Shown here: one piece after another, positions 1 to 64,000 of the stretch
Numbering within the stretch: position 1 is the first letter of the stretch
Layout of the letters: each line of letters starts with the position of its first letter
Origin: a virus
UHGV virus genome: UHGV-1353844
Strand: one strand, 5' to 3'
DNA: 64,000 nucleotides
Notes under the pieces: model-generated
The model's database searches: none
Seen by the model: the letters and a program-made list of their open reading frames with translations, nothing else
What the model was told of the DNA's origin: nothing
Made by a program: the position numbers and the translations under genes

Positions 1-25
1 CTCCATTAGGAGAGAGGGGCACTGC

Positions 26-295
26 TTAAATCTTACGACTGCTACCGTAGCAGCCACGACCGGCTGTCGTTTTCGCAGCACTGACAGGTGCTAACGCAGC
101 CATCGTACCATCGGCCTTAACAATGTGTAAGTTACCTGCGCGAACCAGACCTTTAAAGGTAATCTTCACACCCTTGCGTAAACTCTTCACTTCATACCCG
201 TCGAGTTTGAGTGTTTTAACTTTTTCAGGTTTACCTTCTTCGTAATAGGAAAGAACATTACCCGCACGTTTCTCAACAATGTAAATCTTAGCCAT
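26..295 (-). CDS. hypothetical protein (89 aa, basic)
   Basis: ORF track; ATG at 293-295; GGAG ~11 nt upstream; last gene of a minus-strand operon. Confidence 0.5.
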   Translation of the reverse strand: MAKIYIVEKRAGNVLSYYEEGKPEKVKTLKLDGYEVKSLRKGVKITFKGLVRAGNLHIVKADGTMAALAPVSAAKTTAGRGCYGSSRKI

Positions 296-396
296 TTTAG
301 ATTACTCCATTTAGTTAAGTGAGAATTCTCACATAGATGAAATATATCTTAAATTTTTTAGACCATTAACAACACAATGCTGAAGTTATATCGAAA

Positions 397-729
397 TTAG
401 TGTGGTTCTGGTTCGACATAAATTTCCCCAAACACGTATGCGGTTCCGGCTTCATTCGTCGGTTTAGCAACACACCACATCCATTCTTTGGTTTCAGGTT
501 TTTGCCAGGACAACAAAAGAACACCGTCACAAATTTCAGAGGTATCCACTTCTGGATGATACAACATAAATTCGTTGTCGTTGCCATCCATTACAACAAA
601 CTGCCCTTCTTCGATTCTTTCGAATTTCGCGACGCCTACCGCGATCGGTGCGTCATCAACAGTAAACGACACGTCACGTTTTGGCAAATCACGGTGAATA
701 GCACTTAACCACATCAGATTGTTCCTCAA
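397..729 (-). CDS. hypothetical protein (110 aa)
   Basis: ORF track; GAGGA RBS 5 nt upstream of start at 729. Confidence 0.55.
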   Translation of the reverse strand: MRNNLMWLSAIHRDLPKRDVSFTVDDAPIAVGVAKFERIEEGQFVVMDGNDNEFMLYHPEVDTSEICDGVLLLSWQKPETKEWMWCVAKPTNEAGTAYVFGEIYVEPEPH

Positions 730-781
730 TTAATTTTGTTTACTTGTGCATAACTACGGCTATACGCGTAAAATAAATACA

Positions 782-805
782 CCCTCTCTCCAAACGGAGA
801 GAGGG
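782..805 (-). terminator. intrinsic terminator-like hairpin
   Basis: 10-bp stem CCCTCTCTCC/GGAGAGAGGG; A-rich on plus upstream gives U-tract on minus. Confidence 0.55.
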
Positions 806-810
806 GCAGC

Positions 811-1317
811 TTACAGCAGATTCTCTTCGCGATCATCTACCAAGATAGACGTAATGACATAACGCGCTAAGCGACTACGCGCTTCTTCAGTTTCTTCGTC
901 GGACGGTAATGGCTCACCTGCTGGCGCACACAACGTCAGTCCTGATTCACGAAGCTGTTCCGTGTACTCTTCTACGGCAGTTTCAAACGTACCACGAATA
1001 CCTGCGACAGTGTCCATAATCTCATCAGTTGGGATGATGGATTCTTTCAACACAGCATGGGCATCAGTAGGTTCGACGGAGTCTAAGTTCAGTTCGACCA
1101 GCAACGCTTTCTTCGCCAGACAGTCAGTGATAAAACACGACAGAGCTTTTTCAAACTCATCTAAACTGAATTCGGTGTCGTCAGAGGCACCGGTGATGAG
1201 CTGACCGTAACGGTTAAACAGCTCTTTACAACGTGTTTCATAATCAGCATCGATATCACGAACACCGAGGTCGAAATCGTGTTGTTCGAGCTGATTAAAA
1301 TCCAGAGTCTCACTCAT
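811..1317 (-). CDS. highly acidic hypothetical protein (168 aa; ~41 D/E vs ~14 K/R), candidate DNA-mimic
   Basis: ORF track; GGAG RBS; composition counted from translation; same operon as dam. Confidence 0.55.
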   Translation of the reverse strand: MSETLDFNQLEQHDFDLGVRDIDADYETRCKELFNRYGQLITGASDDTEFSLDEFEKALSCFITDCLAKKALLVELNLDSVEPTDAHAVLKESIIPTDEIMDTVAGIRGTFETAVEEYTEQLRESGLTLCAPAGEPLPSDEETEEARSRLARYVITSILVDDREENLL

Positions 1318-1356
1318 TATTAAAGTCTCCAGTTAAGAGGTCATATTACCTGCTGA

Positions 1357-1584
1357 CTAGAGGGCCAGCGTTAACCCCGTGTGGGTTTGTACTGAACCAA
1401 CACCGTCACGCGCTTTCGCTTTTGCGATAAGTTTGTCAATCACACGTTGGTGACTGCGCGTAATAACTTTACCCGGATAACCGATAATGAGCGCATTTTC
1501 GCTGTTGATTACCGCCGAGAATTCGTTATCACCTGCGACGTAAACAATCTGTTTGTTTTTGGTTACAATACGTTTGATTTCCAT
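1357..1584 (-). CDS. hypothetical protein (75 aa)
   Basis: ORF track; AAGGA RBS 5 nt upstream. Confidence 0.45.
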   Translation of the reverse strand: MEIKRIVTKNKQIVYVAGDNEFSAVINSENALIIGYPGKVITRSHQRVIDKLIAKAKARDGVGSVQTHTGLTLAL

Positions 1585-1593
1585 TCATCATCC

Positions 1594-2367
1594 TTAAAAG
1601 ATAAAGTGGCCGGTTAATGGTTCTACCTCAACTCCACCCATAGACGGTGGGGCTGTGTATGGAAACGTGAGGCGAACAGTTGCGCCTTTCAGATAAGCAA
1701 TACGGAAATACGTGGTTAGCAGTGCGTTTCCGTAAGTACAGTCGTTATAGAAAAAACCTTCGGTGGCAAACGTCTTTTCATTGATTTTCGAATAGACTAA
1801 GATACCTTCAACCTTACCGTCTTTACGACAACACAGCCCTTCTGCCGCACCTACGGCTAACAACCCTAAACAGTGCGTGTCGAGGCTGACATTAACAACC
1901 TTAGGAATCGTAAACGTCTCTTCTAACGTTAGGGATTCAACGTCGACCACGTCAGGTAAGTCAGTACGTACTTCTGGCTTCTCAGTAATCGTAAGGTCAT
2001 AATCGATAGACGTTGGTTGCATACCCAAAAACGTCATTAACTGATCACGACGTTTTAGGTCATTAGCAGGGTAGGTAACGTCAAACATCTTCACGTTTAA
2101 CAGACGTTTGAGTTGGGCGAAGTTGATGTTCTTCTTCGCAAACACAACGATTGCGGACATATAGAAAATCTTACCGTCTGCACGCCCTGAAAAGATGCCC
2201 TGTAATTGGTTAGTATTCGAAAGGATGATAAAGGTAGGGTCTTCAGATTCCCGAATGATTTCCTTTTCCATTAACCCTTTGCGTACACGGGTTAACGAAA
2301 CCATTTTACCTTCTACACCAATCGCTAAATGGTCATTACGATAATCGTGGATATCCACTATACGCAT
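1594..2367 (-). CDS. hypothetical protein (257 aa)
   Basis: ORF track; start overlaps dam stop at 2367 (translational coupling). Confidence 0.6.
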   Translation of the reverse strand: MRIVDIHDYRNDHLAIGVEGKMVSLTRVRKGLMEKEIIRESEDPTFIILSNTNQLQGIFSGRADGKIFYMSAIVVFAKKNINFAQLKRLLNVKMFDVTYPANDLKRRDQLMTFLGMQPTSIDYDLTITEKPEVRTDLPDVVDVESLTLEETFTIPKVVNVSLDTHCLGLLAVGAAEGLCCRKDGKVEGILVYSKINEKTFATEGFFYNDCTYGNALLTTYFRIAYLKGATVRLTFPYTAPPSMGGVEVEPLTGHFIF

Positions 2368-3182
2368 TAGAGCACTCCTAACAATTCCGTTACCGTTTTA
2401 CGAGCAGCACCTGACGCACCCATGTATCGCCCTACTTCTACAGAACGCCATTCGAACCCGTAATAAATCTCACGCGTTAGTAACGTATCTGCATTGGACA
2501 ACACAACGCTATTCCCCTTCTCAACCTGCTTAAACAGCGCTCTGGCGAGTTCTCGATGGTCAGCCTGGGAAAACTCCTTCCGATGGTATTGGGCGTGTTT
2601 AGCGGTCTCTGAGAGCGGTATATAAGGTGGGTCTGCGTAAATCACGCTGTCTTCCGGTGTACGCTCTAAAACTGTTCGGAAATCTTCACAAACAATTTCT
2701 AAGTATTCCGGTTCTTGACAACGTTTAGCCCAACCACGAATCTCTTCTAACGGGTAATACACACCGTTAGGATAGCGACCAAACGGAACGTTAAAACCAC
2801 CGCTGCCGTTGTAACGACACATCCCGTTAAAACCGTGACGCATTAAATACAGAAACATTGCAGCACGGTCTAACGGAGCCATATCCGTTTCGCGATTAAA
2901 CAGTTCTCGTCTCTCCATATACTTAATACAATCGTTACCGTCTTCGAATAGCGGTTTCGACTTTAAGATAAGTTCTTCAGGTTGGTCTTTCGCCACGTTC
3001 AGCAACTGAATTAAGTCAGGGTTAGAGTCAGCAAGAATGTAACGTTTATAACGTGTGTTCAAAAACACCGACCCTGCACCAACAAACGGTTCAACGAATG
3101 TTGTACGTTCAGGTAAGACTTGTAATAAGGTGTCGATAATCCGCGATTTGCCACCCATCCACTTTATAATTGGTTTATGCAT
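2367..3182 (-). CDS. dam: DNA adenine methyltransferase (Dam-like, orphan)
   Basis: Motif I FVEPFVGAGSV and catalytic DPPY (YADPPYIPL) in translation; no adjacent restriction endonuclease. Confidence 0.85.
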   Translation of the reverse strand: MHKPIIKWMGGKSRIIDTLLQVLPERTTFVEPFVGAGSVFLNTRYKRYILADSNPDLIQLLNVAKDQPEELILKSKPLFEDGNDCIKYMERRELFNRETDMAPLDRAAMFLYLMRHGFNGMCRYNGSGGFNVPFGRYPNGVYYPLEEIRGWAKRCQEPEYLEIVCEDFRTVLERTPEDSVIYADPPYIPLSETAKHAQYHRKEFSQADHRELARALFKQVEKGNSVVLSNADTLLTREIYYGFEWRSVEVGRYMGASGAARKTVTELLGVL

Positions 3183-4161
3183 TAATTCCGCCTTGTAACG
3201 ATGACATTTCGTCGCCTAACACTAACTCGACGCGGTTTTTCCGACGCTCCCAACTGACGACATCGTCGTCGCGCACTAAAACAAATTCGTACTCGTAGGG
3301 ACGGAATTTAAACAAATCTACAGCCAGGTGTCTAAATGCTGGGTTGTTATTGTAACACCCTATTTCTAATGGTGCTGCTGTTGTCGATGCAATCTGTAAA
3401 GCACGGTACAACAACGCACGCCCAATCCCACGGCCCCGGTGTGATTCACTTACCGCAATGGCTTTTAGTTCGCACTCGCTAAGATTGCGTGATTTAACTT
3501 GCACCACACCCACAATGTCGTTACCGTCCATCCAAACGTAAGTGTAGTGATTGACGTGACGCACTAACTCCACCAGCGTTTCAACTTGCGGCATTATTTG
3601 TCGAGAACGCGTCACAGGGTCAGCATTGATGTTTTCAACAACGCTAGTGCCAAACAACGTCATGAGCTGTTCACGTTGTGCTCTGGTTAAGTCTTTATAG
3701 AAGTCGCCGGAGACGTTCTTCACGTTCGTCGGTAAAGTGACATCCAGTAGCTTACGCGTACCTAAACGATATGCTGTGTGGGTATGTCTAAACCCTAAAT
3801 CGTTAAGCTCAGCAATTTCTTCCACACCTCTGGCAATTCGGTTAAGGTACGTAAACCCAGTATAGTCAAGTACCAATAGAAGGCTCAGTTTGTTCAAACA
3901 CCCAGGTACAATTTCATGCATATACAAGCAGTGTAACGTTGGGTCACCGTAAATGTGTTTTGTGATGATAAACCCTTGGATTGTTTTTCCTTTTTGTAAA
4001 GAGAACGTATTCAGCTCAGTATTGCACAGTGCTTCACGAATCGCCGCACCGTTAGGCCCCGTTAAACATGCCTGAAGCTGAGGATTGCGAATATCTCTAC
4101 GGGTTAAGCGTCCTACGGTTAAATCAGAAGAGGTTCTTTCTATCGTTTTACGATATACCAT
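3175..4161 (-). CDS. GNAT-family acetyltransferase domain protein (328 aa)
   Basis: C-terminal half has acetyl-CoA-binding-like motif AIAVSESHRGRGIGRALL; overlaps dam start by 8 nt; terminator downstream. Confidence 0.55.
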   Translation of the reverse strand: MVYRKTIERTSSDLTVGRLTRRDIRNPQLQACLTGPNGAAIREALCNTELNTFSLQKGKTIQGFIITKHIYGDPTLHCLYMHEIVPGCLNKLSLLLVLDYTGFTYLNRIARGVEEIAELNDLGFRHTHTAYRLGTRKLLDVTLPTNVKNVSGDFYKDLTRAQREQLMTLFGTSVVENINADPVTRSRQIMPQVETLVELVRHVNHYTYVWMDGNDIVGVVQVKSRNLSECELKAIAVSESHRGRGIGRALLYRALQIASTTAAPLEIGCYNNNPAFRHLAVDLFKFRPYEYEFVLVRDDDVVSWERRKNRVELVLGDEMSSLQGGINA

Positions 4162-4218
4162 TTTAATACTCCTTATCGGCTTTCCTCACAACAAAAGAAA
4201 AAGTTGTAAAAAGAAAAA

Positions 4219-4234
4219 GGGAGCCGAAGCTCCC
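4219..4234 (-). terminator. intrinsic terminator (UUCG loop on minus transcript)
   Basis: GGGAGC-cgaa-GCTCCC flanked by A-run; downstream of gene ending at 4248. Confidence 0.6.
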
Positions 4235-4247
4235 TGTTTGTTACAAA

Positions 4248-4931
4248 CTACCAAAGCTTAGAACTAGTGAATGCTGCACTAGAATCTGGAACTTTGCCTC
4301 TTAATTTATCACGCAGAAGTTCAAAGAACATGCGATGATAAGCGTAATATTTTTCCAACCGATTGTATTCAATCAGGTTTTCTAACGCCGGATGAAAGCG
4401 AAGATGTTTGTTAGGACTGGTAAGGGAAAACGGAACGACTTCTTCATTAAGCAAGATAGGATACTTAACACTATCGCCCATTTCAGCATACAACATTTTG
4501 GTGTCGAAAACGAAATAAGCCGTTGGGTGAAAGCCTAACCACGTTGAAGCCTCAACAAAGAAGTCAGTCAATTTACTAGCAATCTGGCTGATCATCTTAT
4601 CGTCTGATTTAAACATCAGGCGCAGGAAAATCTCGCTAATGACTGAACCCGTAAGCAGTTTTTCTTTGTGGATACCTGGCACGACTGCCAGTACCTCATC
4701 GTCGAGTCGACAGACAAGCGTGTACAGGTCGAATACCGGGTAATGGTAAATATCGATCGTTAAACTCGCACGCGGAGTGTAACTTAAGATTTTATCCCCG
4801 TGTATTTCTGTGGCGGGCGGCATAAGCGCAAGCTTCTTGCTAGGCCCACCCTGTTTAACTTCTGCTTCCTTAGTATCAATCGGTTTTTCTACAGTTTCTT
4901 TAACTTCAGTTTTCTTAGTTCTCGGTGCCAT
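4248..4931 (-). CDS. hypothetical protein (227 aa), downstream of early-promoter-like element
   Basis: ORF track; GAGGA RBS; conserved promoter element 4956-5020 upstream; terminator 4219-4234 downstream. Confidence 0.65.
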   Translation of the reverse strand: MAPRTKKTEVKETVEKPIDTKEAEVKQGGPSKKLALMPPATEIHGDKILSYTPRASLTIDIYHYPVFDLYTLVCRLDDEVLAVVPGIHKEKLLTGSVISEIFLRLMFKSDDKMISQIASKLTDFFVEASTWLGFHPTAYFVFDTKMLYAEMGDSVKYPILLNEEVVPFSLTSPNKHLRFHPALENLIEYNRLEKYYAYHRMFFELLRDKLRGKVPDSSAAFTSSKLW

Positions 4932-4955
4932 GATATTTAATCCTCATCTGTAGAA

Positions 4956-5020
4956 CAAGTCGTAAAGAGATTACGATGTAATCTCACTAAGGTAATATCT
5001 ATCTGAGAAAAAATTAAATA
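4956..5020 (-). promoter_or_regulatory. conserved early-promoter-like element, copy 1
   Basis: ~65-bp block near-identical to 40923-40990; minus-strand core AGATATTAC; palindrome GATTACGATGTAATC; ~27 bp upstream of start at 4931. Confidence 0.55.
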
Positions 5021-5022
5021 AC

Positions 5023-5042
5023 CCCCTACCCGAAGGTAGGGG
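5023..5042 (-). terminator. intrinsic terminator (UUCG loop)
   Basis: CCCCTACC-cgaa-GGTAGGGG; A-rich on plus upstream; downstream of tmk. Confidence 0.6.
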
Positions 5043-5049
5043 TATGTGA

Positions 5050-5673
5050 TTAATTCTCTAAAATACAAGCAACGATTTCAGCCGCTTTTAACCGGTAATC
5101 GTCGTCTTGCTTCACGGGTAATAAATGGTGCAGACAACCACCTTCAGTGAGGATGTGGTGGGCAAAGCGGTAGTGGTCACGTAACGCTTCCCAGCTTTGG
5201 TTATCTTTTAAATACTTAACGGTAAGGACTTCATCGTCCCAATTCTTACCTTGTTCTTCTACCCGTTTCTTAAAGCGTGCTACTGCGCCGTCGTAATCCA
5301 CATCTGTCCAAACGTACAAATCTGGTGCGTGGAAATGACGCGTTAGCTTACGTCGGAAAACTTCGTCTTTACCGTCGACGCCCTGGTAAACGACTGTAGA
5401 GGGACAGAACCTGTCGAAAATAACAACATCGTAATCGTCAACAACATGGTCTAACGTGTGAAGGAAATCGTCGCACATCGCTTCGGCAATTTTTGCTTTT
5501 GCTGCGGACTGAATGACTAAACTGCGTGCACGGATACCCGCCTCGGTCTCCGTCGTAGGGTGATTACGGATGCAGACCTTTAACCCCGCAGATTCCAGCA
5601 TACCTTTTACTATTTTGCACAACGTCGATTTCCCAGAAAAGTCAGGGCCATCAATAGACACTGTCTTAAGCAT
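5050..5673 (-). CDS. tmk: thymidylate kinase (dTMP kinase)
   Basis: P-loop DGPDFSGKST and lid motif FDRFCPSTVVYQ (DR-Y/F...YQ); start moved from track GTG (5694) to ATG at M8 with AAGG RBS. Confidence 0.75.
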   Translation of the reverse strand: MLKTVSIDGPDFSGKSTLCKIVKGMLESAGLKVCIRNHPTTETEAGIRARSLVIQSAAKAKIAEAMCDDFLHTLDHVVDDYDVVIFDRFCPSTVVYQGVDGKDEVFRRKLTRHFHAPDLYVWTDVDYDGAVARFKKRVEEQGKNWDDEVLTVKYLKDNQSWEALRDHYRFAHHILTEGGCLHHLLPVKQDDDYRLKAAEIVACILEN

Positions 5674-5784
5674 TATCGTTTTACCTTTACGCACAAAAAT
5701 TTAAACCGATACTTCTTTATTCCATACCGGCGTTCACATAATAGCTATTGGTTGTAATAAATTTTAGGATAAAAAAGAAACCCG

Positions 5785-5804
5785 CCCCTACCGATTGGTA
5801 GGGG
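5785..5804 (-). terminator. intrinsic terminator
   Basis: CCCCTACC-gatt-GGTAGGGG preceded by AAAAAAGAAA. Confidence 0.55.
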
Positions 5805-5811
5805 TAAGGTT

Positions 5812-6417
5812 TTATTGATGGTCAACAATCGGACCACTCCACACTTCTGACGTTTCCGGTGCGGTAAGATTAGCCGCCTGTGCTGACGGTACACACAGTA
5901 AAACTAACCCTTGCTTAGCAAGATAGTGCTGCATTCTTGCGGCCTGTACTGCGGTGTCCACAATAACGAGCTCAGCGCCACGTAGAAGCGCTAAAGCCGC
6001 TTGGCCTTCTTGCGGTGTGGTAAACGCGTCTGAGTCGTCCAGAATGCGTTTGAGGCGGTTATACGCAAGTCCTGTAACGTTACAGTGTTCGGTACGTAAA
6101 TCAACAACCATTTCGTTATAGACCCCCACAACCTGTTGCGTAGAGTTTGGATAAAAGCGAAACGAGGCACGACGACGCGCACGACGGACTTCAGAAATCG
6201 CACGTTGGAGTACCACTAATACGTACTTCGGTGCTGCGTCTGACGTCGGTCTACGCATCTTCGCTAACCGCGCTGCCAAATCGAGAACTTTCGTTAACGG
6301 GTAGCGGTGCTTAAACCCCTCCCGTTCAATCGTCACCCCACGCTTTGGTAGCTTACCGGTTTTGTTGATATACGCCACCGTAATCAGCAGTAATGAGTCG
6401 AGAATCATCTCTGACAT
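5812..6417 (-). CDS. hypothetical protein (~201 aa)
   Basis: ORF track; ATG at second codon with GAGGG RBS 7-8 nt upstream. Confidence 0.55.
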   Translation of the reverse strand: MSEMILDSLLLITVAYINKTGKLPKRGVTIEREGFKHRYPLTKVLDLAARLAKMRRPTSDAAPKYVLVVLQRAISEVRRARRRASFRFYPNSTQQVVGVYNEMVVDLRTEHCNVTGLAYNRLKRILDDSDAFTTPQEGQAALALLRGAELVIVDTAVQAARMQHYLAKQGLVLLCVPSAQAANLTAPETSEVWSGPIVDHQ

Positions 6418-6430
6418 CACAATACCCTCT

Positions 6431-6802
6431 TTAGAACCCCTCGAGAACAGCTTTCACAAATTCATAAACCGTGCGTCGGTGTTCTTCAAGTGGATAAACA
6501 AACTTAGAATAATCGTTGTTCCAGACAACCGGATAGAGGTCACCGTCACAACTTAAATAGCTCTTACGAACCATGTAATAATCTAAACCTACACGGAAGT
6601 TTAACGACAAACTGCCGTGTTTACTACAAACGTGTAGCTGGAGCGATTTCACACCGTCACGGGTTGGCGTTTCAATCGTTTCCGCATACAATACATCCGA
6701 ACACTGTTCTATAACGCTAACGACATCTCTGAGGTTGTTGTGAGCATCAATGGTCGCTTTTCGGAGAGCGTCGGTGTATTGCTGAAGTTCTCGATAGAAC
6801 AT
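6431..6802 (-). CDS. hypothetical protein (123 aa)
   Basis: ORF track; AGGAG RBS 9 nt upstream of ATG at 6802; overlaps 3' end of upstream gene by 94 nt. Confidence 0.5.
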   Translation of the reverse strand: MFYRELQQYTDALRKATIDAHNNLRDVVSVIEQCSDVLYAETIETPTRDGVKSLQLHVCSKHGSLSLNFRVGLDYYMVRKSYLSCDGDLYPVVWNNDYSKFVYPLEEHRRTVYEFVKAVLEGF

Positions 6803-7341
6803 CCTGCTAATCTCCTGTCTCTACCATAAGGCAGAGGAAATGCTTTGTGTTCGTATTCTGCAACGACGTAGGCAGGATAGAACAAAAGGTATTTATAGAA
6901 CGTGGCTAATGTAACGTCTTTCGGGGTAGCCAGAAAGTAATTAAGGTCAGGGTTATCTGGGAATGCAAAATGTATTCCGGTATACACCTGACCGTGATAT
7001 TCACCGTTAAAGGGCGTGACGGCACAACGGGGATGTGTTGGCTCAACGTGTAACCAACGACTCCCTACGTGATAAACACCACGTACCGTCGCGTTTCGTG
7101 TTTTACCCAAATAACGGCAACGAATATTCTTTTCCCACGCAGCACGTTGCGTGGGAGAACCCAGAGAAACAAACCGCGTTAAAGCTTCAGGTGTAAAGTA
7201 ATCAAAAATGCCGGTCGGTAAACACCAACACGCTTTATCGATTCGCACCACTCTCCAACCAGGACGAAAACCCACAGCGTAACGCTCTACACCAAAAGTA
7301 TATCTAGACCCGTCGTGAAACGGTACGAATCTTGCAGCCAT
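6709..7341 (-). CDS. hypothetical protein (210 aa)
   Basis: ORF track; abuts GNAT gene stop at 7343. Confidence 0.5.
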   Translation of the reverse strand: MAARFVPFHDGSRYTFGVERYAVGFRPGWRVVRIDKACWCLPTGIFDYFTPEALTRFVSLGSPTQRAAWEKNIRCRYLGKTRNATVRGVYHVGSRWLHVEPTHPRCAVTPFNGEYHGQVYTGIHFAFPDNPDLNYFLATPKDVTLATFYKYLLFYPAYVVAEYEHKAFPLPYGRDRRLAGCSIENFSNTPTLSEKRPLMLTTTSEMSLAL

Positions 7342-7342
7342 T

Positions 7343-7810
7343 TTAGATTTCCTTTATCATTTCCCTGCATTCGGTACGGAATCCCATTTTCTCATACAAG
7401 GAGATAGCTTTAACGTTGTTGTCTAACACATCCAGACTCATCCAACCACAACCTTTGGACTTTCCGTATTCACGGACTTTGTCCATAAGCGCACGCCCTA
7501 CCCCTTGAGAACGTGCTTCAGGAACCACATAGTAATTCCCGATGTAAACGAACGTGTCTTTTGAGCAAGAACCCAATGAGAACGTCATAAAGCCCAGAAG
7601 CTGTTCGTTATCATCCACCGCACACGCACAGAGATAATCTTGAGGCCAAATCTCTTCTAAACGTTCGATGGGGTTGAACGTGTCACGTCCAGTTAACTGA
7701 CTAATACGCACTTTCTCTTCTGCGAACAACATGTTGTGCAGTTTGAGTACCTGGTCGCCGTATAACTTTCCGTATTTACTGTCGGGTTTGAGAATAATAG
7801 TAATACGCAT
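7343..7810 (-). CDS. GNAT-family N-acetyltransferase (155 aa)
   Basis: Classic GNAT motif VVPEARSQGVGRALM ... AISLYEKMGF; start overlaps upstream stop at 7810. Confidence 0.75.
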   Translation of the reverse strand: MRITIILKPDSKYGKLYGDQVLKLHNMLFAEEKVRISQLTGRDTFNPIERLEEIWPQDYLCACAVDDNEQLLGFMTFSLGSCSKDTFVYIGNYYVVPEARSQGVGRALMDKVREYGKSKGCGWMSLDVLDNNVKAISLYEKMGFRTECREMIKEI

Positions 7811-8943
7811 TATTTAACCTCAATCAGCGACAACCTGCACCATTCCAGTAAGCCTTCCGCAACACGCACTAACGAGGTAGTAAACGCATCTTCTAAACGC
7901 AGTGCGTTCTTATACCGAACGGTAGCATCGCGTAACTCACGACCGTCTAACGACTTCAGCTCTTTTTTCATTCGCTGAACTTCATCGTAAATACCGGTAT
8001 AACCAACGCTACGTCGCTTCGTACCACGCTGACGTAAAGCTCGGATAATTTTTTCAACGGCTTCGAGAGCTGAACCGATTTCGTGTAAGTTCAGAGATTT
8101 GATTGTGTGGCCAAAATCACCATCACGGGCAATCGCCCACTCAATCTTACCGTTGTCGTGTTCAACGACCACCACGTTACCTGGCCACGGATACGCTTTC
8201 ACCGTTTTAAACGGATCGATAATACCGAACAACCCTGCACTACGTTTAATCGCCCAGTTCGTTGAGCGGCCTACTTTCTCCAAGCCACTCTCAGTAACTT
8301 TCTTGCTCTTACCGATAATGGTGCGCGTTTTAACGGTATACTCGTTGACCATCGCATCCATTGCGTTCAGGTTCTTACTGAACTCAATACACGCTTTTAC
8401 GTTAGGTTTGTCTTCTAAACAAACTTTGGTCGTCCAGCTTCCCGTGTCGCAGTCAACCGGTTTTAAGGTGTCTTTGTCACCGATTAAACTTAGACGAGCA
8501 TTTAACTTTTGCAGTTTGCGCTCTAAGGTCGTTGCTTTAGACGTCGCTTCTTTTAATTCCTTAATGACTTCTTTACCCGCAACTTCGGCAAAATCCACAA
8601 AACGTAAAGCAAGTTGTTTGGAATGTTTACCTGCGAAATTCGCTGATGCTTTTGCACCTGCACTGGCAGCACGCCCTGCTACCCGACTTACGCCACGAAC
8701 CGCACGTCCGGTGAGTCGTGCAGCCGCTTTGCCTATCCCTTTATCAGGTTCCGTGTCTGACAAAAACTGCGCACGGTGCATCATGGCCGCAGACTCTGAC
8801 GCAACAACCACATCATCCAAAAGCCAACGTTTACGGATAGCAACGATAGCCGGATAATTGTCTTTTACTCCAATGGATTCTAACGCTACGAGTCGGTCGT
8901 AATCGTCACAAAGCACTTCTAAGTCGCTATCTAACGTTGACAT
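7810..8943 (-). CDS. hypothetical protein, tandem paralog A (377 aa)
   Basis: ORF track; C-terminal ~150 aa alignable with the next gene (AYPWPGNVVVV / YTGIYDEV / RLEDAFTT). Confidence 0.6.
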   Translation of the reverse strand: MSTLDSDLEVLCDDYDRLVALESIGVKDNYPAIVAIRKRWLLDDVVVASESAAMMHRAQFLSDTEPDKGIGKAAARLTGRAVRGVSRVAGRAASAGAKASANFAGKHSKQLALRFVDFAEVAGKEVIKELKEATSKATTLERKLQKLNARLSLIGDKDTLKPVDCDTGSWTTKVCLEDKPNVKACIEFSKNLNAMDAMVNEYTVKTRTIIGKSKKVTESGLEKVGRSTNWAIKRSAGLFGIIDPFKTVKAYPWPGNVVVVEHDNGKIEWAIARDGDFGHTIKSLNLHEIGSALEAVEKIIRALRQRGTKRRSVGYTGIYDEVQRMKKELKSLDGRELRDATVRYKNALRLEDAFTTSLVRVAEGLLEWCRLSLIEVK

Positions 8944-8949
8944 GATAAT

Positions 8950-9834
8950 TTACTCGTTTGCTTTGATCGTCGCTTTCACCCAGGCTAACAACCCATCCGC
9001 TACTCGGTCGAGTGCAGTGGTCACCGCGTCTTCCAACTTAATAACGTTTTTGTAAGCGCGTTTAACCTCGGAGATTTCATCCCGATCGACTTTGTACATT
9101 TTATCTTTAATCTTTTCAGCTTCTTGGTAAATACCGCTGTAGCCAAAAAGTCCGTTTTTCGCGTTGCGGGATTCCATGATGTCTGCAATCTTACGCACCG
9201 CTTTTAATGCCTGGTGACATTCACGCTCGGTGAGTGCGGCAATAGTGTCTTTATACATCCCGCCGTTACCGATACCGAACGTAGTCTTACTTTTACCCAG
9301 TTCACCCTGCGTAACGACGTAGACGTTTCCTGCTAACGGATACGCAGTAACTTCCGTGCCCATCAAATTAGGGATATACCCCATCGCACGATGAATCGCT
9401 GAACTACTGGAGTAGCTCAATTCTTTTAACATCCCGTCTTCAACTTTACGGTGAACTTCTTTAGGACCGATAGCCATCGGGTTAGTCACAACCAGGAATT
9501 TCTTCGCAGCCGCCTCGAACCCGTTTACGGAATCGACTAACTTAAGACATTCTTTTAAATCAGGGACGTCTTCGTAACACACACGCGCACACCAGGTGCC
9601 CGCAGGAACCACTTTGGCAGAAAACGTTTTGACGTCTTTCAACCGATCTTCTAATCGGTCAGCGTCTTCTTTCATCGTTTTCATTTTGCCGGTGACGACA
9701 CGCTTAGCATCGTGTAATCGGTTGTTCACTAAACCGATAATTTCCAAATAGACCTGGTGGCCATACGAGGCAGAAGAGTCGGTGCGATCGCGAGACTCCT
9801 GTCCCACCTGTTGGCCAATCCAACTACGACGCAT
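8950..9834 (-). CDS. hypothetical protein, tandem paralog B (294 aa)
   Basis: ORF track; AAAGGA RBS; shares AYPLAGNVYVV / YSGIYQEA / KLEDAVTT and a Cys pattern with paralog A. Confidence 0.6.
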   Translation of the reverse strand: MRRSWIGQQVGQESRDRTDSSASYGHQVYLEIIGLVNNRLHDAKRVVTGKMKTMKEDADRLEDRLKDVKTFSAKVVPAGTWCARVCYEDVPDLKECLKLVDSVNGFEAAAKKFLVVTNPMAIGPKEVHRKVEDGMLKELSYSSSSAIHRAMGYIPNLMGTEVTAYPLAGNVYVVTQGELGKSKTTFGIGNGGMYKDTIAALTERECHQALKAVRKIADIMESRNAKNGLFGYSGIYQEAEKIKDKMYKVDRDEISEVKRAYKNVIKLEDAVTTALDRVADGLLAWVKATIKANE

Positions 9835-9870
9835 ATCAAGATTTCCTTTGTAAAACGGTTAAAGTCAAGT

Positions 9871-10425
9871 TCATAATAAACGAAGACTTTCCAACCACTT
9901 ATCCCGATCGGCGGTATGATAATAACAAGGAACATCGATTGACTTCGCGTATTTTACACCCATTGCGGTGCCACCTTTTGCGTTCCCGTGTTTGTCGTGG
10001 TCGCTAAAGTAATATACTGCGTCTACCGGTTCGTCTAAGCGGTCACCTGCGATGATGTTCAGATTACGACCGTGTAACGCCCAGGCAATCGGTGAGAGAT
10101 TATCTGGGTTTGGGTGGAGTGAAGCAACAACTGCTCGGTACTGCACGTCTTGTGGGATATAACGAAACTCTACCTTAGGGTGTATTTTCCCTAACCACAT
10201 TTTCTTTTCATCCGGCAGGTAACAAACGCTCTTAACGTCCTCGGTGCGTGCTAACATGAACTGAAGTTGGTCTGGGCCTTTATAACACCCTCCAGAACGG
10301 GTGGTAATCGTGTAGCCTTTCTTTCGTAAGATTCGAAACCCTTCCCGTAACGTGTCTAACATTTCCTGCATAACGTCTTCCGGTGTTTCTCGAGACCCGA
10401 TGATCGCGATTTTGTATTCTTTCAT
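9871..10425 (-). CDS. Rossmann-fold protein, DprA/SLOG-like (GSR motif)
   Basis: N-terminal IAIIGSR...TTRSGG and C-terminal GGTAMG motifs; start moved to M5 with strong GGAGGTGA RBS. Confidence 0.5.
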   Translation of the reverse strand: MKEYKIAIIGSRETPEDVMQEMLDTLREGFRILRKKGYTITTRSGGCYKGPDQLQFMLARTEDVKSVCYLPDEKKMWLGKIHPKVEFRYIPQDVQYRAVVASLHPNPDNLSPIAWALHGRNLNIIAGDRLDEPVDAVYYFSDHDKHGNAKGGTAMGVKYAKSIDVPCYYHTADRDKWLESLRLL

Positions 10426-10467
10426 GGTCACCTCCATAAAGACCGTCGATAATGAAAAAAAAGAAAA

Positions 10468-10495
10468 GTAGAGAGAGCCCGAAAGCTCTCTCTAC
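10468..10495 (-). terminator. intrinsic terminator
   Basis: GTAGAGAGAGC-ccgaaa-GCTCTCTCTAC preceded by A-run. Confidence 0.6.
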
Positions 10496-10507
10496 CCACC
10501 GTTACTA

Positions 10508-11170
10508 TTACATCTCCAGGCCGCTTAAGACGACTGTCTCAACCAACGCCTGGCCCATCCACACTTCTAACTCACCGTCCAAATCCGCCAATGGTTTCTT
10601 GTTCAGTTCGTTATTGTAATTAAGACCGTCTAATGTCGTGTCGTTAATCACCTGCCCTAAGTGTAGAGGTAAGATGAATCGGTTTCTCGCACTATAAATA
10701 AAAGAGTCGCACTCGTAAACAACCACATAGCGTTCGATAGACTCGTCAAACTCAACGTGACACTGTGAACCGGTGTCCCAAGCGCGCGACAACACCATAC
10801 CTCGGTCTTGGCACATTTTCTCTACGGCGACTTTAGCGGAAGCTGCCCACGTATCGTAGTTCTTAGGTTGACCGTTTTCGAAATCAAACCAATCCAGATA
10901 CTTGGCAGGAATCTCAAGGAAGTCGTTCAGTTGAAGCTTTGTGTAGGTAATCAGTACCGCATCGTTTATGTCGTTACGGTTCGTTAACTTTACCTTATAG
11001 CGCCCTTCAGGTGTTGGGGCACCGACAAGCGTAACGTCTACCTTTTCAGCCGAAAGCTTTTTCCGTACACTGTCGCTGTTACAATAACTAACGAGATTAA
11101 GTAAGTTCTGTCTGTGGCCAACGTCGAAATCAATTACAAAAGACATACGAACTCCGTGGGGGCTAATCAC
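10508..11170 (-). CDS. hypothetical protein (220 aa)
   Basis: ORF track; terminator hairpin 10468-10495 downstream. Confidence 0.55.
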   Translation of the reverse strand: MISPHGVRMSFVIDFDVGHRQNLLNLVSYCNSDSVRKKLSAEKVDVTLVGAPTPEGRYKVKLTNRNDINDAVLITYTKLQLNDFLEIPAKYLDWFDFENGQPKNYDTWAASAKVAVEKMCQDRGMVLSRAWDTGSQCHVEFDESIERYVVVYECDSFIYSARNRFILPLHLGQVINDTTLDGLNYNNELNKKPLADLDGELEVWMGQALVETVVLSGLEM

Positions 11171-11559
11171 TAATACCCGTATAACGGATAACGTGCTGTG
11201 ATTTCATCACCCGCATAAAAGGTTAAACGTTGTATATTAATGTTTTTATTCGTATAAGGTACGGTTTCTAACGTCACCTTAACCATTGCAGAGCAGCTAC
11301 CCGGATCAACAAACTGATAAGTTCGACGTTTGATGTTCACCAGATAAAATCCACCCGCAGGGCATAAGTCCGTTTTGCCGTAATTCACCACCGCAAACTC
11401 ATCGTTTTGAACCACAGTGACGGGTTGGTCATCTGCTTTAAACACAACCGGTTTATCGCCAGGGACAGCGGGTTCGTAACGACTGATATCGTAAGGTTTA
11501 AAATCCGCTAATACAGAAAACGAAAGTAACATTAGAAATGGGGTAATAAAACGTTTCAT
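11170..11559 (-). CDS. predicted secreted protein (129 aa, N-terminal signal peptide)
   Basis: N-terminus MKRFITPFLMLLSFSVLA|DF looks like a signal peptidase I signal; two Cys in mature part. Confidence 0.6.
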   Translation of the reverse strand: MKRFITPFLMLLSFSVLADFKPYDISRYEPAVPGDKPVVFKADDQPVTVVQNDEFAVVNYGKTDLCPAGGFYLVNIKRRTYQFVDPGSCSAMVKVTLETVPYTNKNINIQRLTFYAGDEITARYPLYGY

Positions 11560-12035
11560 CAGTTTACCTCATCGAGATAAACACGAAGCCAAGGCATTGA
11601 CTCTAAACGTGGCATCATATTCCGTGTGTTCGGAGACCAACGCAATGACTCGTGGTATTTCTTTTTGAAACGTTCCCAGTGATACGAGAACGGTTTGGGT
11701 TGAAAACCACGCTCTTTAAGCACTTCTTCCCAAACCAGGTCTTTAATGAAATCGTCAACTAACATTAACACCAGCACTTTCCATTTACTCCGGCGGTAGT
11801 GTCGTTGAAAACACTTACGGAGTTCTGAAAAGTCTTCTCGTTTACTGGAACGTACTACTGGGACAGCTTTCTCTTTATATTGCGAACAATGGCTGTGTTG
11901 TACGATCTTAACCGGAACGCCCCGAACCTTACCAGCATGAATATCCAGTTCGTGTTCGGGAACGATTTCAACACAACGTAATGCTTTTGCTCGATTGTCT
12001 TCTAAGCACCGCGTCTCATATTCGACACGTATCAT
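11559..12035 (-). CDS. hypothetical protein (158 aa)
   Basis: ORF track; stop overlaps next start (ATGA). Confidence 0.55.
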   Translation of the reverse strand: MIRVEYETRCLEDNRAKALRCVEIVPEHELDIHAGKVRGVPVKIVQHSHCSQYKEKAVPVVRSSKREDFSELRKCFQRHYRRSKWKVLVLMLVDDFIKDLVWEEVLKERGFQPKPFSYHWERFKKKYHESLRWSPNTRNMMPRLESMPWLRVYLDEVN

Positions 12036-12051
12036 TTTAGACTCTCAACGG

Positions 12052-12528
12052 TTAATAAATTTTATCCGCAACAGAGAGAAAGATGGGCGTGTTTTCGATA
12101 AAATCCACCAAATATCCTTCTTCCGGCGGGGCGTATGACGAAACAACGTTACCGTTCGTCATACGAAAATACCGACGAGAGTCGCTGGCGATATACCAAC
12201 GGTCAATCTGGTAGCCTTTTTTCGAAAAGAAACACAGGCCGTCAATGTTCGAAGGGTGGACACGACACGTCACCATTTGACGATCGGAATTCAGTTGAAC
12301 GTACTGCAATAAGAACGAACCCACACCGAAACGTCGAGAACCTTCTGCTACCACCAGATAGATAAGATTGCCCGGTTCCCAAATCGCGATACCGTGCGTA
12401 ATGTCGTCTTCTATCGCTAACGTAATACGAACAGGTGTTTCGCGTATCGAGTTTAAGTCCTTGATGTATTCGCGTAATTGTGGAAATTTAGCGGAGATTT
12501 TGTCTTCAGTAATATCTAACTGCTGCAT
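12052..12528 (-). CDS. GNAT-like acetyltransferase-fold protein (158 aa)
   Basis: Weak GNAT signature VVAEGSRRFGVGSFLLQYV; start overlaps upstream stop at 12528. Confidence 0.45.
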   Translation of the reverse strand: MQQLDITEDKISAKFPQLREYIKDLNSIRETPVRITLAIEDDITHGIAIWEPGNLIYLVVAEGSRRFGVGSFLLQYVQLNSDRQMVTCRVHPSNIDGLCFFSKKGYQIDRWYIASDSRRYFRMTNGNVVSSYAPPEEGYLVDFIENTPIFLSVADKIY

Positions 12529-13181
12529 TATTGTTCCCCAATTGACATAACGTTATTAACGAATTCAGCCCACGTAGTGTTCTCGCCGGAAGTAAATAAA
12601 CTGCTAAGCGGAACATTTCGGTGTTTTGGAATAACCGCATCGAGTTTATTTACTGGAACTTCGCTCCATAGCGCCCAGCCGTACAACCCCTCCACCGTTT
12701 TTCTCTCACCACGCAATACTGGTACCCACCAAGCAAACTGTACGAATCTTTTACCGCGACAAATTTTGAGGGTGGTGGTAAAACCGTGGTCTAACATCCG
12801 TACGTCATCAAATTTACAGTTAATTGAGAAAAGGCCGTAGCGGGTGAGTAATTTTCTTATCTGAAACGTCAGCTCAATCTGATAACTCTTCAGTTTATCG
12901 ACGTCCACATAAACCCGACCTTTCCCAACCCCGATTCCTTTCTGTTCTAAATACTCTGCGATTAACGCAGACGTACTCCCTTCTACACCAGGGCAATCTA
13001 ATCCGCCAGATAAAGGTACTGCATTATAATAACGATGCAGCGTCTCCTGGAAAGCCGTCAGCACAAATTCCTCGTCTTTAATAAAATCGATGACCTCCCC
13101 ATTAGAGGCGGACAACGGGGCAAGCTTCAATTCCCAGATAGGAATCAGTAGCGTTCTGGTCATTAAACGTAGTGGTTCCAT
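12528..13181 (-). CDS. hypothetical protein (217 aa)
   Basis: ORF track; GGAGA RBS. Confidence 0.55.
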   Translation of the reverse strand: MEPLRLMTRTLLIPIWELKLAPLSASNGEVIDFIKDEEFVLTAFQETLHRYYNAVPLSGGLDCPGVEGSTSALIAEYLEQKGIGVGKGRVYVDVDKLKSYQIELTFQIRKLLTRYGLFSINCKFDDVRMLDHGFTTTLKICRGKRFVQFAWWVPVLRGERKTVEGLYGWALWSEVPVNKLDAVIPKHRNVPLSSLFTSGENTTWAEFVNNVMSIGEQ

Positions 13182-13241
13182 GATAAGTCTCCATGTTCAA
13201 GTCTCACAGTATGATCAAAAATTGTAAAATAAAAAGAAGAA

Positions 13242-13265
13242 AACCTCTACCCGAAGGTAGAGGTT
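13242..13265 (-). terminator. intrinsic terminator (UUCG loop)
   Basis: AACCTCTACC-cgaa-GGTAGAGGTT flanked by A/T runs. Confidence 0.6.
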
Positions 13266-13269
13266 GGTT

Positions 13270-13848
13270 TTATTTCGTTGTCTTTGTTTCCGTCTTCGCG
13301 ACGACCTGACCTGATTTCTCAAGTTTCTTCTCGACAACTTTGGTAGCAATCTCCAACGACTTGTAAGCCAATGTTTTAATCGGCCACGTTGCGAATACTA
13401 CCAGTCCAAACAGCGGAAGTAAGGATACAAACAACACTTCCATGCTGTCTTTTGGAAAGTTCTGATGCGTGTCGTACGCTAAGAAGCCTGTCACGACCAC
13501 AGTGGCGAGTGCAAGCAGAACAATAATGAACTTCTGTGCACCGGCAAGTTTTGGCCACAGCGTCAACATCGTTTCTTTGCTTACTTCGTCACCTAAACTC
13601 TCTACAGCATTTGTGGCTTGCTGCTGAAAGTTTTCCGCCATCTTTCCAATGTTCTCAAGAAGCGTTGGACGTAGCTCCGACAGAATCTTTGTACCTGACC
13701 GCGTTACGTCTACAGAGACGTCGTCACCGAAGTTGTCTTTGAGAATCTTAGACAGTTCTTCGGACTGCTCTTTACTTAACTTTCTGTTTCCTGCTTGGAT
13801 AAGAATGTCAAGAATTGCGGCTGACACGTCTTGTGTTGGTTGCGACAT
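13270..13848 (-). CDS. membrane protein (2 predicted TM helices)
   Basis: Hydrophobic segments FIIVLLALATVVVTGFLAY and VLFVSLLPLFGLVVFATW; terminator 13242-13265 downstream. Confidence 0.6.
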   Translation of the reverse strand: MSQPTQDVSAAILDILIQAGNRKLSKEQSEELSKILKDNFGDDVSVDVTRSGTKILSELRPTLLENIGKMAENFQQQATNAVESLGDEVSKETMLTLWPKLAGAQKFIIVLLALATVVVTGFLAYDTHQNFPKDSMEVLFVSLLPLFGLVVFATWPIKTLAYKSLEIATKVVEKKLEKSGQVVAKTETKTTK

Positions 13849-13850
13849 CG

Positions 13851-14495
13851 CTATTTCCTCCGACGTCTTCTCCGCCGTTTTGCTGCCTTAGCAGACTTTT
13901 GTTTTGGCGGTAGGAGACTATTCAAGTTTAACAGGTTTACCCTGACAAAGATATTCCCCACCGCCACGGCATCGATACTGTGCTCATCCAACGTTGTAAT
14001 ATCAAACAACGCGTGGTCGCGATACAACTTCGTTACGGCACGAAACATATCTGTTTTGTCCGTTCCTTTCGCTTCCACACCGACGAATGATTTTACAATA
14101 ATCGGATTGAACCCGTGTAAGACTTTCTCTGGAAACACGTCCCATAACGCTCGTCTTAACATCAGCTGTAACTCTACGCCAGACTCATACGCGGAGAGTT
14201 TTGCTCGCCGCATAAACGGCGTTTCTGTTGCAACAAACGTCGGACGCGCAATCCGAAGAAACTCACGGTAGCACGCTTCGAGTTTTACTAAGCGATCGTC
14301 GCGTTTACCGACACACTCTGCAAACGCACTTGGATGTGTTGGGTCTAATACGTGCATGGTATCAGCCCACACCACTTCGGCTTGGTCGCTGCCATATTCC
14401 CAATCCAGCACCGCCATCCCGAGATGGCTCGTACCGGGGTCTATCGCCGCGATCCTGACCATTTTATCGGGAAGTCTCGGCTCAGGAATCAACAT
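13851..14495 (-). CDS. RuvC-like Holliday junction resolvase with poly-Arg C-terminal tail
   Basis: RuvC-like motifs IAAIDPGTSHLG, VATETPF, HSIDAVAVG; C-terminus KQKSAKAAKRRRRRRRK; start overlaps upstream stop (TAATG). Confidence 0.7.
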   Translation of the reverse strand: MLIPEPRLPDKMVRIAAIDPGTSHLGMAVLDWEYGSDQAEVVWADTMHVLDPTHPSAFAECVGKRDDRLVKLEACYREFLRIARPTFVATETPFMRRAKLSAYESGVELQLMLRRALWDVFPEKVLHGFNPIIVKSFVGVEAKGTDKTDMFRAVTKLYRDHALFDITTLDEHSIDAVAVGNIFVRVNLLNLNSLLPPKQKSAKAAKRRRRRRRK

Positions 14496-15382
14496 TAATT
14501 CGCTGTCCCTAAGAAGAACGGTGCAGGTTGACCGATACGGATTGTCAGTGACAGTTTATCGTTCGTCTGCGCCAGGTTAGTAAACATCGAAATGTAATAC
14601 AGGGCTTGTACACCGATAGCTTCAGTGTAGCTGAACTTCGAACCTGTGGCAGAGTCACCAGACGTTACCTGGTCTAAACCGGAGCACAGTGCCAGTTCAG
14701 AGATAATCGAACTACGAGGGCTACCGCGCATAATGCTGGTTACGTTCATGTACTCCTGAACGTCGAAGTCCGTCCACGGGATAACCAGGTCTGCACCTGA
14801 CTCCACATAACGGCCATCAGGGATTGCAACGGTACCGTCATCGTCGTAATCGTAATCCGGCAGCACTTTCGGTACCGGGTTCAGTTCAGTATCCGTATAA
14901 ACAAAGTCTTCTACAGTTTCAACACCGTTCTCACGCTTAATGTCGTAGTCGGTGGTTTTTACTGCACGCATGTCAATGCGTTTTAAGTAGTACGCCCAAT
15001 ACTCACGTTTGTTGATGGTTTCCAGAGTACGGAAAGCGTAGTTCTTACGCTGCTCATCAGACAAATCGTTGTCTTTAGTACGCAGGACAAACGGAACGCG
15101 TGAAAACATCCCGGACGCGATAGGTTCTTTAGCTACAGGAACAACATCAGCAACAACATCTGATGTGTCGACCATGTGGCCACGGTTACCAATCGCCATG
15201 TACTGCAAATGGGGACGTGCTTTACCATCCGGCACTGGGGTTTGCATGAGCTTATAAAACTCATTCAGTGTGGACTTCTGTGGGTATTGCACATCGGCAC
15301 CGGTAATTAATGCGGTAGCCAGACGCATCGCATTAAGTGTTACCGTCGAGAGTTTACCGTCGTAAACTTTGACATTAGACAT
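14495..15382 (-). CDS. hypothetical protein (295 aa)
   Basis: ORF track; operon with flanking genes (overlapping start/stop). Confidence 0.55.
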   Translation of the reverse strand: MSNVKVYDGKLSTVTLNAMRLATALITGADVQYPQKSTLNEFYKLMQTPVPDGKARPHLQYMAIGNRGHMVDTSDVVADVVPVAKEPIASGMFSRVPFVLRTKDNDLSDEQRKNYAFRTLETINKREYWAYYLKRIDMRAVKTTDYDIKRENGVETVEDFVYTDTELNPVPKVLPDYDYDDDGTVAIPDGRYVESGADLVIPWTDFDVQEYMNVTSIMRGSPRSSIISELALCSGLDQVTSGDSATGSKFSYTEAIGVQALYYISMFTNLAQTNDKLSLTIRIGQPAPFFLGTAN

Positions 15383-15929
15383 TGATTAATTCTCCAGGGC
15401 GGAACCCGTCCAACGCAAGTTTCGTCACAAGAGACGCCAACGTACGTGGTGTGGGGTCAGTAAATACGACCGGAATCGTTCCTTTAAAAGATAAGTGATT
15501 CGGGACTAAGCGAACATCATAAGAATCGAGTTCCTCACTGATAGGCTCGATCATAATGTCGTCTTGGGTCAAATCAATACCGGTCTGAGCAACGATATAG
15601 TCTGCCAGTTCTTGGCTGCTGGTTACTTCGCCTTTCGGTACTGTAACCGGTTCGTCAGCTAAGAACGTTGCCAGGTCAACACGGGTTAAGATGAATTCCT
15701 GGTTCCCTGTAACACCGTTTTTAAAGTCGGCCGCCACTTTCGATTCCAGTCCGTAACGACGGGCTTCGTCTTTCGTCAGTGGTTGCACACCTTTATCGTT
15801 AAAATCGATGTTGTCAGTGGTATAGGATACCCCGAAAACGTAGTTAATACGATCTACCAGAATTTGTTTCGGAGTTTTCGTTAAGTCGACGCGATATGCC
15901 ATGGTTTTCTCACTTAGGTAGCTGGTCAA
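15375..15929 (-). CDS. hypothetical protein (184 aa)
   Basis: ORF track; overlaps neighbours by 8 and 20 nt. Confidence 0.55.
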   Translation of the reverse strand: MTSYLSEKTMAYRVDLTKTPKQILVDRINYVFGVSYTTDNIDFNDKGVQPLTKDEARRYGLESKVAADFKNGVTGNQEFILTRVDLATFLADEPVTVPKGEVTSSQELADYIVAQTGIDLTQDDIMIEPISEELDSYDVRLVPNHLSFKGTIPVVFTDPTPRTLASLVTKLALDGFRPGELINV

Positions 15930-18093
15930 GCGTGAAGCCGTCCAGATCGTTAATTTTCACCTGTTCGTTTAACGTCCAATCGTCAAGCGAAGATTTCACT
16001 TTAACAACCCCGGTAGTCGGCTCGTTAATATCCACCACAACCTGCTGTGTTACTTTCACTCGGATACCCATGTAAATGTTCATCCTGAGTTTGATGTGCT
16101 GTGGCATCGACAGTTCTTTAATAACAGGCGCTGCCGGTAACACAGTGTCGGTGGACATATACTGGTGACGCGTAACTTGCTGTACGCCTAAGAGGGGTTC
16201 AATAATGGTAATCGACCCCTCCCCACTCATAGGGATATCCCCTAAGATAGGACAGAGCGGGTCCATAACGTCGTAAGAATCTGACCCCATTCGTGCAGCA
16301 AAATGTACGGTGTAGGATGACAACTTCGTCATCAGTCGTACCATTGCACGCTGAATCTCAGACTGTGAAATCGTTGCGCGGGTTTCCAGGTTAGTTGCGG
16401 TGTTAAATGCGTCAATAGCAATGTCTTGCCACGTCTCCGCCGAAACCAACGTATAGTCTAACCCAAACGTTTTAAAGAACTCATCGTAGTTACGATAGTT
16501 CAGTTTTAAATCGCAACGATAATCACGGTAATGGTAGTTAAACAGCATCATACCCGCTGCACGGTCAGGAATCTTCCGACGGTTTTGGCTATAACGCCAA
16601 CGACGTCGTTTCTGGGTAATGATTTCATTAACCGTGTCGTAAAGTTCATCAGCACTAAGAATCGTTCCGACGACTTCTGTGTGCGTATCGGTATAATAGT
16701 TAATCAACGCATCGAAACGGTTTTCCCAGCTCGGGATTAAATGTTGTTCCATTTCATCGAATGAAACCCAGCGTTTGATTAACACCCCGAACACGTTGAA
16801 CACAGGAATCTTTTCTAACGCAACGTCAGAATACCCTTTATACGCCGCGTACAAGAACAGCGCCAATAACTCTTTTGAGCTAAGCTTTAAGGTATCCCCG
16901 TTTGTTGGGTTAAGAATCTCGTGGTAAATGTTGTATTTCCCTTTCGCGACGAGATGTACCCATTCGTTAAAGAGGTTATGCAGATACTCGAAGCGCTCAA
17001 TCGCTTCTGGGTCGACTGCTGTAACTTCAATGAGTTTGGTTTTCAGGTTAGGGTATTGCGTTAAACTTAAACGGGTATCTAAGTCTTCCTGATACTCCGG
17101 TTCGTACGCCGGGTTATTGTACGCTAACGCGACTTCCTTCTGGATGATGTCCGTCGTTGTTACAATGTCAAGGTCTCGACCAGAGTCCTTTTCCGTATAG
17201 TTAAGCGATTGCTGATAACCGATCGGTAACGGCGTTAACGTGGAATCGTCATCATCCTTCGGTTCGTGTATTTGCTGCGCAACATTATACCCAACCGCAG
17301 GCATCCCCCAACCTGTCAGTAGCGCATCAATCTGCCAGTCGAAAATCTCCTCTTTCCCTGAGTTACGTTCCCAGTAACGAATATTCCGATAAAGAATGAA
17401 TTTCTGTTTCTGGGTCAAATACGGCATAAACTCGTGAAGTTCTTGGTGTGATGCTAAGAACTCTGTCACGTAAAACGAATGCGTTTCCGTGGTATGCTGT
17501 AAAGAAGAACGAATATACCCGATGATGCCGGGTAACTGCGGATACAGAATACAGTAGAATGCTAACACGAACGCATCGTTGTGAACTTTCCACCCTTCTG
17601 ACATATAGCGAACGTGAGCTGCCCTTATTCTGTCTTCCAATCTCGACATCAGTGACGTCTCTTGCGACTCCACTAATGAACTGTCGTAATAGAGGATAGA
17701 GCAGTCAGCCACACGGATGGCGTAGTTTATATCCACCGGATTAAACACACCCCGGATATAAATCGCGTAGTCAGGATACGTTCTGATCAGCTCCTCAATG
17801 TACCCGCCGTTCGAACGAAATACGTTTGAGGTCTTTTTATGACGGGACAGGTTGGCTGTCGTTAATTCTATCTGCTCTTGCGTGTCGAGCGACGTTATGT
17901 AAATGGGCTTATCCCATTCGTGACGTTGTCCTGCTAAATGCAGGTAGTATCGCCACGTACTTCGGTTATCGGAAACGAAACCGCCGTTCTCGGTTATTGC
18001 CAGATTCATCTGTTGTGCGATTGATTCTGATTTAATAATCAGTGATTTCGCCAACGCGATGTTCTGTTCACGAAATATGTTAAATCTCTGCAT
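15910..18093 (-). CDS. large hypothetical protein (~727 aa), possible virion protein
   Basis: ORF track; track start is TTG at 18105, first ATG is at 18093; head-to-head with plus gene at 18105. Confidence 0.6.
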   Translation of the reverse strand: MQRFNIFREQNIALAKSLIIKSESIAQQMNLAITENGGFVSDNRSTWRYYLHLAGQRHEWDKPIYITSLDTQEQIELTTANLSRHKKTSNVFRSNGGYIEELIRTYPDYAIYIRGVFNPVDINYAIRVADCSILYYDSSLVESQETSLMSRLEDRIRAAHVRYMSEGWKVHNDAFVLAFYCILYPQLPGIIGYIRSSLQHTTETHSFYVTEFLASHQELHEFMPYLTQKQKFILYRNIRYWERNSGKEEIFDWQIDALLTGWGMPAVGYNVAQQIHEPKDDDDSTLTPLPIGYQQSLNYTEKDSGRDLDIVTTTDIIQKEVALAYNNPAYEPEYQEDLDTRLSLTQYPNLKTKLIEVTAVDPEAIERFEYLHNLFNEWVHLVAKGKYNIYHEILNPTNGDTLKLSSKELLALFLYAAYKGYSDVALEKIPVFNVFGVLIKRWVSFDEMEQHLIPSWENRFDALINYYTDTHTEVVGTILSADELYDTVNEIITQKRRRWRYSQNRRKIPDRAAGMMLFNYHYRDYRCDLKLNYRNYDEFFKTFGLDYTLVSAETWQDIAIDAFNTATNLETRATISQSEIQRAMVRLMTKLSSYTVHFAARMGSDSYDVMDPLCPILGDIPMSGEGSITIIEPLLGVQQVTRHQYMSTDTVLPAAPVIKELSMPQHIKLRMNIYMGIRVKVTQQVVVDINEPTTGVVKVKSSLDDWTLNEQVKINDLDGFTLDQLPK

Positions 18094-18104
18094 CGGAGAC
18101 CCCA

Positions 18105-20822
18105 ATGGACGATATTAGTAAATTAACGGGCGACCCCGCCGTAGCTGCAATTCTTCGTAAAACTACGGGCCCAGCACCTCAGCAACAACGCGGTACGCGT
18201 AGCGAGGGTGGTTCTACGCCAACACGTCAAGAACTCACGGCAATTGCGAGTTCACGTATTCGTACTATCAAAAATGCGGAACGTATCTTTGATGCGTTAC
18301 CTGAACTCGAAACAATCGTTACTATTGCAACTTCGAGCCTGCTATCAACAAAAGACTTAATCAACACGACGTTGATTTACGACAACATCGCGGACATCCC
18401 CATTGATCTGCGTAACGCACTACTGACACCGACCCGTGATTATCACGATAACATTCGTCAGCTACCTAAGAAATTATATCAGTGGATTTACGATGCGTTA
18501 AAAACCAAAGGCGCAAGTCCAGTGATGATAATCTCGGATACCGGCTTCGACCAATTATTCGGTCTGAATACAAAGGTCGCTACTGAATCTGTTCGTCGTT
18601 CCCAAACGGCGTTCTTCGAACAACAGCTTGGTATTCTCGGGCCTATTAATGCGCCGAAAGAAGGGCAGCGAGTTGGTGTAGAATCAATTCTCAACCGTTT
18701 ACACGGAGCCGTTACTGGTCCTCAAACGTTGAAAATCGATTTCGGTAAACACGATTCGATGTTCTCGGATAAATTCCAGATGGAAATCACGATTACCGAT
18801 AACCCGCGCATTACCATGCTACCGGATTTGTATCGTCGTATTGCGCATGAGAACGCACGTACGGGATTGTACGGGCAATTAGAGCAAGCCGCATATGAAA
18901 AGCCGTCTACACCAAACGGTGGCAGTCCGTTCGACCCTAACCAATCTTTCGATGACCGTCAGCGTGACGCTGCTGAAAAAGGGTTCATTAACTTGGGTGA
19001 TTTAAACGAGGCGTATAAGTCAACACCGAAAACACAAACGTACGGTGATATTCCTATTATCTCAATGGATGAGAATAACAAAATCGAATACATCGAACGT
19101 TTACTGCCCGCAGAGTCAACGCTGCCACTGGTAATTGGCGATGACGTTCGTAACCCTATCGGTTATCTGACCATCGTAGATGACATGGGTAACTTCATCA
19201 ATGCTCGCTCCTCGCTGTACGGCGATGCGAACTTTATGAACTACCTGAATAACGACGGGATGACGGACAGCATCATTAACCGTTCTAATCTGGGCTTAGG
19301 GAACACTTCTCGTATTACCCCGGAAATCGCCAACCGTTTAAGTGCACGTTGTGGTGAAATCGCTGAAAACGAATTTGCCCGCGCATTAAGTCAGGCACTA
19401 GGTGGCGCAGAAATCAGCATGAATATTACCGAAACTTTCGGTCGTATTCTGTTAGCGCGTCATCTCGCAAAACGTCATACTCAGGTGGTTTACATTCCGG
19501 TTAATAACCTTTGCTATTTTGCAACCGACTTTAACGAAGATGGTATCGGGGTTTCTATTACTGAGCGCTCCTTTATTATCTCTACTGTCAGGATGGCGCT
19601 GCTGTTCGCAACGATGAACTCATCTGTACTGAACTCGGCACGTCACATGCAGTACGACATTGAGCTGTCACCAGATGATGCAAACGGTCAAAAAACCGTT
19701 GACCAAGTTAAATCAGATATCCTTAATTCCTACAATCGACGCCTGCCGATGTGGGGCGATATCAACGACGCCTGGTCAATGGGGGCTAACGCGGGGATTG
19801 CCTTTAACGTAACGGGTAACGATTACTACGCCAGCCACAAAGTGTCTGTGTCTGATACCACGCCGGAGTATAAAGTTCCTGATCAACAAATCGACGAGAA
19901 CCTGTTACGCCGTACATGTCACATCGCGTGTGTTGATCCTGACCTTGTACTTACCCCGGAGAACCTGGAGTTTGCTTCTCAGATTTATTCTAAATCGCTG
20001 TTGGTCACTCAACAGATTGTGAAGAAACAGGAAATCCTCTCAACCCCGCTTACGCGCTACGTTACAAACAGTCTGCAAGCTTCACCGAAACTGCAAGCAG
20101 AACTCATCCGTATTATCGTTGAGTATATCCGTGAGCAGAATCCGGATGTATCTAGCGAAGAGATGACAAAACAAACGTCAGAGTATATGGCGAAGTTTAT
20201 CAACGGTATGAAGGTCACCTTGCCACCGCCTGATACTTCTGCAACAGCATCTCAAGCTGATCTCTTCGATAAACGCTATGAATTTATCGAGAAACTTGCA
20301 GATCTGGTGGTCACGGATGACATTGCTAATATGCTTCAGAACGAAGGTATTGAAATGTCACCTGATGACCTCAAGACGATGGTTAAGACCTTCTACGCGC
20401 GCAACTGGCTACGTAATCAGGGCATCGAAACCGATCTGTTTGATTTGATCTACGATGAAGATAAACGTGGTGAAAACGTCAAGATGATTTCTGATGAGAT
20501 TGCAGCGGCATCGAAGACGCTGATTCAGTTAGCAAAACGTGCGACAGGTAAAGTTCAGACGTTAGCAAAAGCAGCCGATCTGAATCCTGAAGACGCCAAT
20601 AACTTCGGCGGTGGCGGCGACTTCGGTGGCGGCACTGAAGACGATGGTGGCTTAGGAGGCGATGAGGACTTAGGTGGTGACGATCTGGGCGGTGATGAAG
20701 ACTTGGACATGACCGATGATGAAACGACGGAAACCGATACGACGACGGAAGAAGACGTTTCAACTGAAGGCACGGACGAGACGGATACCGGCGCAGATGA
20801 CAACACCGATGAAACTCTCTAA
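18105..20822 (+). CDS. large hypothetical protein (905 aa) with acidic low-complexity C-terminal tail
   Basis: ORF track; GGAG RBS 6 nt upstream; C-terminus GGGGDFGGGTEDDGGLGGDEDLGGDDLGGDEDLD...; terminator 20851-20870. Confidence 0.65.
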   Translation: MDDISKLTGDPAVAAILRKTTGPAPQQQRGTRSEGGSTPTRQELTAIASSRIRTIKNAERIFDALPELETIVTIATSSLLSTKDLINTTLIYDNIADIPIDLRNALLTPTRDYHDNIRQLPKKLYQWIYDALKTKGASPVMIISDTGFDQLFGLNTKVATESVRRSQTAFFEQQLGILGPINAPKEGQRVGVESILNRLHGAVTGPQTLKIDFGKHDSMFSDKFQMEITITDNPRITMLPDLYRRIAHENARTGLYGQLEQAAYEKPSTPNGGSPFDPNQSFDDRQRDAAEKGFINLGDLNEAYKSTPKTQTYGDIPIISMDENNKIEYIERLLPAESTLPLVIGDDVRNPIGYLTIVDDMGNFINARSSLYGDANFMNYLNNDGMTDSIINRSNLGLGNTSRITPEIANRLSARCGEIAENEFARALSQALGGAEISMNITETFGRILLARHLAKRHTQVVYIPVNNLCYFATDFNEDGIGVSITERSFIISTVRMALLFATMNSSVLNSARHMQYDIELSPDDANGQKTVDQVKSDILNSYNRRLPMWGDINDAWSMGANAGIAFNVTGNDYYASHKVSVSDTTPEYKVPDQQIDENLLRRTCHIACVDPDLVLTPENLEFASQIYSKSLLVTQQIVKKQEILSTPLTRYVTNSLQASPKLQAELIRIIVEYIREQNPDVSSEEMTKQTSEYMAKFINGMKVTLPPPDTSATASQADLFDKRYEFIEKLADLVVTDDIANMLQNEGIEMSPDDLKTMVKTFYARNWLRNQGIETDLFDLIYDEDKRGENVKMISDEIAAASKTLIQLAKRATGKVQTLAKAADLNPEDANNFGGGGDFGGGTEDDGGLGGDEDLGGDDLGGDEDLDMTDDETTETDTTTEEDVSTEGTDETDTGADDNTDETL

Positions 20823-20850
20823 ATAGCAAAAAAAATAATTCGAGCTTACT

Positions 20851-20870
20851 CCGACCCTTCTGGGGTCGGG
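20851..20870. terminator. bidirectional terminator between convergent genes
   Basis: CCGACCCC-ttct-GGGGTCGG with A-run before and T-run after. Confidence 0.6.
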
Positions 20871-20884
20871 GTAGCTTTCTTTTT

Positions 20885-21184
20885 TCACCATGCTATTTCG
20901 TCTTTATTGATAGCAAGGTCTAACATAATTCCTATTGCTAAAGGATCGTTATCGTACGCCATCAGTTTCGCTAACAGTTCTGGCTGACCTGATTTCTTAA
21001 CGGCTTTCAGTAGTTCGTTACGGGCATTATAGTAGATAAGCCAGTATCTACCGTGATTGACTTTGGTGTTTGAGTGTTCTAATAAATAGCGATTAAACTC
21101 CATGGTTGCTTCGGTTTCAGGTAATTCGAAGCGAAAACGTGGACTACGTTCGTAGTTTACATTAATAACAACATATTTAATCAT
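20885..21184 (-). CDS. hypothetical protein (99 aa)
   Basis: ORF track; convergent with plus gene across shared terminator. Confidence 0.5.
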   Translation of the reverse strand: MIKYVVINVNYERSPRFRFELPETEATMEFNRYLLEHSNTKVNHGRYWLIYYNARNELLKAVKKSGQPELLAKLMAYDNDPLAIGIMLDLAINKDEIAW

Positions 21185-21240
21185 TTCCTCATTCCCTCAC
21201 TATAGTGGGCGGCTATAATAAATTGGGGAATAAAAAAGAA

Positions 21241-21264
21241 GGAGGAGAGCCGAAGCTCTCCTTG
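21241..21264 (-). terminator. intrinsic terminator (UUCG loop)
   Basis: GGAGAGC-cgaa-GCTCTCC preceded by AAAAAAGAAGGA. Confidence 0.55.
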
Positions 21265-21272
21265 TGTGGTGA

Positions 21273-21527
21273 TTAACCAATAGCAGCGATACGTTCTTCG
21301 AGTAACAGTTTCTCTGCGGTCATAACTTCTAACTCCGCAGTGATAAGTTTTACCTGCTTCTCGTCGATAAATAATGGACGTTTCTCAATAAGTTGTTCAC
21401 GCTCGTGAATACGGACGCGAAGTTGATATAACTCCAAAGAAAGTTGTTGCTTTAAACGCTCCACGGTATCAATTACGTTTAGCTCTATCTTGGCTTTACT
21501 GTAATCAACATAAGCGGCCATACGCAC
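21273..21527 (-). CDS. small coiled-coil protein (84 aa)
   Basis: ORF track; helical, heptad-like sequence; terminator 21241-21264 downstream. Confidence 0.5.
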   Translation of the reverse strand: MRMAAYVDYSKAKIELNVIDTVERLKQQLSLELYQLRVRIHEREQLIEKRPLFIDEKQVKLITAELEVMTAEKLLLEERIAAIG

Positions 21528-21565
21528 TCCTTAAAAATGGGGATGTTTCCACCCCCAATCCAAAC

Positions 21566-23176
21566 TTAATAACGAACTGGTGCAGTCACGTCACCTGTGC
21601 TCAGCAGCGAATAAACATGAGACGGGGTCTTAAGTTTAATGAACGCTTCTGGTGCTTTCTGGTTAATGACTTCGTAGATTGAAACAATCGGTTCGAAGCT
21701 GTTACCAAACGATGAGATTTCCACGATATGGCGATCGTTAGCGGATTGATAATCTGCTTGCAGAGAAATCGTGTACGTTACCTGAGACAGTTCAATAGCT
21801 TTATTATCGCAGGTCAGACGAATGTGCAGCTTACGCAGAGAACGCGCGATCAGCAGGAACATTTCACGAAAATAATCCGCAGACTTGCTCACACCATTTT
21901 CACCGATGGTACGACCATACACTGTCTCTTTAAAGTAGGTCATGTCATCCAGGCAGCATTCCAACTGTACGAATTTCGTACCCGGAACGTCTTTACCGTA
22001 AGCAGATGCCACGGAGATGGCGTTGTGAACCAGCACGGTTAATGTTGCAATGAAACGACGAGTAAACGCTGAACATTCGCTACGATACGTTTCATTCTCA
22101 TCAGATTTGGTGAGGAAGTACATTAACAAACGTTGTGCAAGGTCACGCAGTCTGAAGACGTCATTAGAAACACGCTCCATCAGCTTTTCAATATCGTCAA
22201 TATCACGTACGGTATCGAGATCGTCGATAATCTGGCGAACCGAACTATAAAACTCCTGGAGATACACCGCAGAAGTTTCAGTCTGTGCCATCGGATACAG
22301 ACGGTATTCGCTTTCGACTTTCACCATGATACCCGCATCGTCATACGAGCAATATTGTTTGTCGTTATCTTCAACCAGTTCACTAACCTTATCACCCCAG
22401 TCACGATGTTCTGCATACACAGAATTCTTGACGCGTGTGTTAGCTTCTTTCGGCGAAACAACGTTTTGCTGAATCTTTTCTTTCAGCTCGTGATCTAAAT
22501 AGTCTTCCACAATTTCTACCCGCAAAATGTCATGGTGAGGACGGTTAGCACGTTGAATGATATCATCCATCGTTTCCTTATTCATATCCACAGGCTTGCT
22601 TTTGTTCATCACTTCCTGCGGAACAGTCGGCTGAATAATAGCAGGCTGTGTTTGCGTTTGCGGTTGAGTTTGCGGAGTACCACCGAATACCGGAGCGGAT
22701 TGTACAGGTTGCACTGTTACACCGGCCGGAGTATAGCTGGCCATCGGTACAGAAGAACCCTGAATCGGTGCAGTTGGTTGCGCATTCTGCGAATTCTGAA
22801 TACCGAAGTTAACCGGTTCAGTACGCACACCGAATCCACCCTGCCCAGCACGACGTGCTTCTTCTGCAAGCTGATTCGCCAGCACAAACGCTTTCTCTAA
22901 CGCGCTATGAATGTCCGGCTGCAACGGAGTCAGACCTAAACCTAACAGACGGCTATAGAGCGTTGCCTTAAAGGTTTCGATAACCGCAACGTTAGTTTGG
23001 TCACTAGGGCGACGGTTTTGCAGATACCAGTTACCCACAATACACGCTGCATTAACAAACGGATCTTCTTTTATCCCCTTCGCGTTCATCGCGTCGACGA
23101 GATAGTTCAAAAGCTGATCCTGTTTAGCCATAAAAACTTTCAAGATAAATTCACGAGTTTCGCTGTAGCTTGCCAT
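21566..23176 (-). CDS. hypothetical protein (536 aa) with P/Q/T-rich linker
   Basis: ORF track; low-complexity segment TPQTQPQTQTQPAIIQPTVPQ. Confidence 0.6.
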   Translation of the reverse strand: MASYSETREFILKVFMAKQDQLLNYLVDAMNAKGIKEDPFVNAACIVGNWYLQNRRPSDQTNVAVIETFKATLYSRLLGLGLTPLQPDIHSALEKAFVLANQLAEEARRAGQGGFGVRTEPVNFGIQNSQNAQPTAPIQGSSVPMASYTPAGVTVQPVQSAPVFGGTPQTQPQTQTQPAIIQPTVPQEVMNKSKPVDMNKETMDDIIQRANRPHHDILRVEIVEDYLDHELKEKIQQNVVSPKEANTRVKNSVYAEHRDWGDKVSELVEDNDKQYCSYDDAGIMVKVESEYRLYPMAQTETSAVYLQEFYSSVRQIIDDLDTVRDIDDIEKLMERVSNDVFRLRDLAQRLLMYFLTKSDENETYRSECSAFTRRFIATLTVLVHNAISVASAYGKDVPGTKFVQLECCLDDMTYFKETVYGRTIGENGVSKSADYFREMFLLIARSLRKLHIRLTCDNKAIELSQVTYTISLQADYQSANDRHIVEISSFGNSFEPIVSIYEVINQKAPEAFIKLKTPSHVYSLLSTGDVTAPVRY

Positions 23177-23215
23177 TCTTAATTCTCCTAATAGGTCTTA
23201 ATACGTCTTTCGTGG

Positions 23216-24991
23216 TTAACGGCCAATCTTCGCAATATCTTCTTCGGTTGCTTGGATTAACTCGTCAAGTTTTGGATTACGAACCATCACTAACTGACGG
23301 CTAGTTTTCATGTACGGGTTAAGGATACCCCATTTGAACGGGGACGATTTCGGAATGTAATAAACGTTACCGCACTCCAGATGCGATGCAGAAGCGTGTT
23401 TCGTACGGTCATTAAGGTTAACCGTTTTACCGCCTTTGCTGTTACGTTTAGATTCCGTTTCAGTTTGACTAATCGCGTGTGTGGATACTCCTAGTACCAT
23501 GGACTCTGTTGATGCGTTGAAATAACTTACACCGCCGTTACCAGTGATATTACGCAACACCAGACTCGTGACAATTTCTTTATTGAGTGCGCTACGAATC
23601 ATATTCGCGCAGGATTCTGGCGAACGATTCTCCGTTTGTCCCAGATGGAAACGAATAGCCGCTACCGTTGGTGTAAACCCACGGTCACCTAACAGTAAGT
23701 AGTCAGTTACGGTTAAACGTTTTCCGTACATCGACGGAATGTCACCCTGTTTAGTCAAACGGGTACGTACCATCAGTTTCGTTGCATACCAGAAGAAATC
23801 AAACATATCCATGTCGTCTGGAATGTCAGGATCGGTCATCTTCAGTTCTGCACGGAACGTTGAGTTAACGTAGCGATCGCATTCAGTATAGTGTTTCGCC
23901 ATACTGTGCGCTAACTCAATATCGGAAGGTTTCAGTCCTACGATACTTCTTCCCAGAATCTCACGCCAAATCGGAGCAGAGTTCAGGTTAGCAATATCGT
24001 CTTCCATCGCTAACTCGTTAATTGCGGTAAACAGCGGCGGGAGCGGCGTGACGTTACCGTTCTTAATGGATTGTTTACTGCAATAGTAGTGAGCGGCTTT
24101 GAAGAACGCAGCAATTGCGGCCAGCAACAAATGCTCGTTTTGATCCCAACCAACTTTATCCACGTTCGGCAATGCTTCTGCGGGTACGACAACCGCGTAC
24201 ATTATCGAACGGTTATATTTCGATTCACCGGAACTGATTACAACTTTCTCGTTGAGATCGAGTTCTGGGATCTTAAACGATGGATAAATTTCTACGTCAA
24301 CACCAGTATAGCGTTTAATCGCTTCTTTAAATCCGTAACGTCCGAACAACCAATACATTAACGGTTTCTCGTCAGTATCAGGATGTGTTGCGTTCTTCGC
24401 TTTGAACAGGTTTTTGGTTCCTGGTAAGAATAGCTCCTCTTTTTTACCGTTGACTAACACACGGACAGGTTGCTTACAGAATTTCAACGAGGCTTTACGT
24501 TTAAAGTCAAAGTTAACAAATACCCCACCGTGTTCGCGACAGATACCTGGCTGGTGAATAACCGGTGCAACGTGATACGTCGTACCGTAATAGTTCATTA
24601 AACCACCACGACGGATAAAGGGTAAGTTAATCGGTCTTGAGATCGGTCGAGAATCTCCTGGAATACGGAATGTTGACATGACCATATACGCATCAGTATT
24701 CGCAATGGACATCACACCACGACGTCTATCCATTCTGCTGCTCTCAGAACGAGACAGCTTATAGATGAACGTTTCAAACGGTGACATTAACCGTACACCT
24801 AATACAGCCAGCCCTTCAGGAACACGCGGATTATCAACAGGATGATAATCCAGCTCACGTTTCAAGATAATCTGAACACGCTCGTGTATACCGTCTTTGG
24901 CCTGTGTATAACCGACACCTTCCGCAATCGCTCGGTTAAAGGGTACTATTTTGCCATCCTCTTTAAGCTTTCTGATTGCATCTTTAAACAC
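23216..24991 (-). CDS. hypothetical protein (591 aa)
   Basis: ORF track; operon context. Confidence 0.6.
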   Translation of the reverse strand: MFKDAIRKLKEDGKIVPFNRAIAEGVGYTQAKDGIHERVQIILKRELDYHPVDNPRVPEGLAVLGVRLMSPFETFIYKLSRSESSRMDRRRGVMSIANTDAYMVMSTFRIPGDSRPISRPINLPFIRRGGLMNYYGTTYHVAPVIHQPGICREHGGVFVNFDFKRKASLKFCKQPVRVLVNGKKEELFLPGTKNLFKAKNATHPDTDEKPLMYWLFGRYGFKEAIKRYTGVDVEIYPSFKIPELDLNEKVVISSGESKYNRSIMYAVVVPAEALPNVDKVGWDQNEHLLLAAIAAFFKAAHYYCSKQSIKNGNVTPLPPLFTAINELAMEDDIANLNSAPIWREILGRSIVGLKPSDIELAHSMAKHYTECDRYVNSTFRAELKMTDPDIPDDMDMFDFFWYATKLMVRTRLTKQGDIPSMYGKRLTVTDYLLLGDRGFTPTVAAIRFHLGQTENRSPESCANMIRSALNKEIVTSLVLRNITGNGGVSYFNASTESMVLGVSTHAISQTETESKRNSKGGKTVNLNDRTKHASASHLECGNVYYIPKSSPFKWGILNPYMKTSRQLVMVRNPKLDELIQATEEDIAKIGR

Positions 24992-25001
24992 GCCACGCTC
25001 C

Positions 25002-26012
25002 TTATTTTAGCATCCCTATAAATGCGACACCCGCCGCCAGATACGCAGGGACTGATTTAAATAGGTCTGACCCATCTTTACGAATGTAAGAACGAGTCTC
25101 GTAGAATTCTTTTCGTGCCTCTGCCCGAGACTTTGCTTCTAGTTCTTGTTGTTTATACGCTAGAGTCAAACGCTCCTTTTCCAAAGCCAAATTCTGTAGT
25201 TGTTTTTTGTGTTCTAATTCCAGTTTGTCTTTTGCCGAATCCAAACTTTCTAATTTTTCTCTGTATTGACTTTCCAGCTTTTCCTTTATCTCGTGAATAT
25301 CCGGTAACGTTTCTTGCCATCGAAACGCGGTGGCTGTTTCTTTATCTTTAAAAACACGGAACGGTGACAATAAGTCATCGAACTCGAAGTGAATCATCCT
25401 GCTCCCTTCTACTTTGTCTCCACCTCCGATTACCATATACACACCCGGTTCGTAATACCGTGATAGTATCGGTTGTACTTCCATGCGCGTTCCGTAGAAT
25501 CTAATCCAACGATATAGTTCGGGATCGTCGTAACGCTGCACAACAATAACACCTAATGTAAATTCAGTTCTCTCACCTCCTGGTCTTACGCTCGGTGGCG
25601 TACTTTCTAATCGAACTGGTGTAATTGAAAAAGCGAATCCTAGCTGCTTCAATACAACCAAGTCCCCACGTAATAAAGCACCGATATCGTCAACCACGTA
25701 TCGGAGTGTGACCTCTCCTTTCTCCTTTAAATCTGCACAAAATTTAGTGAATTGTTTTTCTGGTAAGACTTCTGCAAAGCCGTTCAGGTTAGCCAGATTT
25801 CCGAACGATTGATACGTTACATAAACAACAACCCCATGCTCATCAGCCGGGCTTTTGGACGGAGTTAAAATAAAGCTACCGCCACTGGTTTCAGTGACGT
25901 AAATTGGCACACCAGTATTATTCTCAAAAGTGATGAGTTTTTGTAGTCCTGACCTTTGATACAACGAACGGTCAGTAATACTGGGTACCACATCAATATC
26001 AAGACGGTTCAT
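25002..26012 (-). CDS. hypothetical protein (336 aa): coiled-coil region plus hydrophobic C-terminus
   Basis: ORF track; coiled-coil KEKLESQYREKLESLD...; C-terminus SVPAYLAAGVAFIGMLK; early-promoter-like element upstream. Confidence 0.6.
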   Translation of the reverse strand: MNRLDIDVVPSITDRSLYQRSGLQKLITFENNTGVPIYVTETSGGSFILTPSKSPADEHGVVVYVTYQSFGNLANLNGFAEVLPEKQFTKFCADLKEKGEVTLRYVVDDIGALLRGDLVVLKQLGFAFSITPVRLESTPPSVRPGGERTEFTLGVIVVQRYDDPELYRWIRFYGTRMEVQPILSRYYEPGVYMVIGGGDKVEGSRMIHFEFDDLLSPFRVFKDKETATAFRWQETLPDIHEIKEKLESQYREKLESLDSAKDKLELEHKKQLQNLALEKERLTLAYKQQELEAKSRAEARKEFYETRSYIRKDGSDLFKSVPAYLAAGVAFIGMLK

Positions 26013-26094
26013 GTAAGGGCCAGATTAAGTTTTAATAATGGTACATATCTTTAGTCTTAAATGTATTTTTTCCATAAAGTCTCCTTTAAACCAA

Positions 26095-26135
26095 CTGACA
26101 GTCTCCCATTGATAATATCTATCCAAAAAATAATA
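26095..26135 (-). promoter_or_regulatory. early-promoter-like element, copy 4 (more divergent)
   Basis: Plus-strand TTGATAATATCTATCCAAAAAATAATAG resembles copies 1-3; upstream of gene 25002..26012. Confidence 0.4.
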
Positions 26136-26156
26136 GAAAGAAAAAAAAATAAAAGG

Positions 26157-26178
26157 TCTAAGCCCCGAAGGGCTTAGA
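26157..26178 (-). terminator. intrinsic terminator after capsid-like gene
   Basis: TCTAAGCCC-cgaa-GGGCTTAGA; A-run upstream on plus. Confidence 0.6.
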
Positions 26179-26194
26179 CACTTTTTATTCGGTA

Positions 26195-28480
26195 TTATTT
26201 ACCAGCTTTGTCTTTACCGTCGCCAGCAACATTACCTGCTACACCACCTTCGGTTTGTTTCTGACCGTTCTGTTCTACAGAAACGTTGTAAGCCAGTTTT
26301 TCTTCAACCAGTTTGGTGATGCCTTTAACCCAAATCAGACCAGTGATCGGGCAGTGGCAGATATGCGCGTTACGCGGCTGTACAGCCAGTTCTTTAGAAG
26401 TAGAACCGTTACGCTGGATGTTGATGTTGGTAACCATGATCGGAGACCAGAAGTGGTTACCCCAGTTCAGTACGCAGTAGGAACCATCGTCCGCAGTCGG
26501 AACTTTCAGGAACCATTGCAGACGACGAGTCCAGGAATCGTCAGCTGCGTTGTAGATACGCCAGCGGTCATCGTTGGTGGTAACGACTTCGTATTCATAA
26601 CGGTCGCCCAGCAGACGTTGGTCGCCCTGAACCAGCAGCAGCATAGATGCAGTCGGTTCGTCAGTTGCGATAATAACTTTCGGCAGAATGTCCGGATCAG
26701 CGGTCAGCAGGCGCAGTGCAGGAATGAAACGAGAATCCTGGATAGCCTGAGTTACCTGGCTACCGATACGCTGCAACAGACCCTGACGAGCGTTGATCAG
26801 CGCTTCTTTGGTATCCAGAGACTGAACAACTTCATCGACTTTGTAGTCAGACTCTTTGAACCACGGAGCAACCCAGTGACGGCCCAGACCACGGATGGCC
26901 GGTTTGTCCCACGGAGTGATCATCGCAGCGGCTGCGTTACGTACTGCTTCGGTGTAAGACAGCGTCTGAGTAATCGCCAGCTGTTCGTTACGGATGTTCA
27001 CCGCAGAGATCAGGTCGTCCAGACGTTCAGTGTCGTCGTATTCAACACCAACTGGAGACTTGGTCAGAATCGGAGAACCGTATTGCAGTTTGTAGTTTTC
27101 CTGTTCCCAAATTGGGTCAAGCAGCAGACCCTGGGTACGACGGTTTTCGTTGGTACGAGTACCATCGAAGCGCCAGCCCATCAGTTCGAGCTTCAGGCCG
27201 TCCAGGATAACTTTACCGGTGCCAGACTTGGTATCAACTTTGTTACCAGTTGCATCGTACAGACCTTCGATTTCCAGTTTGTGGCCGGAAATGTCTACTT
27301 TACCACCGAACTGGCCGCTGGTGAACAGGGACATGGTGATGGTGATAACGTAGCGCAGGGTGTAGGAGTTCTGACCCAGTGCTTGCAGAGCCGGAATAGC
27401 TGCACCAGTCCAGTCGGTGGTTTTCGCATTCAGAGAGAACGCGGTACGACGGAATTGCAGAACCAGTTCACGGCCGTCACCTTCAGCAGGACGCTGGAAG
27501 GTTGCGAACTGCATGTCACGAACGTGCAGTTTGATGAATTTACCCGCTCTCGCTTCTTCGGTCGGTTTACGTACAGAAATCAGCAGGCTGCCCAGAGCAC
27601 AACCCGGTGCGATTTCATCAGTTTCATCGTAACCTTCCTGAACGATACCCGGATGCGCAGACAGCTGGAACAGGTTCAGCGTGTCGTTTGCAAAGCTCAG
27701 GTAGTTAGTCGGATACGGAGGTACACGACCCAGGCGAACGGTTTCGTTCGGAACCAGTTCTTCGCTTACGAAGTATTCCTGGTTTTCACCGGTTTCCATT
27801 ACGTAAGGAACGATGTTGATCGCTTCGTCCTGGAGAACGGTGTGGTCAGTCAGTGCGTTGTGCAGCGGACGACGATGGTCTTCAACCACGTCTTTGCTCA
27901 GCAGCGCGTTCATGATACCGCGAGAAACGGTAGTCACTTTAGTACGTACGGTAATACCAACATCGTTGGTGTCAACGGTAATGGTCGGGAACAGTGTTTC
28001 AGCAAACTTGGACTGAGTTTCCAGAGCACGTACGTTCAGGGTCCAGGTCAGGCCCAGGTTTTTGTCGTAGTCTTTGTTGCTATAGTATTCCTGAGCAACA
28101 ACCATGCGCTCACGACCCCAGTCACCACCTTGCGCACCAGGGATACCAATATCCAGGTTATACTTGCTGTGGAATTCCGGCTTAGCGTATTCCTGGGCAA
28201 CACGTTCTTGCAGGTCTTTACCGTGGTTAGCTGCGCCCAGAATCATTGCGGAGGCGACAGTCGCAGCATGAGACATTTTCTTGCCGCCAAAAGCGTTGGC
28301 ATAGTGCTGTGATGCTTCGTCACGCAGAGCGCCAAATACTTTTGCGTTGCTACGTACGGACTCGCCTGCAACAATCGTATTCCACATTTCGCTGGCGGTG
28401 TTGTTGCCGATGACGTTTTGGGCCAGACTAGTACCGGCTTCTACGAGTTTCTCTAAATTAGAGATTCGGGTATCTTTCAT
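26195..28480 (-). CDS. putative major capsid protein (761 aa, phiKZ-like size class)
   Basis: Strong host-optimal codon bias (CTG, CGT, GGT, ACC, GAA); size typical of jumbo-phage capsid proteins; N-terminal AGE|S and AQE|Y motifs; terminator 26157-26178. Product is inferred, not searched. Confidence 0.5.
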   Translation of the reverse strand: MKDTRISNLEKLVEAGTSLAQNVIGNNTASEMWNTIVAGESVRSNAKVFGALRDEASQHYANAFGGKKMSHAATVASAMILGAANHGKDLQERVAQEYAKPEFHSKYNLDIGIPGAQGGDWGRERMVVAQEYYSNKDYDKNLGLTWTLNVRALETQSKFAETLFPTITVDTNDVGITVRTKVTTVSRGIMNALLSKDVVEDHRRPLHNALTDHTVLQDEAINIVPYVMETGENQEYFVSEELVPNETVRLGRVPPYPTNYLSFANDTLNLFQLSAHPGIVQEGYDETDEIAPGCALGSLLISVRKPTEEARAGKFIKLHVRDMQFATFQRPAEGDGRELVLQFRRTAFSLNAKTTDWTGAAIPALQALGQNSYTLRYVITITMSLFTSGQFGGKVDISGHKLEIEGLYDATGNKVDTKSGTGKVILDGLKLELMGWRFDGTRTNENRRTQGLLLDPIWEQENYKLQYGSPILTKSPVGVEYDDTERLDDLISAVNIRNEQLAITQTLSYTEAVRNAAAAMITPWDKPAIRGLGRHWVAPWFKESDYKVDEVVQSLDTKEALINARQGLLQRIGSQVTQAIQDSRFIPALRLLTADPDILPKVIIATDEPTASMLLLVQGDQRLLGDRYEYEVVTTNDDRWRIYNAADDSWTRRLQWFLKVPTADDGSYCVLNWGNHFWSPIMVTNINIQRNGSTSKELAVQPRNAHICHCPITGLIWVKGITKLVEEKLAYNVSVEQNGQKQTEGGVAGNVAGDGKDKAGK

Positions 28481-28492
28481 TTGTTTAATACC

Positions 28493-29017
28493 TTAATGAG
28501 ATAAATGACATGCGTATAATTGCGTCAGCACTTCGTTAGCGGCAAACTGCGTTGAGGTACTGAAGCAGTCATCCACGACGCGAGTCTTGGTACGCATATA
28601 TTTAAAAAGTTCTGCGCAGAACATCTTTTTCGCAGCGTGGTCTTCACCCGAAGAAAAACCCGAACCGGACTTCGCTTCTGCAAATGACGCCACAATCGTA
28701 TCACCACGTTGGGTAAAGACCCAGCGTAAGCGACAAGGAATTGTTTCCCCATATAAATCGTCAAGGGAAACCTTTTCGCCTGATTCGACCAGACGTAACA
28801 CCTGATCATAATATTTACCTGGAAGTACAGGCGGAGCCATTAACGCTTTATAAATAGCAGAACGACTTACTTCAGGTATAATGATAGAACTGAAACCATT
28901 CGGACAGTCATATAACCAGTTAAAGAACCCTGCCTGGAGCAATTCTACACTTTTAACGGCAGCGCCTTTATCTATGTTAGGCTGAACTTCCCACGGTGGA
29001 CTAAAACGAATTTGCAT
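28493..29017 (-). CDS. hypothetical protein (174 aa)
   Basis: ORF track; start 13 nt from divergent plus gene. Confidence 0.55.
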   Translation of the reverse strand: MQIRFSPPWEVQPNIDKGAAVKSVELLQAGFFNWLYDCPNGFSSIIIPEVSRSAIYKALMAPPVLPGKYYDQVLRLVESGEKVSLDDLYGETIPCRLRWVFTQRGDTIVASFAEAKSGSGFSSGEDHAAKKMFCAELFKYMRTKTRVVDDCFSTSTQFAANEVLTQLYACHLSH

Positions 29018-29030
29018 TTAAGGATGCTCC

Positions 29031-30593
29031 ATGAATAACAAAATGATGTTGATAACCGCATTAGCCACACTATACACTGAAAGTCTGCTGACCGACCCTG
29101 AGAAGGATCACGAGGTCATAAGAAAAGTGCTGTTAGAGGCTAAGCTTCCTGATTACGTAGAGGAAGGTGACGAACGTGCCGCCCTCGTCGAAATCAAGGA
29201 TATCATCACATCCATCATAGACGGCGGTATGCCTTACGACCACACAAACGTCATGAAACGTTTGAAGTTGGCCACTACGCAAATACGTCCTCTATACGAT
29301 ACGATTACCAAATTCCTGGAAGATGATATTCCAGAAGAACCAGAAGCACGCATCGAGCATCTTAACCGTCAAGTAGCACAATACTACTTCCAATTACGTC
29401 AAGCTATTCAAGGCGTACAACTGAAACAAAAATTAGGTCGTACGTTAGGCGCACTGAACGGAACAGAAACGCGCGTTGATTTACAAACGGCGCTCAACGA
29501 CCTCAGAGATAGTCTCTCTACGTTCAGTGAACGCTCTCATAATAAGATTCCCTCACTAGTTGGTGAGCTTATTACGGATAACCGTGCACCGTTCGTACAT
29601 GTGTTCGACTCAATCAGTAAGAAAGCAGCGGGTAACGGTTTACGTACCGGATGGAAAGCCATTAACCAGATGCTGGGTTGTAACAAAGGGATTACCGAAG
29701 AACTTTGGCTGATGCCTGCACTGCCTTTTAACTGTAAATCACTTTTTAGTCTGTTGTTGTCTATCAGTATTCCGGTATTCAATACACCTGAAAAAGTAAT
29801 GGAAAACGTTAAAGGGGATTTGCAGCCGGTTATTCTCGATTTAAGTTTAGAGAACGAACTGGACGTTAACTTGGCGTATGCGTACCAAGCGCTCTACGGT
29901 CATTTTGAAGGTGAAGCGCCGGTTATGGTTGCTTCTGAAAACGCTACCGACGAAGAGAAAGCTTTGCACAACACAAAAATGTCGGACTACCTCTGTAGTA
30001 AAATGCGGGCTAACGGTTGGGAGTACATCTTTCAGAAACACACAAACTCAGATTTTAAAATACACTACTTAAACGACTTAATACTGGACTTAAAGCGTCG
30101 AGGTTATCATGTAGCTGGGATTCGCGGAGACTATTTCGGGACTATCAGTAAAGCAGGTCACGGTAACGGGATTGCCGGTAGCGACATTAAAGAAATTTAT
30201 CGTATCGCTCGAAACATCCAGGTAGTACGTAACCGTGGTTTCTTGTTAGCACCACACCAAATCTCACCAGAAGGCAAAAAATTAAAAGCGTTAGACCCAG
30301 CAAGTTTCTGTAAGAACTTGCCAGGTCGCGGTCTTTACGATAACTGCTCCAGCTTGGATAACGAAGCTGACGGTGAGATGTATTTTAACAAACGTGTTGT
30401 CAATGGGCATAGTTACTTAGAAGTACAACGTGGTAAACACCGTACAATTATCGATACTAAAGAAGCTTACCATTATACAGTAATACCTTTCCGTGAAGTT
30501 GGCATTCTGCCATGGGATTGCGATAAAGAAGAAACAGTAACTGCATCGTCGATAAACGTCTTTACAGGCGGTATGGGTGACGAACTCTTTTGA
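29031..30593 (+). CDS. hypothetical protein (520 aa)
   Basis: ORF track; AAGGA RBS; followed by UUCG hairpin and U-tract terminator. Confidence 0.6.
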   Translation: MNNKMMLITALATLYTESLLTDPEKDHEVIRKVLLEAKLPDYVEEGDERAALVEIKDIITSIIDGGMPYDHTNVMKRLKLATTQIRPLYDTITKFLEDDIPEEPEARIEHLNRQVAQYYFQLRQAIQGVQLKQKLGRTLGALNGTETRVDLQTALNDLRDSLSTFSERSHNKIPSLVGELITDNRAPFVHVFDSISKKAAGNGLRTGWKAINQMLGCNKGITEELWLMPALPFNCKSLFSLLLSISIPVFNTPEKVMENVKGDLQPVILDLSLENELDVNLAYAYQALYGHFEGEAPVMVASENATDEEKALHNTKMSDYLCSKMRANGWEYIFQKHTNSDFKIHYLNDLILDLKRRGYHVAGIRGDYFGTISKAGHGNGIAGSDIKEIYRIARNIQVVRNRGFLLAPHQISPEGKKLKALDPASFCKNLPGRGLYDNCSSLDNEADGEMYFNKRVVNGHSYLEVQRGKHRTIIDTKEAYHYTVIPFREVGILPWDCDKEETVTASSINVFTGGMGDELF

Positions 30594-30597
30594 GTCT

Positions 30598-30615
30598 GGG
30601 GAGCTTCGGCTCCCC
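30598..30615 (+). other. UUCG stem-loop immediately after stop of plus gene (no U-tract)
   Basis: GGGGAGC-ttcg-GCTCCCC starting 5 nt after stop; likely 3' stability element. Confidence 0.4.
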
Positions 30616-30699
30616 CTACGACCCCTTATGCGTCCCGAAAAGCAAAAAAAAACAAGACATCTAATATTTATGAACGAAAGTCAACTACTGAACTAAGTA

Positions 30700-30725
30700 G
30701 GGGGTGGTAGCACACCCCCTTTTAT
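30700..30725 (+). terminator. intrinsic terminator (GGGGTG...CACCCC family)
   Basis: Hairpin followed by TTTTATT; same stem as hairpins at 31031 and 31367. Confidence 0.55.
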
Positions 30726-30728
30726 TAG

Positions 30729-30902
30729 TTAGTAGCGTTCACTCCTTTTTTCAGTGATTATCTGTGTGAAACGGTTGGTTGATGGTTTTAATCGTTTATT
30801 CGCACCGAGTTGACTATACTCGTAGATACGTTGCTGTAAATTGGTTTTTGCTGCATATTGTTCTGCAAGCATTTTGTCAGTAAAGTAGTAACCATTGTTC
30901 AT
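30729..30902 (-). CDS. small hypothetical protein (57 aa)
   Basis: Track ORF shortened to M14, where AAAGAGGG lies ~10 nt upstream; sits between structured RNA modules. Confidence 0.4.
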   Translation of the reverse strand: MNNGYYFTDKMLAEQYAAKTNLQQRIYEYSQLGANKRLKPSTNRFTQIITEKRSERY

Positions 30903-30937
30903 GGTATAAGCCCTCTTTGTAGGGTGATTAAAGAAAT

Positions 30938-31055
30938 CCATTACGTTTCCGTAATGGTGCTGTAAAAGGTACGCTGCACCAACAGCGTACCTTGCTTTAA
31001 CTTCTCTTTGGAAAAGTTAAAGCGTAAAAAGGGGTGTGACAGCACCCCTTTTTAT
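30938..31055. other. four-hairpin structured intergenic module 1
   Basis: Consecutive hairpins at 30938-30957, 30968-30991, 30995-31022 and 31031-31048 followed by T-run; homologous to module 2. Confidence 0.55.
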
Positions 31056-31060
31056 TACAC

Positions 31061-31246
31061 CTACGACCACCAACTCGGCAGGTTACTGTACGAAGCTTTA
31101 CGCTTCACAGTCCCACAGCTGGGCTGTGGTCCAGGGGCAGTAATCAGACCACGCATGGCGTAGTCGTTCATGTGTGCCTTGAACCTACTTTCCCTAAACT
31201 GTGTTAATTTCGTTTGTTTTAAAACTTCCTTACGTAAATCAGGCAT
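31061..31246 (-). CDS. small hypothetical protein (61 aa)
   Basis: ORF track; GAGGT 8 nt upstream; flanked by four-hairpin modules. Confidence 0.35.
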   Translation of the reverse strand: MPDLRKEVLKQTKLTQFRESRFKAHMNDYAMRGLITAPGPQPSCGTVKRKASYSNLPSWWS

Positions 31247-31276
31247 TTTGATACCTCACTTAGTGTCTTAATGTTA

Positions 31277-31395
31277 GGCTAACAGTTCGTTAGCCGCCTA
31301 AGTAGGGACTGCCTATACAGTCCCTACTGCTTTATCTTCTCTTTCGAAAAGATAAAGCTATGATAAGGGGTGTGTCACCACCCCTTGTTTTTTTA
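31277..31395. other. four-hairpin structured intergenic module 2
   Basis: Hairpins at 31277-31295, 31302-31327, 31330-31357 and 31367-31384 followed by T-run; hairpin 3 differs from module 1 by compensatory changes (aac/gtt vs atc/gat). Confidence 0.55.
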
Positions 31396-31554
31396 TCAGT
31401 TACTTCTCCTTTCAACTATCAACTGGGTGTTTCTTGGATAAGCAACTTTGGGCTGAGTTAACGTTGGTTGCGCTATTTCACTAACCCTACGTTGAAATTC
31501 GAGCTGTTTTACGGACAACTCGTTTAACCTTTGAAACAACTGTTCATGTTTCAT
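31396..31554 (-). CDS. small hypothetical protein (52 aa), not in ORF track
   Basis: Hand-translated MKHEQLFQRLNELSVKQLEFQRRVSEIAQPTLTQPKVAYPRNTQLIVERRSN; GGAG ~9 nt upstream. Confidence 0.3.
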   Translation of the reverse strand: MKHEQLFQRLNELSVKQLEFQRRVSEIAQPTLTQPKVAYPRNTQLIVERRSN

Positions 31555-31598
31555 GAACTTTTCTCCTATGTTGAAGTTGCGAAAATAAATAAAGTGTA

Positions 31599-31624
31599 CC
31601 CCTAATCCCGAAAAGGATTAGGGG
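31599..31624 (-). terminator. intrinsic terminator
   Basis: CCCCTAATCC-cgaaaa-GGATTAGGGG; A-rich upstream on plus. Confidence 0.6.
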
Positions 31625-31630
31625 TTGCTT

Positions 31631-32446
31631 TTATTTAATCGCTACGTATTGAACATGACCACATTCCTTACATTGCACGTTGGCTTGCGGGAATGTTAGG
31701 CCGGTTAAAGGAACACGGATTCGATACTGTGCACCACATTCTTCACAAACAAAATCGTGTTCTGGATAAACACGACCTTTCAATTTCTCATCCTTCCTTA
31801 ACGTTTCAGCCAGGAAATGCATGGCTCCTAACGCTTCATTAATCTGCTGTTCCCATTCACCGTCTAACGGATATGCGAACGCTCGAATCAACGTTTCCAC
31901 CATCTCCGGTTTATTGCTCACGTAGACGTGTTTCAATTCAAACTCTACGCGTTGTAGACCGAACAGCACACGTGCAGTTACCGTTACATTATCTAACGTT
32001 TGTGCAAACGCAACGGGATTATCATCACCGTACATTGCGAATAACCCAGCACGTTCGTATTCGATATCGCTCCACTCGATTAGTTCTACAGATTTAATCG
32101 CTTCCGCAATCTCAGCTTTACCGAACGTTTCATGTTCCAATAATCCGACGATAACTTCATTCAACGATTTCAATTGCTGTAAACGAATCACAGGATCGGT
32201 ATTCACGATAAGCAAACGATGCATTCTGGATTTCAACCAGTTAATCGTTCCTTCTACACCACCCCCAAACGAGCAGATGCTTATCACTTCAGGTTCACGA
32301 AGGATAAGAGTGGATTTTCCTGCTGCCGTACTCAAGTAGAGTTTAAAAGACTTATCGCTGGACTCTGCAACGATGGCAATGTCTTCAGTTGGAACGAAGT
32401 TTTCATTGCTCAGCCCACGCGGAAAATAATCTTTAATAGTAATCAT
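31631..32446 (-). CDS. hypothetical protein with C-terminal zinc-ribbon (CxxC...CxxC)
   Basis: ORF track; C-terminus FVCEECGAQYRIRV...QCKECGHVQY; GGAG RBS; terminator 31599-31624. Confidence 0.6.
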   Translation of the reverse strand: MITIKDYFPRGLSNENFVPTEDIAIVAESSDKSFKLYLSTAAGKSTLILREPEVISICSFGGGVEGTINWLKSRMHRLLIVNTDPVIRLQQLKSLNEVIVGLLEHETFGKAEIAEAIKSVELIEWSDIEYERAGLFAMYGDDNPVAFAQTLDNVTVTARVLFGLQRVEFELKHVYVSNKPEMVETLIRAFAYPLDGEWEQQINEALGAMHFLAETLRKDEKLKGRVYPEHDFVCEECGAQYRIRVPLTGLTFPQANVQCKECGHVQYVAIK

Positions 32447-32477
32447 CTTTTATGCTCCAATTAATAAAAAAATTAAG

Positions 32478-32493
32478 GGCACCCGAAGGTGCC
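32478..32493 (-). terminator. intrinsic terminator (UUCG loop) after lipoprotein gene
   Basis: GGCACC-cgaa-GGTGCC preceded by AAAAAAATTAA. Confidence 0.55.
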
Positions 32494-32500
32494 TTATACA

Positions 32501-32644
32501 TTAACCACGACCAGTGCACTGCGCAACGGAATTACCGTTGTCGATGCAAGTGTCGTAGCCTTTATCGATGTCCAGGTACAGGCAACCCAGAACAACAGCG
32601 ATAACAACAGCGAAGATAGCTTTTTTGTGTTTTACAGAAATCAT
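32501..32644 (-). CDS. small lipoprotein (47 aa precursor, lipobox VLG|C), not in ORF track
   Basis: Hand-translated MISVKHKKAIFAVVIAVVLGCLYLDIDKGYDTCIDNGNSVAQCTGRG; AGGAG 7 nt upstream; early-promoter-like element upstream; UUCG terminator 32478-32493. Confidence 0.55.
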   Translation of the reverse strand: MISVKHKKAIFAVVIAVVLGCLYLDIDKGYDTCIDNGNSVAQCTGRG

Positions 32645-32671
32645 GATATAGCTCCTAATTAGGTATTCGAT

Positions 32672-32735
32672 AAATGAGTATTACGTAATTCTCTCACCTA
32701 AGTAATATATATCTGAAAATATTTTAATTAAAACA
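32672..32735 (-). promoter_or_regulatory. conserved early-promoter-like element, copy 3
   Basis: Divergent copy (ATTACGTAAT palindrome, core TATATATTAC) upstream of lipoprotein gene. Confidence 0.5.
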
Positions 32736-32849
32736 CCCTCTAAAACGCGCTGTATCGCATTCTGACAGCCTTTTATTTTTTTAAACACCATTAATCGTCT
32801 TAAGGTGTAAAACAGCGTCTAAGACGCATTCACGAGTAAATAAAAGGAC

Positions 32850-32877
32850 ATCCCGTTACCCACAAAGGTAACGGGAT
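32850..32877 (-). terminator. intrinsic terminator
   Basis: ATCCCGTTACC-cacaaa-GGTAACGGGAT preceded by A-rich tract. Confidence 0.55.
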
Positions 32878-32881
32878 AATT

Positions 32882-33688
32882 TTACATCACTTGCATTTTG
32901 TTCACGACCGCAAGTTCTTCATCAGCAATACCGCTTTTCGATGAGATCGTAAAACGTTTATCGTTGATGACTTCTACGGCGTCACGAATATGCAGACCTT
33001 TCTCTTCAGTAATCGGGAGGATAGAATCGTTATCCTGCGGGCCGATTAACTGACAAGTAAACGGTACGTACGCGTTAAACGTGATATACGGACCTAGTTG
33101 CATAACCGGGAACACTTCGTTGAAGTTGCTTGCCATTCCGCTGTCAGACGAAATTACTGCGTAACGAACAACAGCACGTAACGCAATGGTGTTTTCAGGA
33201 TCGCGTGCTTCGCCAATCATCGTGAAACGGAAAGCGTTGAACTCATAATCGTCAGATTCAGCAAAGTGCGTCGGAAGCAAACGTTCGATATACTTCGGAT
33301 ACGTTTCTGGTTCTCCTGGAACTACCGCATTCGCCAACTTCTGTGCGTAGAAATAACAATACGCGAAACCGTACTGCGCTTCCAGTGCTCCCGTCACTAC
33401 CGCAGTCGTGATTGCGTGCAAGAACAACAAATTACCCAAAGAACCTTTTTCTTCAATCGGTAATAAGCGATGGCCCTGTACTCCGTCAACCGTGTAGATA
33501 ACAGAGACCGTTTTGTCAGCAGAAGACGCCATGACGAAATCTAGCTGACAATGCTCGCCGCCTGGAATAACCTTTAAGCAACGTTCTAACAGTTTGGACG
33601 GTTTAGCGAAATGTTCTTTTTCGTACTCGTCAATCTGCATTAACGTTTGACCAGACATGCGGAAAGTAAGTAAATTGCTCATTAACAA
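32882..33688 (-). CDS. hypothetical protein (268 aa)
   Basis: ORF track; terminator 32850-32877 downstream. Confidence 0.6.
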   Translation of the reverse strand: MLMSNLLTFRMSGQTLMQIDEYEKEHFAKPSKLLERCLKVIPGGEHCQLDFVMASSADKTVSVIYTVDGVQGHRLLPIEEKGSLGNLLFLHAITTAVVTGALEAQYGFAYCYFYAQKLANAVVPGEPETYPKYIERLLPTHFAESDDYEFNAFRFTMIGEARDPENTIALRAVVRYAVISSDSGMASNFNEVFPVMQLGPYITFNAYVPFTCQLIGPQDNDSILPITEEKGLHIRDAVEVINDKRFTISSKSGIADEELAVVNKMQVM

Positions 33689-33714
33689 ATCCTTTAGGTT
33701 GCTGTCGACATAAC

Positions 33715-35034
33715 TTACGTTGTGGATGTAAAATTTTCATTAGTCAGCCACAACGTCAACTGACTAATGGTATTAAACCGTGGTGAAGCCGCTGAACCAC
33801 CATCAATTGCACCTTGGAAAACTTCTGCAACTAATGTTCCGTAACGCGTGTATACACCATAGTTATTCGCATAAATGTATTTTACTGCCATCCCAGGACG
33901 GAGTAAGCCGTACGTTGATGCGTTCCAGGTTGTTGCTGTTAGCGTCCCTTTCGCCGCCGCCAACTTAGACCGTTGCGGTTTATCTGTGTCCGAGAAGTGT
34001 TGGTTCGGGTCTATTGGTGCGTTAACCACCCCACCTGGATATTGCGTCGGATCAGCCGCTGACACGAACGAATCAGACGTTGTAGCAGAAACATCACCTG
34101 ACGAGAACGAGGACGCACGACCATCCAAAGCACGGATAGACCCCACACGATAACCGGTACCTTGGTTTAGTGCTAAGGAGTCTTTATCTTCGAAGGTGTG
34201 GACATCACCCCCACATATCAGGTAAATCACGTCACCGTCAATGTGGCAGGTCTTATTCAGATACGCTGCTTTCTCTTTCGGTAGGTTTATAATCACCAGC
34301 TTATTCTTCGCTGATGAAAACTTCTTAGAGTCCCAAGGTTGGAAAATATACCAACGGTGTTTGTAGAGGAACACCCCCAGCCCTTGGCTATAAACCCCGT
34401 AACGATTCTGAAGGTAATCGAACACAGACAGGAAACTTTCCGAGTCAGGAATCAAAATATCCCGATACGGTTGTTGCTCCTCTTCCTCGTATTCCACGCC
34501 CACCAACTGACCTTCTGGCGCATCACCAGTAGGTAACGTATCTGCCAGCAGCGCACGAACAACACTAAGACCATCTGTCTCGTGATAAATCCCACCGACT
34601 TGACGGCAACGTAAGAACCACATTGACTCGTCCATCAGTTCCAGGGTGACGACCGCTAACGCTTTCTGGTCAGACTCACCTAAGAACATCGTGGGCGATT
34701 CCATATCAGGATCGTGGTTGTTTACGACGATACCCCGATAGTCGAGTTTCGCAACGGTTTTCTTGTTCATTGTCCGCATTAGAATTTTCACGGACAAATC
34801 CCCGTCTGCGGAAGACGTTAACACACGCTGTTGGCTTAACGGTATCATCACGGTAAGATGGGTGATAGTCGTTAAGTCCTGTGCGAAGTTACTGGCATGG
34901 ATTATCGACAACGTTTTAAATACGCTGATAACTGTGCCACGTACCGTAATGATAGGTACGTATTCGATGGCCGGTAATCCCGCCGCTTGTGCGATATGCA
35001 CGTTTGCTATGTTCTGTAACCGACCAAACGACAT
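33715..35034 (-). CDS. hypothetical protein (439 aa)
   Basis: ORF track; operon with downstream genes. Confidence 0.6.
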   Translation of the reverse strand: MSFGRLQNIANVHIAQAAGLPAIEYVPIITVRGTVISVFKTLSIIHASNFAQDLTTITHLTVMIPLSQQRVLTSSADGDLSVKILMRTMNKKTVAKLDYRGIVVNNHDPDMESPTMFLGESDQKALAVVTLELMDESMWFLRCRQVGGIYHETDGLSVVRALLADTLPTGDAPEGQLVGVEYEEEEQQPYRDILIPDSESFLSVFDYLQNRYGVYSQGLGVFLYKHRWYIFQPWDSKKFSSAKNKLVIINLPKEKAAYLNKTCHIDGDVIYLICGGDVHTFEDKDSLALNQGTGYRVGSIRALDGRASSFSSGDVSATTSDSFVSAADPTQYPGGVVNAPIDPNQHFSDTDKPQRSKLAAAKGTLTATTWNASTYGLLRPGMAVKYIYANNYGVYTRYGTLVAEVFQGAIDGGSAASPRFNTISQLTLWLTNENFTSTT

Positions 35035-35573
35035 TACAGTATACCTCCCCTTTTACGATAAATCGTTTCTATACGTCGCATTATCGTATCGTTAAAACGG
35101 TGTTGCTGCGTTTCTAAACGCACCTCTCCAAATAACGCTTGTACCGACGTCGCCATCGTCACTTCCGGTTTCTTAAAGTAACCGTATCGGTTAGCAACGG
35201 GAAAAAGTTTACATGCTAAGGCGTTGAACTGGCGGAGTCCTTCTATCGGTACTTTACGCGTCGTCAGATGAGGTTCTTGCATGTAATGTAACCAATCTGC
35301 CAGGTGTTCCATGATATACCCGTAAACGATAATACCGTCATTCGGATCGTGGACATCTAACGCAGCACCGGTTTCTGCGTACACCGCCACTTCAAATGGC
35401 CGCATATACACCGTTTTCTTGTTCAACAAAATCGCTCGTGCTTTCTTTTCGTCATCCGGCAAGAACAATCCGTGTTCTTGCGACATATACTGGGTAATGG
35501 TTGTCCATTCAGGAACCCGCCATGCTACCCACTTATGGAACAGCATAAACGCTGCACTACGTTTCACTGACAC
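35034..35573 (-). CDS. hypothetical protein (179 aa)
   Basis: ORF track; start/stop overlaps with neighbours. Confidence 0.55.
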   Translation of the reverse strand: MSVKRSAAFMLFHKWVAWRVPEWTTITQYMSQEHGLFLPDDEKKARAILLNKKTVYMRPFEVAVYAETGAALDVHDPNDGIIVYGYIMEHLADWLHYMQEPHLTTRKVPIEGLRQFNALACKLFPVANRYGYFKKPEVTMATSVQALFGEVRLETQQHRFNDTIMRRIETIYRKRGGIL

Positions 35574-35574
35574 A

Positions 35575-36945
35575 TTAATCCCTCGAATATCTTAAAAGCA
35601 GATACACCATCGGAATGTAATAGAACTGTGCGTCTTTCGGGAGCTTATAAACTTCCTCAAACAGTTTTAACGCAATTACCGACGGTAGCGGACGTTTATG
35701 CAGGTACAAGTACAAGCCGTATTCCAACAACGAACTGTAAGAACCGTCGTAGAACGTCTCGCTCAGCAAATACGGTTTAAAGGACAGCGGTAGGAAGGCC
35801 GGAATAGACTCCCCTTCGTTCCCACGATAGTTTTCAACTTCAACCGGTTCAAACGGTTTCCATTCTGGCCACTGACCGGGAAAACGTTGCGCCATCCCGT
35901 AACCTGGCTTTAACTCTTCCGTAAAGAACCGGGTATCAGAGATCAATGACCACGTTACCGAGTTACGATGTTGCATCGTACGGAAAGTTTTCGTTTGCCA
36001 CACCGTGCTGTCACGTTTGTAATCTGCTAAGAACGTTGGCGACTGTTGCAGCAGCGCTGTCCACACCGTTTCAATGTCTTCCACGTTCATCGGTGGATGC
36101 GGATAAATCTGAATATCCTTACCTACGGTACGTAACCCCAGCGCGCGCACAAACAGCGCTAAGAACACGTCGTAGTAAGCACGGCTACGCAAACCGTCGC
36201 TGTGACGATCGTGTGGGAACAACAACGTGGCCGTTTCACCGTCGTAGAAACGTTTCACATACGTCTGTTCAATGTCTTCAATCGCGTCAACGACTTCCAG
36301 GAACGCACGGTACTCTTTCGGTGTGAGAAGTGTATCACCACCTGTCCAGGCACGCTCTGCAACGTAGTAGTATTCACGTACGGTACAACGACGAATCGTT
36401 TCTGCGGTTTCTGGGTCAACTTCGAAAAGTAACGTGTATTCGATGTTGTACGTCGCGACTTTGTTATTCGACATACGCACAACGTTGGTAACGTTAAACA
36501 ACGCAAAACGACCGTCACCGATAGGGGCGATGAAAAAGCAACCCTCGTTAGGGATAATCGAGTTTGCAATTGTTGCAGCGCCTGACATGCTGAACGTTTT
36601 GTTCGTGGTGTCTTGGCTGCGATCGAGTGGTGTCGTTACACGCAGTTCCAACCCGATGATTTTCTCTACCTGTTGGTCAGGTGTAAGCACTTTCGAATCG
36701 AAAAACTTCTTGGCGTCGTTTCTTCCTTTCAGGAAGTTAAAGAAGTCCACCGTCCACGCTGACCCTTCCAGATACTTCATTAGGTATTGCTTTGGAATAC
36801 GGTCTAAATCAGTAACGGTAGTGCGTGTAGGTTGCGTAACGATGTTGGTGGTTTCTTTTACGCCGTCCTGGGGTTTATTTAATTCGGGGATAGGCCGGTC
36901 TACAGGTTCAAATGTTGACGGCTTATCACGCTTCGCTTTGAGCAT
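35575..36945 (-). CDS. hypothetical protein (456 aa)
   Basis: ORF track. Confidence 0.6.
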   Translation of the reverse strand: MLKAKRDKPSTFEPVDRPIPELNKPQDGVKETTNIVTQPTRTTVTDLDRIPKQYLMKYLEGSAWTVDFFNFLKGRNDAKKFFDSKVLTPDQQVEKIIGLELRVTTPLDRSQDTTNKTFSMSGAATIANSIIPNEGCFFIAPIGDGRFALFNVTNVVRMSNNKVATYNIEYTLLFEVDPETAETIRRCTVREYYYVAERAWTGGDTLLTPKEYRAFLEVVDAIEDIEQTYVKRFYDGETATLLFPHDRHSDGLRSRAYYDVFLALFVRALGLRTVGKDIQIYPHPPMNVEDIETVWTALLQQSPTFLADYKRDSTVWQTKTFRTMQHRNSVTWSLISDTRFFTEELKPGYGMAQRFPGQWPEWKPFEPVEVENYRGNEGESIPAFLPLSFKPYLLSETFYDGSYSSLLEYGLYLYLHKRPLPSVIALKLFEEVYKLPKDAQFYYIPMVYLLLRYSRD

Positions 36946-38434
36946 TCTCTGTCCCTCGCATGGTAATCACGGTCGAGTTCAGCACCGTCAGCAAGACACG
37001 GGCTTCTACGTTAGGAATCAGTTTATTAATGTCGTCGACAACACTAGGCGGTAATACGGGTTTATCCCACCACCAGTCCGGTACATCCCATTTCGGGAAT
37101 AACCATTCTATCAACACCTTCGCAGCTTTAGGATAGAGCTGGAGTGGCCACAGGTTCATCCCTCGCCAGTCGAACATCACCGATTCGGTTAGGTAGTAAC
37201 TCTTGTTAACTTTTAAATCACGTCCTTTCAAAAAGAAGGTATTGTCTTCCCAATGATAGAAACGCGGTTCGATGATTTGTCCTTCTTCGAACAGCTCCAC
37301 ACGGAAGACACCTGTCTGTCCGGTAGGGTCTATTGCACGACAGTGTTCGATATACGGCAACAAATCTGGATTCCACTCGTACGGTAAATCCTCCACAGAT
37401 AACACTTTCGGTGAGCTCATGTTGTCTTCATCGAATACAACGTCTGTGCCGAAAACGTGTAAGAGTTTATCTTTTAACGGGGAATGTGTACGGTGGAACT
37501 GTTCTGTCGGTGACAGTAGATACGGTAAACGAATATACTGACGAGTTTCGTTAATCCACCACGTTGAATCGAGATTCTTTTGTTGCGGATGACGATACAC
37601 CAGTTCTTCGTTAGACACCCACGGTGGATCTATCTCTGGCCAGTATTCATCAGGGAGCGGTGTCTGGTTGATGATATACGGATACGAAACCACAATCTCT
37701 TCAGGACGTTGATAAGAGAAACGCACGACGAATGTAGCTTCCCAGTGGTTCTCGTCTTTATCCCAGGCAGGTGTCTGAACGTCGTATACAGTCTCTAAGC
37801 GAGTAGGTGCATAGCGAACCGCAATAGATTCCTGTCCACCGGCAACGTTAGCAGCGCGAAACACGTCTGGTGTAAAGTACGCCTTGAGATAGGCTTTAAA
37901 ATCGTCAAACGTCGGTACACGTGTCCCTGCGGCGACATAACAGGCATTCAACAGTTTCAGTGCTGGCTTCGGAATATAATAAAACGCTTCTGACTCGGTC
38001 ATGGTCGAATAACGACCCATGTCCACTAACGAGTCCAAACGGTTTGTCCAGCGCAATAACTCATCGCGTGAGGCACTGGTACGTCGTAACGTTACCGTTA
38101 CGTTATACATCGTTCTAACGGGCCAGGCGCGTACCTGATCGACGGAGTTTTCAAAGAAGTACGGTTCGGCTTGCTGACCAACCTGACGATTGATTCTGGC
38201 CCACTCATCGCGTTCTTCTTCTACTTCAACATACACCTTTTCAGGCGAGCTGTACTCAACTTCTGTACCGTCGCCTAACGTGGAATCGGGTTGATGTGCG
38301 CTATTGAATTCATCAAGGAAAACAACCGCTGCTTTATCAATACCTGATTCATTAAGTACACGTTGTATAACGCCATCGATTATCGGTTTGCGAATGGTCG
38401 CGTCTAACGACGGAATTTCAAAATACTGTTGCAT
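36926..38434 (-). CDS. hypothetical protein (502 aa)
   Basis: ORF track; overlaps downstream gene start by 20 nt. Confidence 0.6.
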   Translation of the reverse strand: MQQYFEIPSLDATIRKPIIDGVIQRVLNESGIDKAAVVFLDEFNSAHQPDSTLGDGTEVEYSSPEKVYVEVEEERDEWARINRQVGQQAEPYFFENSVDQVRAWPVRTMYNVTVTLRRTSASRDELLRWTNRLDSLVDMGRYSTMTESEAFYYIPKPALKLLNACYVAAGTRVPTFDDFKAYLKAYFTPDVFRAANVAGGQESIAVRYAPTRLETVYDVQTPAWDKDENHWEATFVVRFSYQRPEEIVVSYPYIINQTPLPDEYWPEIDPPWVSNEELVYRHPQQKNLDSTWWINETRQYIRLPYLLSPTEQFHRTHSPLKDKLLHVFGTDVVFDEDNMSSPKVLSVEDLPYEWNPDLLPYIEHCRAIDPTGQTGVFRVELFEEGQIIEPRFYHWEDNTFFLKGRDLKVNKSYYLTESVMFDWRGMNLWPLQLYPKAAKVLIEWLFPKWDVPDWWWDKPVLPPSVVDDINKLIPNVEARVLLTVLNSTVITMRGTENAQSEA

Positions 38435-38525
38435 TGGCTTGTTCCTTCGTTATAGTCATATCACAGGCGCGAAATGAAAAAAAAAAATAAAAGGGAACCG
38501 AAGTCCCCTTTTATGTTTATCTGTG

Positions 38526-38822
38526 CTATAACAGATAAGGTATACCCTCAAAGATAACCTCATCGTTAGCAAAGCCAACAGATGCTTCCTCGCCACCAGA
38601 TGTGGTCGCCCAGATTTCCGCCGCAAAACGATGATTATTAATCAACAATCCGCGTTTATTTTCGAACAACACGACCAAGACCAGCTTGATGCTTTTCTCG
38701 TAGTGTAAACGACGTAGAAACGCGTATTTTACGGGAGTACGGTTCCAAGTGAAACTGGCTATCTTCCCTTTCGCGACGCTGCCTAAAAAGAGTTTTTCTA
38801 AGGTTACAAACTCAGTTTCCAT
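38526..38822 (-). CDS. hypothetical protein (~98 aa)
   Basis: Track ORF (GTG at 38861) shortened to first ATG (M14); overlaps DHFR 3' end by ~11 nt. Confidence 0.45.
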   Translation of the reverse strand: METEFVTLEKLFLGSVAKGKIASFTWNRTPVKYAFLRRLHYEKSIKLVLVVLFENKRGLLINNHRFAAEIWATTSGGEEASVGFANDEVIFEGIPYLL

Positions 38823-39348
38823 CTCTTTTCCAAATCTGATAATGCCAACGCGGAATATCACTTTCTGGTTTCGAGCAGTGTGTTAAGTTATAAGTCAATT
38901 TAAACACGTCACGATCGATTTCAGGGAAGAACGCATCCGCGTCCTCTACCTTAACCTCAACACGAGACAAGTAAATCTTATCCGCATAAGGCATCGCCTG
39001 TTGGTAAATCTCTGCGCCGCCAATAATAAAGATTTCTTTCGGGTAATCTTTCTCCACGACTTCTTTCTTGAGAAACTCAATAACAGACCCCATGTCACCT
39101 TTAAGGTTCAACACACCGTCGATGTCAGGAACACCGCCTTGTTTTCGTGTTAAGATAACGTGGTGACGGTTCGGTAAGGGTTTATACCCCAACGACTCCC
39201 ACGTCTTACGTCCCATCACGATAACCTTACCTGACGTAAGAGCTTTGAAGTTCTTCAAGTCATCGGGAATATGCCAAGGGAGTTTATTGTCTTTCCCTAT
39301 TTCATTATTAAGTCCCGCTGCTGCAATCAAAGATACAGTAACTGTCAT
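38812..39348 (-). CDS. folA: dihydrofolate reductase
   Basis: DHFR motifs LIAAAGLNNEIGKDNKLPW, VIVMGRKTWESLG, LPNRHHVILTR, IFIIGGAEIY; start overlaps upstream stop (ATGA). Confidence 0.85.
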   Translation of the reverse strand: MTVTVSLIAAAGLNNEIGKDNKLPWHIPDDLKNFKALTSGKVIVMGRKTWESLGYKPLPNRHHVILTRKQGGVPDIDGVLNLKGDMGSVIEFLKKEVVEKDYPKEIFIIGGAEIYQQAMPYADKIYLSRVEVKVEDADAFFPEIDRDVFKLTYNLTHCSKPESDIPRWHYQIWKRDGN

Positions 39349-39650
39349 TTCACAACTCCCATCGACTTTCTTAATTTCCGAATAAATGCTTTACGTGTAA
39401 GCTGACTGGTTTTGTAACCGTCAGCAAGATGCCAAACGGTTACTTTTCGACCGGCCGCCTCTAAATGGAGATAATTAATCTCACCTGCCCCCGATTTAAT
39501 TGGTTCGGCGAGCGGTACCATCAGCTCACCGCTCCACTCAGGTTCGTTTAGCTTAGGGATAACTAAACGTAATTCGATACGTTTAACCTGGTACTCGGTT
39601 TCACACTCTTCAAAATGTATTACGTCTACTCGGTCGGCTCTCGGTTTCAT
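39345..39650 (-). CDS. hypothetical protein (101 aa)
   Basis: ORF track; translationally coupled to DHFR gene. Confidence 0.5.
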   Translation of the reverse strand: MKPRADRVDVIHFEECETEYQVKRIELRLVIPKLNEPEWSGELMVPLAEPIKSGAGEINYLHLEAAGRKVTVWHLADGYKTSQLTRKAFIRKLRKSMGVVK

Positions 39651-39651
39651 C

Positions 39652-40203
39652 TTAACCTTCCATGTATTGTCTTATTCCGTACTCTGGTTCAATGTTCGAG
39701 ATAGTTGAAGAAGGCACCACGGACAACTGGTTATAGATTTTCAGTAAGTCGTCACGCAGCAGTTTCTGCTCAATATCCAGTTTGTAGGAAGCCAATTCTT
39801 TCGTTAACGGCGCAGTTAACACAACTCGGGTCTGGTATCCGTCGAACGGTTGCGGAACACGGAGACCACGAGCACGATAGAAAGATTCTAACTTCGAGTA
39901 GTCACGAATATACGTTTTGGTTAGAATCGAGTAGCCCGCATCAAGCATGAACTTATAGAACGGTTTAAGTTCAATAAAACGATTATACTCGAGATGCTCT
40001 GGAATATAGAACTGATAGTTACCGTACTCAAGAACTGACAACGCCGAACCGTTGCAATGACTGTTGTTAACGAATATCGCTAAGCCAATCATAACTGGGC
40101 GTGGAATATTCAGAACTTTCTCACCGAACTGAACACGAAAGATTTCTTGCTGAATAGAAGACTCGGATACGATTTTAGCGTCTAAGATATTAAATTTGTT
40201 CAT
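39652..40203 (-). CDS. hypothetical protein (183 aa)
   Basis: ORF track; terminator 40232-40253 upstream of its start region. Confidence 0.55.
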   Translation of the reverse strand: MNKFNILDAKIVSESSIQQEIFRVQFGEKVLNIPRPVMIGLAIFVNNSHCNGSALSVLEYGNYQFYIPEHLEYNRFIELKPFYKFMLDAGYSILTKTYIRDYSKLESFYRARGLRVPQPFDGYQTRVVLTAPLTKELASYKLDIEQKLLRDDLLKIYNQLSVVPSSTISNIEPEYGIRQYMEG

Positions 40204-40231
40204 TTCTATTCTCCTAAAGGTCGAAAAAATA

Positions 40232-40253
40232 AAAGCCCTCCGTAGAGGGCTTT
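40232..40253 (-). terminator. intrinsic terminator (UACG loop)
   Basis: AAAGCCCTC-cgta-GAGGGCTTT; A-run upstream. Confidence 0.55.
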
Positions 40254-40257
40254 GTAT

Positions 40258-40899
40258 TTAAATGGATGCAGCGAATTGTTTTACAGACGCAGCCATCGAA
40301 CCATTAAACAGGACGAATGTACACTCCTCTTCATGGTCCTTACTATAAATCAATGGTAGGATTTTAAAGCTATCCATAGGTCCTTCACTTATTTCTAACA
40401 CACGTGGAATAGAGCGCATCTCTTCGAAAAGTTCAACAATCGTTTCCATAACCGCTTCTGCCGAATCCTTCGCGATTTCAAACAGTAAATCTTTCTGTTT
40501 CGGCGCGATTAAATGGAAGAAACATACGGCGACGAATCTTCCGTTATCTTTCTCACACAACGCAACATGGGCATCAGTAAACGCATGATATTTTTCACCA
40601 CTGAATTCGCGCATACCGACATCACCGTCTGTACGTGGATTAGCCATCTGTTTTGAGAAAGCTTCTAATTTTTCGCTGTCGATTTCTTTAAAGACGAACT
40701 CACGAGAGTTAACGGTTAGAGATTCTTTCTCTAACCCTTCAAATTTCTTGTCGTAAGACAAACGTAGCCAAGTAGAAATAGCAACCACTTCTACAGGATT
40801 TAAATCCAGCTCTTTGGCATTTGGAGCAACTAAGGTCGCGCCTTTGCTTTCTAAAGTTACAACACTATCAACAAAATCAGTTAAATTAATGCGGCTCAT
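40258..40899 (-). CDS. hypothetical protein (~213 aa), downstream of early-promoter-like element
   Basis: Track ORF shortened to M20 (MSRINLTDF...) with AGGAG RBS; conserved element 40923-40990 upstream. Confidence 0.6.
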   Translation of the reverse strand: MSRINLTDFVDSVVTLESKGATLVAPNAKELDLNPVEVVAISTWLRLSYDKKFEGLEKESLTVNSREFVFKEIDSEKLEAFSKQMANPRTDGDVGMREFSGEKYHAFTDAHVALCEKDNGRFVAVCFFHLIAPKQKDLLFEIAKDSAEAVMETIVELFEEMRSIPRVLEISEGPMDSFKILPLIYSKDHEEECTFVLFNGSMAASVKQFAASI

Positions 40900-40922
40900 G
40901 TTATTTCTCCTAAACGTAATAA

Positions 40923-40990
40923 ACAAGTCGTAAAAAAGATTACGATGTAATCTCACTAAGGTAATATATATCTGAAATTATTTTTAATCG
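40923..40990 (-). promoter_or_regulatory. conserved early-promoter-like element, copy 2
   Basis: Near-identical to copy 1; minus-strand core TATATATTAC; same palindrome; upstream of gene starting at 40899. Confidence 0.55.
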
Positions 40991-41009
40991 AAAAAAAAAG
41001 AAAAAGAAA

Positions 41010-41030
41010 TCACCCCGCGATGCGGGGTGA
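41010..41030 (-). terminator. intrinsic terminator after head-protein paralog 1
   Basis: TCACCCCGC-gat-GCGGGGTGA preceded by long A-run. Confidence 0.55.
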
Positions 41031-41052
41031 TTCTACGCTAAATAATCAACGA

Positions 41053-42315
41053 TTATTTAGACTTTTCGTACGCTGCGATACCGGCGCTGATATAACCGTT
41101 AACACCGCTAACCAGGTTTTTCTGAGTAGAAGCAACAACCTTCTCGCACAGGGATACTGCGCCGCGAATGCTGTTAACATAGCGACGTGCAACACGTACG
41201 CCTTCAGTCAGTTCTGGTTTTTCATCGATCTTAACGTTATCGATTTCTTTCAGCAGTTTCTCGATAGACTGAGCGAACTTCTCACGAGCCTGCTCGGTCT
41301 TACGGTATTCGAGAACGTTCTTCTCAATCTGTTTGCCCAGATCGGTGAAGAAGCTGTTCAGTTTAGCCAGTTCGCTTACAGACGGAGTTTTCACGCTGGT
41401 TTCAACAGAGTTTTCTGCTTCAACGTGAGTGAAGCTAAAGCCACCATCTTCATCGAAGTGGGTCTGCATAACCATGTTGCCCAGACGGAATTCTTTGTCG
41501 CCGTCTTCTTTAGAAAGCGCAGCAAATTCAGCACGCAGTTGCTCAGCCTGAACACCATTAGCTTTGGATACGCCTGCAACCAGAGCGGTACCAGAAGCCA
41601 GCAGTGTCGGAACGTGTTTGCTGTAGAAAGAAGAAACACGGCTCATCGCGTCTTTCAGGCGCGGTACATCGTTACCAACGAATTTACCGTCAACTGACAG
41701 GCACTTGATGAAACCACCAGAGATTTCATCTTTCTTCTGTTTGCCCAGCTTACGAATAGCTTCGTCGTATTTCTTCGCACGACCCTGGATAGATTTACCC
41801 TGGTTGTGGAATTTCAGCCAACGATCTTTCAGTTTGCGGCCTTGCTCTTTCAGCCATTCCCAGAAACGTTTCAGGAAGGCTTTAATGTCATCCCACAGGG
41901 ATTCACGAGCAACCTGACGACGGTTACGAGCGCCGTAGGATTCGTGAGCGACGGAGGAACGGTGTTCGAAGTTCCAGCGAGAACGGATAGATTCCTGAGC
42001 AACATCCAGCGCTTTAGCAGCGTCGTCCGGCATGTCTTCTTCAGCATCCATCGGGTCTTCGCCATCTTCAGCACCTTCGCCGTCAGCGGAAGCCTGAGCT
42101 TCGTCCAGAACGTCCAGCTGCGCATCGGTTTCGTCGCCGTCTTCCGCCAGCAGCTCTGCGTCAGCGTCCAGCGCTTCGATCGGTTTAGTGTCGTGCTCGA
42201 TATCAGCCAGAGTACCTTCGATAGACTCTGCTGGCAGCTCAATACCATCTGGAACGACAGTAGAGTTCGCTTCCATTGACTCACGAGCAATTTTGTTTTT
42301 GTAGAAATTCGCCAT
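41053..42315 (-). CDS. abundant virion (head) protein candidate, paralog 1 (420 aa)
   Basis: Strong optimal-codon bias; acidic N-terminal region with repeated A-x-E|S motifs (ARES, AQES, AHES); conserved termini MANFxK... / ...AGIAAYEKSK shared with paralog 2. Confidence 0.6.
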   Translation of the reverse strand: MANFYKNKIARESMEANSTVVPDGIELPAESIEGTLADIEHDTKPIEALDADAELLAEDGDETDAQLDVLDEAQASADGEGAEDGEDPMDAEEDMPDDAAKALDVAQESIRSRWNFEHRSSVAHESYGARNRRQVARESLWDDIKAFLKRFWEWLKEQGRKLKDRWLKFHNQGKSIQGRAKKYDEAIRKLGKQKKDEISGGFIKCLSVDGKFVGNDVPRLKDAMSRVSSFYSKHVPTLLASGTALVAGVSKANGVQAEQLRAEFAALSKEDGDKEFRLGNMVMQTHFDEDGGFSFTHVEAENSVETSVKTPSVSELAKLNSFFTDLGKQIEKNVLEYRKTEQAREKFAQSIEKLLKEIDNVKIDEKPELTEGVRVARRYVNSIRGAVSLCEKVVASTQKNLVSGVNGYISAGIAAYEKSK

Positions 42316-42331
42316 TTTAAGCTTTCCTCTA

Positions 42332-42352
42332 AGGGGAGCGTTTCGCTCCCCT
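42332..42352 (-). other. stem-loop between the two head-protein paralogs
   Basis: AGGGGAGCG-ttt-CGCTCCCCT; no clear U-tract, possibly a processing or attenuation site. Confidence 0.4.
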
Positions 42353-42395
42353 GATGATTTATTTCAAGAACTGTTCGGAACCGTAAACCTAAGTA

Positions 42396-43667
42396 TTACT
42401 TAGATTTTTCGTAAGCACCGATACCAGCACCCAGGTAACCGTTCAAACCGCTAATTACGGTGTTAGCAACATAACTAACGGCACGGTTCAGGGTCTGGTA
42501 GTTCTTAACAGACTGGTCAGCAGCTTGGCGTGCATTACGCAGACCATCCCACTTGCTTTCGTCTTTTTCGCTGTTCAGCGCGTTAGCAGCTTTCTCAGCG
42601 GCCTGTTGCAGTTTTGCAATCTCTGCATCGTAAGCACGGAAGTCTTTCAGTACAGCTTCGAAGCCTTTACCGATAGATTCCAGAGAAGAAGCAGCGCCAG
42701 CCATTTCAGAAACAGACGGAGTTTTCACGTCTTTATCGTCAGAGGCATCGCCAGTGCTCATGAATGCAACAGCGGTAAATTTGTGACCGCCAGCCAGTTC
42801 TTTAGTACCGGACTGAACGTATGCGTTACCCGGCAGAGCCAGAAGTTTGGACGCATCGCCGTTTTCAAAGTTCGGCAGGTTATGCAGTTTAGAAGCTGCT
42901 TTACCGAACAGTTCTACCGGCTGATCGCCACGCATTGCTTTGAATGCTTCGTCATCGCCTTTGGTTACAGCAGTAACAGCTTCACCAGCTTGTTTTTCCA
43001 GTGCGCTGATAGCACCTTTAGCTTTACCAGAGGTTACTTCTTTCGCGATAGCGATAGAGCCAGCTGCATCGAATTTACCTTCAATGGACAGCTTAGTAAT
43101 GAAACCACCGGAGATGGTATCATTTTTCTGTTTGCCCAGCTTGCGCAGCATTTCCTGATATTTCTTCGCACGTTTCTGTGCGGTCTTACCGACGTTGAAA
43201 TATTTCAGTTTCAGGTCTTTGATCTTCGCAATCACTTCTTTACAGAACTGAATGAAACGCTCGTAAAGACCTTTCAGGGTTTCTTTCCAGCCTTCCTGCG
43301 CAGCAGCAGTCATGCCACGGCCACGGCGATAGGATTCGCGAGCCAGTTTGGTGCGTTCCAGGTTCCAACGACGTGCGATGGATTCCTGAGCCACTTCTTG
43401 CAGGGCAACCGCTTCTTCCGGCATTTCTTCACCGTTAGCAACGGCTTCTTCCGCCTGATCGATAGCGTCTTCAGTACGCTCAGTATCGGCGGCCAGAGTT
43501 TCACCGTCGGTTTCCAGCTGTTCGAGCTGACCGTCGATAGAGGCTACGTCTGCAAGCTGGACGTCCAGGTTCTCTTCTGCCGGTTCAACGTTGCTGATAC
43601 CGTCGATTACTTCATCGGCCGCTTCCATTGATTCACGAGCGGCGCGAGTTTTTGCGAAATTTGCCAT
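42396..43667 (-). CDS. abundant virion (head) protein candidate, paralog 2 (423 aa)
   Basis: Same architecture and termini as paralog 1; AAGGAAA RBS; palindrome GGTTATATAACC upstream. Confidence 0.6.
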   Translation of the reverse strand: MANFAKTRAARESMEAADEVIDGISNVEPAEENLDVQLADVASIDGQLEQLETDGETLAADTERTEDAIDQAEEAVANGEEMPEEAVALQEVAQESIARRWNLERTKLARESYRRGRGMTAAAQEGWKETLKGLYERFIQFCKEVIAKIKDLKLKYFNVGKTAQKRAKKYQEMLRKLGKQKNDTISGGFITKLSIEGKFDAAGSIAIAKEVTSGKAKGAISALEKQAGEAVTAVTKGDDEAFKAMRGDQPVELFGKAASKLHNLPNFENGDASKLLALPGNAYVQSGTKELAGGHKFTAVAFMSTGDASDDKDVKTPSVSEMAGAASSLESIGKGFEAVLKDFRAYDAEIAKLQQAAEKAANALNSEKDESKWDGLRNARQAADQSVKNYQTLNRAVSYVANTVISGLNGYLGAGIGAYEKSK

Positions 43668-43726
43668 TTCGTTTATTTCCTTTGGTTATATAACCCAATT
43701 ACACGCCCCTAGAATGAGGGGCCCCC

Positions 43727-44287
43727 TTAGGGACGTGCGATTTTCAAAAACACTGCTAACGACGAGATCATGTCGGACAACCCGTTCGGGCGTGTCATCC
43801 AGCGTGCCAGCAGTTCATGGTCTGCATAAGATAAAAGACGTTTGCTACACTCAACAGACTGGTGAGCGGAACCCATATTACGTACAGTACCCCGGCGACC
43901 AAACGCAGCAGCAAGAAGACGCGCACCCAATGAGCCCGTCTGTTCAACGTTCTTCGTATTGCGAACATCATTCATGTACGACGACAGCAATACGGACCAC
44001 TGTCCTAACGTCACGGTGCGTCGTTTACCATCAAGCAGGAAGGCTACGCTTTCGTTATAAAACGTATTAAAGGTAAATCCGACCTGCGGATATTCGTCAT
44101 ATAATACCTGCTGCACAGAGTCAGCAGCGAACAGACGAAAATACGGTAATACAACCGCACACGCTTCCAGCGTTTTGTGAATAAGCTCGTCATCGTGTGT
44201 GTCGATTGGGTTTTTTGATAAAATCGACATATAGGTTTTAATGCGCTCTACGGCCACATTAAAATCGGGACTATCGTGCTCAAACAT
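43727..44287 (-). CDS. hypothetical protein (186 aa)
   Basis: ORF track. Confidence 0.55.
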   Translation of the reverse strand: MFEHDSPDFNVAVERIKTYMSILSKNPIDTHDDELIHKTLEACAVVLPYFRLFAADSVQQVLYDEYPQVGFTFNTFYNESVAFLLDGKRRTVTLGQWSVLLSSYMNDVRNTKNVEQTGSLGARLLAAAFGRRGTVRNMGSAHQSVECSKRLLSYADHELLARWMTRPNGLSDMISSLAVFLKIARP

Positions 44288-44304
44288 GAGGCTCTCCTAA
44301 CGGT

Positions 44305-45240
44305 TTACACTAAACCGTATTTCTTCTCAAGACGCTCACGCTTATGCTTGAGTTCCAACAGATGCTTTTCACTTAGCTCGATGAGTTTTTCGATATGCGC
44401 ATCTCCCTTACCTTCCGCTAATTGCTTTTTGTAAAGCAGGATACGCAACTCCGCAGCTTTCGCTGCTTCTACGCACTCGTCGTATTTATCCATCTGCCTT
44501 TCAGCAATATTCAAACGAACGCGAAGTACCAGTGAGATCGGGAACGGTACACTGCTCATTCCCAGCGGGTCAGTCGAGCCCGAACCGAACTGCTGAACCA
44601 ACTCACCGTAAGTTTCGTCGTTGAAAATCGCTTCTGGGATTTCAGCATAATCCGCTTTCAGTTTATTTACCGGCGTTGCCAAAACACGGATGGCGATGCA
44701 GTAAGAGACCGAACGAGTATTGAGGTATTGAAGGTCATTCGGACCGATGCCCTTCACTTCAATATTCGAGCCTTCAACAGCGGCAATCTCTTCTGCGGTA
44801 ACGTAGTTAAGTAACGTAGCACTGTAACCTGTGAAGAAATCAATCAGGTCAAGCAGTCTGAGCACCGTTAATTTATTAAACGTCATTGAAGACGTGACTA
44901 ACGATTTACCAATGTCACGCGCAATACATTGGTCTAAGAAAGAACGCAACTGCAACACGTTTTCCATCGAGGAAACGATGTACTCTAACATCGATGGATT
45001 GCGGAGACCTTTGGCTTCCAGACCGGAAGTCCGCAGGTAGTTAACCACTTCATCGGATATTTCTTGTACCGTTTTCGATTTAAACGGTTTGCCTTCTTTC
45101 GACGCTACCAGTTCTTGTAAAGACTGGAAACGTGGTAAAAGTTGTTCGCCAATTGCATCGCAGTTGGACGAAAGCTGATTTTTCAAGTTTGTTGCTTCAA
45201 AGCTCGGCAACAACATAGCGAGCATATTCGGGAATGCCAT
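44305..45240 (-). CDS. hypothetical protein (311 aa)
   Basis: ORF track. Confidence 0.55.
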   Translation of the reverse strand: MAFPNMLAMLLPSFEATNLKNQLSSNCDAIGEQLLPRFQSLQELVASKEGKPFKSKTVQEISDEVVNYLRTSGLEAKGLRNPSMLEYIVSSMENVLQLRSFLDQCIARDIGKSLVTSSMTFNKLTVLRLLDLIDFFTGYSATLLNYVTAEEIAAVEGSNIEVKGIGPNDLQYLNTRSVSYCIAIRVLATPVNKLKADYAEIPEAIFNDETYGELVQQFGSGSTDPLGMSSVPFPISLVLRVRLNIAERQMDKYDECVEAAKAAELRILLYKKQLAEGKGDAHIEKLIELSEKHLLELKHKRERLEKKYGLV

Positions 45241-45250
45241 GCCTTACCCC

Positions 45251-46357
45251 TTAAAGAACTGGCTGTGCGCCAGAGCGATACGCTTCAATGATTTTGTTCA
45301 CATCGGCGCTACCGGACTTCGCTTTGCTGAAATCGGATTTATCAAGTTCCTGAGAACCGTTCTGACCACGAGTATAAATAGTAACGCGGTTCCACGCGGT
45401 GTCCACTACCACGTAATAGACGGTTAAGGTGTCTTTGAAGACACGTTGACGAATATTGAAATCGTCAAACTCACCGCCTAGCTGGGCAGTCAGGCCGTCG
45501 ATAGTGTCTTGAGAAACCACCATAACAGAAGAAGCGTTATTAATAGACGGTGCCAGCGTCAGCAAGCCAGACAGCCAGTTGCCGTTTTTCTTCTCCATCA
45601 TCTTACGATAGTAACCTGACTTATCGCGATAACGGTTCTTACGGTATTCTTCTACCAGGTCGTTACAGAACGCAATGTCTTTAACATAGCTCAGTGCACC
45701 TACACGCGCACGCAGCCAACGTTCCCAGAACGTTTTCGTCTGGTCGCTGAATGCAATCAGGGTTTCAATCTGCTCAGTCGGAAGAGACTTAACGTCCAAA
45801 CGTAAACGCATTGGAAGTTCGACTTTATTACCGTCACGTTCAAACGTTACAGAGAACATTTTCCCGTTAGACAGCCCTTCCTGATCGAACAGTTGTTTAA
45901 TCGGGTCTGCTTTACCACCGGTAACGGAACCTTTGGATTCCTGTGCGACACGGCGGGTGGATTCACCCACAGCAATGCCGATTTTATCGTATGATGGTAA
46001 TCCGAGGCGGGAAGATTCGCCGACTGCCAGTGCTGCTAAGCGTGAGCCGCTACGCACTGCGTTATCGAGTGCGCTACGACGGGTACTTACTTGATCTAGC
46101 GTACCGATAATATCAACGTCAGGCACACCCGTTAACAGCGAGATTGCAGTAAGTTGGTTTCCTGCCAGCAAAACTTGGATTTTCTCCAGAATTCCCGGAA
46201 GGTAATCTAAACCCAGCAGGCTTTGTTCGACTAAGGTAATGTGCTCGTTATAGAGCACTGAGTTAAATTCCTCCGTCGACTCCGCACGCGAACGAAACAG
46301 CATGGGAAGTCTGGAGAGGAAAGAGACAACGCTTGTCTCAAACGTTTTTTCTAACAT
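45251..46357 (-). CDS. hypothetical protein (368 aa)
   Basis: ORF track; divergent from plus gene at 46384. Confidence 0.6.
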   Translation of the reverse strand: MLEKTFETSVVSFLSRLPMLFRSRAESTEEFNSVLYNEHITLVEQSLLGLDYLPGILEKIQVLLAGNQLTAISLLTGVPDVDIIGTLDQVSTRRSALDNAVRSGSRLAALAVGESSRLGLPSYDKIGIAVGESTRRVAQESKGSVTGGKADPIKQLFDQEGLSNGKMFSVTFERDGNKVELPMRLRLDVKSLPTEQIETLIAFSDQTKTFWERWLRARVGALSYVKDIAFCNDLVEEYRKNRYRDKSGYYRKMMEKKNGNWLSGLLTLAPSINNASSVMVVSQDTIDGLTAQLGGEFDDFNIRQRVFKDTLTVYYVVVDTAWNRVTIYTRGQNGSQELDKSDFSKAKSGSADVNKIIEAYRSGAQPVL

Positions 46358-46383
46358 TTTCCTAATGAACTCCGGAGTTAAAG

Positions 46384-47688
46384 ATGAGTGACGAGACAGA
46401 TAAGAACGATCCGGGGTATGACCCGAATACTGATTACGACGATTCTCTCCACAATCCGAATAACGCAGATGCGGTGCCTTCTGTTGCCGGGTATTTTAAT
46501 AACCGACTCAGCAACAACAATCCGGCGACACCTTACGATGCAAACACCGAACTTACGGCATGGAACGATCGTATTCGCCTTACTGTAGGTTTGGGTCTTG
46601 CTGCGCAGCGTTTGACCAACCCCTACATGGGGTTCAACCATATGATGGCGTCTAACCCCACGCCAATCAACCGAGAATACGGTGGTCTAACATTTATTAC
46701 CCGGCCCGATTTCAACCTGTGCTACGACAACATTGCCAAGTCGCGTAAAATGTCAAACATGGCATTGCAGCCGAAGGACTCTTTAGATTATTCGATACTT
46801 GCTGCTCTCGACCCTGATTTCGAATTAGGGTTTTCGGACTCACCTGTTGAGAGCAAAACGGGGATACGAAGAAACCGCTTAGGTACTCCGTTTATGCCGC
46901 AGGTAAGATTCGATAATCTACAAGCGTTCATACCAATACTCAGTACACAGCTGATCAGTTTAAGCGGAACACCCGATCAGTCCGTCGATAACTGGATGGC
47001 CAGTGAAGGTTTGATGCGTGAACAATGGGGTATGGTTGATTCTACGCACGAAATCAACAACGCGTTCTCTGTGTCAATGTCCCTAAACAACCCCTACGGT
47101 GACCCATTAATGAGAATGATGGGCGTGTGGTTGGAGTATATGGCGGGTGTTAAGATGGGTAAGTTCCGTCCGAAGATGCGCAACTCCATCCAACGACGCA
47201 TTGATTACCAGTCACGTATCTACGGTCTACGTTACGATGCGTTAGGGAACATTACCCGTTTCTGGACAATTTGTGTGGCCTGGCCGATGAACGATAATGC
47301 GGGACAAATGGCGAACGTCGATAACTCAAAACCGCAGTTAAACGACGACGTGACGATTAACATCAACTGGCAAGCAATCGGGGCACGGTTTAACGATCCG
47401 CTTTACATGGAGATGTTCAACAAAACCGTTGGGATGTTTAACCCAGATATGCTCCCACAACCCGGCTCAGTCGCTTCGGGGAATTTTATCCCGATGGCCA
47501 GCAGCCAACTTGTTCCTATCGCGCCACAGTTATTGCCTTTATTTAACTATTACGGTTATCCACATATCGATTCCGTACGGCGCAAGCTTACCTGGTATGT
47601 CTACCAAGCAGACTATCAATATATTCTCAAGAAAGCAGGATTACTTGACAGTGTCAATGGTCTTGTTACAGAGGCAGGTACTAACTGA
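46384..47688 (+). CDS. hypothetical protein (434 aa, N/Q/P-rich), possible virion protein
   Basis: ORF track; GGAG RBS; stop overlaps next start (ATGA). Confidence 0.6.
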   Translation: MSDETDKNDPGYDPNTDYDDSLHNPNNADAVPSVAGYFNNRLSNNNPATPYDANTELTAWNDRIRLTVGLGLAAQRLTNPYMGFNHMMASNPTPINREYGGLTFITRPDFNLCYDNIAKSRKMSNMALQPKDSLDYSILAALDPDFELGFSDSPVESKTGIRRNRLGTPFMPQVRFDNLQAFIPILSTQLISLSGTPDQSVDNWMASEGLMREQWGMVDSTHEINNAFSVSMSLNNPYGDPLMRMMGVWLEYMAGVKMGKFRPKMRNSIQRRIDYQSRIYGLRYDALGNITRFWTICVAWPMNDNAGQMANVDNSKPQLNDDVTININWQAIGARFNDPLYMEMFNKTVGMFNPDMLPQPGSVASGNFIPMASSQLVPIAPQLLPLFNYYGYPHIDSVRRKLTWYVYQADYQYILKKAGLLDSVNGLVTEAGTN

Positions 47689-50642
47689 TGAGTTCAACAA
47701 CTTACGATACTTTGGCAAAGAAACTTCTGCTGTTCGCACACAACCCTGCGGCGATGCAGACAATGCTGCTAAACCAGCTTCAAGATGTTGAAGATGCCGA
47801 TGGTCAGATTTATCTCCGCGACCCTACCGACCCTGTCGTTTATTTGGCAGAAATGGGAACAATGATGGGACACGCTACATTGATGGGACTCCAGGAATCT
47901 ATTCCTAAAACGTTCCCGTCAATGGCGCAGACGTACGATGACCTGTTCCGACACATGTCAGACGTGGATTACGTTGACGTCTTTGCACAACCTGCTACTA
48001 CAGAGCTGTTACTGTTAATTGACGTTGACAGCTTAATCTCAAAAGCGTACCCGTTGCAAATCGCAGGGGTTCGTAAAGTCGTTATCCCACGTGACACGGT
48101 CTTTACGGTTTCTGGTTACACGTTTGCTATTCAATATCCAATTGAAATCCGTGTGCTTCCATACGGAACGAACGAGAACCCGGCTTTCCAGGTACTGTGG
48201 ATTACTGAAACACAATCGCCGATTTCACCGGTTTCCACAAACGCACTGGAATGGGAACTAACGTCCACTAACACAACGTCCTCACAACTGCTGGCTATCC
48301 ATATCCCGGTGATGCAGTATGCAGTGAAAGAAGAAAGTAACACCGTCGAAGGTAACAACACTTTCGTCATGACCCGTGCTTACACTAACAAGTTCTTCTA
48401 CGTTCGTGTTTGGATGAAGGCAACGGGCAGCAACAAGTGGGTAGAGATTCAGCACACCCACAGTCGCGATGTTTACGACCCGAACACACCAACGGCATTG
48501 ATTCAGGTGGGTAACGGTAATATCCGTTGTACGATTCCGTCTATTTACATGGCGAAGAATCTCGTCAGTGGGACTATCAGGATGGACGTCTATACGACCT
48601 TAGGGCCGTTGGAGCTGGACATCTCTGCATACCCGTCTGATGAGTATAGTTTCAGTCTACGTGACCTAAACGAAGAGTACGACGCGAACTATATCAACCC
48701 GATTAAGGCGTTCTCTATTAAACAGCTTGCAGCAAAAGCTGGGAAGATGCTATCGGGTGGTCGAAGTCAGCTTTCGTTCAGTGATTTACGTACTCGTGTT
48801 GTTAACAACGCCGTGGGTGCACGTAAACTGCCCGTGACAGAAAAGCAGCTTGAGGCTACGGTTTCTGATTACGGTCTCACGTTGTCTAAACCTAACGACT
48901 ACGTGACCAGTCGTACGTACTTCATGACCGCACCGATGTTGGAATCGACGATTGCTAACGTCAGTTCACCGATAGGGACGATTACTGCCCCGTTCTATTT
49001 CTCCTGGAACGAGCTGGTTAATCTCCCGACAGTGAAAGTTAACGGTAATCGCCTGACCATTCTTCCTGACACGCTGTATCGTTTTACGGATACCAGCCTG
49101 ACTGTAGATGCCGAAATGACGGTGTTAGCGAAGACCATGCGTAAGGAAGACCTGATTAACGCAGCAAACACCAACCGGTATTTGTTTACACCGTTCCATT
49201 ACGTTGTCGACATTAACAACAAAGCGATTGACGTGCGTATTTACCAGTTGGATAAACCGCTATTAAACTCCAAACGCTTTATTGCGACCAACGTCTCGAC
49301 GGAGCTCAGCGTCGTTACCGCTGACTACACTATCGAGAAAACGGAAGCAGGTTATGTGTTGCGTACGGTCACAAAGTCAGAAGCACCTTACCAAGCACTG
49401 ACTGATGATCAAGTTTTTGCGCAGCTGTCTTTCCGTCCTCGTAATTCCGATAACACCTTGGCGTACATTAACGGTACGTTAGTCGGTAAGCAAGGCAGTG
49501 AACGTGTTTGGGAGTTCTTGCTAGAAACTAACCTGGACGTTGACCGTAACGACGAACTGGTACTGACCAACACCCGTATTAACGGAAGTAACCCAACGGA
49601 AACCCCTGTCGCACTGCTGACAGATTTTAACCTGTTCTACGGTTGTACAGGTTATTACCCTGGGAACTACGAACGTGTAGAGATGGATTCGTTAATCACA
49701 GCGCCTTCTCGCGACGCTATCGGTATTACTCACGAGATATTCAAAATCGAACTGGGTAAAGCAATGACGTACTATTGGCGTAAAGCTCGTGCTGTTACTG
49801 ACAGCATCAACTACGAGTATTACGACAAAGACGTGTTAGCGACGTGGGAAATTGACGTGGTGAAACGTGATGAGAATGGGGTTCCGGTTTACACGTACGA
49901 CGCAGGCCGTACACCACCGCTACAAATCACTTACGAACACCGTAAAGGCGATCCTAAGCTTGACGAAACCGGCCAACAGATTATCCTCCACCACGAAGGG
50001 GACTTAGTAAAAGACGAGTACGGTAATCCTAAGATTGCGAAATCTCGTTCTATTAAGTTCCGTAGTGAAATGGCGGTCTTCGACGCGCGGTATAAATTCG
50101 CTACCACAGCGTCCGCGAAATCCTATCTGAACGCAGTTATTGAGAATATCGTTAACTACGTGACCGTGGTTCTACCGACGTTAAAACCGATGTTGTTAGA
50201 GCGTACGGAAGGGTATTTCGTTCCTATCACCACGATGGGTTATATCGATGCACGTACCGAAGACGGGGTGGTTACGCCGATACCGGCTGAAAACCAGTTT
50301 ACCGTTCGTTATTACCTGACTGCGGCTAACCGTAGCAACAGCGATCTGTTAACGCAGATTCGTAAGAAAACGTCTCAAGTTATCAACGACTACTTGGGTT
50401 CACATCTTACTATCTCGGCAACAGAGATTGGTAATAAGCTCAGCGAAACGCTTGACACGTCGATTATCGGCGTTGAGTTGGATGCGATGGGGCCAGACAA
50501 AGACATGCGTCTGTTTACTGTGGTATCCGAAGCTGCACGCGCAACGATTGGTAAGAAACTGGATATTGAAGCCAGTGGAGACATCGGTCTGAAAGACGAT
50601 GTTGTTATCGTTTACAACCGTCACGACACCACCGCAGACTAA
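47688..50642 (+). CDS. large hypothetical protein (984 aa), possible structural protein
   Basis: ORF track; coupled to upstream gene; bidirectional terminator 50657-50684. Confidence 0.65.
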   Translation: MSSTTYDTLAKKLLLFAHNPAAMQTMLLNQLQDVEDADGQIYLRDPTDPVVYLAEMGTMMGHATLMGLQESIPKTFPSMAQTYDDLFRHMSDVDYVDVFAQPATTELLLLIDVDSLISKAYPLQIAGVRKVVIPRDTVFTVSGYTFAIQYPIEIRVLPYGTNENPAFQVLWITETQSPISPVSTNALEWELTSTNTTSSQLLAIHIPVMQYAVKEESNTVEGNNTFVMTRAYTNKFFYVRVWMKATGSNKWVEIQHTHSRDVYDPNTPTALIQVGNGNIRCTIPSIYMAKNLVSGTIRMDVYTTLGPLELDISAYPSDEYSFSLRDLNEEYDANYINPIKAFSIKQLAAKAGKMLSGGRSQLSFSDLRTRVVNNAVGARKLPVTEKQLEATVSDYGLTLSKPNDYVTSRTYFMTAPMLESTIANVSSPIGTITAPFYFSWNELVNLPTVKVNGNRLTILPDTLYRFTDTSLTVDAEMTVLAKTMRKEDLINAANTNRYLFTPFHYVVDINNKAIDVRIYQLDKPLLNSKRFIATNVSTELSVVTADYTIEKTEAGYVLRTVTKSEAPYQALTDDQVFAQLSFRPRNSDNTLAYINGTLVGKQGSERVWEFLLETNLDVDRNDELVLTNTRINGSNPTETPVALLTDFNLFYGCTGYYPGNYERVEMDSLITAPSRDAIGITHEIFKIELGKAMTYYWRKARAVTDSINYEYYDKDVLATWEIDVVKRDENGVPVYTYDAGRTPPLQITYEHRKGDPKLDETGQQIILHHEGDLVKDEYGNPKIAKSRSIKFRSEMAVFDARYKFATTASAKSYLNAVIENIVNYVTVVLPTLKPMLLERTEGYFVPITTMGYIDARTEDGVVTPIPAENQFTVRYYLTAANRSNSDLLTQIRKKTSQVINDYLGSHLTISATEIGNKLSETLDTSIIGVELDAMGPDKDMRLFTVVSEAARATIGKKLDIEASGDIGLKDDVVIVYNRHDTTAD

Positions 50643-50656
50643 AAAAATAAAAAGCT

Positions 50657-50684
50657 ACCCTACTCCCGAAAAGGAGTAGGGTAC
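50657..50684. terminator. bidirectional terminator (twin of 56016-56042)
   Basis: TACCCTACTCC-cgaaaa-GGAGTAGGGTA flanked by A-run and T-run; between convergent genes. Confidence 0.6.
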
Positions 50685-50693
50685 TTCTTTTTT

Positions 50694-52367
50694 TTAGTCG
50701 ACGAGTTTATTAAACTTCCCACCTTTTACCAGTGGGTTGTTCTTAGCCCGTTTCAGAATCGTCGCCAGCGCACCGGCGGCAGTTGTCCAGGACTTAATCA
50801 GTTCCGTCGTAAACGCAACAGAATCCCACACGTTTCGGTCTGGGTCCATCACGGTCATCGTCGTCAATTCACGACCAAAGCCCAATTCGTACAGATCTGA
50901 ACGTTGTGCTTCATCACGGAACGCTTGTTCCATCATCTGCCAAGCTTTGCTGTTCATACCAGAACGCGATTGGCGAGACATGTCTTTCAACTGGCTAACC
51001 ACTTTCTCGATCTGTTTCTCCACCACTTTGAAGCGGTCGAGAGACGTATCGGCCGGTCCTTTAGTAATCCCGCTACGGACTAACGTAATCAGACACGCTA
51101 ACAGTTCACGAGAATCACCGCTGGTAAAGCTCAGCTCCTGGCGCATAATTTCCATGTTAGCCGCAGAACCGAAATACGAGTTAACCCCCGCAGAAGCGAT
51201 GATGAATCCATTACCGAACTCGCGAGACGAATAGCCGATTAAGTCACGATCGGATTTCACCATAATCGTTGGTAGCGGTGCACCACGACACGATGCAAAA
51301 TCGGTTAACGCTATTTCAATTTCACCGTTAAGCAACGCCAGTGCTTGAACGATGCCCGTTGCACTAATGCGGTTTTCTTGATCCGTACCCAGCGTGCGGT
51401 CACCCGAGAAGTAATACGTCTTGAGGTCTTTTAACGACTGTTCTAGACGTTTTAACCCTGCGGAGAAGTTCTCCAGGTTTCTTCCCATCTGGCGGTAGAA
51501 CGCTTCGTTAGGAATGTTGACACCTGCTTTACGAACGTCCGCCGGTAAACCTTTGTACACTTCGTCACAAACCTGCTGACTGAATACCGCACAACCGATA
51601 TTAGTACGCAGCAACGTATCGAGGATATCGTGGATAACCTGCTGTTCATTCTGACGACGTTTCGTGTAGTCTTTAAACATCCCTACGAACGGAGAACGTC
51701 CCAGAGCTGCGCTAAGCTTATTCAACAGGTCTTCTGCGTTCATGTTCGTCAGGACTTCATCGGCCATCAGAATAGCCAATTCCAGGTTATTCAGTTCGCC
51801 GTCCTTCAGTCCCTTCGACGCGTCCATATACGCTTCTTTCAGCGCGGTAATTTTCAGACGTTCAATGAAAGGAACCGCATCGATCTTCTCTAAGAGCTTG
51901 TCACGATACTCGTCCCCATCCACGTCAGCAGCCCCTGCAAACGGTACAGCGTTACTGATAATCCAGTTCAGGATTTTCATAATCCCCATCATTACCATCA
52001 CGATAAGACTGATCTTACCGAAGTTTGCGTAAGACTCTAACGCGATGACGGTTTCTTTCTGATGGGTACGGCTGTAATTCGACGTCAGGATGCTTTGCAC
52101 TGCTTTTGGAATAGTACCCGGACGCAAAGATTCCGTCGCTACGGCAACGTCACGGTTTAGACCCGCTTTACGAACTTCACGAAGAATCGCTTCAATCTGC
52201 GCGATAATACGTGAACCGTAAATCAAATCGGCTTCGTTACGCTGCATGTAGAGGTTGAGCTGGCTGACAGAATCGATACGTTCTTCCATTCGCTGTTCGA
52301 TAATGGTTGGAAGTTCGTCGAGTTTCCATTGCGGCTGTGCAATGTTTGCTGTCATTTCCATGCTCAT
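50694..52367 (-). CDS. hypothetical protein (557 aa)
   Basis: ORF track; convergent with plus gene across terminator. Confidence 0.6.
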   Translation of the reverse strand: MSMEMTANIAQPQWKLDELPTIIEQRMEERIDSVSQLNLYMQRNEADLIYGSRIIAQIEAILREVRKAGLNRDVAVATESLRPGTIPKAVQSILTSNYSRTHQKETVIALESYANFGKISLIVMVMMGIMKILNWIISNAVPFAGAADVDGDEYRDKLLEKIDAVPFIERLKITALKEAYMDASKGLKDGELNNLELAILMADEVLTNMNAEDLLNKLSAALGRSPFVGMFKDYTKRRQNEQQVIHDILDTLLRTNIGCAVFSQQVCDEVYKGLPADVRKAGVNIPNEAFYRQMGRNLENFSAGLKRLEQSLKDLKTYYFSGDRTLGTDQENRISATGIVQALALLNGEIEIALTDFASCRGAPLPTIMVKSDRDLIGYSSREFGNGFIIASAGVNSYFGSAANMEIMRQELSFTSGDSRELLACLITLVRSGITKGPADTSLDRFKVVEKQIEKVVSQLKDMSRQSRSGMNSKAWQMMEQAFRDEAQRSDLYELGFGRELTTMTVMDPDRNVWDSVAFTTELIKSWTTAAGALATILKRAKNNPLVKGGKFNKLVD

Positions 52368-52807
52368 GATAATTTGCCTCGCGTTTCATCCATGTAGAAT
52401 TTCACTGCGTCGACAAAACGTTCCAGCCACAGGTTGACGGTGTTCCAAACGTCATCACCTAAGGCTTCGTTGAAAATCTCACGTACGGAGAAATTTTCAA
52501 TTGCACGACGTCCGCCCCAGGCGCTGTCGTAACGGTTACAGAACAACGCAACGGTCAGGTCTTCAATAGTACCTAAGTCAACGCAGTAAAGTTCGTTAAC
52601 GTCGGATACCACGTTTTTCATCAGTGGTCGAAGTTTGATTTGTGAAACTTCGTTAGAACCATACGGTCCGTTGTCCGGCATATCAGCATTATACGCCAGC
52701 GAGAATGCAACCAGGCCAGTCAGGGCACGCTGCGCCTGAACACCTTTACCTTCGTTAGCACGTTTAAAATCCAGAACTAACGAATTCAGAGAAACTTTAT
52801 GCGTCAT
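52364..52807 (-). CDS. hypothetical protein (147 aa)
   Basis: ORF track; stop overlaps next start. Confidence 0.5.
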   Translation of the reverse strand: MTHKVSLNSLVLDFKRANEGKGVQAQRALTGLVAFSLAYNADMPDNGPYGSNEVSQIKLRPLMKNVVSDVNELYCVDLGTIEDLTVALFCNRYDSAWGGRRAIENFSVREIFNEALGDDVWNTVNLWLERFVDAVKFYMDETRGKLS

Positions 52808-52821
52808 GGTTTTACCTTTAC

Positions 52822-54189
52822 TTAATCGACGTTAAACATGGCAGATGCGATACGGAGGTCATTCGACATATACTTCCCGATAGCGCGCTGATAATCCACC
52901 GCAGCGCGGTCACGACGCCCTTTCGGTGTCAGCGTCTTCCAGATAAACTGATACAGGTTATCTTTGTCTTTAACCGTAAGGAGAATTCGATCAATTACCG
53001 CGATACCATCCAGAATACGTTTACGTTGCTCGTTAGCCGCTTTCGTGTTTTTGTCTTTGATGGTATTCAGTTCTTCTACCAGCGTACGGCGCATCGCTTC
53101 AAAACGTTCCTGCGGCGGATCGTAGATGGTGTTATCTGGGTCGTTCAGAATCATGCCAAACGTAACAGAGATAACCGGAAGAATCGGAATGGCGGCTTGG
53201 GCAATCAGCGCAGTCACACGGAACAACTCAATCGTCAAATGGACACCCATGTTCATATACGACGAGTTACGCAGTAGATAGAACGGGCTGGTTTCCATTT
53301 TGTACAGCGCGGAAGCTAAGTACGGGGCCGCACCGAAGCGGGCAGCGAAGTCGTCAGCAGCACGTTCCCAGGTACGGTTTGCAAAGCCTTGACTACCGGT
53401 AATGAACGGACGGTCTAGCAGCAAATCTGTTACCAGATGCATGTAGACGTTTTCTTTCTTGTACTCAGTGCAGATGGTCTCAGGCTGATTCACTTTCGTG
53501 TTCAGCATTCGTTCAACGTCTTTAACCACACGTAAACGAACAGCTGGGTCTTCGCTTTCCATGATGCGGTTAGCCGCAGCGTCTGCCAGTAAATCCGTTA
53601 CCACGGTACGCATTAGCGTACGGAAGTAATAATAAACGTGCCCGACTTCGTGAAGGATTACCGAAGCAACTTCCAAATCGGTGAGCTCCAGTTTCTCCAA
53701 CAGCACCGGAGTCAGGTAAAGCGGGGAACTGACTTTGCTCAAGTCGCCGCTGATTTTCGCACTGGAATCGTCAATGCTGCTGTTCAGTTCGTTTTCTTTA
53801 ATAAACTTACTGTACATGTCCAGGTCTTTATTGCCTGCGTACAGTGCACGCGCCATTGACGCAATGACCGGACTGTTCGCGTCCAGCTTAGGCGGTTCTA
53901 TGCCTGCGAAGGCAACGTCGAATAATCCGAGTTCGCTACCGTTCTTAAAGTTAATGCTAATGCCGTTGGTTTTAAATACCCAATCAGAAACGCCAGAGCT
54001 CTCGTAACCGGCCGGACTGAAGTCTCCGGCTGCACGAAATTTAGCAATAATGTCTGCCAGTTCTGCGAGTTTCTTTTTATCTTGGAATTTAATTGATTCT
54101 GCGGCTACAACCTTTGCATCCGCAACTGATGCAATGTGATTTTGCCAGTATCCCATTTGTGTTTCCTTTTGAGAAATTACATTACCCAC
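52822..54189 (-). CDS. HExxH zinc-metallopeptidase-like protein with hydrophobic segment
   Basis: Motif VASVILHEVGHVYYYF; downstream acidic WERAADDF; hydrophobic stretch LTIELFRVTALIAQAAIPILPVISVTFGMIL. Confidence 0.55.
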   Translation of the reverse strand: MGNVISQKETQMGYWQNHIASVADAKVVAAESIKFQDKKKLAELADIIAKFRAAGDFSPAGYESSGVSDWVFKTNGISINFKNGSELGLFDVAFAGIEPPKLDANSPVIASMARALYAGNKDLDMYSKFIKENELNSSIDDSSAKISGDLSKVSSPLYLTPVLLEKLELTDLEVASVILHEVGHVYYYFRTLMRTVVTDLLADAAANRIMESEDPAVRLRVVKDVERMLNTKVNQPETICTEYKKENVYMHLVTDLLLDRPFITGSQGFANRTWERAADDFAARFGAAPYLASALYKMETSPFYLLRNSSYMNMGVHLTIELFRVTALIAQAAIPILPVISVTFGMILNDPDNTIYDPPQERFEAMRRTLVEELNTIKDKNTKAANEQRKRILDGIAVIDRILLTVKDKDNLYQFIWKTLTPKGRRDRAAVDYQRAIGKYMSNDLRIASAMFNVD

Positions 54190-54227
54190 AAATCAGTATA
54201 GCAGCCGCTAGATTTGAGAGTGAAAAC

Positions 54228-56009
54228 ATGAATAACTATTACGCACCGGAAGACGTTATTGCCAAAGAGTGCAAATTTGTTTCGTACGCAACCGATCAGC
54301 AGAAAGAAAACGACTTCGTGCTCATAAAGGAGGTCGTCCATACTAAAGATGGCAGATTCATCCCGCGTATCGTCATGCGTGAAAATCTGAAACGGCCTAT
54401 CTACATTACTTTACCACAACACCGTAACCATCAAGAAAAGAAAGAATACGAAGAACGTAGCAAGTGTCAGGAATACATGACCACGGATGTGATGATGTCG
54501 CAAACTATCCAGATGGGTCTAGGGGCAAGATTTCCTGACAAAAAACGTTCATTACGTCAAGTCTGTACCTCTCCGTACGTTTACTGGGCTGACTTACCTA
54601 TCACCAGCTGGATTAAAGAAAGGTATGTAAAGAAATGGCCTAACGCTGTTTCACCTAACCGTATTTGTGTATACGACGTGGAAACTCGAGAAGAAGACAA
54701 ATCTCGAGACCCTTGGATTATGAGTTTTGTTTTGGATGACGAAATTCATTTCTTCGCAACGAAAGACTACGTTGCGCGTTGTGGTCGTGAGAACTTCGAA
54801 ACGCGACTAATTAAACGTGCTCAGGAGTTACTTTCTAAAATTGCTTTTCGTGGCAAAGACAAAGAAGGCAATTCTAAGACCGAAATCAAGGACGTTATCG
54901 CTGGATATAAAATCTTCGTTTACGAATGCTTAAACTCTGGCTGCTGTATTCAACGCATGTTTGAAGAGATTCACCCTCGTCTACCTGACTTATTAGTTGC
55001 ATGGAACCACGAGTTCGATATTTCACGCATGTTAGAAGCACTAGAAGCCGCAGGGATTCCACCGGAAGACGTCTTTTGTCATCCTGATGTACCGAAACAA
55101 TACCGTCGTGTTTACTTCAAGAAAGACGAAGCATCGAAGAAAACGGAATCGAAATCACTGACCAAAGCGCCTTCACAACAGTGGCACGTACTTTATTGTA
55201 CCGCATCGTTCTACTGTGTGGATGCAATGTGTCTGTTCCGTTCACTGAGGGTTCACGAAGGTCAACGTCCTTCTTACAAACTTAACGCTATTCTGGAAAC
55301 CGAACTGGGCTTAAACAAGTTAGACTTGCCAGAGCTGCCTTACGAGGAGAAACTGGAATGGCACTTAAAAGCACAGAAAGAGTTCCCGCTCGAATACTGC
55401 GTTTATAACATCTTCGATAACCTAATGATTGTGTTGTTGGATAAAAAGACGAACGACTTGTCTTCGGCAATTTCCGTACTGGCAGGTTATTCGATGTACG
55501 ATATCTTCCCTTCGTTACCGAAACGTATTTGTATTGCTTACACCTATTACCTTTATGAACAAGGATTAGTTATCGGTTGTGTAGGTAGTGCAATGCGTAA
55601 TGATTTCGATGAAGAGGTTATCGGTACGGACGGTTGGATTGTTACGTTAACTGCGTGTATGAACGCAGAAAACGGGCTAAGAGGAATCATTAAAGAGTTT
55701 GATGATTTCTACACTGCTTTCCGTGGGCAAACCGCAGATGCGGACTTAACTCAGGCGTATCCTTCTGCAACGAACATGATGAACCAGTCTCGTGAAACAA
55801 CGTTAATCGAGTTGCTGAGTATTCATGGTGTTCCTGAAGAAGTACGACGTCGCGTAGGGATTAACCTTACCGCAGGACGAGTTAATGCAATGGAAATCGC
55901 AACAGACTTCTTCTTACTGCCAGATAAGAACGTTGTGCTAGAAGCGTTCTTACGTCGTCAGGGAGAAACCATTACCGATCCGTTTGAATACATCAAAACC
56001 ACTCACTAA
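54228..56009 (+). CDS. hypothetical protein (~593 aa) with DxE and YNxFD exonuclease-like motifs
   Basis: Track ORF shortened to M46 (MNNYYAPEDV) to clear the divergent minus gene; motifs VYDVETREED and YNIFDNLMIV; function speculative. Confidence 0.55.
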   Translation: MNNYYAPEDVIAKECKFVSYATDQQKENDFVLIKEVVHTKDGRFIPRIVMRENLKRPIYITLPQHRNHQEKKEYEERSKCQEYMTTDVMMSQTIQMGLGARFPDKKRSLRQVCTSPYVYWADLPITSWIKERYVKKWPNAVSPNRICVYDVETREEDKSRDPWIMSFVLDDEIHFFATKDYVARCGRENFETRLIKRAQELLSKIAFRGKDKEGNSKTEIKDVIAGYKIFVYECLNSGCCIQRMFEEIHPRLPDLLVAWNHEFDISRMLEALEAAGIPPEDVFCHPDVPKQYRRVYFKKDEASKKTESKSLTKAPSQQWHVLYCTASFYCVDAMCLFRSLRVHEGQRPSYKLNAILETELGLNKLDLPELPYEEKLEWHLKAQKEFPLEYCVYNIFDNLMIVLLDKKTNDLSSAISVLAGYSMYDIFPSLPKRICIAYTYYLYEQGLVIGCVGSAMRNDFDEEVIGTDGWIVTLTACMNAENGLRGIIKEFDDFYTAFRGQTADADLTQAYPSATNMMNQSRETTLIELLSIHGVPEEVRRRVGINLTAGRVNAMEIATDFFLLPDKNVVLEAFLRRQGETITDPFEYIKTTH

Positions 56010-56015
56010 GAAAAA

Positions 56016-56042
56016 ATAAAAGCTACCCTACTCCTTTCGGGA
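56016..56042. terminator. bidirectional terminator (twin of 50657-50684, loop inverted)
   Basis: Same 24-nt upstream flank and stem, loop tttcg instead of cgaaaa. Confidence 0.6.
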
Positions 56043-56057
56043 GTAGGGTAATGCTTA

Positions 56058-56567
56058 TTAAGCCGCGTTGAAGCAGTACGCCAGCAGCTGTTGCAGTTCT
56101 GGGTCAGTTACACGTTGCAGCAGACGGTTAACGTTGTCACGCTGTGCGAAGTTTGCTTTATCTTGAGAGTTAGCAAAACGTACCAGCATGTTGATAAACA
56201 CCACGTAAGTTTCACGTTCAGCAGAATCGTGGAACCAATCCAGGTGGTAGTTCACATTCGGGTAATAGAAGATGCTACGCTTGTGTTTAATCGCAGCAGC
56301 AACGAAAACGTTAAAAGCATCGATAAATGCCTGACCACGCAGTTCAAACAGGCTACGGAAAGACTGGTGCAATTTACGGAAAGCGTCGTCTGCTTCCGAC
56401 GTATTTTTCGGTTTGTTGGTACCGATGGTATTCCCTGCTTCGTCTAACTGCGCAGCAATAAGGTTTACCTGATAAGAGTCATCTTGGCTATAAGCTACTG
56501 CCGCTTCTGCGGAGCGCTTAACAGCAGCGGGACGAGCATCTTGGGTAGAAATGTCTTTGGTTGCCAT
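56058..56567 (-). CDS. hypothetical protein (169 aa)
   Basis: ORF track; bidirectional terminator 56016-56042 downstream. Confidence 0.55.
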   Translation of the reverse strand: MATKDISTQDARPAAVKRSAEAAVAYSQDDSYQVNLIAAQLDEAGNTIGTNKPKNTSEADDAFRKLHQSFRSLFELRGQAFIDAFNVFVAAAIKHKRSIFYYPNVNYHLDWFHDSAERETYVVFINMLVRFANSQDKANFAQRDNVNRLLQRVTDPELQQLLAYCFNAA

Positions 56568-56579
56568 TACTAATAATCC

Positions 56580-57881
56580 TTAGGTGATATGGATCAACGG
56601 ATCGTATTCTTGAACGACGGTTTCTTTACCGTGCATTGCGGCCATTGCCACGGACATAACGTTAGAGAACGCTGACGAAATATCCGCCGCGATAGCGCGA
56701 GGTTCTTCACCTTTCGCTTCGGAGGAGCACGCAGTGCAGCAGTCGATGTGGCCGTATTGACATAAGATGGGTCGGCGTAGACGCACAACTTTCCCTAGCT
56801 GACTATTCAAAAACTCTTCCGTCAGGGAGGTTAACTTCCCATTAACCATCGCGTTCATGCCAACGTAACGTTTTACGTTGTCTTTTGTGATAACCACAGG
56901 GTGCGTGAGTTTCGTCCCACAGTCACCTGCAACGATTCGGTGGTTCTGGAAAATCATCTGGATGATACGTACCTGTTCCCCACCTTTCGCGGTTTCTGCA
57001 CCACGCGAGAACGAACCTTCACGAATAGAGTTAAACTTCGCGACCAGATTATCCATTCCCGCTTTATCGACTTCCACCAATGCGTTAGGAATTAACGTAT
57101 AGTTACCCCCTTCCTGGAAAGACGATTCAATCCCGTACATCAGCATCAACTTACGACGACGCATTCGCGATTTCGGTGAGTTATAGAACTCGATAGATTG
57201 GTCACCCGACAACCACTGTTTATCCAGTTCGTCCAGTGCTTTTTCTATCTTAACAATCACTGCTGGGTCGTCTAACTCGTCCTTATGCTTTAACAGCAAC
57301 GCATCACGTATTTTATACGCATCAGGATGCACTGTAAGGCTTCTAAGTGTACCTGTTGGTGCAATACCAGCGGTTAGTGGTGCAAGCTCGTGTAAGCCGC
57401 TTACAAAGCGTTCTATCATGCTCGGACGAATAGCACCTTCGTTCTCAGGTTCATCGGTCTCGTGATCCAAACAACGGCGGTGCATCTCTTTTCGATACTC
57501 TAACGGGTTTTGTGAAATACCCATATACGGCAAGCGTGTACCAAACGCATACCAGATAACAACCCAGTTAAAGATATAACGTCCTACGGTAGTAGGAATC
57601 GGTCCTTCTAATCCTGGGTAGTCATCGACTTTCAACTCAAACTGTTCTTCAGGAATAAACAGTTCTTGGTCTTTTACACCATCAGTAATGGGCTGCCAAA
57701 CGCCTTTCCCATCTTCTACCGCGTAGTAGTGCGGCATTCCGTCAATATACGTAATATCGAACGCTTCGGGTTCTTCACGATTCGACGGGAACACTGACAT
57801 GTTGAATATTGCAATACGCCACACTAAACGACGCCAGGCTTCGGCTTTACACGCCGCCACCAGAAACTCAAATCTCGTCAT
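56580..57881 (-). CDS. hypothetical protein (433 aa)
   Basis: ORF track. Confidence 0.6.
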   Translation of the reverse strand: MTRFEFLVAACKAEAWRRLVWRIAIFNMSVFPSNREEPEAFDITYIDGMPHYYAVEDGKGVWQPITDGVKDQELFIPEEQFELKVDDYPGLEGPIPTTVGRYIFNWVVIWYAFGTRLPYMGISQNPLEYRKEMHRRCLDHETDEPENEGAIRPSMIERFVSGLHELAPLTAGIAPTGTLRSLTVHPDAYKIRDALLLKHKDELDDPAVIVKIEKALDELDKQWLSGDQSIEFYNSPKSRMRRRKLMLMYGIESSFQEGGNYTLIPNALVEVDKAGMDNLVAKFNSIREGSFSRGAETAKGGEQVRIIQMIFQNHRIVAGDCGTKLTHPVVITKDNVKRYVGMNAMVNGKLTSLTEEFLNSQLGKVVRLRRPILCQYGHIDCCTACSSEAKGEEPRAIAADISSAFSNVMSVAMAAMHGKETVVQEYDPLIHIT

Positions 57882-58719
57882 TGTCTTCCTCCGCTACCTT
57901 ATAAATCTCCTTCAAGCTTTCCAGAGCAGGTTGCAAGATAGGAATAGGTTTTAACCCTTCGTTGTTGAGCTTCTCCAGGTTCTCTGATAACGCACCATAC
58001 GCATCTTCGTAATCCTCGTTATCGATAATCGATAAACCCACTGCATACATTTCCAACAGCTCGGCTTCCGTGTAGTCTTCAACATCGAAGACCAGCGACT
58101 GCTGAACTACGGTCAAATCAGGCAGGTCTGGTAAGTTAAGGAATACGAACGCTGATGGGTTTTGAGGATATAGACGAAGGTAATCAGCGATACGTGACAA
58201 ACGTCTGTCGTTACCTGCCGCTAATTGTTCGTCTACGGTCACAGAAGACAGGTAGTTTCTCATCACGGTCATTACGCGAGGAGACACCCGAACAACCAAA
58301 TCTTCGAAATGGATATTCTCATCACCGTAAACATAACGACAGATACTTTCCAGAATGTATTCTGGCGTCTCGCCAGACATCACAATACCGTAAAGCGTAT
58401 CGGTGTCTTCAAACTCTTCAAACTTGGAAGTAATACCGTCCAGAATACGTACGGTCTCTTTGGGTTTATGGTAAACTTCCTGGGGATTTAACGCTATCCC
58501 TAAACGGTTACCTAACGCTACCGCACACTTAACGATAATGCCTTCTAATCGAACCGTTTCGTCTGCCGGGTCAGAAGACGGTTGCCAGTACACATCACTT
58601 AACGCAACGTCGTATCCGTAGTCCATGCAAAGCGTGACTAAATCCAGAAACGGTGCAGCACGTTCCTCCGAACGATTGACGGTAAGAACGGCGGCGTAAT
58701 CTGTATAAATGTCAATCAT
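57868..58719 (-). CDS. hypothetical protein (~283 aa)
   Basis: Track ORF (start 58803) shortened to M29, because the track N-terminus would run through terminator hairpin 58772-58795. Confidence 0.5.
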   Translation of the reverse strand: MIDIYTDYAAVLTVNRSEERAAPFLDLVTLCMDYGYDVALSDVYWQPSSDPADETVRLEGIIVKCAVALGNRLGIALNPQEVYHKPKETVRILDGITSKFEEFEDTDTLYGIVMSGETPEYILESICRYVYGDENIHFEDLVVRVSPRVMTVMRNYLSSVTVDEQLAAGNDRRLSRIADYLRLYPQNPSAFVFLNLPDLPDLTVVQQSLVFDVEDYTEAELLEMYAVGLSIIDNEDYEDAYGALSENLEKLNNEGLKPIPILQPALESLKEIYKVAEEDNDEI

Positions 58720-58771
58720 AGCCTTTTCCAATACAAGGGGTTCATACCAAAGCAAAAAAAAAGAAAAAGCT

Positions 58772-58795
58772 AAGGGAGTCTTAATAGACTCCCTT
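58772..58795 (-). terminator. intrinsic terminator
   Basis: AAGGGAGTC-ttaata-GACTCCCTT preceded by AAAAAAAAAGAAAAAG. Confidence 0.55.
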
Positions 58796-58799
58796 AAAT

Positions 58800-59108
58800 T
58801 CAACCTTTCAACTTAAGCTCTTTCTCAAGATTTTGCAGTTCTGGATCACTGCCAGCAACATCGTTCATGATTTTCTTAATCGACGCTTTACGACGATTAA
58901 GCACACGGAGCATCATCATAATCTCCCAACGAGGACGATTAAGCCACTCGTCAAACGAGAGTCGATAATGTTCATTTATCTGCTCACGCAAATAAACTTC
59001 CATCCAGATTTCGTGTAAGCTCCCGTATTCCGGGTTTTCGAAATCTGACAAACCGACGTGCTTTGAACCGGTGTCCAACCCTATCGACAAATCGTAGGCA
59101 CCTAACAA
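58800..59108 (-). CDS. hypothetical protein (102 aa)
   Basis: ORF track; terminator hairpin immediately downstream. Confidence 0.5.
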   Translation of the reverse strand: MLGAYDLSIGLDTGSKHVGLSDFENPEYGSLHEIWMEVYLREQINEHYRLSFDEWLNRPRWEIMMMLRVLNRRKASIKKIMNDVAGSDPELQNLEKELKLKG

Positions 59109-59221
59109 TTCGTCATGCGCTTCTTGATAAGTGATAGGGCGGGTACTGCGTTGCTTGAATAAAGAGGTGGTGTCTAACTTAAGCGTGTTAATGACGTGGT
59201 CTGAAGGAATCTCTCTCGGGT

Positions 59222-61180
59222 CTAGCCAGTAACGCCGAATTGATCCCTCATAAACCGCTGAATCTCGAACACCACTCGAGATAGCTCGAAAAAAACGCGG
59301 TCCGGGGAAATCGTTACGATACCACGATACACACCTTCTTTCTCGCCTTCATCGGCTTTACCACATGCTGGGCAACGTTGACCCATATACCCGAACACCG
59401 CCAGACGGCTGCGGTCGTTGTACGTCGCAATAGCACCTTCGAAGTTAGCCACGTATTTACGATCGGACGACAGTTCTTCCAGCATCTGGACGATCTTATC
59501 GTAATCTTTCTCTACGATAGGTTCTTCGTGGGATTCTTCACCGTCGTAGATTTCTTCCATAACGGTGATAGATTCAACCATGTGCGCATAACGGGTTAGA
59601 CGACGTGCCTCAGCGGTTAAGCGTAAATGGTCTTCACGCTCACGTTCTGTCCCCTTCTCTGCCAACGCAGAGGTCGTGGCCGCGTTGGTTTCTTCAATCC
59701 AACGTTCAGTGTTGTCGAAGAATTTACCTAATGTAGAACGACCGAACTTAACGATAATACCGTCTTGTTCGAAAATCGCTGATGGGTCTTTGATGTGTTC
59801 TTCAACGAACTTACGCTGGTCAGCACGGGTGATCGTCGCGTCGTCTTTACCGCGTTGAAGTGCCCACAGATTACGCTGAATGTCCGTATACAAAGAAGTC
59901 CCCATACGGATACAACGTGCCAGGTTCAGACGAACGTCTTCCTGATGACCACAACCTTCGTGACCACAAATCAGCGTCCACGGTAAACCGCCCGGGAACT
60001 TCGCCTGCATAACACCGATTAACAGTAACCAGTAGTCTGCAATGTCGATGGTATCCATCAGTACGGTCTTCATGTCGTTACCTTCGCAGTCTAAGCTACA
60101 ATCGGTAACAAACCGTAAAGCAAATTCGATCATGTGGCTTAGGTACACACCAGAAGATGCAGAGAGCATCAGACCGTAAGTCTGCATCCCAATCTTCGCG
60201 GTTTCTAACGCCAGTTCAATATCGAAGTCACAAATCTCGCGTTCCAGCGGTGCACGGAAGCCGACGAAGATACCCGTAGCAGGTAACCATACCCAGTTAG
60301 GAATACCAGATTTACGACGACGGCGCAGGGCTGCAATTGCACCTGTCTGCTGGTTGAGACGGGTACTAATCAGACCTACCGGTTTATTCATCCCCGGCAA
60401 CTGTACTCGCTGTTCCCATGCTGTGTCGTCACGCGACAGGGCCACATCGAACGCTTGCAGGTTATTCTGCAAACGCGGTGGCGTCATGTTCAGAGCACGC
60501 CGCAGACGCTCGTACAAATCTCGCTGTTCTTCGGACTTGAACAACAGACGTCCGTCTTTGCTCGTTGGGATACTTGAGAAGAATTTCTTCAGATCGTTTC
60601 CAACCAGGTTCGGGTCCTGGCAAAGACCGATAAGCGTACGGAAGCTGGCCATAATCGCCGCTTCTGAATCCTCTTCCATTTCCGAGAACTCTTCGTGAAC
60701 GGGCTGATCGCCGAAGTTGATACGATCGGTAGAAGCTTTCTCTTTTACTGCGGGAGTCGCTTCTGGTTCGTGATCCGCCGCAGGTGCATGAGGCTCAGGA
60801 GACGGTGGAACATATTCTTCCCGCGTTTTCTCCGCTACCAGGACAGGTTCCGGTTTACGTTCTTCAACGACCACTTCTTTACGCTCTACAACTTCAGCAA
60901 TGACAGGATGCCCAGTCAGTTCGGTCTGTAGAGATTCAGGAAGGGGTTCTTCTTCGAACGTAGGCGGTTGAAGAATAGGTTCTTCTTTCACCACGTTCAG
61001 TCCTTTGTACGCTTCTTCAGCTTCTGCAAAGGACAGTTGTGGGTTGGCACGTTTAATGGCCATAATCCCATCGTCCGCTGACATAGTGCTGTAGTCGAGC
61101 TCAGGGATGTGAACCTGTACAGGTTCCGTCTGTAGACGACGGCGTCCATTACCAGGACGTTGGTCTAATGAATCAGACAT
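59222..61180 (-). CDS. large hypothetical protein (652 aa)
   Basis: ORF track; acidic N-terminal half; Cys clusters CGHEGCGH and CPACGK. Confidence 0.6.
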   Translation of the reverse strand: MSDSLDQRPGNGRRRLQTEPVQVHIPELDYSTMSADDGIMAIKRANPQLSFAEAEEAYKGLNVVKEEPILQPPTFEEEPLPESLQTELTGHPVIAEVVERKEVVVEERKPEPVLVAEKTREEYVPPSPEPHAPAADHEPEATPAVKEKASTDRINFGDQPVHEEFSEMEEDSEAAIMASFRTLIGLCQDPNLVGNDLKKFFSSIPTSKDGRLLFKSEEQRDLYERLRRALNMTPPRLQNNLQAFDVALSRDDTAWEQRVQLPGMNKPVGLISTRLNQQTGAIAALRRRRKSGIPNWVWLPATGIFVGFRAPLEREICDFDIELALETAKIGMQTYGLMLSASSGVYLSHMIEFALRFVTDCSLDCEGNDMKTVLMDTIDIADYWLLLIGVMQAKFPGGLPWTLICGHEGCGHQEDVRLNLARCIRMGTSLYTDIQRNLWALQRGKDDATITRADQRKFVEEHIKDPSAIFEQDGIIVKFGRSTLGKFFDNTERWIEETNAATTSALAEKGTEREREDHLRLTAEARRLTRYAHMVESITVMEEIYDGEESHEEPIVEKDYDKIVQMLEELSSDRKYVANFEGAIATYNDRSRLAVFGYMGQRCPACGKADEGEKEGVYRGIVTISPDRVFFELSRVVFEIQRFMRDQFGVTG

Positions 61181-61182
61181 CT

Positions 61183-61755
61183 TTATACCTCGGTAACGAC
61201 TTCAGTGTCGGGTTGTTTTACTGCGGCTTCAGCTTGTTGAAGCAGTTCGTAGGCTTCTGCGAAGGTGTGACCCTGGTGCATAGCACGTTTTACAAAATCA
61301 GCGCGGCCGTTATACAGCGACAGGATTTCAATGGCAGCGCCCTGGATATCTTTGCCCAGCCACACAGCTTCGGTCTCTAACGTGGTCACGTTCATGCTTT
61401 CCACGCTAAACTCGTCTTTCACAGACGCCCAGCTGTTGTTTTCCAGCATGGTTTTTGCATTGGTTGCAACCTTATCGATCTCAATAAGTTTTGCACCCAG
61501 TTTTTCTTTCCCTTCTGCCATCAGGCCAACAAACGCAGCTTTGGCTTCGTCCAACGCTTTAATAGCAAAGGCTTTGTATTCTGGCTCCTCCAGAGCTTCC
61601 AGGACTTCGCGTTCTTTGTCGATACGCTCCGCCAGAATCTTCATCTGTTCTTCAAAGATAACCAGTAGTTTATACACTGATTTCACGCTATCGCGAAGTT
61701 CTTTTTTCGCCAGAGCACGTGGGTTATAAGCGGGTTTCTTCTTACGACGAGACAT
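61183..61755 (-). CDS. hypothetical helical protein (190 aa)
   Basis: ORF track; terminator 61784-61804 upstream of start. Confidence 0.55.
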   Translation of the reverse strand: MSRRKKKPAYNPRALAKKELRDSVKSVYKLLVIFEEQMKILAERIDKEREVLEALEEPEYKAFAIKALDEAKAAFVGLMAEGKEKLGAKLIEIDKVATNAKTMLENNSWASVKDEFSVESMNVTTLETEAVWLGKDIQGAAIEILSLYNGRADFVKRAMHQGHTFAEAYELLQQAEAAVKQPDTEVVTEV

Positions 61756-61783
61756 TTTAATATTCCTTTAACAAAAAAAGAAA

Positions 61784-61804
61784 GGGTGTACACAATATAC
61801 ACCC
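61784..61804 (-). terminator. intrinsic terminator
   Basis: GGGTGTA-cacaata-TACACCC preceded by AAAAAAAGAAA. Confidence 0.5.
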
Positions 61805-61816
61805 GTTCTGTACTTT

Positions 61817-62200
61817 TTAATTGCTATCGTGAGGAACGGCTACCCAACTGTGCCATTTCTCAGAGTATAGTCGATAAGCCACCTTCGGGTTTTCATCGAT
61901 ATTGCCCGCAGGGTTTTCAGACCACAGCACCCAGCTGTAAAGCTCGTAGGACGAGGTATTGCGGATACTGGAGTTACGCGTAATGTAATAACATTTACCA
62001 CGTTGGAAAATCTGCATACCGGCGAAGTGTTCCGTTACCATATAGTAGTGGAACGCCACGGACATCGTTGGGTCGGTACACAGTTTATCGACGACGTTTT
62101 CGACGTCTGGGTATGCCTTTAAAACCTTTTCGAGAAAACTTGCTAAGTTCAGCCCGGCATACGGTGCTGTTGGCTCGGTCGGCTGCGGCGGTAGTAACAT
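61817..62200 (-). CDS. hypothetical protein (127 aa)
   Basis: ORF track; AAGGA RBS 5-6 nt upstream of ATG at 62200; overlaps helicase 3' end by 116 nt. Confidence 0.5.
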   Translation of the reverse strand: MLLPPQPTEPTAPYAGLNLASFLEKVLKAYPDVENVVDKLCTDPTMSVAFHYYMVTEHFAGMQIFQRGKCYYITRNSSIRNTSSYELYSWVLWSENPAGNIDENPKVAYRLYSEKWHSWVAVPHDSN

Positions 62201-63794
62201 TGGTTTTCCTTACAACATACGGTGAAGAGGCTATCTTAAACGACAACACAGAATCACTCAGCGACTTTTGACGCGCATTCAAGTAATTACAGTGTTTCCC
62301 TATCGAGAGTGAATGGAATAACCACACAACGGGATCGAGTTCACCCCAATCGTTGTGAAGTATCTTACGCGGTCGACCGGCCATCTGACGGTTTAACTGT
62401 TGGTCTTCCACAGGCGTTGTGATGTACATGTGGACCAACCCCGGTTTGTCAACCGCAGTGCCTGCTTTCCCTGGTGTTGAAATCGAGAAATCCGCTTGAA
62501 TAAAGTCGTCATACGAATCCCCCGCGTTGTATTTCGCAACCATCAGCGCGTGGAACTTATCAGACTGTGCCAGTTTCTCTCGCACGTACTCTGTAAAGAA
62601 CTCACACATCGCAACGGTTGCAAACAACACCAACACTTTCTGACCAGGTTGGTAACTCGCCAGATACGTTCGCTCGATGACGTCCCACACCATATCCGCG
62701 TAAGATAAGTGCATGTTCTCACTTATTAACTTACCTTCGAATAGCTTGTGGTTATACGGCGTCATCTTATTCGCCCACCACGCAAACCGTTTATTCTCAA
62801 TGCTGTAGTACAACGCTTTAACGTGTACAGCAGGAATAATCGGAATGAATATACGTGACTCTTGTGGGAAACGCTCTCGATACCGTTCGGCTAAAAACGC
62901 TTTTGATTCACCCGGCTGTAACGTCGCAGACATCTCAACAGACGGTGGTGGGTTGAGCATTATTCCTGCCATGTACACCAGATGGAAATGCTCATGCACC
63001 TCATCCATTGACAAAAACCCAACGCCTAAGGTGTTGTAGAAATCATCAATGTTCACTGGGTTAGTTGCGGCAGTGTTAATGTACTCTTTAAGGAATCGTT
63101 GCAACGTTACCGTCGAGATAATGATAACCTTAATCCCACGTTTGTCTAATTCGCCTGATTCCCCCATCTCTAACGCTTCGTAGATAGCCTGAACGCCTTG
63201 GATAACCAAAACATCATCTTTCGACTCACGTAAGCCCGTTGGGTCTTCAGTTAAATCAAACAACCATTTTGAGATGTACGTCGGACGGTGAATCAGTAGC
63301 GTCCTGACACCCTTACGTACCATTACTTTCATGTTCGTTTTCGACTTACCCATCCCTGTACCAATTTCAAAGATGGTTTGAAAACGATTTGGTTCGCAAG
63401 CCGTTTCAACCACAGCATTCTGGTAAAAGAAACGTGATTTCTCATCGTCCTCCACCATCTTAAAGCCGTAGTTTTCAAACTTACACCGATAAGGTGTTCC
63501 CTGCGTTAAGTAATGCTCGTAAAGCTTATACTCAATGCCAAATTCGGTGGCCGTACGATTAATAATAATGCGTAAACGCTCAGAAAAGTTCCTGTGGAAG
63601 ATAAACGAGCGGAGAGAAGGTATATGCGCGTAATACGGATCGCCACGTTCAGTGAATATACGACCGTAATGCTTGCCCATCTTAGGAGCGTGCATATGTT
63701 CTTCTGCCCACTTAAGTATCGCCGACTCTATCTGTCGGCACGGGACTTCAACCCTCACCCCCATGCTGGTAAAGGTCATGTGGAATTCGTACAT
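62085..63794 (-). CDS. SF2 DExH-box helicase with poly-basic C-terminal tail
   Basis: Walker A GTGMGKSKT, motif II MDEVHE, motif III SAT, motif VI RQMAGRPRK; C-terminus GIPRRRKRRR; strong AGAGGGGAG RBS. Confidence 0.7.
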   Translation of the reverse strand: MYEFHMTFTSMGVRVEVPCRQIESAILKWAEEHMHAPKMGKHYGRIFTERGDPYYAHIPSLRSFIFHRNFSERLRIIINRTATEFGIEYKLYEHYLTQGTPYRCKFENYGFKMVEDDEKSRFFYQNAVVETACEPNRFQTIFEIGTGMGKSKTNMKVMVRKGVRTLLIHRPTYISKWLFDLTEDPTGLRESKDDVLVIQGVQAIYEALEMGESGELDKRGIKVIIISTVTLQRFLKEYINTAATNPVNIDDFYNTLGVGFLSMDEVHEHFHLVYMAGIMLNPPPSVEMSATLQPGESKAFLAERYRERFPQESRIFIPIIPAVHVKALYYSIENKRFAWWANKMTPYNHKLFEGKLISENMHLSYADMVWDVIERTYLASYQPGQKVLVLFATVAMCEFFTEYVREKLAQSDKFHALMVAKYNAGDSYDDFIQADFSISTPGKAGTAVDKPGLVHMYITTPVEDQQLNRQMAGRPRKILHNDWGELDPVVWLFHSLSIGKHCNYLNARQKSLSDSVLSFKIASSPYVVRKTNVTTAAADRANSTVCRAELSKFSRKGFKGIPRRRKRRR

Positions 63795-63814
63795 GCTCCC
63801 CTCTTACAAAAAAA

Positions 63815-63832
63815 GAGGGGCGCAGGCCCCTC
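63815..63832 (-). terminator. intrinsic terminator
   Basis: GAGGGGC-gcag-GCCCCTC preceded by AAAAAAA; overlaps RBS of helicase gene. Confidence 0.55.
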
Positions 63833-63836
63833 TCGT

Positions 63837-64000
63837 TTACTCAATAATCGTTGCCGCGACAGAATTGTCGTACAACGAAGCAGGACGTTTACGTGACGTA
63901 TAGAAACGTACGTTGTCCAAGTTCTTCTGTTGTCCCTCAAACAGCAACATCGGAATCGCAGAACGCATCGCAATCAGCGTATTGTGATCTTCGAAGCGTT
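63837..64000 (-). CDS. partial CDS (C-terminal ~53 aa; gene continues beyond window)
   Basis: Hand-translated open frame ending ...SVAATIIE* with stop at 63837-63839; terminator 63815-63832 downstream. Confidence 0.4.
   Translation of the reverse strand, partial: RFEDHNTLIAMRSAIPMLLFEGQQKNLDNVRFYTSRKRPASLYDNSVAATIIE

Follow-up and report, generated by a model that had tools for sequence, protein, structure and literature searches.

Two tandem genes of an SPN3US-like jumbo phage that probably encode processed internal head proteins

In a 64,000-nucleotide stretch of viral DNA (UHGV virus genome UHGV-1353844; "the window" denotes this whole stretch), the minus-strand span 41053-43667 is filled by exactly two long open reading frames (ORFs), as seen from the ORF list, with 80 nt between them. 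We conclude with high confidence that the two genes encode the major internal head (ejection, or "E") proteins of an SPN3US-like jumbo phage, i.e., orthologs of SPN3US gp53 and gp54 that belong to the Pfam family PF12699 (phiKZ_IP). In SPN3US, virion mass spectrometry and in-vitro cleavage identified gp53 and gp54 as highly abundant internal ejection proteins; the prohead protease gp245 cleaves off their N-terminal propeptides, cutting after A-x-E and preferring Ser at P1′ (PMC10052503, PMC5694885, PMC7411985). Proteins identical to those of the window are already deposited under "internal head protein" (for the gp54-like protein, DAH65958.1, "MAG TPA: internal head protein"). The reading of the pair is correct but ordinary, because the system is well described in a close relative. 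The family is of current interest: PF12699 proteins are packaged along with the DNA by the thousand and enter the early-infection vesicle on injection. The genes and their predicted products (a slash marks a predicted cut) are:

42396..43667, minus strand: gene of the gp53-like internal head (ejection) protein precursor; 423 aa, 45.6 kDa, pI 5.2
43293..43667, minus strand: predicted gp53-like propeptide; residues 1-125, 13.7 kDa, pI 4.2; predicted cuts at ARE-12/S, AQE-95/S and ARE-111/S, and a predicted maturation cut at AQE-125/GWKETLK
42399..43292, minus strand: predicted mature gp53-like protein; residues 126-423, 31.9 kDa, pI 9.3
41053..42315, minus strand: gene of the gp54-like internal head (ejection) protein precursor; 420 aa, 46.7 kDa, pI 5.1
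41902..42315, minus strand: predicted gp54-like propeptide; residues 1-138, 15.1 kDa, pI 4.1; predicted cuts at ARE-12/S, AQE-108/S and AHE-125/S, and a predicted maturation cut at ARE-138/SLWDDIK
41056..41901, minus strand: predicted mature gp54-like protein; residues 139-420, 31.6 kDa, pI 9.4

An earlier note on this DNA had described the products as two paralogs of ~420 aa, and the two proteins are indeed 36% identical over their full length (BLASTP, E 2e-60). Their N-termini read MANFYKNKIARESMEA and MANFAKTRAARESMEA, with a 15-residue tag in common, and their C-termini read GVNGYISAGIAAYEKSK and GLNGYLGAGIGAYEKSK. The termini are therefore shared, as claimed, while the motif AARES is found in one paralog and is replaced by IARES in the other. 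Sequence comparison and a profile search, in line with a check which the note had proposed, identified the SPN3US gp54 and gp53 orthologs as well as a full-length relation to PF12699: the match spans positions 2-387 of the 387 in the profile, with scores of 204.3 bits (gp54-like) and 247.7 bits (gp53-like) at a cut-off of 27. Identity to the SPN3US orthologs is 63% for the gp54-like and 70% for the gp53-like protein, compared to 36-37% to the respective paralog, i.e., the orthology with SPN3US gp53 and gp54 is one-to-one; the phiEaH2 counterparts, which are likewise syntenic, fall in the same 63-70% range. The pair is the product of an ancient tandem duplication, with each copy nearer to its Salmonella or Erwinia phage ortholog than to its neighbour. 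Gene order is shared with SPN3US, phiEaH2, Caitlin, Kwan, Machina and CR5.

At the nucleotide level the window is ~74% identical to phiEaH2 and SPN3US, two phages of 240 kb, and it encodes a PhiKZ-type major capsid protein. These two observations bear out the jumbo-phage identity suggested in the earlier note, and the window is identified as part of an SPN3US-like (Seoul-like, chimallin-type) jumbo phage. An apparent recoding in Enterobacter ludwigii was dismissed, as the E. ludwigii record that lists the exact gp53-like protein and the E. ludwigii "plasmid" in PLSDB, with only 92% DNA identity, represent different strains and records. At the structural level, an AlphaFold2 model (pLDDT 83) shows a helix-rich, elongated bundle, consistent with the PF12699 fold, which is common to phiKZ-like virion proteins. 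The mature gp54-like domain is modelled as a helix-rich bundle with a small beta subdomain, where residues 216-330 make up the variable part. All 101 BFVD matches at E <= 0.001 are from phiKZ-like/Chimalliviridae phages, with TM scores up to 0.83, and a PDB sequence search with the gp53-like protein yielded no match at E <= 1.

The N-terminal regions are acidic, in agreement with the earlier description: within residues 1-140, D+E exceeds K+R by 38 to 12 in one paralog and by 33 to 15 in the other. The same regions harbor the several A-x-E-S motifs that had been claimed, four in the 420-aa and three in the 423-aa protein (0.23 and 0.13 expected, respectively; reached in 0 of 5000 shuffles), to which a single A-x-E-G is added in the latter. 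All eight of these sites are found within the first 138 residues, as expected for substrates of an S80 protease; in the remaining ~280 residues of either paralog A-x-E-S is absent, and 7 of the 18 A-x-E-S motifs across all 59 window ORFs reside in these two regions. Plain A-x-E is not significantly enriched in residues 1-140 (P = 0.07-0.17), given their Ala- and Glu-rich composition, and the argument for cleavage therefore rests on A-x-E-S and on positional conservation. In SPN3US, mass spectrometry mapped gp53 cuts at ARE-12, AQE-95 and AQE-125 (PMC10052503, Table 2) and gp54 cuts at AQE-124 and ARE-137, the latter giving (E)SLWDDIK (PMC10052503). The window proteins retain all five of these gp245 sites, both maturation sites included, and the P1′ contexts are unchanged. 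The gp53-like sites are conserved in 7 SPN3US-like phages, with a variable middle residue, and all four gp54-like sites are found in 130 of 130 homologs with identities down to 42%, where the third site is AHE, ARE or AQE and P3 at the last site is A, V or G. Cleavage of both precursors at the conserved sites is a prediction, transferred from orthologs at 63-70% identity. Together with membership of PF12699 and the orthology to SPN3US gp54 and gp53, these conserved mapped sites support the view of the pair as processed internal head proteins. The finding is mainly of value for annotation, and the mature ends of the two most abundant cargo proteins can now be predicted to the residue.

A homolog of the S80 protease (gp245) was not found in the 64-kb window (tblastn, best E 5.7). 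The protease is present in NZ_CP134650.1, a genome which is 97-98% identical over the window, where it is 81% identical to gp245 with conserved catalytic Ser153 and autocleavage site AQE-203/S. Window homologs of other SPN3US protease substrates also retain a motif at the homologous place, namely the gp45-like protein (AAE-20/S), the gp47-like protein (A-x-E-S at 79 and 111), the gp50-like protein (AQE-140/S) and the capsid protein (AQE-131).

Codon usage is strongly optimised in both genes, as the earlier note had stated. Among the 59 window ORFs they rank first and second in ENC (32.0 for gp54-like, 33.4 for gp53-like), and E. coli-type optimal codons account for a fraction of 0.84 and 0.835, compared to a window median of 0.565. 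Leucine is encoded by CTG in 89% of cases in the paralogs vs 27% elsewhere, and AGA, AGG, CGA, CGG, GGA, GGG, ATA, CTA and CCC are not used at all. A comparable bias is found only in the gene for the major capsid protein (26195..28480). This bias and the abundance of the orthologs suggest that the paralogs are highly expressed.

By analogy with SPN3US, the precursors would be made late, in amounts comparable to that of the capsid protein, and would co-assemble within the prohead, where their SPN3US counterparts build an inner T=1 shell beneath the T=27 capsid. The conserved N-terminal tag may act as a prohead-targeting signal similar to the T4 capsid-targeting sequence. [quoted passage not shown] Loss of ~19-26 net negative charges per molecule would turn the acidic form that assembles into a basic cargo compatible with DNA, and removal of the propeptides would also free space for the 220-240 kb genome. 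For members of the family, abundance, the inner shell, cleavage in vitro and injection are described in PMC5694885, PMC7552025, PMC7411985, bioRxiv 10.1101/2024.03.24.586471 and 10.64898/2026.04.21.720040.

The two genes are part of a region that varies within the Seoul-like lineage. Among enterobacterial assemblies, dS of the gp53-gp55 block is 0.3-0.7 vs 0.01-0.08 in flanking genes, and the block, which is the largest among the three divergence hot spots of the window, is a mosaic segment. Genomes that are otherwise 97-99% identical carry gp54-like alleles that are 72-80% identical to that of the window, and their gp55 genes are unrelated or truncated. The variation is concentrated in the mature domain (76% conserved within the lineage), while the propeptide (94%; dN/dS 0.05-0.07) and the cleavage sites are fixed. 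Positive selection was rejected as the cause: Nei-Gojobori dN/dS stays <1 throughout, with a maximum of 0.54 among the segments, and dS exceeds that of the flanks 10-20-fold, so import of old alleles by recombination explains the hot spot better than fast evolution in situ. The anti-jumbo-phage sensor Avs5 was also discarded as a driving force, as its trigger is the early protein JADA, which is not a PF12699 protein. It is conceivable, albeit improbable, that the Seoul-like gp53-gp54-gp55 block is an exchangeable allelic cassette whose polymorphism is perhaps under host-side selection; immunity recognising the injected cargo or host-specific interactions at the early-infection vesicle may be candidates. 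If true, such host-selected polymorphism would offer a first functional handle on PF12699 proteins. The pattern sets a strictly constrained assembly module apart from a cargo module in which variation is permitted or even driven, and the natural allele sets provide material for experimental swaps.

The position within a mosaic segment, with the above-mentioned 10-20-fold increase in dS, and a G+C content of 0.50 at 42-44 kb vs ~0.46 elsewhere could be taken to mean that the codon bias reflects a foreign origin of the recombined block rather than high expression. We consider this explanation very unlikely, because the bias follows the classic enterobacterial optimal codons with every rare codon avoided, the capsid gene, i.e., the sole other equally biased gene, lies outside the mosaic segments (99% identity), and in virions only the capsid protein is more abundant than the orthologs. 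There is equally little to suggest that the pair are true scaffolding or core proteins, which would build the prohead and then be fully degraded and expelled, neither retained nor injected. Such a role is compatible with multiple cleavage sites, with co-production with the capsid protein, and with the T=1 inner shell of gp53 and gp54 that is seen in protease-deficient SPN3US and lost on maturation (PMC7552025). However, the mature C-terminal parts of SPN3US gp53 and gp54 rank in the top three proteins by abundance in purified DNA-filled virions, with >600 copies each (PMC5694885), PF12699 relatives were observed to enter host cells by injection, and every predicted cut is confined to the first 138 residues, with no A-x-E-S in the other ~280. 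Slightly less remote, but still improbable, is that the mature domains are ClyA-like, act on membranes and contribute to building the lipid early-infection (EPI) vesicle after injection. Nearly all of the top ~30 Foldseek matches in the PDB are ClyA-family alpha-pore-forming toxins (SmhB, AhlB, MakA/B/E, NheA, HblL1, ClyA), the model has a small beta subdomain in addition to its long helical bundle, and injected phiKZ gp93 is found at the EPI vesicle and co-purifies with host membrane proteins. None of these matches is significant, however (best E 0.07, TM 0.14-0.24), a significant structural similarity including the hydrophobic head or beta-tongue of the ClyA family was not seen, and the proteins lack a hydrophobic stretch, with a maximum Kyte-Doolittle 19-residue mean of 1.03 vs ~1.6 for a membrane segment.

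A proposal that complements the assignment as internal head proteins, and excludes nothing of it, concerns the fate of the propeptides. Large N-terminal fragments (residues 13-95 and 13-108) may stay on the inner capsid surface as fibre-like inter-capsomer cement, with only the C-terminal domains being internal, ejected cargo, in which case each gene would give two functional products. In phiKZ, gp93 residues 14-84, which start at the E13/S14 cut, and gp162 residues 19-134 stay bound to the capsid wall and run along the hexamer boundaries (PMC11297242), so that a complete loss of the propeptide may describe only part of what happens. In mature SPN3US particles, mass spectrometry detected an unusually large number of peptides from the propeptide region of gp53 (PMC10052503), and no other part of the protein is as conserved within the lineage as the propeptide. 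On the other hand, propeptide peptides of most SPN3US substrates are undetectable in mature particles, and in the AlphaFold model residues 32-77 form a long helix packed onto the bundle rather than an extended, S-shaped arm. Retention as cement is thus a tentative suggestion, which we regard as the less probable outcome, though it deserves more weight than the alternatives above.

The closest known system is that of SPN3US gp53 and gp54 ("paralog family A", high-abundance ejection proteins), which have the same lengths as the window pair, share the N-terminal tag MANFxKxxxARESxE and the C-terminus AYEKSK, and are found in the same gene order, i.e., DHFR ... gp55, gp54, gp53, gp52, gp51, gp50. 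The window lineage is separate from SPN3US (~74% nucleotide identity, genomes of ~222-227 kb) and, unlike SPN3US, is known mostly from bacterial isolate assemblies and metagenomes. The third gp54-like site is AHE in the window and AQE in SPN3US, and the gp54-like propeptide is one residue longer in the window phage. The inner-body proteins of phiKZ (gp92-97, gp162, gp163) and Goslar gp53-gp58 share the Pfam family and predicted helix-rich fold with the window pair, and are likewise encoded in tandem paralog clusters adjoining vertex-complex genes. Further similarities are processing of the N-terminus after x-x-E by a prohead protease of the S80 type (predicted for the window) as well as high copy number in the head and injection with DNA (which for the window would follow from the orthologs). 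In contrast, paralogs number eight in phiKZ and six in Goslar, with differing dominance, whereas the window clade has two that are co-dominant; the phiKZ protease tolerates S/A/G-x-E, as opposed to A-x-E at sites of the SPN3US type; and sequence identity to the window proteins is ~12-17% at the level of the fold. The Goslar structure paper reports no "inner body" in Goslar, nor in recent high-resolution phiKZ work (bioRxiv 10.64898/2026.04.21.720040), which weighs against the explanation favoured above.

The T4 proteins IPI, IPII and IPIII are also abundant, basic proteins that are packaged with DNA and injected, carry a short conserved N-terminal targeting peptide that is cut by the prohead protease gp21 after x-x-E, and, like the window pair, are encoded in a variable region. 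The T4 proteins differ in being small (8-21 kDa), in having propeptides of ~10-20 residues vs 125-138 in the window proteins, and in that a function is known for IPI*, i.e., anti-restriction. The resemblance is functional only, because the Pfam scan at E <= 0.01 returned PF12699 and a sub-threshold COG6_N match alone, with no homology to IPI, IPII or IPIII detected. PhiKZ gp86, found in the vertex-binding complex (PDB 8y6v, chain G), displays 11% identity with no Pfam relationship found and, unlike bulk cargo, is a low-copy capsid-bound protein. Its positional counterpart in the window, the gp47-like protein (50694..52367), was rejected as a hidden third paralog, as it displays no profile similarity to the pair (hhalign probability 0.3%).

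The pair is bordered and separated by three hairpins:

43702..43737, minus strand: sequence-conserved hairpin that overlaps the stop codon of the upstream gp52-like gene
42332..42352, minus strand: intergenic hairpin with a 9-bp stem and an AAA loop, without a T run
41007..41033, minus strand: intrinsic terminator with a 12-bp G+C-rich stem followed by a T run

A scan for sigma-70 promoters at 40200-44400 returned 0 sites vs 4.5 expected, which is consistent with transcription by the phage's own RNA polymerase. The hairpin at 43702..43737, which is followed by the conserved palindrome GGTTATATAACC and the gp53-like ribosome-binding site, has a near-identical sequence in 7 of the 7 phages compared. 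The intergenic hairpin is located immediately 5′ of the gp54-like ribosome-binding site TAGAGGA; a hairpin followed by (T/C)AGAGGA is kept at this position in all seven phages with a different sequence, and it is possibly an mRNA 3′-end, a processing or stability element, or a leaky terminator. The terminator, 20 nt past the gp54-like stop codon, closes the two-gene unit, and a hairpin with a T run is found at the same position in SPN3US, phiEaH2, Caitlin, Kwan, Machina and CR5, with different stems.

The two genes described in the earlier note as tandem paralogs exactly cover the reported span, with 80 nt between their ORFs, and lie on the strand that carries 54 of the 59 ORFs in the window (ORF list):

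41053..42315, minus strand, gp54-like gene, 420 aa
42396..43667, minus strand, gp53-like gene, 423 aa
41007-41033, strong intrinsic terminator, which closes the two-gene unit

Their products align end to end (36% identity, E 2e-60), and the shared termini noted earlier are found both at the N-terminus (MANFYKNKIARESMEA and MANFAKTRAARESMEA) and at the C-terminus (...NGYISAGIAAYEKSK and ...NGYLGAGIGAYEKSK). Residues 1-140 are indeed strongly acidic, with D+E versus K+R counts of 38 versus 12 and 33 versus 15 in the two paralogs, and both proteins are net basic beyond residue 140.

As judged from sequence comparisons, the paralogs are members of the PF12699 family (phiKZ_IP) and orthologs of the internal head proteins gp53 and gp54 of the Salmonella jumbo phage SPN3US. 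The Pfam model matches both proteins across its entire length (204 and 248 bits). The 420-aa protein displays 63-66% identity to SPN3US gp54 and its phiEaH2 counterpart, and the 423-aa protein ~70-73% to SPN3US gp53 and counterparts, while the identity between gp53-type and gp54-type proteins is just 36-37%, which indicates that the duplication is older than the split of the Salmonella, Erwinia and Cronobacter phages in this clade. The protein is carried in all 64 matching phage records, at two places per genome in nearly all of them, and every testable feature of PF12699 membership and of orthology to SPN3US gp53/gp54 was found. In a megablast search the region groups with the SPN3US/phiEaH2 240-kb jumbo phages (~74-75% nucleotide identity), and the annotated records share its gene order: dihydrofolate reductase, three small genes and two “internal head protein” genes, followed by virion structural genes. 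The gene upstream of the gp53-like gene (43727..44287) matches the PhiKZ gp91 vertex-binding protein family. The nucleotide identity, together with a PhiKZ-type major capsid protein in the window, confirms the jumbo-phage identity proposed in the earlier note; its expectation of similarity to SPN3US head proteins was confirmed, and its reading of the paralogs as probably processed internal head proteins is judged right on the basis of family, orthology and the conserved mapped sites described below. A ClyA-like reading, raised by Foldseek ranking, was not supported.

The biology of these proteins is already published for the close relative SPN3US, where the top three head proteins in abundance are the capsid protein and gp53 and gp54 (“paralog family A”, pfam12699), the latter two at an estimated >600 copies each (PMC5694885). 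In protease-deficient particles, gp53/gp54 form a T=1 inner shell beneath the T=27 capsid, and maturation remodels this shell (PMC7552025). The prohead protease gp245 (MEROPS S80) cleaves after A-x-E and favours Ser at P1′, and the recombinant enzyme cleaves gp53 in vitro; sites mapped by mass spectrometry are ARE-12, AQE-95 and AQE-125 in gp53 (mature N-terminus GWKETLKDLFER) and AQE-124 and ARE-137 in gp54 (mature N-terminus SLWDDIK) (PMC10052503, PMC7411985). The phiKZ PF12699 paralogs are also proteolysed, several are injected along with the DNA, and gp93, once injected, is found in association with the early-infection vesicle (bioRxiv 10.1101/2024.03.24.586471). For Goslar, ~2,000 copies are given for one PF12699 protein, which is likewise injected; the authors call the role of PF12699 proteins unknown (bioRxiv 10.64898/2026.04.21.720040). 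The T4 internal proteins work alike in their targeting peptide, its removal by the prohead protease and injection, but are unrelated to the window paralogs. The remaining value of the present data is in the exact annotation and in an allelic hot spot within the PF12699 family.

The A-x-E motifs followed by Ser, and their relation to the SPN3US sites, are:

gp54-like protein (420 aa): E12, E108, E125, E138; matching mapped sites, AHE-125/S (AQE-124 in SPN3US) and ARE-138/SLWDDIK; additional conserved candidates, ARE-12/S and AQE-108/S
gp53-like protein (423 aa): E12, E95, E111, plus AQE-125 followed by Gly; matching mapped sites, ARE-12/S, AQE-95/S and AQE-125/GWKETLKGLYER; additional conserved candidate, ARE-111/S

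The abundance of Ala and Glu in the N-terminal regions means that plain A-x-E shows no significant enrichment there over residue shuffles. The A-x-E-S motif is enriched, with 4 and 3 occurrences in residues 1-140 (0.23 and 0.13 expected; reached in 0 of 5000 shuffles), and a motif scan found none in the C-terminal 280 residues of either paralog; the two N-terminal stretches account for 7 of the 18 such motifs across the 59 ORFs. Each mapped SPN3US gp53/gp54 site is present at the aligned position, in agreement with the suggested fit to the phiKZ-family prohead protease preference. The four gp54-like sites are retained in all 130 homologs, at identities down to 42%, while the middle residue of the third varies (AHE 69, ARE 45, AQE 16) and P3 of the last is A, V or G. 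Fixed sites with a free middle residue would be expected of a motif recognised by a protease, not of residues conserved for structural reasons. The products predicted from these sites are:

gp53-like propeptide, 13.7 kDa, pI 4.2, net charge -19
gp54-like propeptide, 15.1 kDa, pI 4.1, net charge -26
gp53-like mature protein, 31.9 kDa, pI 9.3, net charge +10
gp54-like mature protein, 31.6 kDa, pI 9.4, net charge +10

Cleavage at all sites would yield propeptide pieces of 12, 83-96, 16-17 and 13-14 residues. At both C-termini, AYEKSK (41053-41070 and 42396-42413) places an A-x-E three residues from the end; it is kept in the closest relatives, and Caitlin, Kwan and CR5 have AYGKK, AYAKG, AHAKG, AYDKK, AYGNSK or AYDKSKS instead. 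It is probably not a cleavage site.

The prohead protease gene is absent from the 64-kb window. The circular 222-kb record NZ_CP134650.1, which matches the entire window at 97-98% identity, carries an S80 protease gene; the product displays 81% identity to gp245, with catalytic Ser153 and the AQE-203/S autocleavage site intact. Four other homologs of SPN3US prohead-protease substrates in the window keep A-x-E at or near the mapped position:

52822-54156, minus strand, gp45-like protein, AAE-20/S (ASE-20 in SPN3US)
50694-52367, minus strand, gp47-like protein, A-x-E-S at 79 and 111 (AVE-75, ALE-111 in SPN3US)
45251-46357, minus strand, gp50-like protein, AQE-140/S (ATE-127 in SPN3US)
26195-28480, minus strand, capsid protein (gp75 homolog), AQE-131/Y (ATE-130 in SPN3US)

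The strongly optimised codon usage noted earlier is evident from the effective number of codons, which at 32.0 and 33.4 is the lowest and second lowest among the 59 ORFs. The fraction of enterobacterial optimal codons, which we take to be those of the Ikemura and Sharp-Li sets, is 0.84 versus a window median of 0.565, CTG accounts for 89% of Leu codons versus 27% in other genes, and nine rare codons are entirely absent. Comparable bias is found only in 26195..28480, the PhiKZ-type major capsid protein gene (PF25620, 692 bits). All parts of the earlier observation are borne out.

What is observed here is orthology, membership of the family and fold, conserved motifs, an asymmetric charge, optimised codons and the terminator-closed two-gene unit. 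By analogy with the ortholog experiments, both precursors would be mass-produced late, co-assemble in the prohead and be cleaved at multiple sites by the S80 protease, and the basic C-terminal domains would be retained with the DNA and then injected. We infer that the acidic propeptide may keep the precursor compatible with a DNA-free prohead and bear the targeting tag; its removal would yield basic, DNA-compatible cargo and free volume. An alternative, partly compatible with this scheme, is that the large fragments 13-95 (gp53-like) and 13-108 (gp54-like) are also functional products. N-terminal fragments of phiKZ gp93 and gp162 stay on the capsid wall as cement (PMC11297242) and propeptide peptides of SPN3US gp53 persist in particles (PMC10052503); therefore, the window fragments may have a function of their own.

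Contigs of 218-230 kb, or “plasmids”, that represent the window lineage are frequent in assemblies of Salmonella, E. coli, Shigella and Enterobacter, where other identical proteins are found, and in metagenomes. One window protein is already public as “MAG TPA: internal head protein” (DAH65958.1), and two complete relatives have been deposited under the label of circular plasmids, NZ_CP134650.1 (E. ludwigii, 222,441 bp) and NZ_CP173450.1 (E. coli 98232, 221,873 bp). The phage-isolate collection holds no member of this lineage at >80% identity. The lineage fits a published description of “Seoul-like persistent jumbo phages” from bacterial assemblies (bioRxiv 10.1101/2024.12.31.630880; see also PMC12768965).

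Comparison with NZ_CP134650.1, NZ_CP173450.1 and two others (L013, L014) revealed three divergence hot spots, the largest at 40260-43500. Identity to NZ_CP134650.1 is 97-99% almost everywhere and drops from 40.26 to 43.5 kb: the gp55-like gene (40258..40956) does not align, with a short or unalignable gene in its place in relatives, and identity is 73-80% for the gp54-like gene and 89-94% for the gp53-like gene. An independent metagenome contig gave the same picture, and database clusters define at least four gp54-like allele classes in the lineage (~97-100%, 78-80%, 76% and 72% identity). Within the block dS is 0.3-0.7, versus 0.01-0.08 in flanking genes, and dN/dS is <1 throughout, from 0.05-0.07 in the gp54-like propeptide up to 0.31-0.54 in residues 216-330. 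The simplest reading of these sequences would be old alleles imported by recombination, with the assembly/cleavage module strictly constrained and the middle of the injected domain less so. Two other segments, 9000-9800 and 30700-32500, align poorly (66-87%) or not at all to NZ_CP134650.1 and are further mosaic or replaced segments.

Sigma-70-like promoters number 0 in 40200-44400, versus 4.5 expected from shuffles, consistent with transcription of the region by phage-encoded RNA polymerases. The motif TCAGATATATATTACC, at ≤1 mismatch, has three minus-strand copies (40960-40975, 32701-32716 and 4991-5006) versus 0.42 expected, and is a candidate phage promoter. SPN3US, phiEaH2, Caitlin, Machina and others retain the copy beyond the gp54-like terminator, and variable segments follow two of the three copies. 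Immediately 5′ to the ribosome-binding site of the gp54-like gene is a hairpin without a T run (42332-42352, minus strand), found at the equivalent position in all seven related phages with differing sequence, which points to compensatory change, and followed by (T/C)AGAGGA; it is a candidate phage RNA polymerase terminator, processing site or mRNA stabiliser. A sequence-conserved hairpin (43702-43737, minus strand) overlaps the gp52-like stop codon and is followed, just upstream of the gp53-like ribosome-binding site, by the conserved palindrome GGTTATATAACC (43680-43700, minus strand); both elements are almost unchanged across seven phages whose identity is otherwise only ~75%.

Follow-up and report, generated by a model that had tools for sequence, protein, structure and literature searches.

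The 64,000-nucleotide stretch of the virus genome UHGV-1353844 that was analysed here (the window) carries on its minus strand a gene for a predicted zinc metallopeptidase. The gene is the orthologue of SPN3US gp45, phiKZ gp84 (PHIKZ084), Goslar gp067, and RAY gp286 (Chimalliviridae core gene cg22), and its product is predicted to be a zincin whose active site is of the M48 type (clan MA(E) gluzincin). The identity, packaging, and processing of this protein can be proposed with high confidence. Taken as a whole, the data are best explained by a capsid-packaged M48-like (gluzincin) metallopeptidase that is ejected to act at the host inner membrane or the early-infection (EPI) vesicle, an explanation that we hold with somewhat less than even confidence.

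The open reading frame of the original prediction (52822-54189, minus strand) proved to be a genuine gene. Residues 12-453 of this frame matched PHROG 2767 with an E value of 6e-151, covering 439 of the 442 profile positions. The GTG at 54189, which had been taken as the start, had no Shine-Dalgarno sequence. By contrast, the ATG at 54156 was preceded at a distance of 7 nt by AAGGAAA (54162-54168, minus strand), and the alignment indicated that all orthologues begin with MG(Y/H)W; the start was therefore moved to this ATG. The coding sequence is accordingly 52822-54156 (minus strand, 444 aa), and residues are numbered below from ATG 54156.

The protein was 72% identical to the SPN3US-type protein and 23-25% identical over the full length to the phiKZ, Goslar, and RSL2 proteins. 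Its tblastn coverage was 94-100% in phiEaH2, SPN3US, RSL2, and PhiEaH1, and 69-89% in the phiKZ-like phages and Goslar; full-length comparison of the predicted structure with family members in BFVD gave TM scores of 0.6-0.75. The phage of the window is a distinct species, with approximately 73% nucleotide identity to Asesino, phiEaH2, and SPN3US. A homologue was found in 203 jumbo-phage records, and 1393 clusters at 50% identity matched; a profile search for further homologues gained one extra sequence. Family members are labelled 'virion structural protein' in the databases, with some automated annotations giving BepA or 'M48 family lipoprotein protease', and in the literature that could be searched gp84/PHIKZ084 carried no functional statement and was described only as a 'head' or 'virion structural' protein. 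The enzyme nature of the cg22 proteins has largely been overlooked until now. The gene is a conserved core gene and is probably essential; no transposon insertion in PHIKZ084 was left after filtering of the phiKZ Tn-seq data. The 'essential' call for PHIKZ084 in that data set may be a polar artefact, as its authors demonstrated for orf85-86.

The putative zinc site consists of two conserved elements on the minus strand. The segment ILHEVGHVYYYF holds H169-E170-V-G172-H173 (53638-53652), comprising two predicted zinc ligands and the catalytic glutamate, and WERAADDFAARFG holds E264 and D268 within E264-R-A-A-D268 (53353-53367), E264 being the predicted third ligand. The HExxH motif is far beyond chance, since only 0.003 occurrences were expected from the composition of this His-poor protein (only 5 His). 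HExGH was present in 173 of the 177 relatives retrieved, and the four exceptions were fragments or frameshifted calls. In an alignment of 143 relatives with a mean identity of about 25%, H169-E-V-G-H173 was invariant throughout at its H, E, G, and H positions, as were G137, E264, D268, and R351. The conservation of HExxH among orthologues had been proposed as a check in the original prediction, and because the motif is invariant there, that ground for refutation fails.

The family profile matched ZMPSTE24 with an E value of 3e-5, and HExxH and the Glu of E-x-x-x-D were aligned to H335, H339, and E415 of that enzyme. These alignments bore out both the zincin motif and the candidate third ligand in ERAADD that had been noted originally. 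The match required the family profile, as a search of PDB sequences with the single sequence returned only noise. Pfam M48 was matched at E ≤ 0.01 by 35 of 110 relatives (best 3.4e-6), and no other peptidase family was recurrent. Hence, of the former 'M48/M56-type' assignment, the M48-type active site was retained, whereas M56 (BlaR1/MecR1) was rejected, as none of the 110 relatives matched Pfam M56. The protein of the window itself scored 18.1 bits (E 0.0025) against Pfam M48 (PF01435), below the gathering threshold of 20.3, as did the majority of family members, and in NCBIfam only HtpX was matched (E 0.046). The structural similarity to ZMPSTE24 detected by Foldseek was weak (E 0.28, TM 0.21), and the M48 resemblance was restricted to a core of about 130-170 residues. 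Within these limits, an M48-type catalytic core fold was found at residues ~120-290 (53287-53799, minus strand), modelled as three beta strands (126-148) together with the active-site helix (160-199) and the helix that carries the glutamate (256-288). The conserved motif Y345-D346-P-P-x-x-R351 (53104-53124, minus strand), in which R351 is invariant and Y345 and D346 are at least 90% conserved in the 143-sequence alignment, may have a part in the active site or in the substrate pocket.

Directly before the latter motif lies the hydrophobic segment of the original prediction, which was indeed present at residues ~298-337, where KD19 peaked at 1.92 (314-332). It was modelled by AF2 as a helical hairpin (residues 303-320 and 326-337; 53146-53250, minus strand). 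Conservation extends to its position and lack of charge but not to its sequence: the most hydrophobic 19-mer fell at the same position in 141 of the 143 members. With two prolines and a dGapp of about +3.6 kcal/mol (on an approximate Hessa scale), the segment in this protein is too weak for a classical transmembrane (TM) helix, and by the same approximate measure it is TM-grade in 39% of members. Given the compact model (pTM 0.90), it may be a plain buried core hairpin. Signal peptide, lipobox, and N-terminal TM segment were all absent from the peptidase sequence, and neither the multi-pass membrane architecture of M48A/B nor the secreted or lipoprotein architecture with TPR of M48C was found.

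Instead, the N-terminus resembles a leader of head proteins. Mass spectrometry has identified the orthologues as capsid-internal virion proteins present in tens of copies in SPN3US and Goslar. Tailless heads of SPN3US gave 899 PSM for gp45, compared with 829 for gp47 and 480 for the portal, and Goslar gp067 was estimated at approximately 48 copies per virion. The entry for SPN3US gp45 reads 'Head. Processed at ASE-20', with an SC/M of 2.99; that is, the prohead protease takes a 20-residue leader off gp45 at A-S-E20. We confirmed this numbering by the start coordinates of gp47. In the window, the corresponding N-terminal 20 residues (MGYWQNHIASVADAKVVAAE; 54097-54156, minus strand) were modelled with low confidence (pLDDT 51-57) and end in V17-A-A-E20|S21, which agrees with the SPN3US site A-S-E20|S and with the cleavage logo of gp245 (A-x-E, V at P4, and S at P1'), the prohead protease of SPN3US, which is of the same type as T4 gp21 and phiKZ gp175. 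From the SPN3US orthologue, we infer capsid packaging and leader cleavage for the protein of the window. The motif (S/A/G)-x-E|(A/S)-I-x-F-Q was kept in 141 of the 143 relatives and, where long forms have arisen by fusion, also at their junction. Furthermore, the predicted new N-terminus, (A/S)-I-x-(F/Y/H)-Q, is conserved more strongly than the cleavage logo demands, suggesting that leader removal may double as a maturation or activation step. We agree with the original prediction that the protein is not itself the prohead protease; the leader with its prohead-protease motif and the status of the gene as core gene cg22 had been overlooked there.

The peptidase gene is followed on the minus strand by a 147-aa gene (52364-52807, PHROG 8529), the orthologue of the SPN3US head protein gp46, and by a 557-aa gene (50694-52367, PHROG 8131), whose SPN3US orthologue, gp47, is an essential head protein that has been inferred to undergo ejection. 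The latter product retains the cleavage sites ATE-79 and ALE-111 and a TM-like helix at 119-137. On the other side, a divergent intergenic region of 71 nt (54157-54227) separates the operon from the DNA polymerase gene, whose true start is ATG 54228. This divergent arrangement is conserved in SPN3US, Asesino, OMKO1/phiKZ, Goslar, RAY, RSL2, and PCH45, and in these genomes, as in the window, the peptidase gene is the first of the operon, before head proteins of about 150 aa and about 420-930 aa. The two downstream genes occupy the positions of phiKZ gp85 (Goslar gp66) and phiKZ gp86, respectively. phiKZ gp85 and Goslar gp66 belong to the capsid vertex-binding complex, and in mature phiKZ virions gp85 and gp86 occupy fixed places on the inner capsid vertex. 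However, BLASTP gave no homology of the downstream genes to gp85 and gp86 (E 3.0 and 0.21), and the PHROGs differ and are clade-specific, so that only gene position links the operon to the vertex-binding complex.

On this basis, a mechanism of three steps can be proposed. In the first, established in orthologues, a precursor of ~50 kDa would be produced from the tight three-gene operon together with two head-internal proteins and enter the prohead, where the prohead serine protease would cut after A-x-E20 and release the T4-CTS-like leader of 20 residues. The 48-kDa product would stay in the mature head in tens of copies, at a ratio to gp47 of about 1:1. In the second step, which sequence and structure suggest, H169, H173, and E264 would bind zinc within the M48-type core and E170 would activate water; that catalysis is retained can be argued from the invariance of the zinc-site residues down to about 25% identity.

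The third step is our preferred hypothesis, and a tentative one. The enzyme would be ejected together with the DNA, and the conserved uncharged hairpin, which would be buried while the protein is soluble inside the capsid, would then bind the host inner membrane or the EPI vesicle. Envelope, membrane, or co-ejected proteins would be cleaved there, permitting productive genome delivery. To our knowledge, the solved M48 relatives (Ste24, HtpX, Oma1, and BepA) all have their substrates among membrane or envelope proteins. The conserved position of the hairpin and the TM-grade members described above fit this step, as do the TM helix of the operon partner gp47 and its inferred ejection. In addition, chimalliviruses must inject proteins that handle the lipid EPI vesicle. 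Against it, the vertex-fixed gp85 and gp86 of phiKZ, as positional equivalents of the operon partners, fit a capsid-resident role equally well. Delivery into the host has been tested by others for phiKZ gp90/93/95/97 and for Goslar gp60/gp61, the latter with fluorescently tagged proteins. A more specific variant appears improbable to us, namely a latent membrane-inserting M48 protease delivered by the capsid, with leader removal as its zymogen switch, that enters with the genome and, at the host inner membrane, makes, maintains, or opens the EPI vesicle or clears host membrane proteins or defence sensors. A role specific to the EPI vesicle is weakened because cg22 also occurs outside the chimallin-encoding phages and a distant zincin is present in Bacillus phage AR9; if true, it would provide the first enzyme assigned to that step.

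The main rival to ejection, which we consider possible yet rather unlikely, keeps the enzyme at work inside the capsid. Activated in the prohead by leader removal, a clean-up or maturation peptidase would degrade the long propeptides and scaffold fragments set free by the prohead protease (111-254 residues long, with copy numbers from hundreds to thousands) to peptides small enough to exit the shell, and it would remain in the mature head only incidentally. Unfolded polypeptides are the typical substrates of M48 enzymes. The family-wide conservation of the prohead-protease site, with a zymogen-like new N-terminus conserved beyond the logo, would suit such a role, as would an enzyme-like abundance of tens of copies, an operon shared with head-internal proteins that are themselves processed, and a family that is not confined to nucleus-forming phages. 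In SPN3US, moreover, propeptides are cut into several fragments and then cleared; however, all 14 sites mapped in SPN3US heads follow A-x-E, with no second specificity reported, and a single protease matures T4-type heads. The protein also stays intact in mature heads, and its conserved hydrophobic hairpin has no obvious use in a capsid. If the enzyme did act there, it would be a second maturation protease, of which we know of no example in tailed-phage heads.

Catalytic E170, the metal ligands, G172, and D268 are invariant in 143 diverse sequences, which counts against a structural reading because pseudo-enzymes usually lose the general base. We regard as quite improbable a capsid-internal vertex-complex accessory in which the zincin fold and zinc site serve stability with no protease function, even though the gene adjoins the positional equivalents of phiKZ gp85/gp86 of the vertex complex and the database label reads 'virion structural protein'. 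Its abundance is near that of gp47, and the copy number in Goslar would be compatible with ~55-60 per capsid; unassigned density adjoins Goslar gp65, and minor capsid proteins without identity exist in phiKZ, but the protein was not resolved in the capsid maps of either phage. Very improbable, finally, is the reading of the original prediction, an M48/M56-type peptidase integral to the membrane of the infected cell, where it would cleave proteins of the host envelope or of host defence during intracellular development. An M48-like active site, a hydrophobic segment, and the automated BepA and lipoprotein-protease annotations spoke for it, but the features of a 'membrane-embedded' protein did not hold up: the N-terminus is a prohead-protease leader in place of any signal or TM segment, the hydrophobic segment is not TM-grade in this protein, Pfam M56 was matched by no member, and the orthologues are head proteins inside the capsid, detected in purified virions and tailless heads. 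By itself, the suggestion made there of an action on host envelope or defence proteins may or may not hold.

The phiKZ-like nucleus-forming phages are a major model, and most of their approximately 50 head proteins have no assigned function. With the present analysis, the cg22 head protein gains a predicted biochemical identity in which the catalytic residues and the maturation cleavage are specified, and a 'virion structural protein' becomes a directly testable enzyme hypothesis. If ejected, the protein would become a candidate for an effector of the as yet unexplained membrane events early in infection.

Compared with known systems, the protein showed no substantive difference from its orthologues, sharing length, synteny, the x-x-E leader, HExGH, E-x-x-x-D, and the hairpin with them. 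In contrast to the M48 enzymes (ZMPSTE24/Ste24 of M48A, HtpX of M48B, BepA/LoiP/YcaL of M48C, and Oma1), this family has its own all-helical N- and C-terminal domains outside the core, with neither the 7-TM chamber seen in Ste24 nor the pair of N-terminal TM segments found in HtpX; the signal peptide and TPR domain that characterise BepA are likewise missing. Its single hydrophobic hairpin follows the Glu helix instead of preceding it, and a cleavable leader of the capsid-targeting type and delivery in a virus capsid are further predicted differences. Among the ejection proteins of other phages, gp7, gp16, and gp20 of P22 and gp14-16 of T7 are virion-internal and carry hydrophobic segments that probably enter host membranes when the proteins are ejected. 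In T5 Pb2, hydrophobic segments occur together with a zinc-peptidase motif, which is tied to murein hydrolysis and not to an M48 fold. The likeness to these ejection proteins involves no relationship in sequence or fold, ejection of the present family being hypothetical. Another parallel is provided by the internal proteins of T4 and other head proteins with a capsid targeting sequence (CTS), to which the SPN3US authors themselves compared gp45, and which likewise carry a leader of 10-20 residues ending in x-x-E that is cut off by a gp21-type prohead protease once the protein has entered the prohead. Unlike in these proteins, the cargo behind this leader is a predicted metallopeptidase of ~48 kDa encoded by a core gene.

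The open reading frame predicted originally at 52822..54189 (-) exists and is a genuine gene, matching PHROG 2767 (function unassigned) with E = 6e-151, although only from residue 12. A Shine-Dalgarno sequence (AAGGAAA) sits 7 nt 5' of the ATG at 54156, none was found upstream of the GTG at 54189, and every orthologue begins with MG(Y/H)W; therefore, the true start is ATG 54156, and the peptidase is encoded at 52822-54156 (-) as a protein of 444 aa, numbered here from this ATG. Downstream on the same strand lie orthologues of the SPN3US head proteins gp46 (52364-52807, 147 aa, PHROG 8529) and gp47 (50694-52367, 557 aa, PHROG 8131). The three genes, orthologues of 45-46-47, lie close together: 14 nt separate the first two, and the second overlaps the third in an ATGA. 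The synteny was the same in all genomes examined: the peptidase gene is divergent from the DNA polymerase gene and is followed by same-strand genes for proteins of ~150 aa and ~420-930 aa. The polymerase frame was listed at 54093-56009 (+) from a TTG at 54093; its real start is ATG 54228 (MNNYYAPEDV), and PHROG 3011 aligns from residue 48. The 71-nt intergenic region at 54157-54227 presumably holds divergent promoters.

As originally predicted, the protein carries an HExxH motif: ILHEVGHVYYYF includes H169-E170-x-G172-H173. The count expected from composition was 0.003, and the protein has only five histidines. When orthologues were checked, HExGH was found in 173 of 177 retrieved relatives, the four exceptions being fragments or frameshifted records of SPFM phages. 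Aligning 143 full-length members (mean identity ~25%) left only these columns invariant: G137, H169, E170, G172, H173, E264, D268, and R351. The acidic motif proposed to supply the third ligand is also present: WERAADDF contains E264 and D268. A profile of the family alignment matched human ZMPSTE24 (M48A) with E = 3e-5, aligning HELGH with H335-H339 and E264 with the third zinc ligand E415. The Pfam M48 model was matched by 35 of 110 members at E ≤ 0.01 (best 3.4e-6), the window protein itself scoring 18.1 bits, under the gathering cut-off of 20.3; among these 110 members, no other peptidase family recurred in Pfam, and M56 was never matched.

An AlphaFold2 model from a deep alignment (mean pLDDT 90.5, pTM 0.90) placed three strands at 126-148, a long active-site helix at 160-199, and a glutamate helix at 256-288. 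Foldseek gave only a weak match to ZMPSTE24 (E 0.28, TM 0.21). Judged from sequence and model, the peptidase appears to carry an M48-type gluzincin core of ~130-170 residues within family-specific helical domains. The likeness to M48 enzymes lies at the active site, whereas no described M48 subfamily shares this architecture; from the original M48/M56 assignment the M48-type catalytic core is retained, and M56 is dropped.

Published proteomics located the orthologues in the head. SPN3US gp45 (numbering anchored on the published start coordinates of gp47) is a 50.3-kDa protein, 48.2 kDa once processed, with the entry 'Head. Processed at ASE-20'. Its SC/M was 2.99, compared with 2.17 for gp47, 1.29 for the 12-copy portal, and 8.84 for the ~264-copy sheath; heads of a tailless mutant yielded 899 PSMs for gp45, 829 for gp47, 480 for the portal, and 10319 for the major capsid protein. 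Goslar gp067 was estimated at ~48 copies (range 32-76) in purified virions and assigned to no modelled substructure; neither it nor phiKZ gp84 is among the proteins resolved in the respective capsid maps. The Goslar map (preprint Figure S8; Goslar record L005, 6300-9541) shows unassigned low-contour density beside gp65, which corresponds by position to the 557-aa protein of the window; gp067 is a possible candidate for this density.

In SPN3US, the prohead protease gp245 has nine substrates, gp45 among them; the gp45 propeptide, of just 20 residues, was likened by the authors to T4 capsid-targeting sequences. The gp245 cleavage logo is A-x-E, with a preference for V at P4 and S at P1'; the window protein has V17-A18-A19-E20|S21 at the predicted site. 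Of the 143 members, 141 have glutamate in the E20 column and 127 have S, A, or G at P3; after the cut comes (A/S)-I-x-(F/Y/H)-Q. The leader itself ranges in length from 7 to 30 residues and shows no sequence conservation. AlphaFold2 confidence rises from ~55 to ~95 precisely at residue 21. In metagenomic members of 800-1450 aa (P0048, P0062, P0091, P0110, P0125, and P0129), the peptidase is a C-terminal module that retains the x-x-E|(A/S)-I-x-F-Q junction, and the N-terminal extensions of P0048 and P0129 weakly match PHROG 8131, the gp47 family (E 1.5e-6 and 1e-4). This suggests that the long members are polyproteins cut by the prohead protease. Because the E20 site is conserved across the family and the same junction recurs in the long members, the cleavable leader and prohead-protease processing are ancestral to the family.

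Both SPN3US gp46 and gp47 are head proteins. The latter is essential, its mutant particles appearing normal yet non-infectious; it has a TM helix and was interpreted as an ejection protein. In the gp47-like protein of the window, the two cleavage sites mapped in SPN3US gp47 stand at unchanged positions (VATE-79|S and IALE-111|S), and a TM-like helix at 119-137 (KD19 2.16) comes right after the second. Between SPN3US-type and phiKZ-type downstream proteins, no homology was detected by BLASTP or PHROG, and the link is positional only.

The predicted hydrophobic stretch is present at residues ~298-337. It is the top hydrophobic 19-mer in 141 of 143 members (family mean KD19 2.21), and its position is kept but not its sequence. 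The segment is uncharged, with a median of ~28 residues and a middle rich in Gly, Ala, Ser, and Pro; in the AlphaFold2 model it forms a pair of helices, 303-320 and 326-337 (pLDDT 85-96). By an approximate Hessa scale, 39% of members have a TM-grade stretch (dGapp < 0) and the family median is +0.56; the window protein, at +3.6, is not TM-grade. Given the membrane-free capsid location and the compact model, the hairpin probably lies buried while the protein is packaged, and could turn membrane-active once the protein is released.

By the steps shown for its orthologues, the peptidase would be incorporated into the prohead, cut after x-x-E20, and kept in the head in tens of copies; we hold this identity, packaging, and processing with high confidence. 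The zinc site and general base would be functional, judging from their conservation and the modelled fold, and a purely structural pseudo-enzyme is accordingly improbable in our estimate. That the protein acts as a peptidase of the cell membrane, as originally proposed, is very improbable: its orthologues sit inside capsids, and a signal peptide, a lipobox, and an N-terminal TM helix are all absent.

The surprising part, the cleavage target and place, is offered as a hypothesis. The enzyme may be ejected as an effector whose hairpin would engage the host inner membrane or the EPI vesicle, the lipid vesicle of early infection. We favour this only tentatively; it would account for the conservation of the hairpin, for the pairing with gp47, and for the bias towards membrane and envelope that, to our knowledge, marks all characterised M48 enzymes. 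Somewhat less likely is a clean-up peptidase switched on inside the capsid by leader removal. This reading explains why the new N-terminus is conserved in a zymogen-like way and why the family extends beyond nucleus-forming phages; however, it leaves the conserved hairpin unexplained, and cleavage at sites other than A-x-E has not been reported.

In phiKZ Tn-seq, PHIKZ084 had zero filtered insertions in 1242 bp and only ~10 single-read events when all reads were counted. This lack may be a polar artefact, since the authors found orf85-86, likewise insertion-free, to be deletable. The peptidase is a core gene and apparently essential, and provides a concrete, cheaply testable lead on a core gene of a heavily studied system. 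The family was already known as an uncharacterised head/virion protein and core gene, and a few GenBank and UniProt entries already carry 'M48' or 'BepA' by automated annotation. In an incomplete literature search that took in reviews from 2025-26, the structure papers on phiKZ and Goslar, and the proteomics papers on SPN3US, no discussion of it as a metallopeptidase was found. We rate as new the M48-type core with a novel architecture, the capsid-targeting-type pro-leader, and the delivery inside the virion.

The window phage is a jumbo phage of the SPN3US/phiEaH2/Asesino group (~73% nucleotide identity), and no closer deposited phage was found. Annotated orthologues are SPN3US 'putative virion structural protein 1', Asesino gp62, PHIKZ084, Goslar_00067, RAY gp286, and RSL2 ORF178. 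Homologues occurred in 203 jumbo-phage records (tblastn), and an exhaustive HMMER scan matched 1393 clusters at 50% identity, 768 of them at E ≤ 1e-10. One sequence, P0001, is 99% identical to window 52822-54156 and represents 384 member sequences whose names come from assemblies of Salmonella enterica serovar Enteritidis, with contigs reaching 108 kb; the phage collection contained no record as close. Many S. Enteritidis isolates seem to have been sequenced together with this jumbo phage, and the reason could be a carrier state, pseudolysogeny, or contamination. Several records of the Salmonella phages SPFM1, 5, 7-10, 12, 15, and 20 (P0023-P0029) have a garbled orthologue, matched only in many short stretches, with HExxH absent or oddly placed; these look like frameshift or assembly errors, not true variants.

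Prichard et al. listed the Chimalliviridae core gene cg22 (Goslar gp067/phiKZ gp084/RAY gp286) as a 'putative virion structural protein' with no asterisk, that is, not unique to chimallin-encoding phages. Consistent with this, distant fold matches in BFVD (E 1e-4 to 3e-3) were to proteins annotated as zincin/M48, from a Bacillus jumbo phage (A0A172JI27, AR9 'Zincin protease') and from metagenomic myoviruses (A0A8S5R503 and A0A8S5TI90, Myoviridae sp.).

Follow-up and report, generated by a model that had tools for sequence, protein, structure and literature searches.

Probable dual coding at a conserved same-strand overlap provides a predicted XPB-like helicase of SPN3US-like phages with a basic tail

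The window analysed here, a stretch of 64,000 nucleotides from the virus genome UHGV-1353844, belongs by its sequence to an SPN3US-like jumbo phage, which also matches metagenome contigs such as SKEP01000003.1. On the minus strand of this window, a helicase gene is followed by a smaller gene, hereafter D, and two terminator-like hairpins bracket the pair as a two-gene unit (Table 1). The partial ORF upstream of the helicase is 72% identical to the C-terminal part of gp35 of SPN3US, whose annotation is RNA polymerase (RNAP) beta' subunit; in the window as in SPN3US, Asesino and metagenome loci, synteny places the helicase next to RNAP subunit genes. The original prediction held that the helicase ends in GIPRRRKRRR, that the last 116 nt of its frame overlap the next ORF, and that the ATG of the latter at 62200 is served by an AAGGA ribosome-binding site. 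Both the coordinates and the sequence confirm this: the C-terminal letters are SKFSRKGFKGIPRRRKRRR, followed by the stop, and a TAAGGA Shine-Dalgarno (SD) motif at 62212..62207 precedes the ATG by six nt. The motif sits within the helicase codons V528-R529-K530 (GTA AGG AAA), and the TAA of the motif doubles as the upstream stop of the D frame. Position 1 of D coincides with codon position 2 of the helicase, i.e. D lies in the +1 frame and the tail is read at -1 relative to D. Short-overlap coupling of the ATGA or TAATG type is absent from the window, the helicase stop being located 116 nt downstream of the D ATG.

Table 1. Coordinates of the helicase/D locus in the window.
Feature	Coordinates	Strand	Remarks
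Helicase CDS	62085..63794	-	569 aa; ortholog of SPN3US gp36
Stop codon of helicase (TAA)	62087..62085	-	
Gene D, downstream ORF	61817..62200	-	127 aa; ortholog of SPN3US gp37
ATG of D	62200..62198	-	
Shine-Dalgarno motif of D (TAAGGA)	62207..62212	-	six nt upstream of D ATG
Dual-coding stretch (probable)	62085..62200	-	116 nt; helicase 532-569 and stop / D 1-38 and 2 nt
Tail, linker part, NVTTAAADRANSTVCRAE	62148..62201	-	helicase 532-549; over D codons 1-19
Tail, basic module, LSKFSRKGFKGIPRRRKRRR	62088..62147	-	helicase 550-569; over D codons 19-38, which encode helix 1 and a portion of helix 2
In-frame ATG, D residue M46	62063..62065	-	19 nt past helicase stop; 82-aa product
Terminator-like hairpin and T-run	63813..63834	-	between stop of RNAP beta'-like gene (63837) and helicase ATG
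Terminator-like hairpin and T-run	61784..61804	-	immediately past D stop

The initial assignment of the upstream gene to the SF2 helicases was upheld, both by invariant motifs and by the best structural matches. The protein matches PHROG 16 'DNA helicase' over residues 7-522 (E=6e-51) and is 72-75% identical to its SPN3US and Asesino counterparts (tblastn). Across 17 homologs, down to 26% identity, residues G147/G149/K150 of the Walker A motif GTGMGKSKT are invariant and T151 is nearly so, and in the helicase alignment motif II, DEVH (D264/E265/H267), and the motif VI residues Q470/R474/R476 are invariant too. The AlphaFold model (pLDDT 86.8) contains two tandem RecA-like domains, and a Foldseek search with it returned 489 PDB chains at E<=1e-3; all 50 of the 50 matches listed are SF2 proteins, with S. 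tokodaii XPB II and Ssl2/XPB within TFIIH occupying ranks 1-4 and 6-13 (E=2.5e-13 to 2.6e-11), at modest TM-scores of 0.26-0.50 that are probably due to domain orientation. None of the four local proteins has a Pfam-A match at E<=0.01, the helicase because its family is too divergent for sequence profiles; PF04851 (ResIII) is carried only by a distant homolog (P0125), and a PDB sequence search with the helicase reached XPB II at E=0.11 only. Taken together, motifs and model point to an XPB/Rad25-like SF2 ATPase/translocase, and a Rad25-like helicase linked to RNAP genes has been described for the group-1 (phiKZ-like) jumbo phages (Iyer et al. 2021, PMC7824862). The folded core extends from residue 1 to about 531, with SPYVVRK (residues 524-530) as its closing motif, and the tail (533-569) has a pLDDT below 50. 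In the model, the helicase fold thus stops at the first residues of the overlap, with a predicted disordered tail beyond.

For protein D, a match to PHROG 9835 aligns residues 8-125 with profile positions 2-119 of 120 (E=1.7e-60), and tblastn finds it at full length, with 64-74% identity, in 64 phage records. Its model (pLDDT 75.6) has Pro-rich residues 1-18, helices at 19-29, 33-42 and 46-56, and then a beta-sheet, the predicted helices 19-29 and 33-42 having a pLDDT of 82-88. A fold search with this model gave no match in the PDB at E<=0.001 and a single uncharacterised homolog in BFVD, i.e. no informative fold match, and a profile search of the genome contigs with the D alignment gave no match. 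The SPN3US ortholog gp37, annotated at 127 aa and with the predicted N-terminal sequence (M)LTPPRPAEPLPPYIGMTLASFLENILK, has been detected by mass spectrometry with 6 spectra, the peptides being unlisted (PMC5105663); the supplements of that study contain no gp36 or gp37 entries. The first 38 residues of D are conserved even where the helicase has no tail and does not overlap with D: L23, A29, Y30 and P31 are invariant, the tail-less L015, L016 and L035 included. Furthermore, an SD of the GTAAGGAAA or AGGAG type at the start of D is conserved in all relatives, again including the tail-less ones.

As a megablast of the region against phage records gave no match, protein-level searches were needed to follow the locus among relatives. 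An overlap of 113 or 116 nt (131 nt in L089) recurs in about 36 distinct sequences, and the alignment with orthologs, which had been proposed as a check together with the original prediction, finds the overlap with its stop position, and likewise the SD/ATG of D, to be conserved down to 42-46% helicase identity. Three states occur among the relatives, namely no tail, an overlapping tail and a non-overlapping tail. Tail-less L016 has an ATGA-type helicase/D junction, and the distant L087 and L088 have basic tails of 60-70 aa encoded upstream of a non-overlapping D homolog, its homology being judged from modest HMM scores (55 and 42 bits) together with synteny. Distant homologs on IMG/VR contigs (25-34% identity) stop at the position equivalent to SPYVVRK and lack the tail, which argues that the tail is derived; D was not detectable downstream of the helicase in these homologs. 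Given that the D N-terminus is present in the tail-less L035, L015 and L016 and that the helicase tail is missing from all distant homologs, we infer, with a confidence limited by the neighbour-joining (NJ) tree, that the N-terminal coding of D is the older frame and the tail the newer one. By the same distribution, only the SPN3US-like clade has the tail and the overlap. At least two losses of the tail have apparently occurred (P0110; P0111/P0114), and as these lineages are viable, some backgrounds can dispense with it. For the phylogeny, a quick NJ tree was used, in which at least one sequence is misplaced: P0119 is intein-bearing, sits on a long branch and had its tail trimmed by hmmalign; we ignored its placement as an artefact, and the number of tail gains and losses is therefore uncertain.

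The pattern of substitutions allowed us to assess whether the overlap is more than chance, and it is. In D codons 20-38, the observed/expected ratio of D-synonymous variation is 0.66, compared with 1.02 outside (MWU p=1.9e-7), and this dip terminates at the helicase stop. In the linker half of the overlap, the ratio is 0.94 (p=0.15 versus the non-overlapping part), tail residues -20 to -38 are variable and the linker is rich in Ser, Ala and Thr; in the helicase frame, the linker is apparently under little constraint. The doubly constrained segment is the basic module. Here, individual wobble sites of D are frozen (observed/expected 0.01 for A20, 0.11 for L23 and 0.02 for N35), and the frozen bases fall on codon position 1 of helicase Lys/Arg codons. 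When the synonymous codons of D were randomised with its protein sequence kept, 4.25±1.57 Lys/Arg residues were expected at the basic module, compared with 11 in the window, and in the last 22 tail residues of 19 representatives 9-12 were observed versus about 4±1.5 expected, with P<=0.001 in most of them. At the six C-terminal positions, Lys or Arg makes up 71-96% of residues (24 representatives). Thus, both reading frames are conserved across divergent relatives, and the Lys/Arg residues of the tail are under selection, exerted via D-synonymous sites. In addition, the helicase stop has moved by no more than one codon in any lineage except L089, even though the probability of the same stop is 2-17% per genome. 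In tail-less relatives, the frame equivalent to the tail contains 4, 3 and 1 stops and only 4-6 Lys/Arg. That the helicase frame is open across the start of D was dropped as a sign of selection, since for a single genome an open frame is not significant (P=0.06-0.76 given the D protein sequence). For direct detection, it should be kept in mind that an Arg-rich sequence such as the tail is nearly invisible to tryptic mass spectrometry. Of the two options that the original prediction had left side by side, dual coding is the one supported by these observations, i.e. by the conserved D N-terminus, the synonymous suppression, the excess of Lys/Arg and the stops where the tail is absent.

A sceptical reading would be that the helicase simply lost its stop and runs on in a frame that D leaves open, yielding a functionless tail that is basic by way of the acidic codons of D (GAN read as NGA). 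Such a neutral read-through would account for a frame no more open than expected, for the unconstrained first 18 residues of a tail predicted to be disordered and for the existence of viable relatives without a tail, and the D motif 'AYPxVED' does necessarily give xGA/xGT codons, i.e. R, G, C, S or stop. However, it would leave the tail with only about 4 of the 9-12 Lys/Arg observed, and it predicts neither the frozen state of those D-synonymous sites that decide on Lys/Arg (0.01-0.11) nor a stop that stays in place in every lineage except the one with the 131-nt overlap. The decay of the frame wherever the helicase does not read it, and the occurrence of basic tails without any overlap, speak against it as well, and we consider it unlikely. 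Another possibility is that an RNA structure or regulatory site in the mRNA, rather than a second frame, suppresses synonymous variation, since synonymous constraint alone is silent on what is constrained. We give this very little credence: RNAalifold on 12 divergent sequences found essentially no structure (-1.6 kcal/mol and 4 pairs, with hardly any covariation), the window sequence folds no better than its shuffles (z=+1.22), the frozen bases correspond one-to-one to first positions of Lys/Arg codons, and an excess of Lys/Arg is a property at the protein level.

The remaining alternatives concern the gene boundaries. It had been suggested that D might start past 62085, removing the overlap, and the internal ATG at 62065..62063 (M46, 82 aa) would be such a start. 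Annotations of D do disagree (127, 117 or 82 aa, or uncalled); the 82-aa form is called by some automatic annotations (P0005, P0006), several metagenome gene callers omit D altogether, and when prokaryotic annotations show a long overlap on one strand, an error is usually the cause (PMC2478687). Yet residue 46 is Leu, Ile or Val in most relatives, the internal ATG is not conserved, and a start there would remove the invariant L23, A29, Y30 and P31 together with two confidently predicted helices. Residues 1-45 are conserved, also in lineages where they are not overlapped (L015, L016, L035), the SD and ATG at the upstream site are conserved too, and the PHROG 9835 match takes in residues 8-125. 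As the N-terminus of D is conserved without the overlap and M46 is not conserved, the boundary does not appear to be mis-set; we rejected M46 as the real start and regard the mis-set option as highly improbable. Extension of a 3' end by a frameshift is another common cause of annotated long overlaps (PMC2478687), and the helicase 3' end might carry a sequencing or assembly frameshift, or a programmed frameshift might produce a helicase-D fusion. We rejected a sequencing error, as many assemblies made independently show the arrangement, and dozens of isolates and metagenome assemblies of independent origin share the frame relation. As for recoding, neither a slippery heptamer nor a +1 shift site was seen at the junction, a segment that varies among relatives, and D starts from an SD/ATG of its own and is a separate gene in tail-less relatives, which leaves artefact or recoding with a negligible share of the probability.

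The explanation we favour, and hold with reasonable though not full confidence, is that of a conserved same-strand dual-coding region created by overprinting, with the basic tail most likely serving as a nucleic-acid tether. According to this explanation, translation of the helicase would run 38 codons past the core, through the ribosome-binding site and ATG of D and on over its initial 38 codons, and would yield a disordered tail made of a Ser/Ala/Thr linker of ~18 aa that is free to vary and a basic module of ~20 aa ending in RRRKRRR, with D being translated independently from its own TAAGGA-N6-ATG. The wobble bases of D serve as the first bases of helicase codons and its acidic and Val codons (GAN, GTN) appear as NGA/NGT in the helicase frame, so that a C or A at the D wobble position gives Arg and leaves D unchanged. 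A register change of 1 nt at the junction may suffice for gain or loss of the tail. Basic C-terminal tails of other SF2 enzymes are thought to act as nucleic-acid tethers, and by analogy the tail is most likely a non-specific tether for DNA or RNA, which could help the RNAP-associated translocase to load or to stay on its substrate; a localisation or partner-binding signal would be an alternative role. A bolder version is offered only tentatively: overprinting would have given rise to the tail de novo as a functional module, in a dsDNA phage too large for genome compaction to be the driving force, and the junction would be a one-nucleotide evolutionary switch that adds or removes the tail.

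The phenomenon itself, viral overprinting, is known, and the helicase/D pair would be a further case. On a practical matter, annotation rules that bar extended overlaps between genes on one strand would cut a genuine protein, D, short. In prokaryotic annotation, no co-directional overlap of >60 bp was found to be real (PMC2478687), and the pair is a well-supported exception to this finding. For studies of evolution, the locus offers a clean natural series for a C-terminal extension that would have arisen by overprinting, with a transparent mechanism in which acidic and Val codons of one frame become Arg codons of the other, steered by the choice of wobble base. For phage biology, it draws attention to a conserved, selected basic tail on an RNA-polymerase-associated, apparently XPB-like helicase of the SPN3US-like nucleus-forming phages. 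Should the tail also prove to link the translocase with nucleic acid, the phage RNA polymerase or the phage nucleus, the locus would be a rare model, open to experiment, for the birth of a new functional peptide and its later 'un-overlapping'.

The closest known systems are orthologous pairs. In SPN3US, gp36 and gp37 correspond to the helicase and D, keep their order, lie downstream of a pair of RNAP subunit genes and have an annotated overlap of 113 nt, full-length gp36 having a predicted 568 aa and ending in SRRRRRR; for Asesino gp53/gp54, the later start in the record gives 83 nt, and an upstream ATG giving 113 nt is also present. Further pairs are found in Seoulvirus/Erskinevirus-like jumbo phages such as phiEaH2, CR5 and Kwan, and the SPN3US-like pairs share 72-75% (helicase) and 69-74% (D) identity with the window; in the literature, we found no paper discussing the overlap or the tail of this pair. 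In DEAD-box proteins, Arg/Lys-rich disordered C-tails past the second RecA-like domain tether the core to nucleic acid non-specifically. Their resemblance to the tail described here is compositional only, the window helicase being XPB-like (DEVH) by its motifs and not a DEAD-box protein. With the Rad25/XPB-like helicase of phiKZ-like jumbo phages (PMC7824862) it shares SF2 motifs, XPB/Ssl2 fold matches and RNAP beta/beta' neighbours, but distant members of that family lack the basic tail. Reviews of overprinting describe a younger frame laid over an older one, with a young product that is disordered and rich in residues of high codon degeneracy, namely Arg, Ser and Ala (PMC8227390, PMC6195259), and the suppressed synonymous variation of the old frame described there is also seen in D. 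In contrast to typical overprinting, the new frame would here be a 38-residue C-terminal extension of an existing enzyme and not a new protein, the locus lies in a dsDNA phage of about 225-240 kb, where compaction pressure is weak, and related lineages keep all three tail states. Among cellular prokaryotes, the longest accepted same-strand overlap is that of holD/rimI, of up to 56 bp (Palleja et al. 2008, PMC2478687); like the helicase/D pair, it is a co-directional overlap of a C-terminus with an N-terminus that is conserved among relatives, but the helicase/D overlap is twice as long.

The original prediction had the helicase ending in a poly-basic run and sharing its last 116 nt with the start of the next gene (here D), whose ATG is served by a good ribosome-binding site, and inspection of the ORFs and the sequence showed this description to be correct in all details. 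The Shine-Dalgarno sequence of D is embedded in helicase codons V528-R529-K530 (GTA AGG AAA). Within the overlap, helicase codon position 2 is D position 1 and the helicase wobble base is the second D position, so that each D wobble base opens the following helicase codon. The partial ORF 5' of the helicase encodes the C-terminus of an RNA polymerase (RNAP) beta'-like subunit (72% to SPN3US gp35), and the gene 3' of D matches SPN3US gp38. The layout suggests that helicase and D are transcribed as a separate unit of two genes, flanked by the RNAP subunit gene and the gp38-like gene, an idea that rests on the placement of two terminator-like hairpins, of which the scan found no excess (2 versus 3.3 expected in shuffles). 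The 190-aa protein encoded downstream of D begins with MSRRKKKPAYNPR, a further conserved basic terminus that is identical in SPN3US gp38.

Features of the helicase/D locus
Feature	Position	Strand	Remarks
Helicase ORF	62085..63794	minus	569 aa, ends in AELSKFSRKGFKGIPRRRKRRR and stop
D ORF	61817..62200	minus	127 aa; ATG 62200..62198
Shared helicase/D stretch	62085..62200	minus	116 nt
TAAGGA (Shine-Dalgarno of D)	62212..62207	minus	six nt 5' of D ATG
Terminator-like hairpin and T-run	63834..63813	minus	just 5' of helicase start
Terminator-like hairpin and T-run	61804..61784	minus	just 3' of D stop
Gene downstream of D	59222..61180	minus	PHROG 8054 (E=1.8e-269); no assigned function
Gene downstream of D	61183..61755	minus	PHROG 8045 (E=1.3e-53); no assigned function

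Such an overlap could reflect dual coding or a mis-set boundary, with D beginning only after the helicase stop. The latter is contradicted by a conserved upstream start, a conserved N-terminus and a non-conserved internal ATG. Reading on from the upstream stop, every relative examined has its first start codon at the same place, behind GTAAGGAAA or a site of the AGGAG type, and the family-invariant residues L23, A29, Y30 and P31 fall within the first 38 residues of D. The in-frame ATG at M46 (62065..62063), which would give an 82-aa product, is ruled out as the start, as most relatives have Leu, Ile or Val there. The N-terminus is also kept in three relatives without the overlap, in which the helicase stop lies 9 nt before D (locus L015), the junction is ATGA (L016) or helicase and D do not overlap (L035). 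PHROG 9835 spans D residues 8-125, and the AlphaFold model of D has helices at 19-29 and 33-42 (pLDDT 82-88). The SPN3US ortholog gp37, listed with 127 aa, gave 6 spectra when virion preparations were analysed by mass spectrometry (Table 5, PMC5105663), and was missing from tailless particles and from particles without the vRNAP subunit gp241 (PMC5105663). This pattern hints that D is associated with the particle at low copy number and needs the virion RNAP to be incorporated.

Dual coding was upheld by conservation of both frames and by selection on the Lys and Arg residues of the helicase tail (residues 532-569). Ortholog alignment, proposed as a check, showed the same D start site in relatives and a widespread tail: in a set of about 120 homologs, a Ser/Ala/Thr-rich segment followed by a basic end occurs down to about 37-46% identity, and the final six residues are 71-96% K/R in 24 representatives. 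We then counted codon differences in columns with an identical amino acid among 24 D sequences (<97% nucleotide identity), normalised by pair and amino acid on non-overlapping D. D codons 2-19 behaved like the rest of D (observed/expected 0.94, p=0.15) and codons 20-38 were depressed (0.66, Mann-Whitney p=1.9e-7, with significance taken across columns and the pairs being non-independent), the dip stopping at the helicase stop. The most frozen sites, A20 (0.01), L23 (0.11) and N35 (0.02), supply the first bases of helicase codons K552, R555 and an Arg in the basic run at the C-terminus. Conserved RNA structure was rejected as the source of this constraint (RNAalifold consensus -1.6 kcal/mol, single-sequence z-score +1.22).

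An open frame could also be a by-product of D. When the D protein was held fixed and synonymous codons were redrawn from the usage of the same phage, 6-76% of draws left the helicase frame open as far as the observed stop, so openness alone is no proof of selection. The same draws gave about 4±1.5 K/R in the last 22 tail residues versus 9-12 observed (P<=0.001 in most of 19 representatives). In the tail-less L016, L015 and L035, the equivalent frame over the first 40 D codons holds 4, 3 and 1 stops, respectively, and only 4-6 K/R. In the deep-branching loci L087 and L088, a 60-70-aa K/R/N-rich helicase tail is encoded in its own DNA and a D homolog, of modest homology, has its start 18 and 47 nt, respectively, beyond the helicase stop, indicating that the basic tail is kept without help from D codons. 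From these sequence comparisons, it is very probable that the dual coding is real and that both frames are under selection.

The assignment to SF2 also stands. Walker A (G147, G149, K150), DEVH (264-267) and motif VI (Q470, R474, R476) are invariant. A Pfam search gave no match and a PDB sequence search a mere hint of XPB II; the best structural matches of the AlphaFold model (pLDDT 86.8) were archaeal XPB and eukaryotic Ssl2/XPB in TFIIH (E=2.5e-13 to 1e-11), followed by T4 UvsW and Snf2-type ATPases. This agrees with Iyer et al. 2021, where a Rad25-related SF2 helicase is described that co-occurs with the RNAP subunits in phiKZ-like phages, is encoded beside their genes and is suggested to work with the RNAP (PMC7824862). 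The modelled fold closes with a strand at 518-528, and residues 533-569 have pLDDT <50; with the overlap starting at residue 532, the overlapped segment is precisely the predicted disordered appendix to the XPB-like core. Ribosomes on the helicase frame would translate across the D start site and stop 116 nt into D, which would be initiated independently from its own Shine-Dalgarno sequence and ATG; over such a distance, coupling by reinitiation is unlikely. The tail might act as an electrostatic, sequence-independent tether of an RNAP-associated translocase to DNA/RNA or an acidic partner. A specific tether is a tentative proposal, while dual coding and tethering taken jointly form a fairly likely overall explanation.

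Distant homologs on IMG/VR jumbo-phage contigs (25-34% identity) end without a tail at the position equivalent to SPYVVRK, and no D was detectable on those contigs. D first appears with the SPN3US-like clade, whose earliest-branching member seen, L035, is tail-less. In a quick, approximate NJ tree of the helicase core, all tailed forms fall in one clade, with two tail-less lineages (P0110; P0111/P0114) nested within it, suggesting one gain and two losses or else several gains. The junctions of L016 (AAA TGA / ATG A) and the window (AAT GTT / ATG TT) differ by a one-nucleotide register shift, so a single 1-nt indel is enough to add or remove the tail. We infer that the N-terminal frame of D is older and the tail frame was overlaid later, after which D wobble positions would have been co-opted to encode Lys and Arg. 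The genetic code favours this: the conserved AYPxVE(D/N)V of D is read in the helicase frame as xGA and xGT codons, and a C or A at the D wobble base just before them gives Arg. Overprinted products are typically rich in residues of high codon degeneracy such as Arg, Ser and Ala (PMC6195259).

Megablast against the phage collection gave no match; near-identical metagenome contigs exist (e.g. SKEP01000003.1). At the protein level, identity to the counterparts in SPN3US (a Salmonella phage) and in Asesino and phiEaH2 (Erwinia phages) is 72-75% for the helicase and 64-74% for D. The annotated overlap is 113 nt in SPN3US (gp36 33403..35109, gp37 34997..35380) and 83 nt in Asesino, where a later ATG was chosen. 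D is called with 127 aa (SPN3US, Stratton), 117 aa (Asesino gp54) or 82 aa (PGAP-like; proteins P0005, P0006) and is uncalled in several metagenome assemblies; discordant loci, apparently a consequence of the long overlap, include L017 (start probably GTG), L018, L084 and L089. Many helicase orthologs (e.g. P0056, P0071, P0082; EC001, Lh1B, JN03, SPLA3, SPLA5c; L009) reach ~910 aa and carry an in-frame ~340-aa insert with LAGLIDADG / Hom_end domains (PF14528, PF05203, PF05204), an intein; the window helicase is without it. GenBank 'hypothetical proteins' of Salmonella phages SPFM7, SPFM15, SPFM1, SPFM12 and SPFM14 (P0009, P0010, P0124, P0126, P0127) look scrambled, resembling D or helicase cut into ~20-aa blocks in reversed order, which suggests a database artefact of scrambled or reversed sequence lines in the nucleotide records. 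The label 'terminase large subunit' on the helicase ortholog of Salmonella phages SPLA3 and SPLA5c (OR413581.1, OR413585.1) is almost certainly a misannotation.

The overlap already stands in GenBank annotations of SPN3US and relatives, and we found no paper on it in the searchable library. In cellular prokaryotes, same-strand overlaps above 60 bp were reported as uniformly artefactual (PMC2478687); viruses are well known for overprinting and dual coding (PMC8227390, PMC6195259), and the overlap described here is a well-supported new case. It differs from known viral overprinting in that the host is a giant dsDNA phage, that the new frame lengthens an existing enzyme rather than creating a new protein, and that tail-less, overlapping and non-overlapping states all persist among the relatives of this phage.
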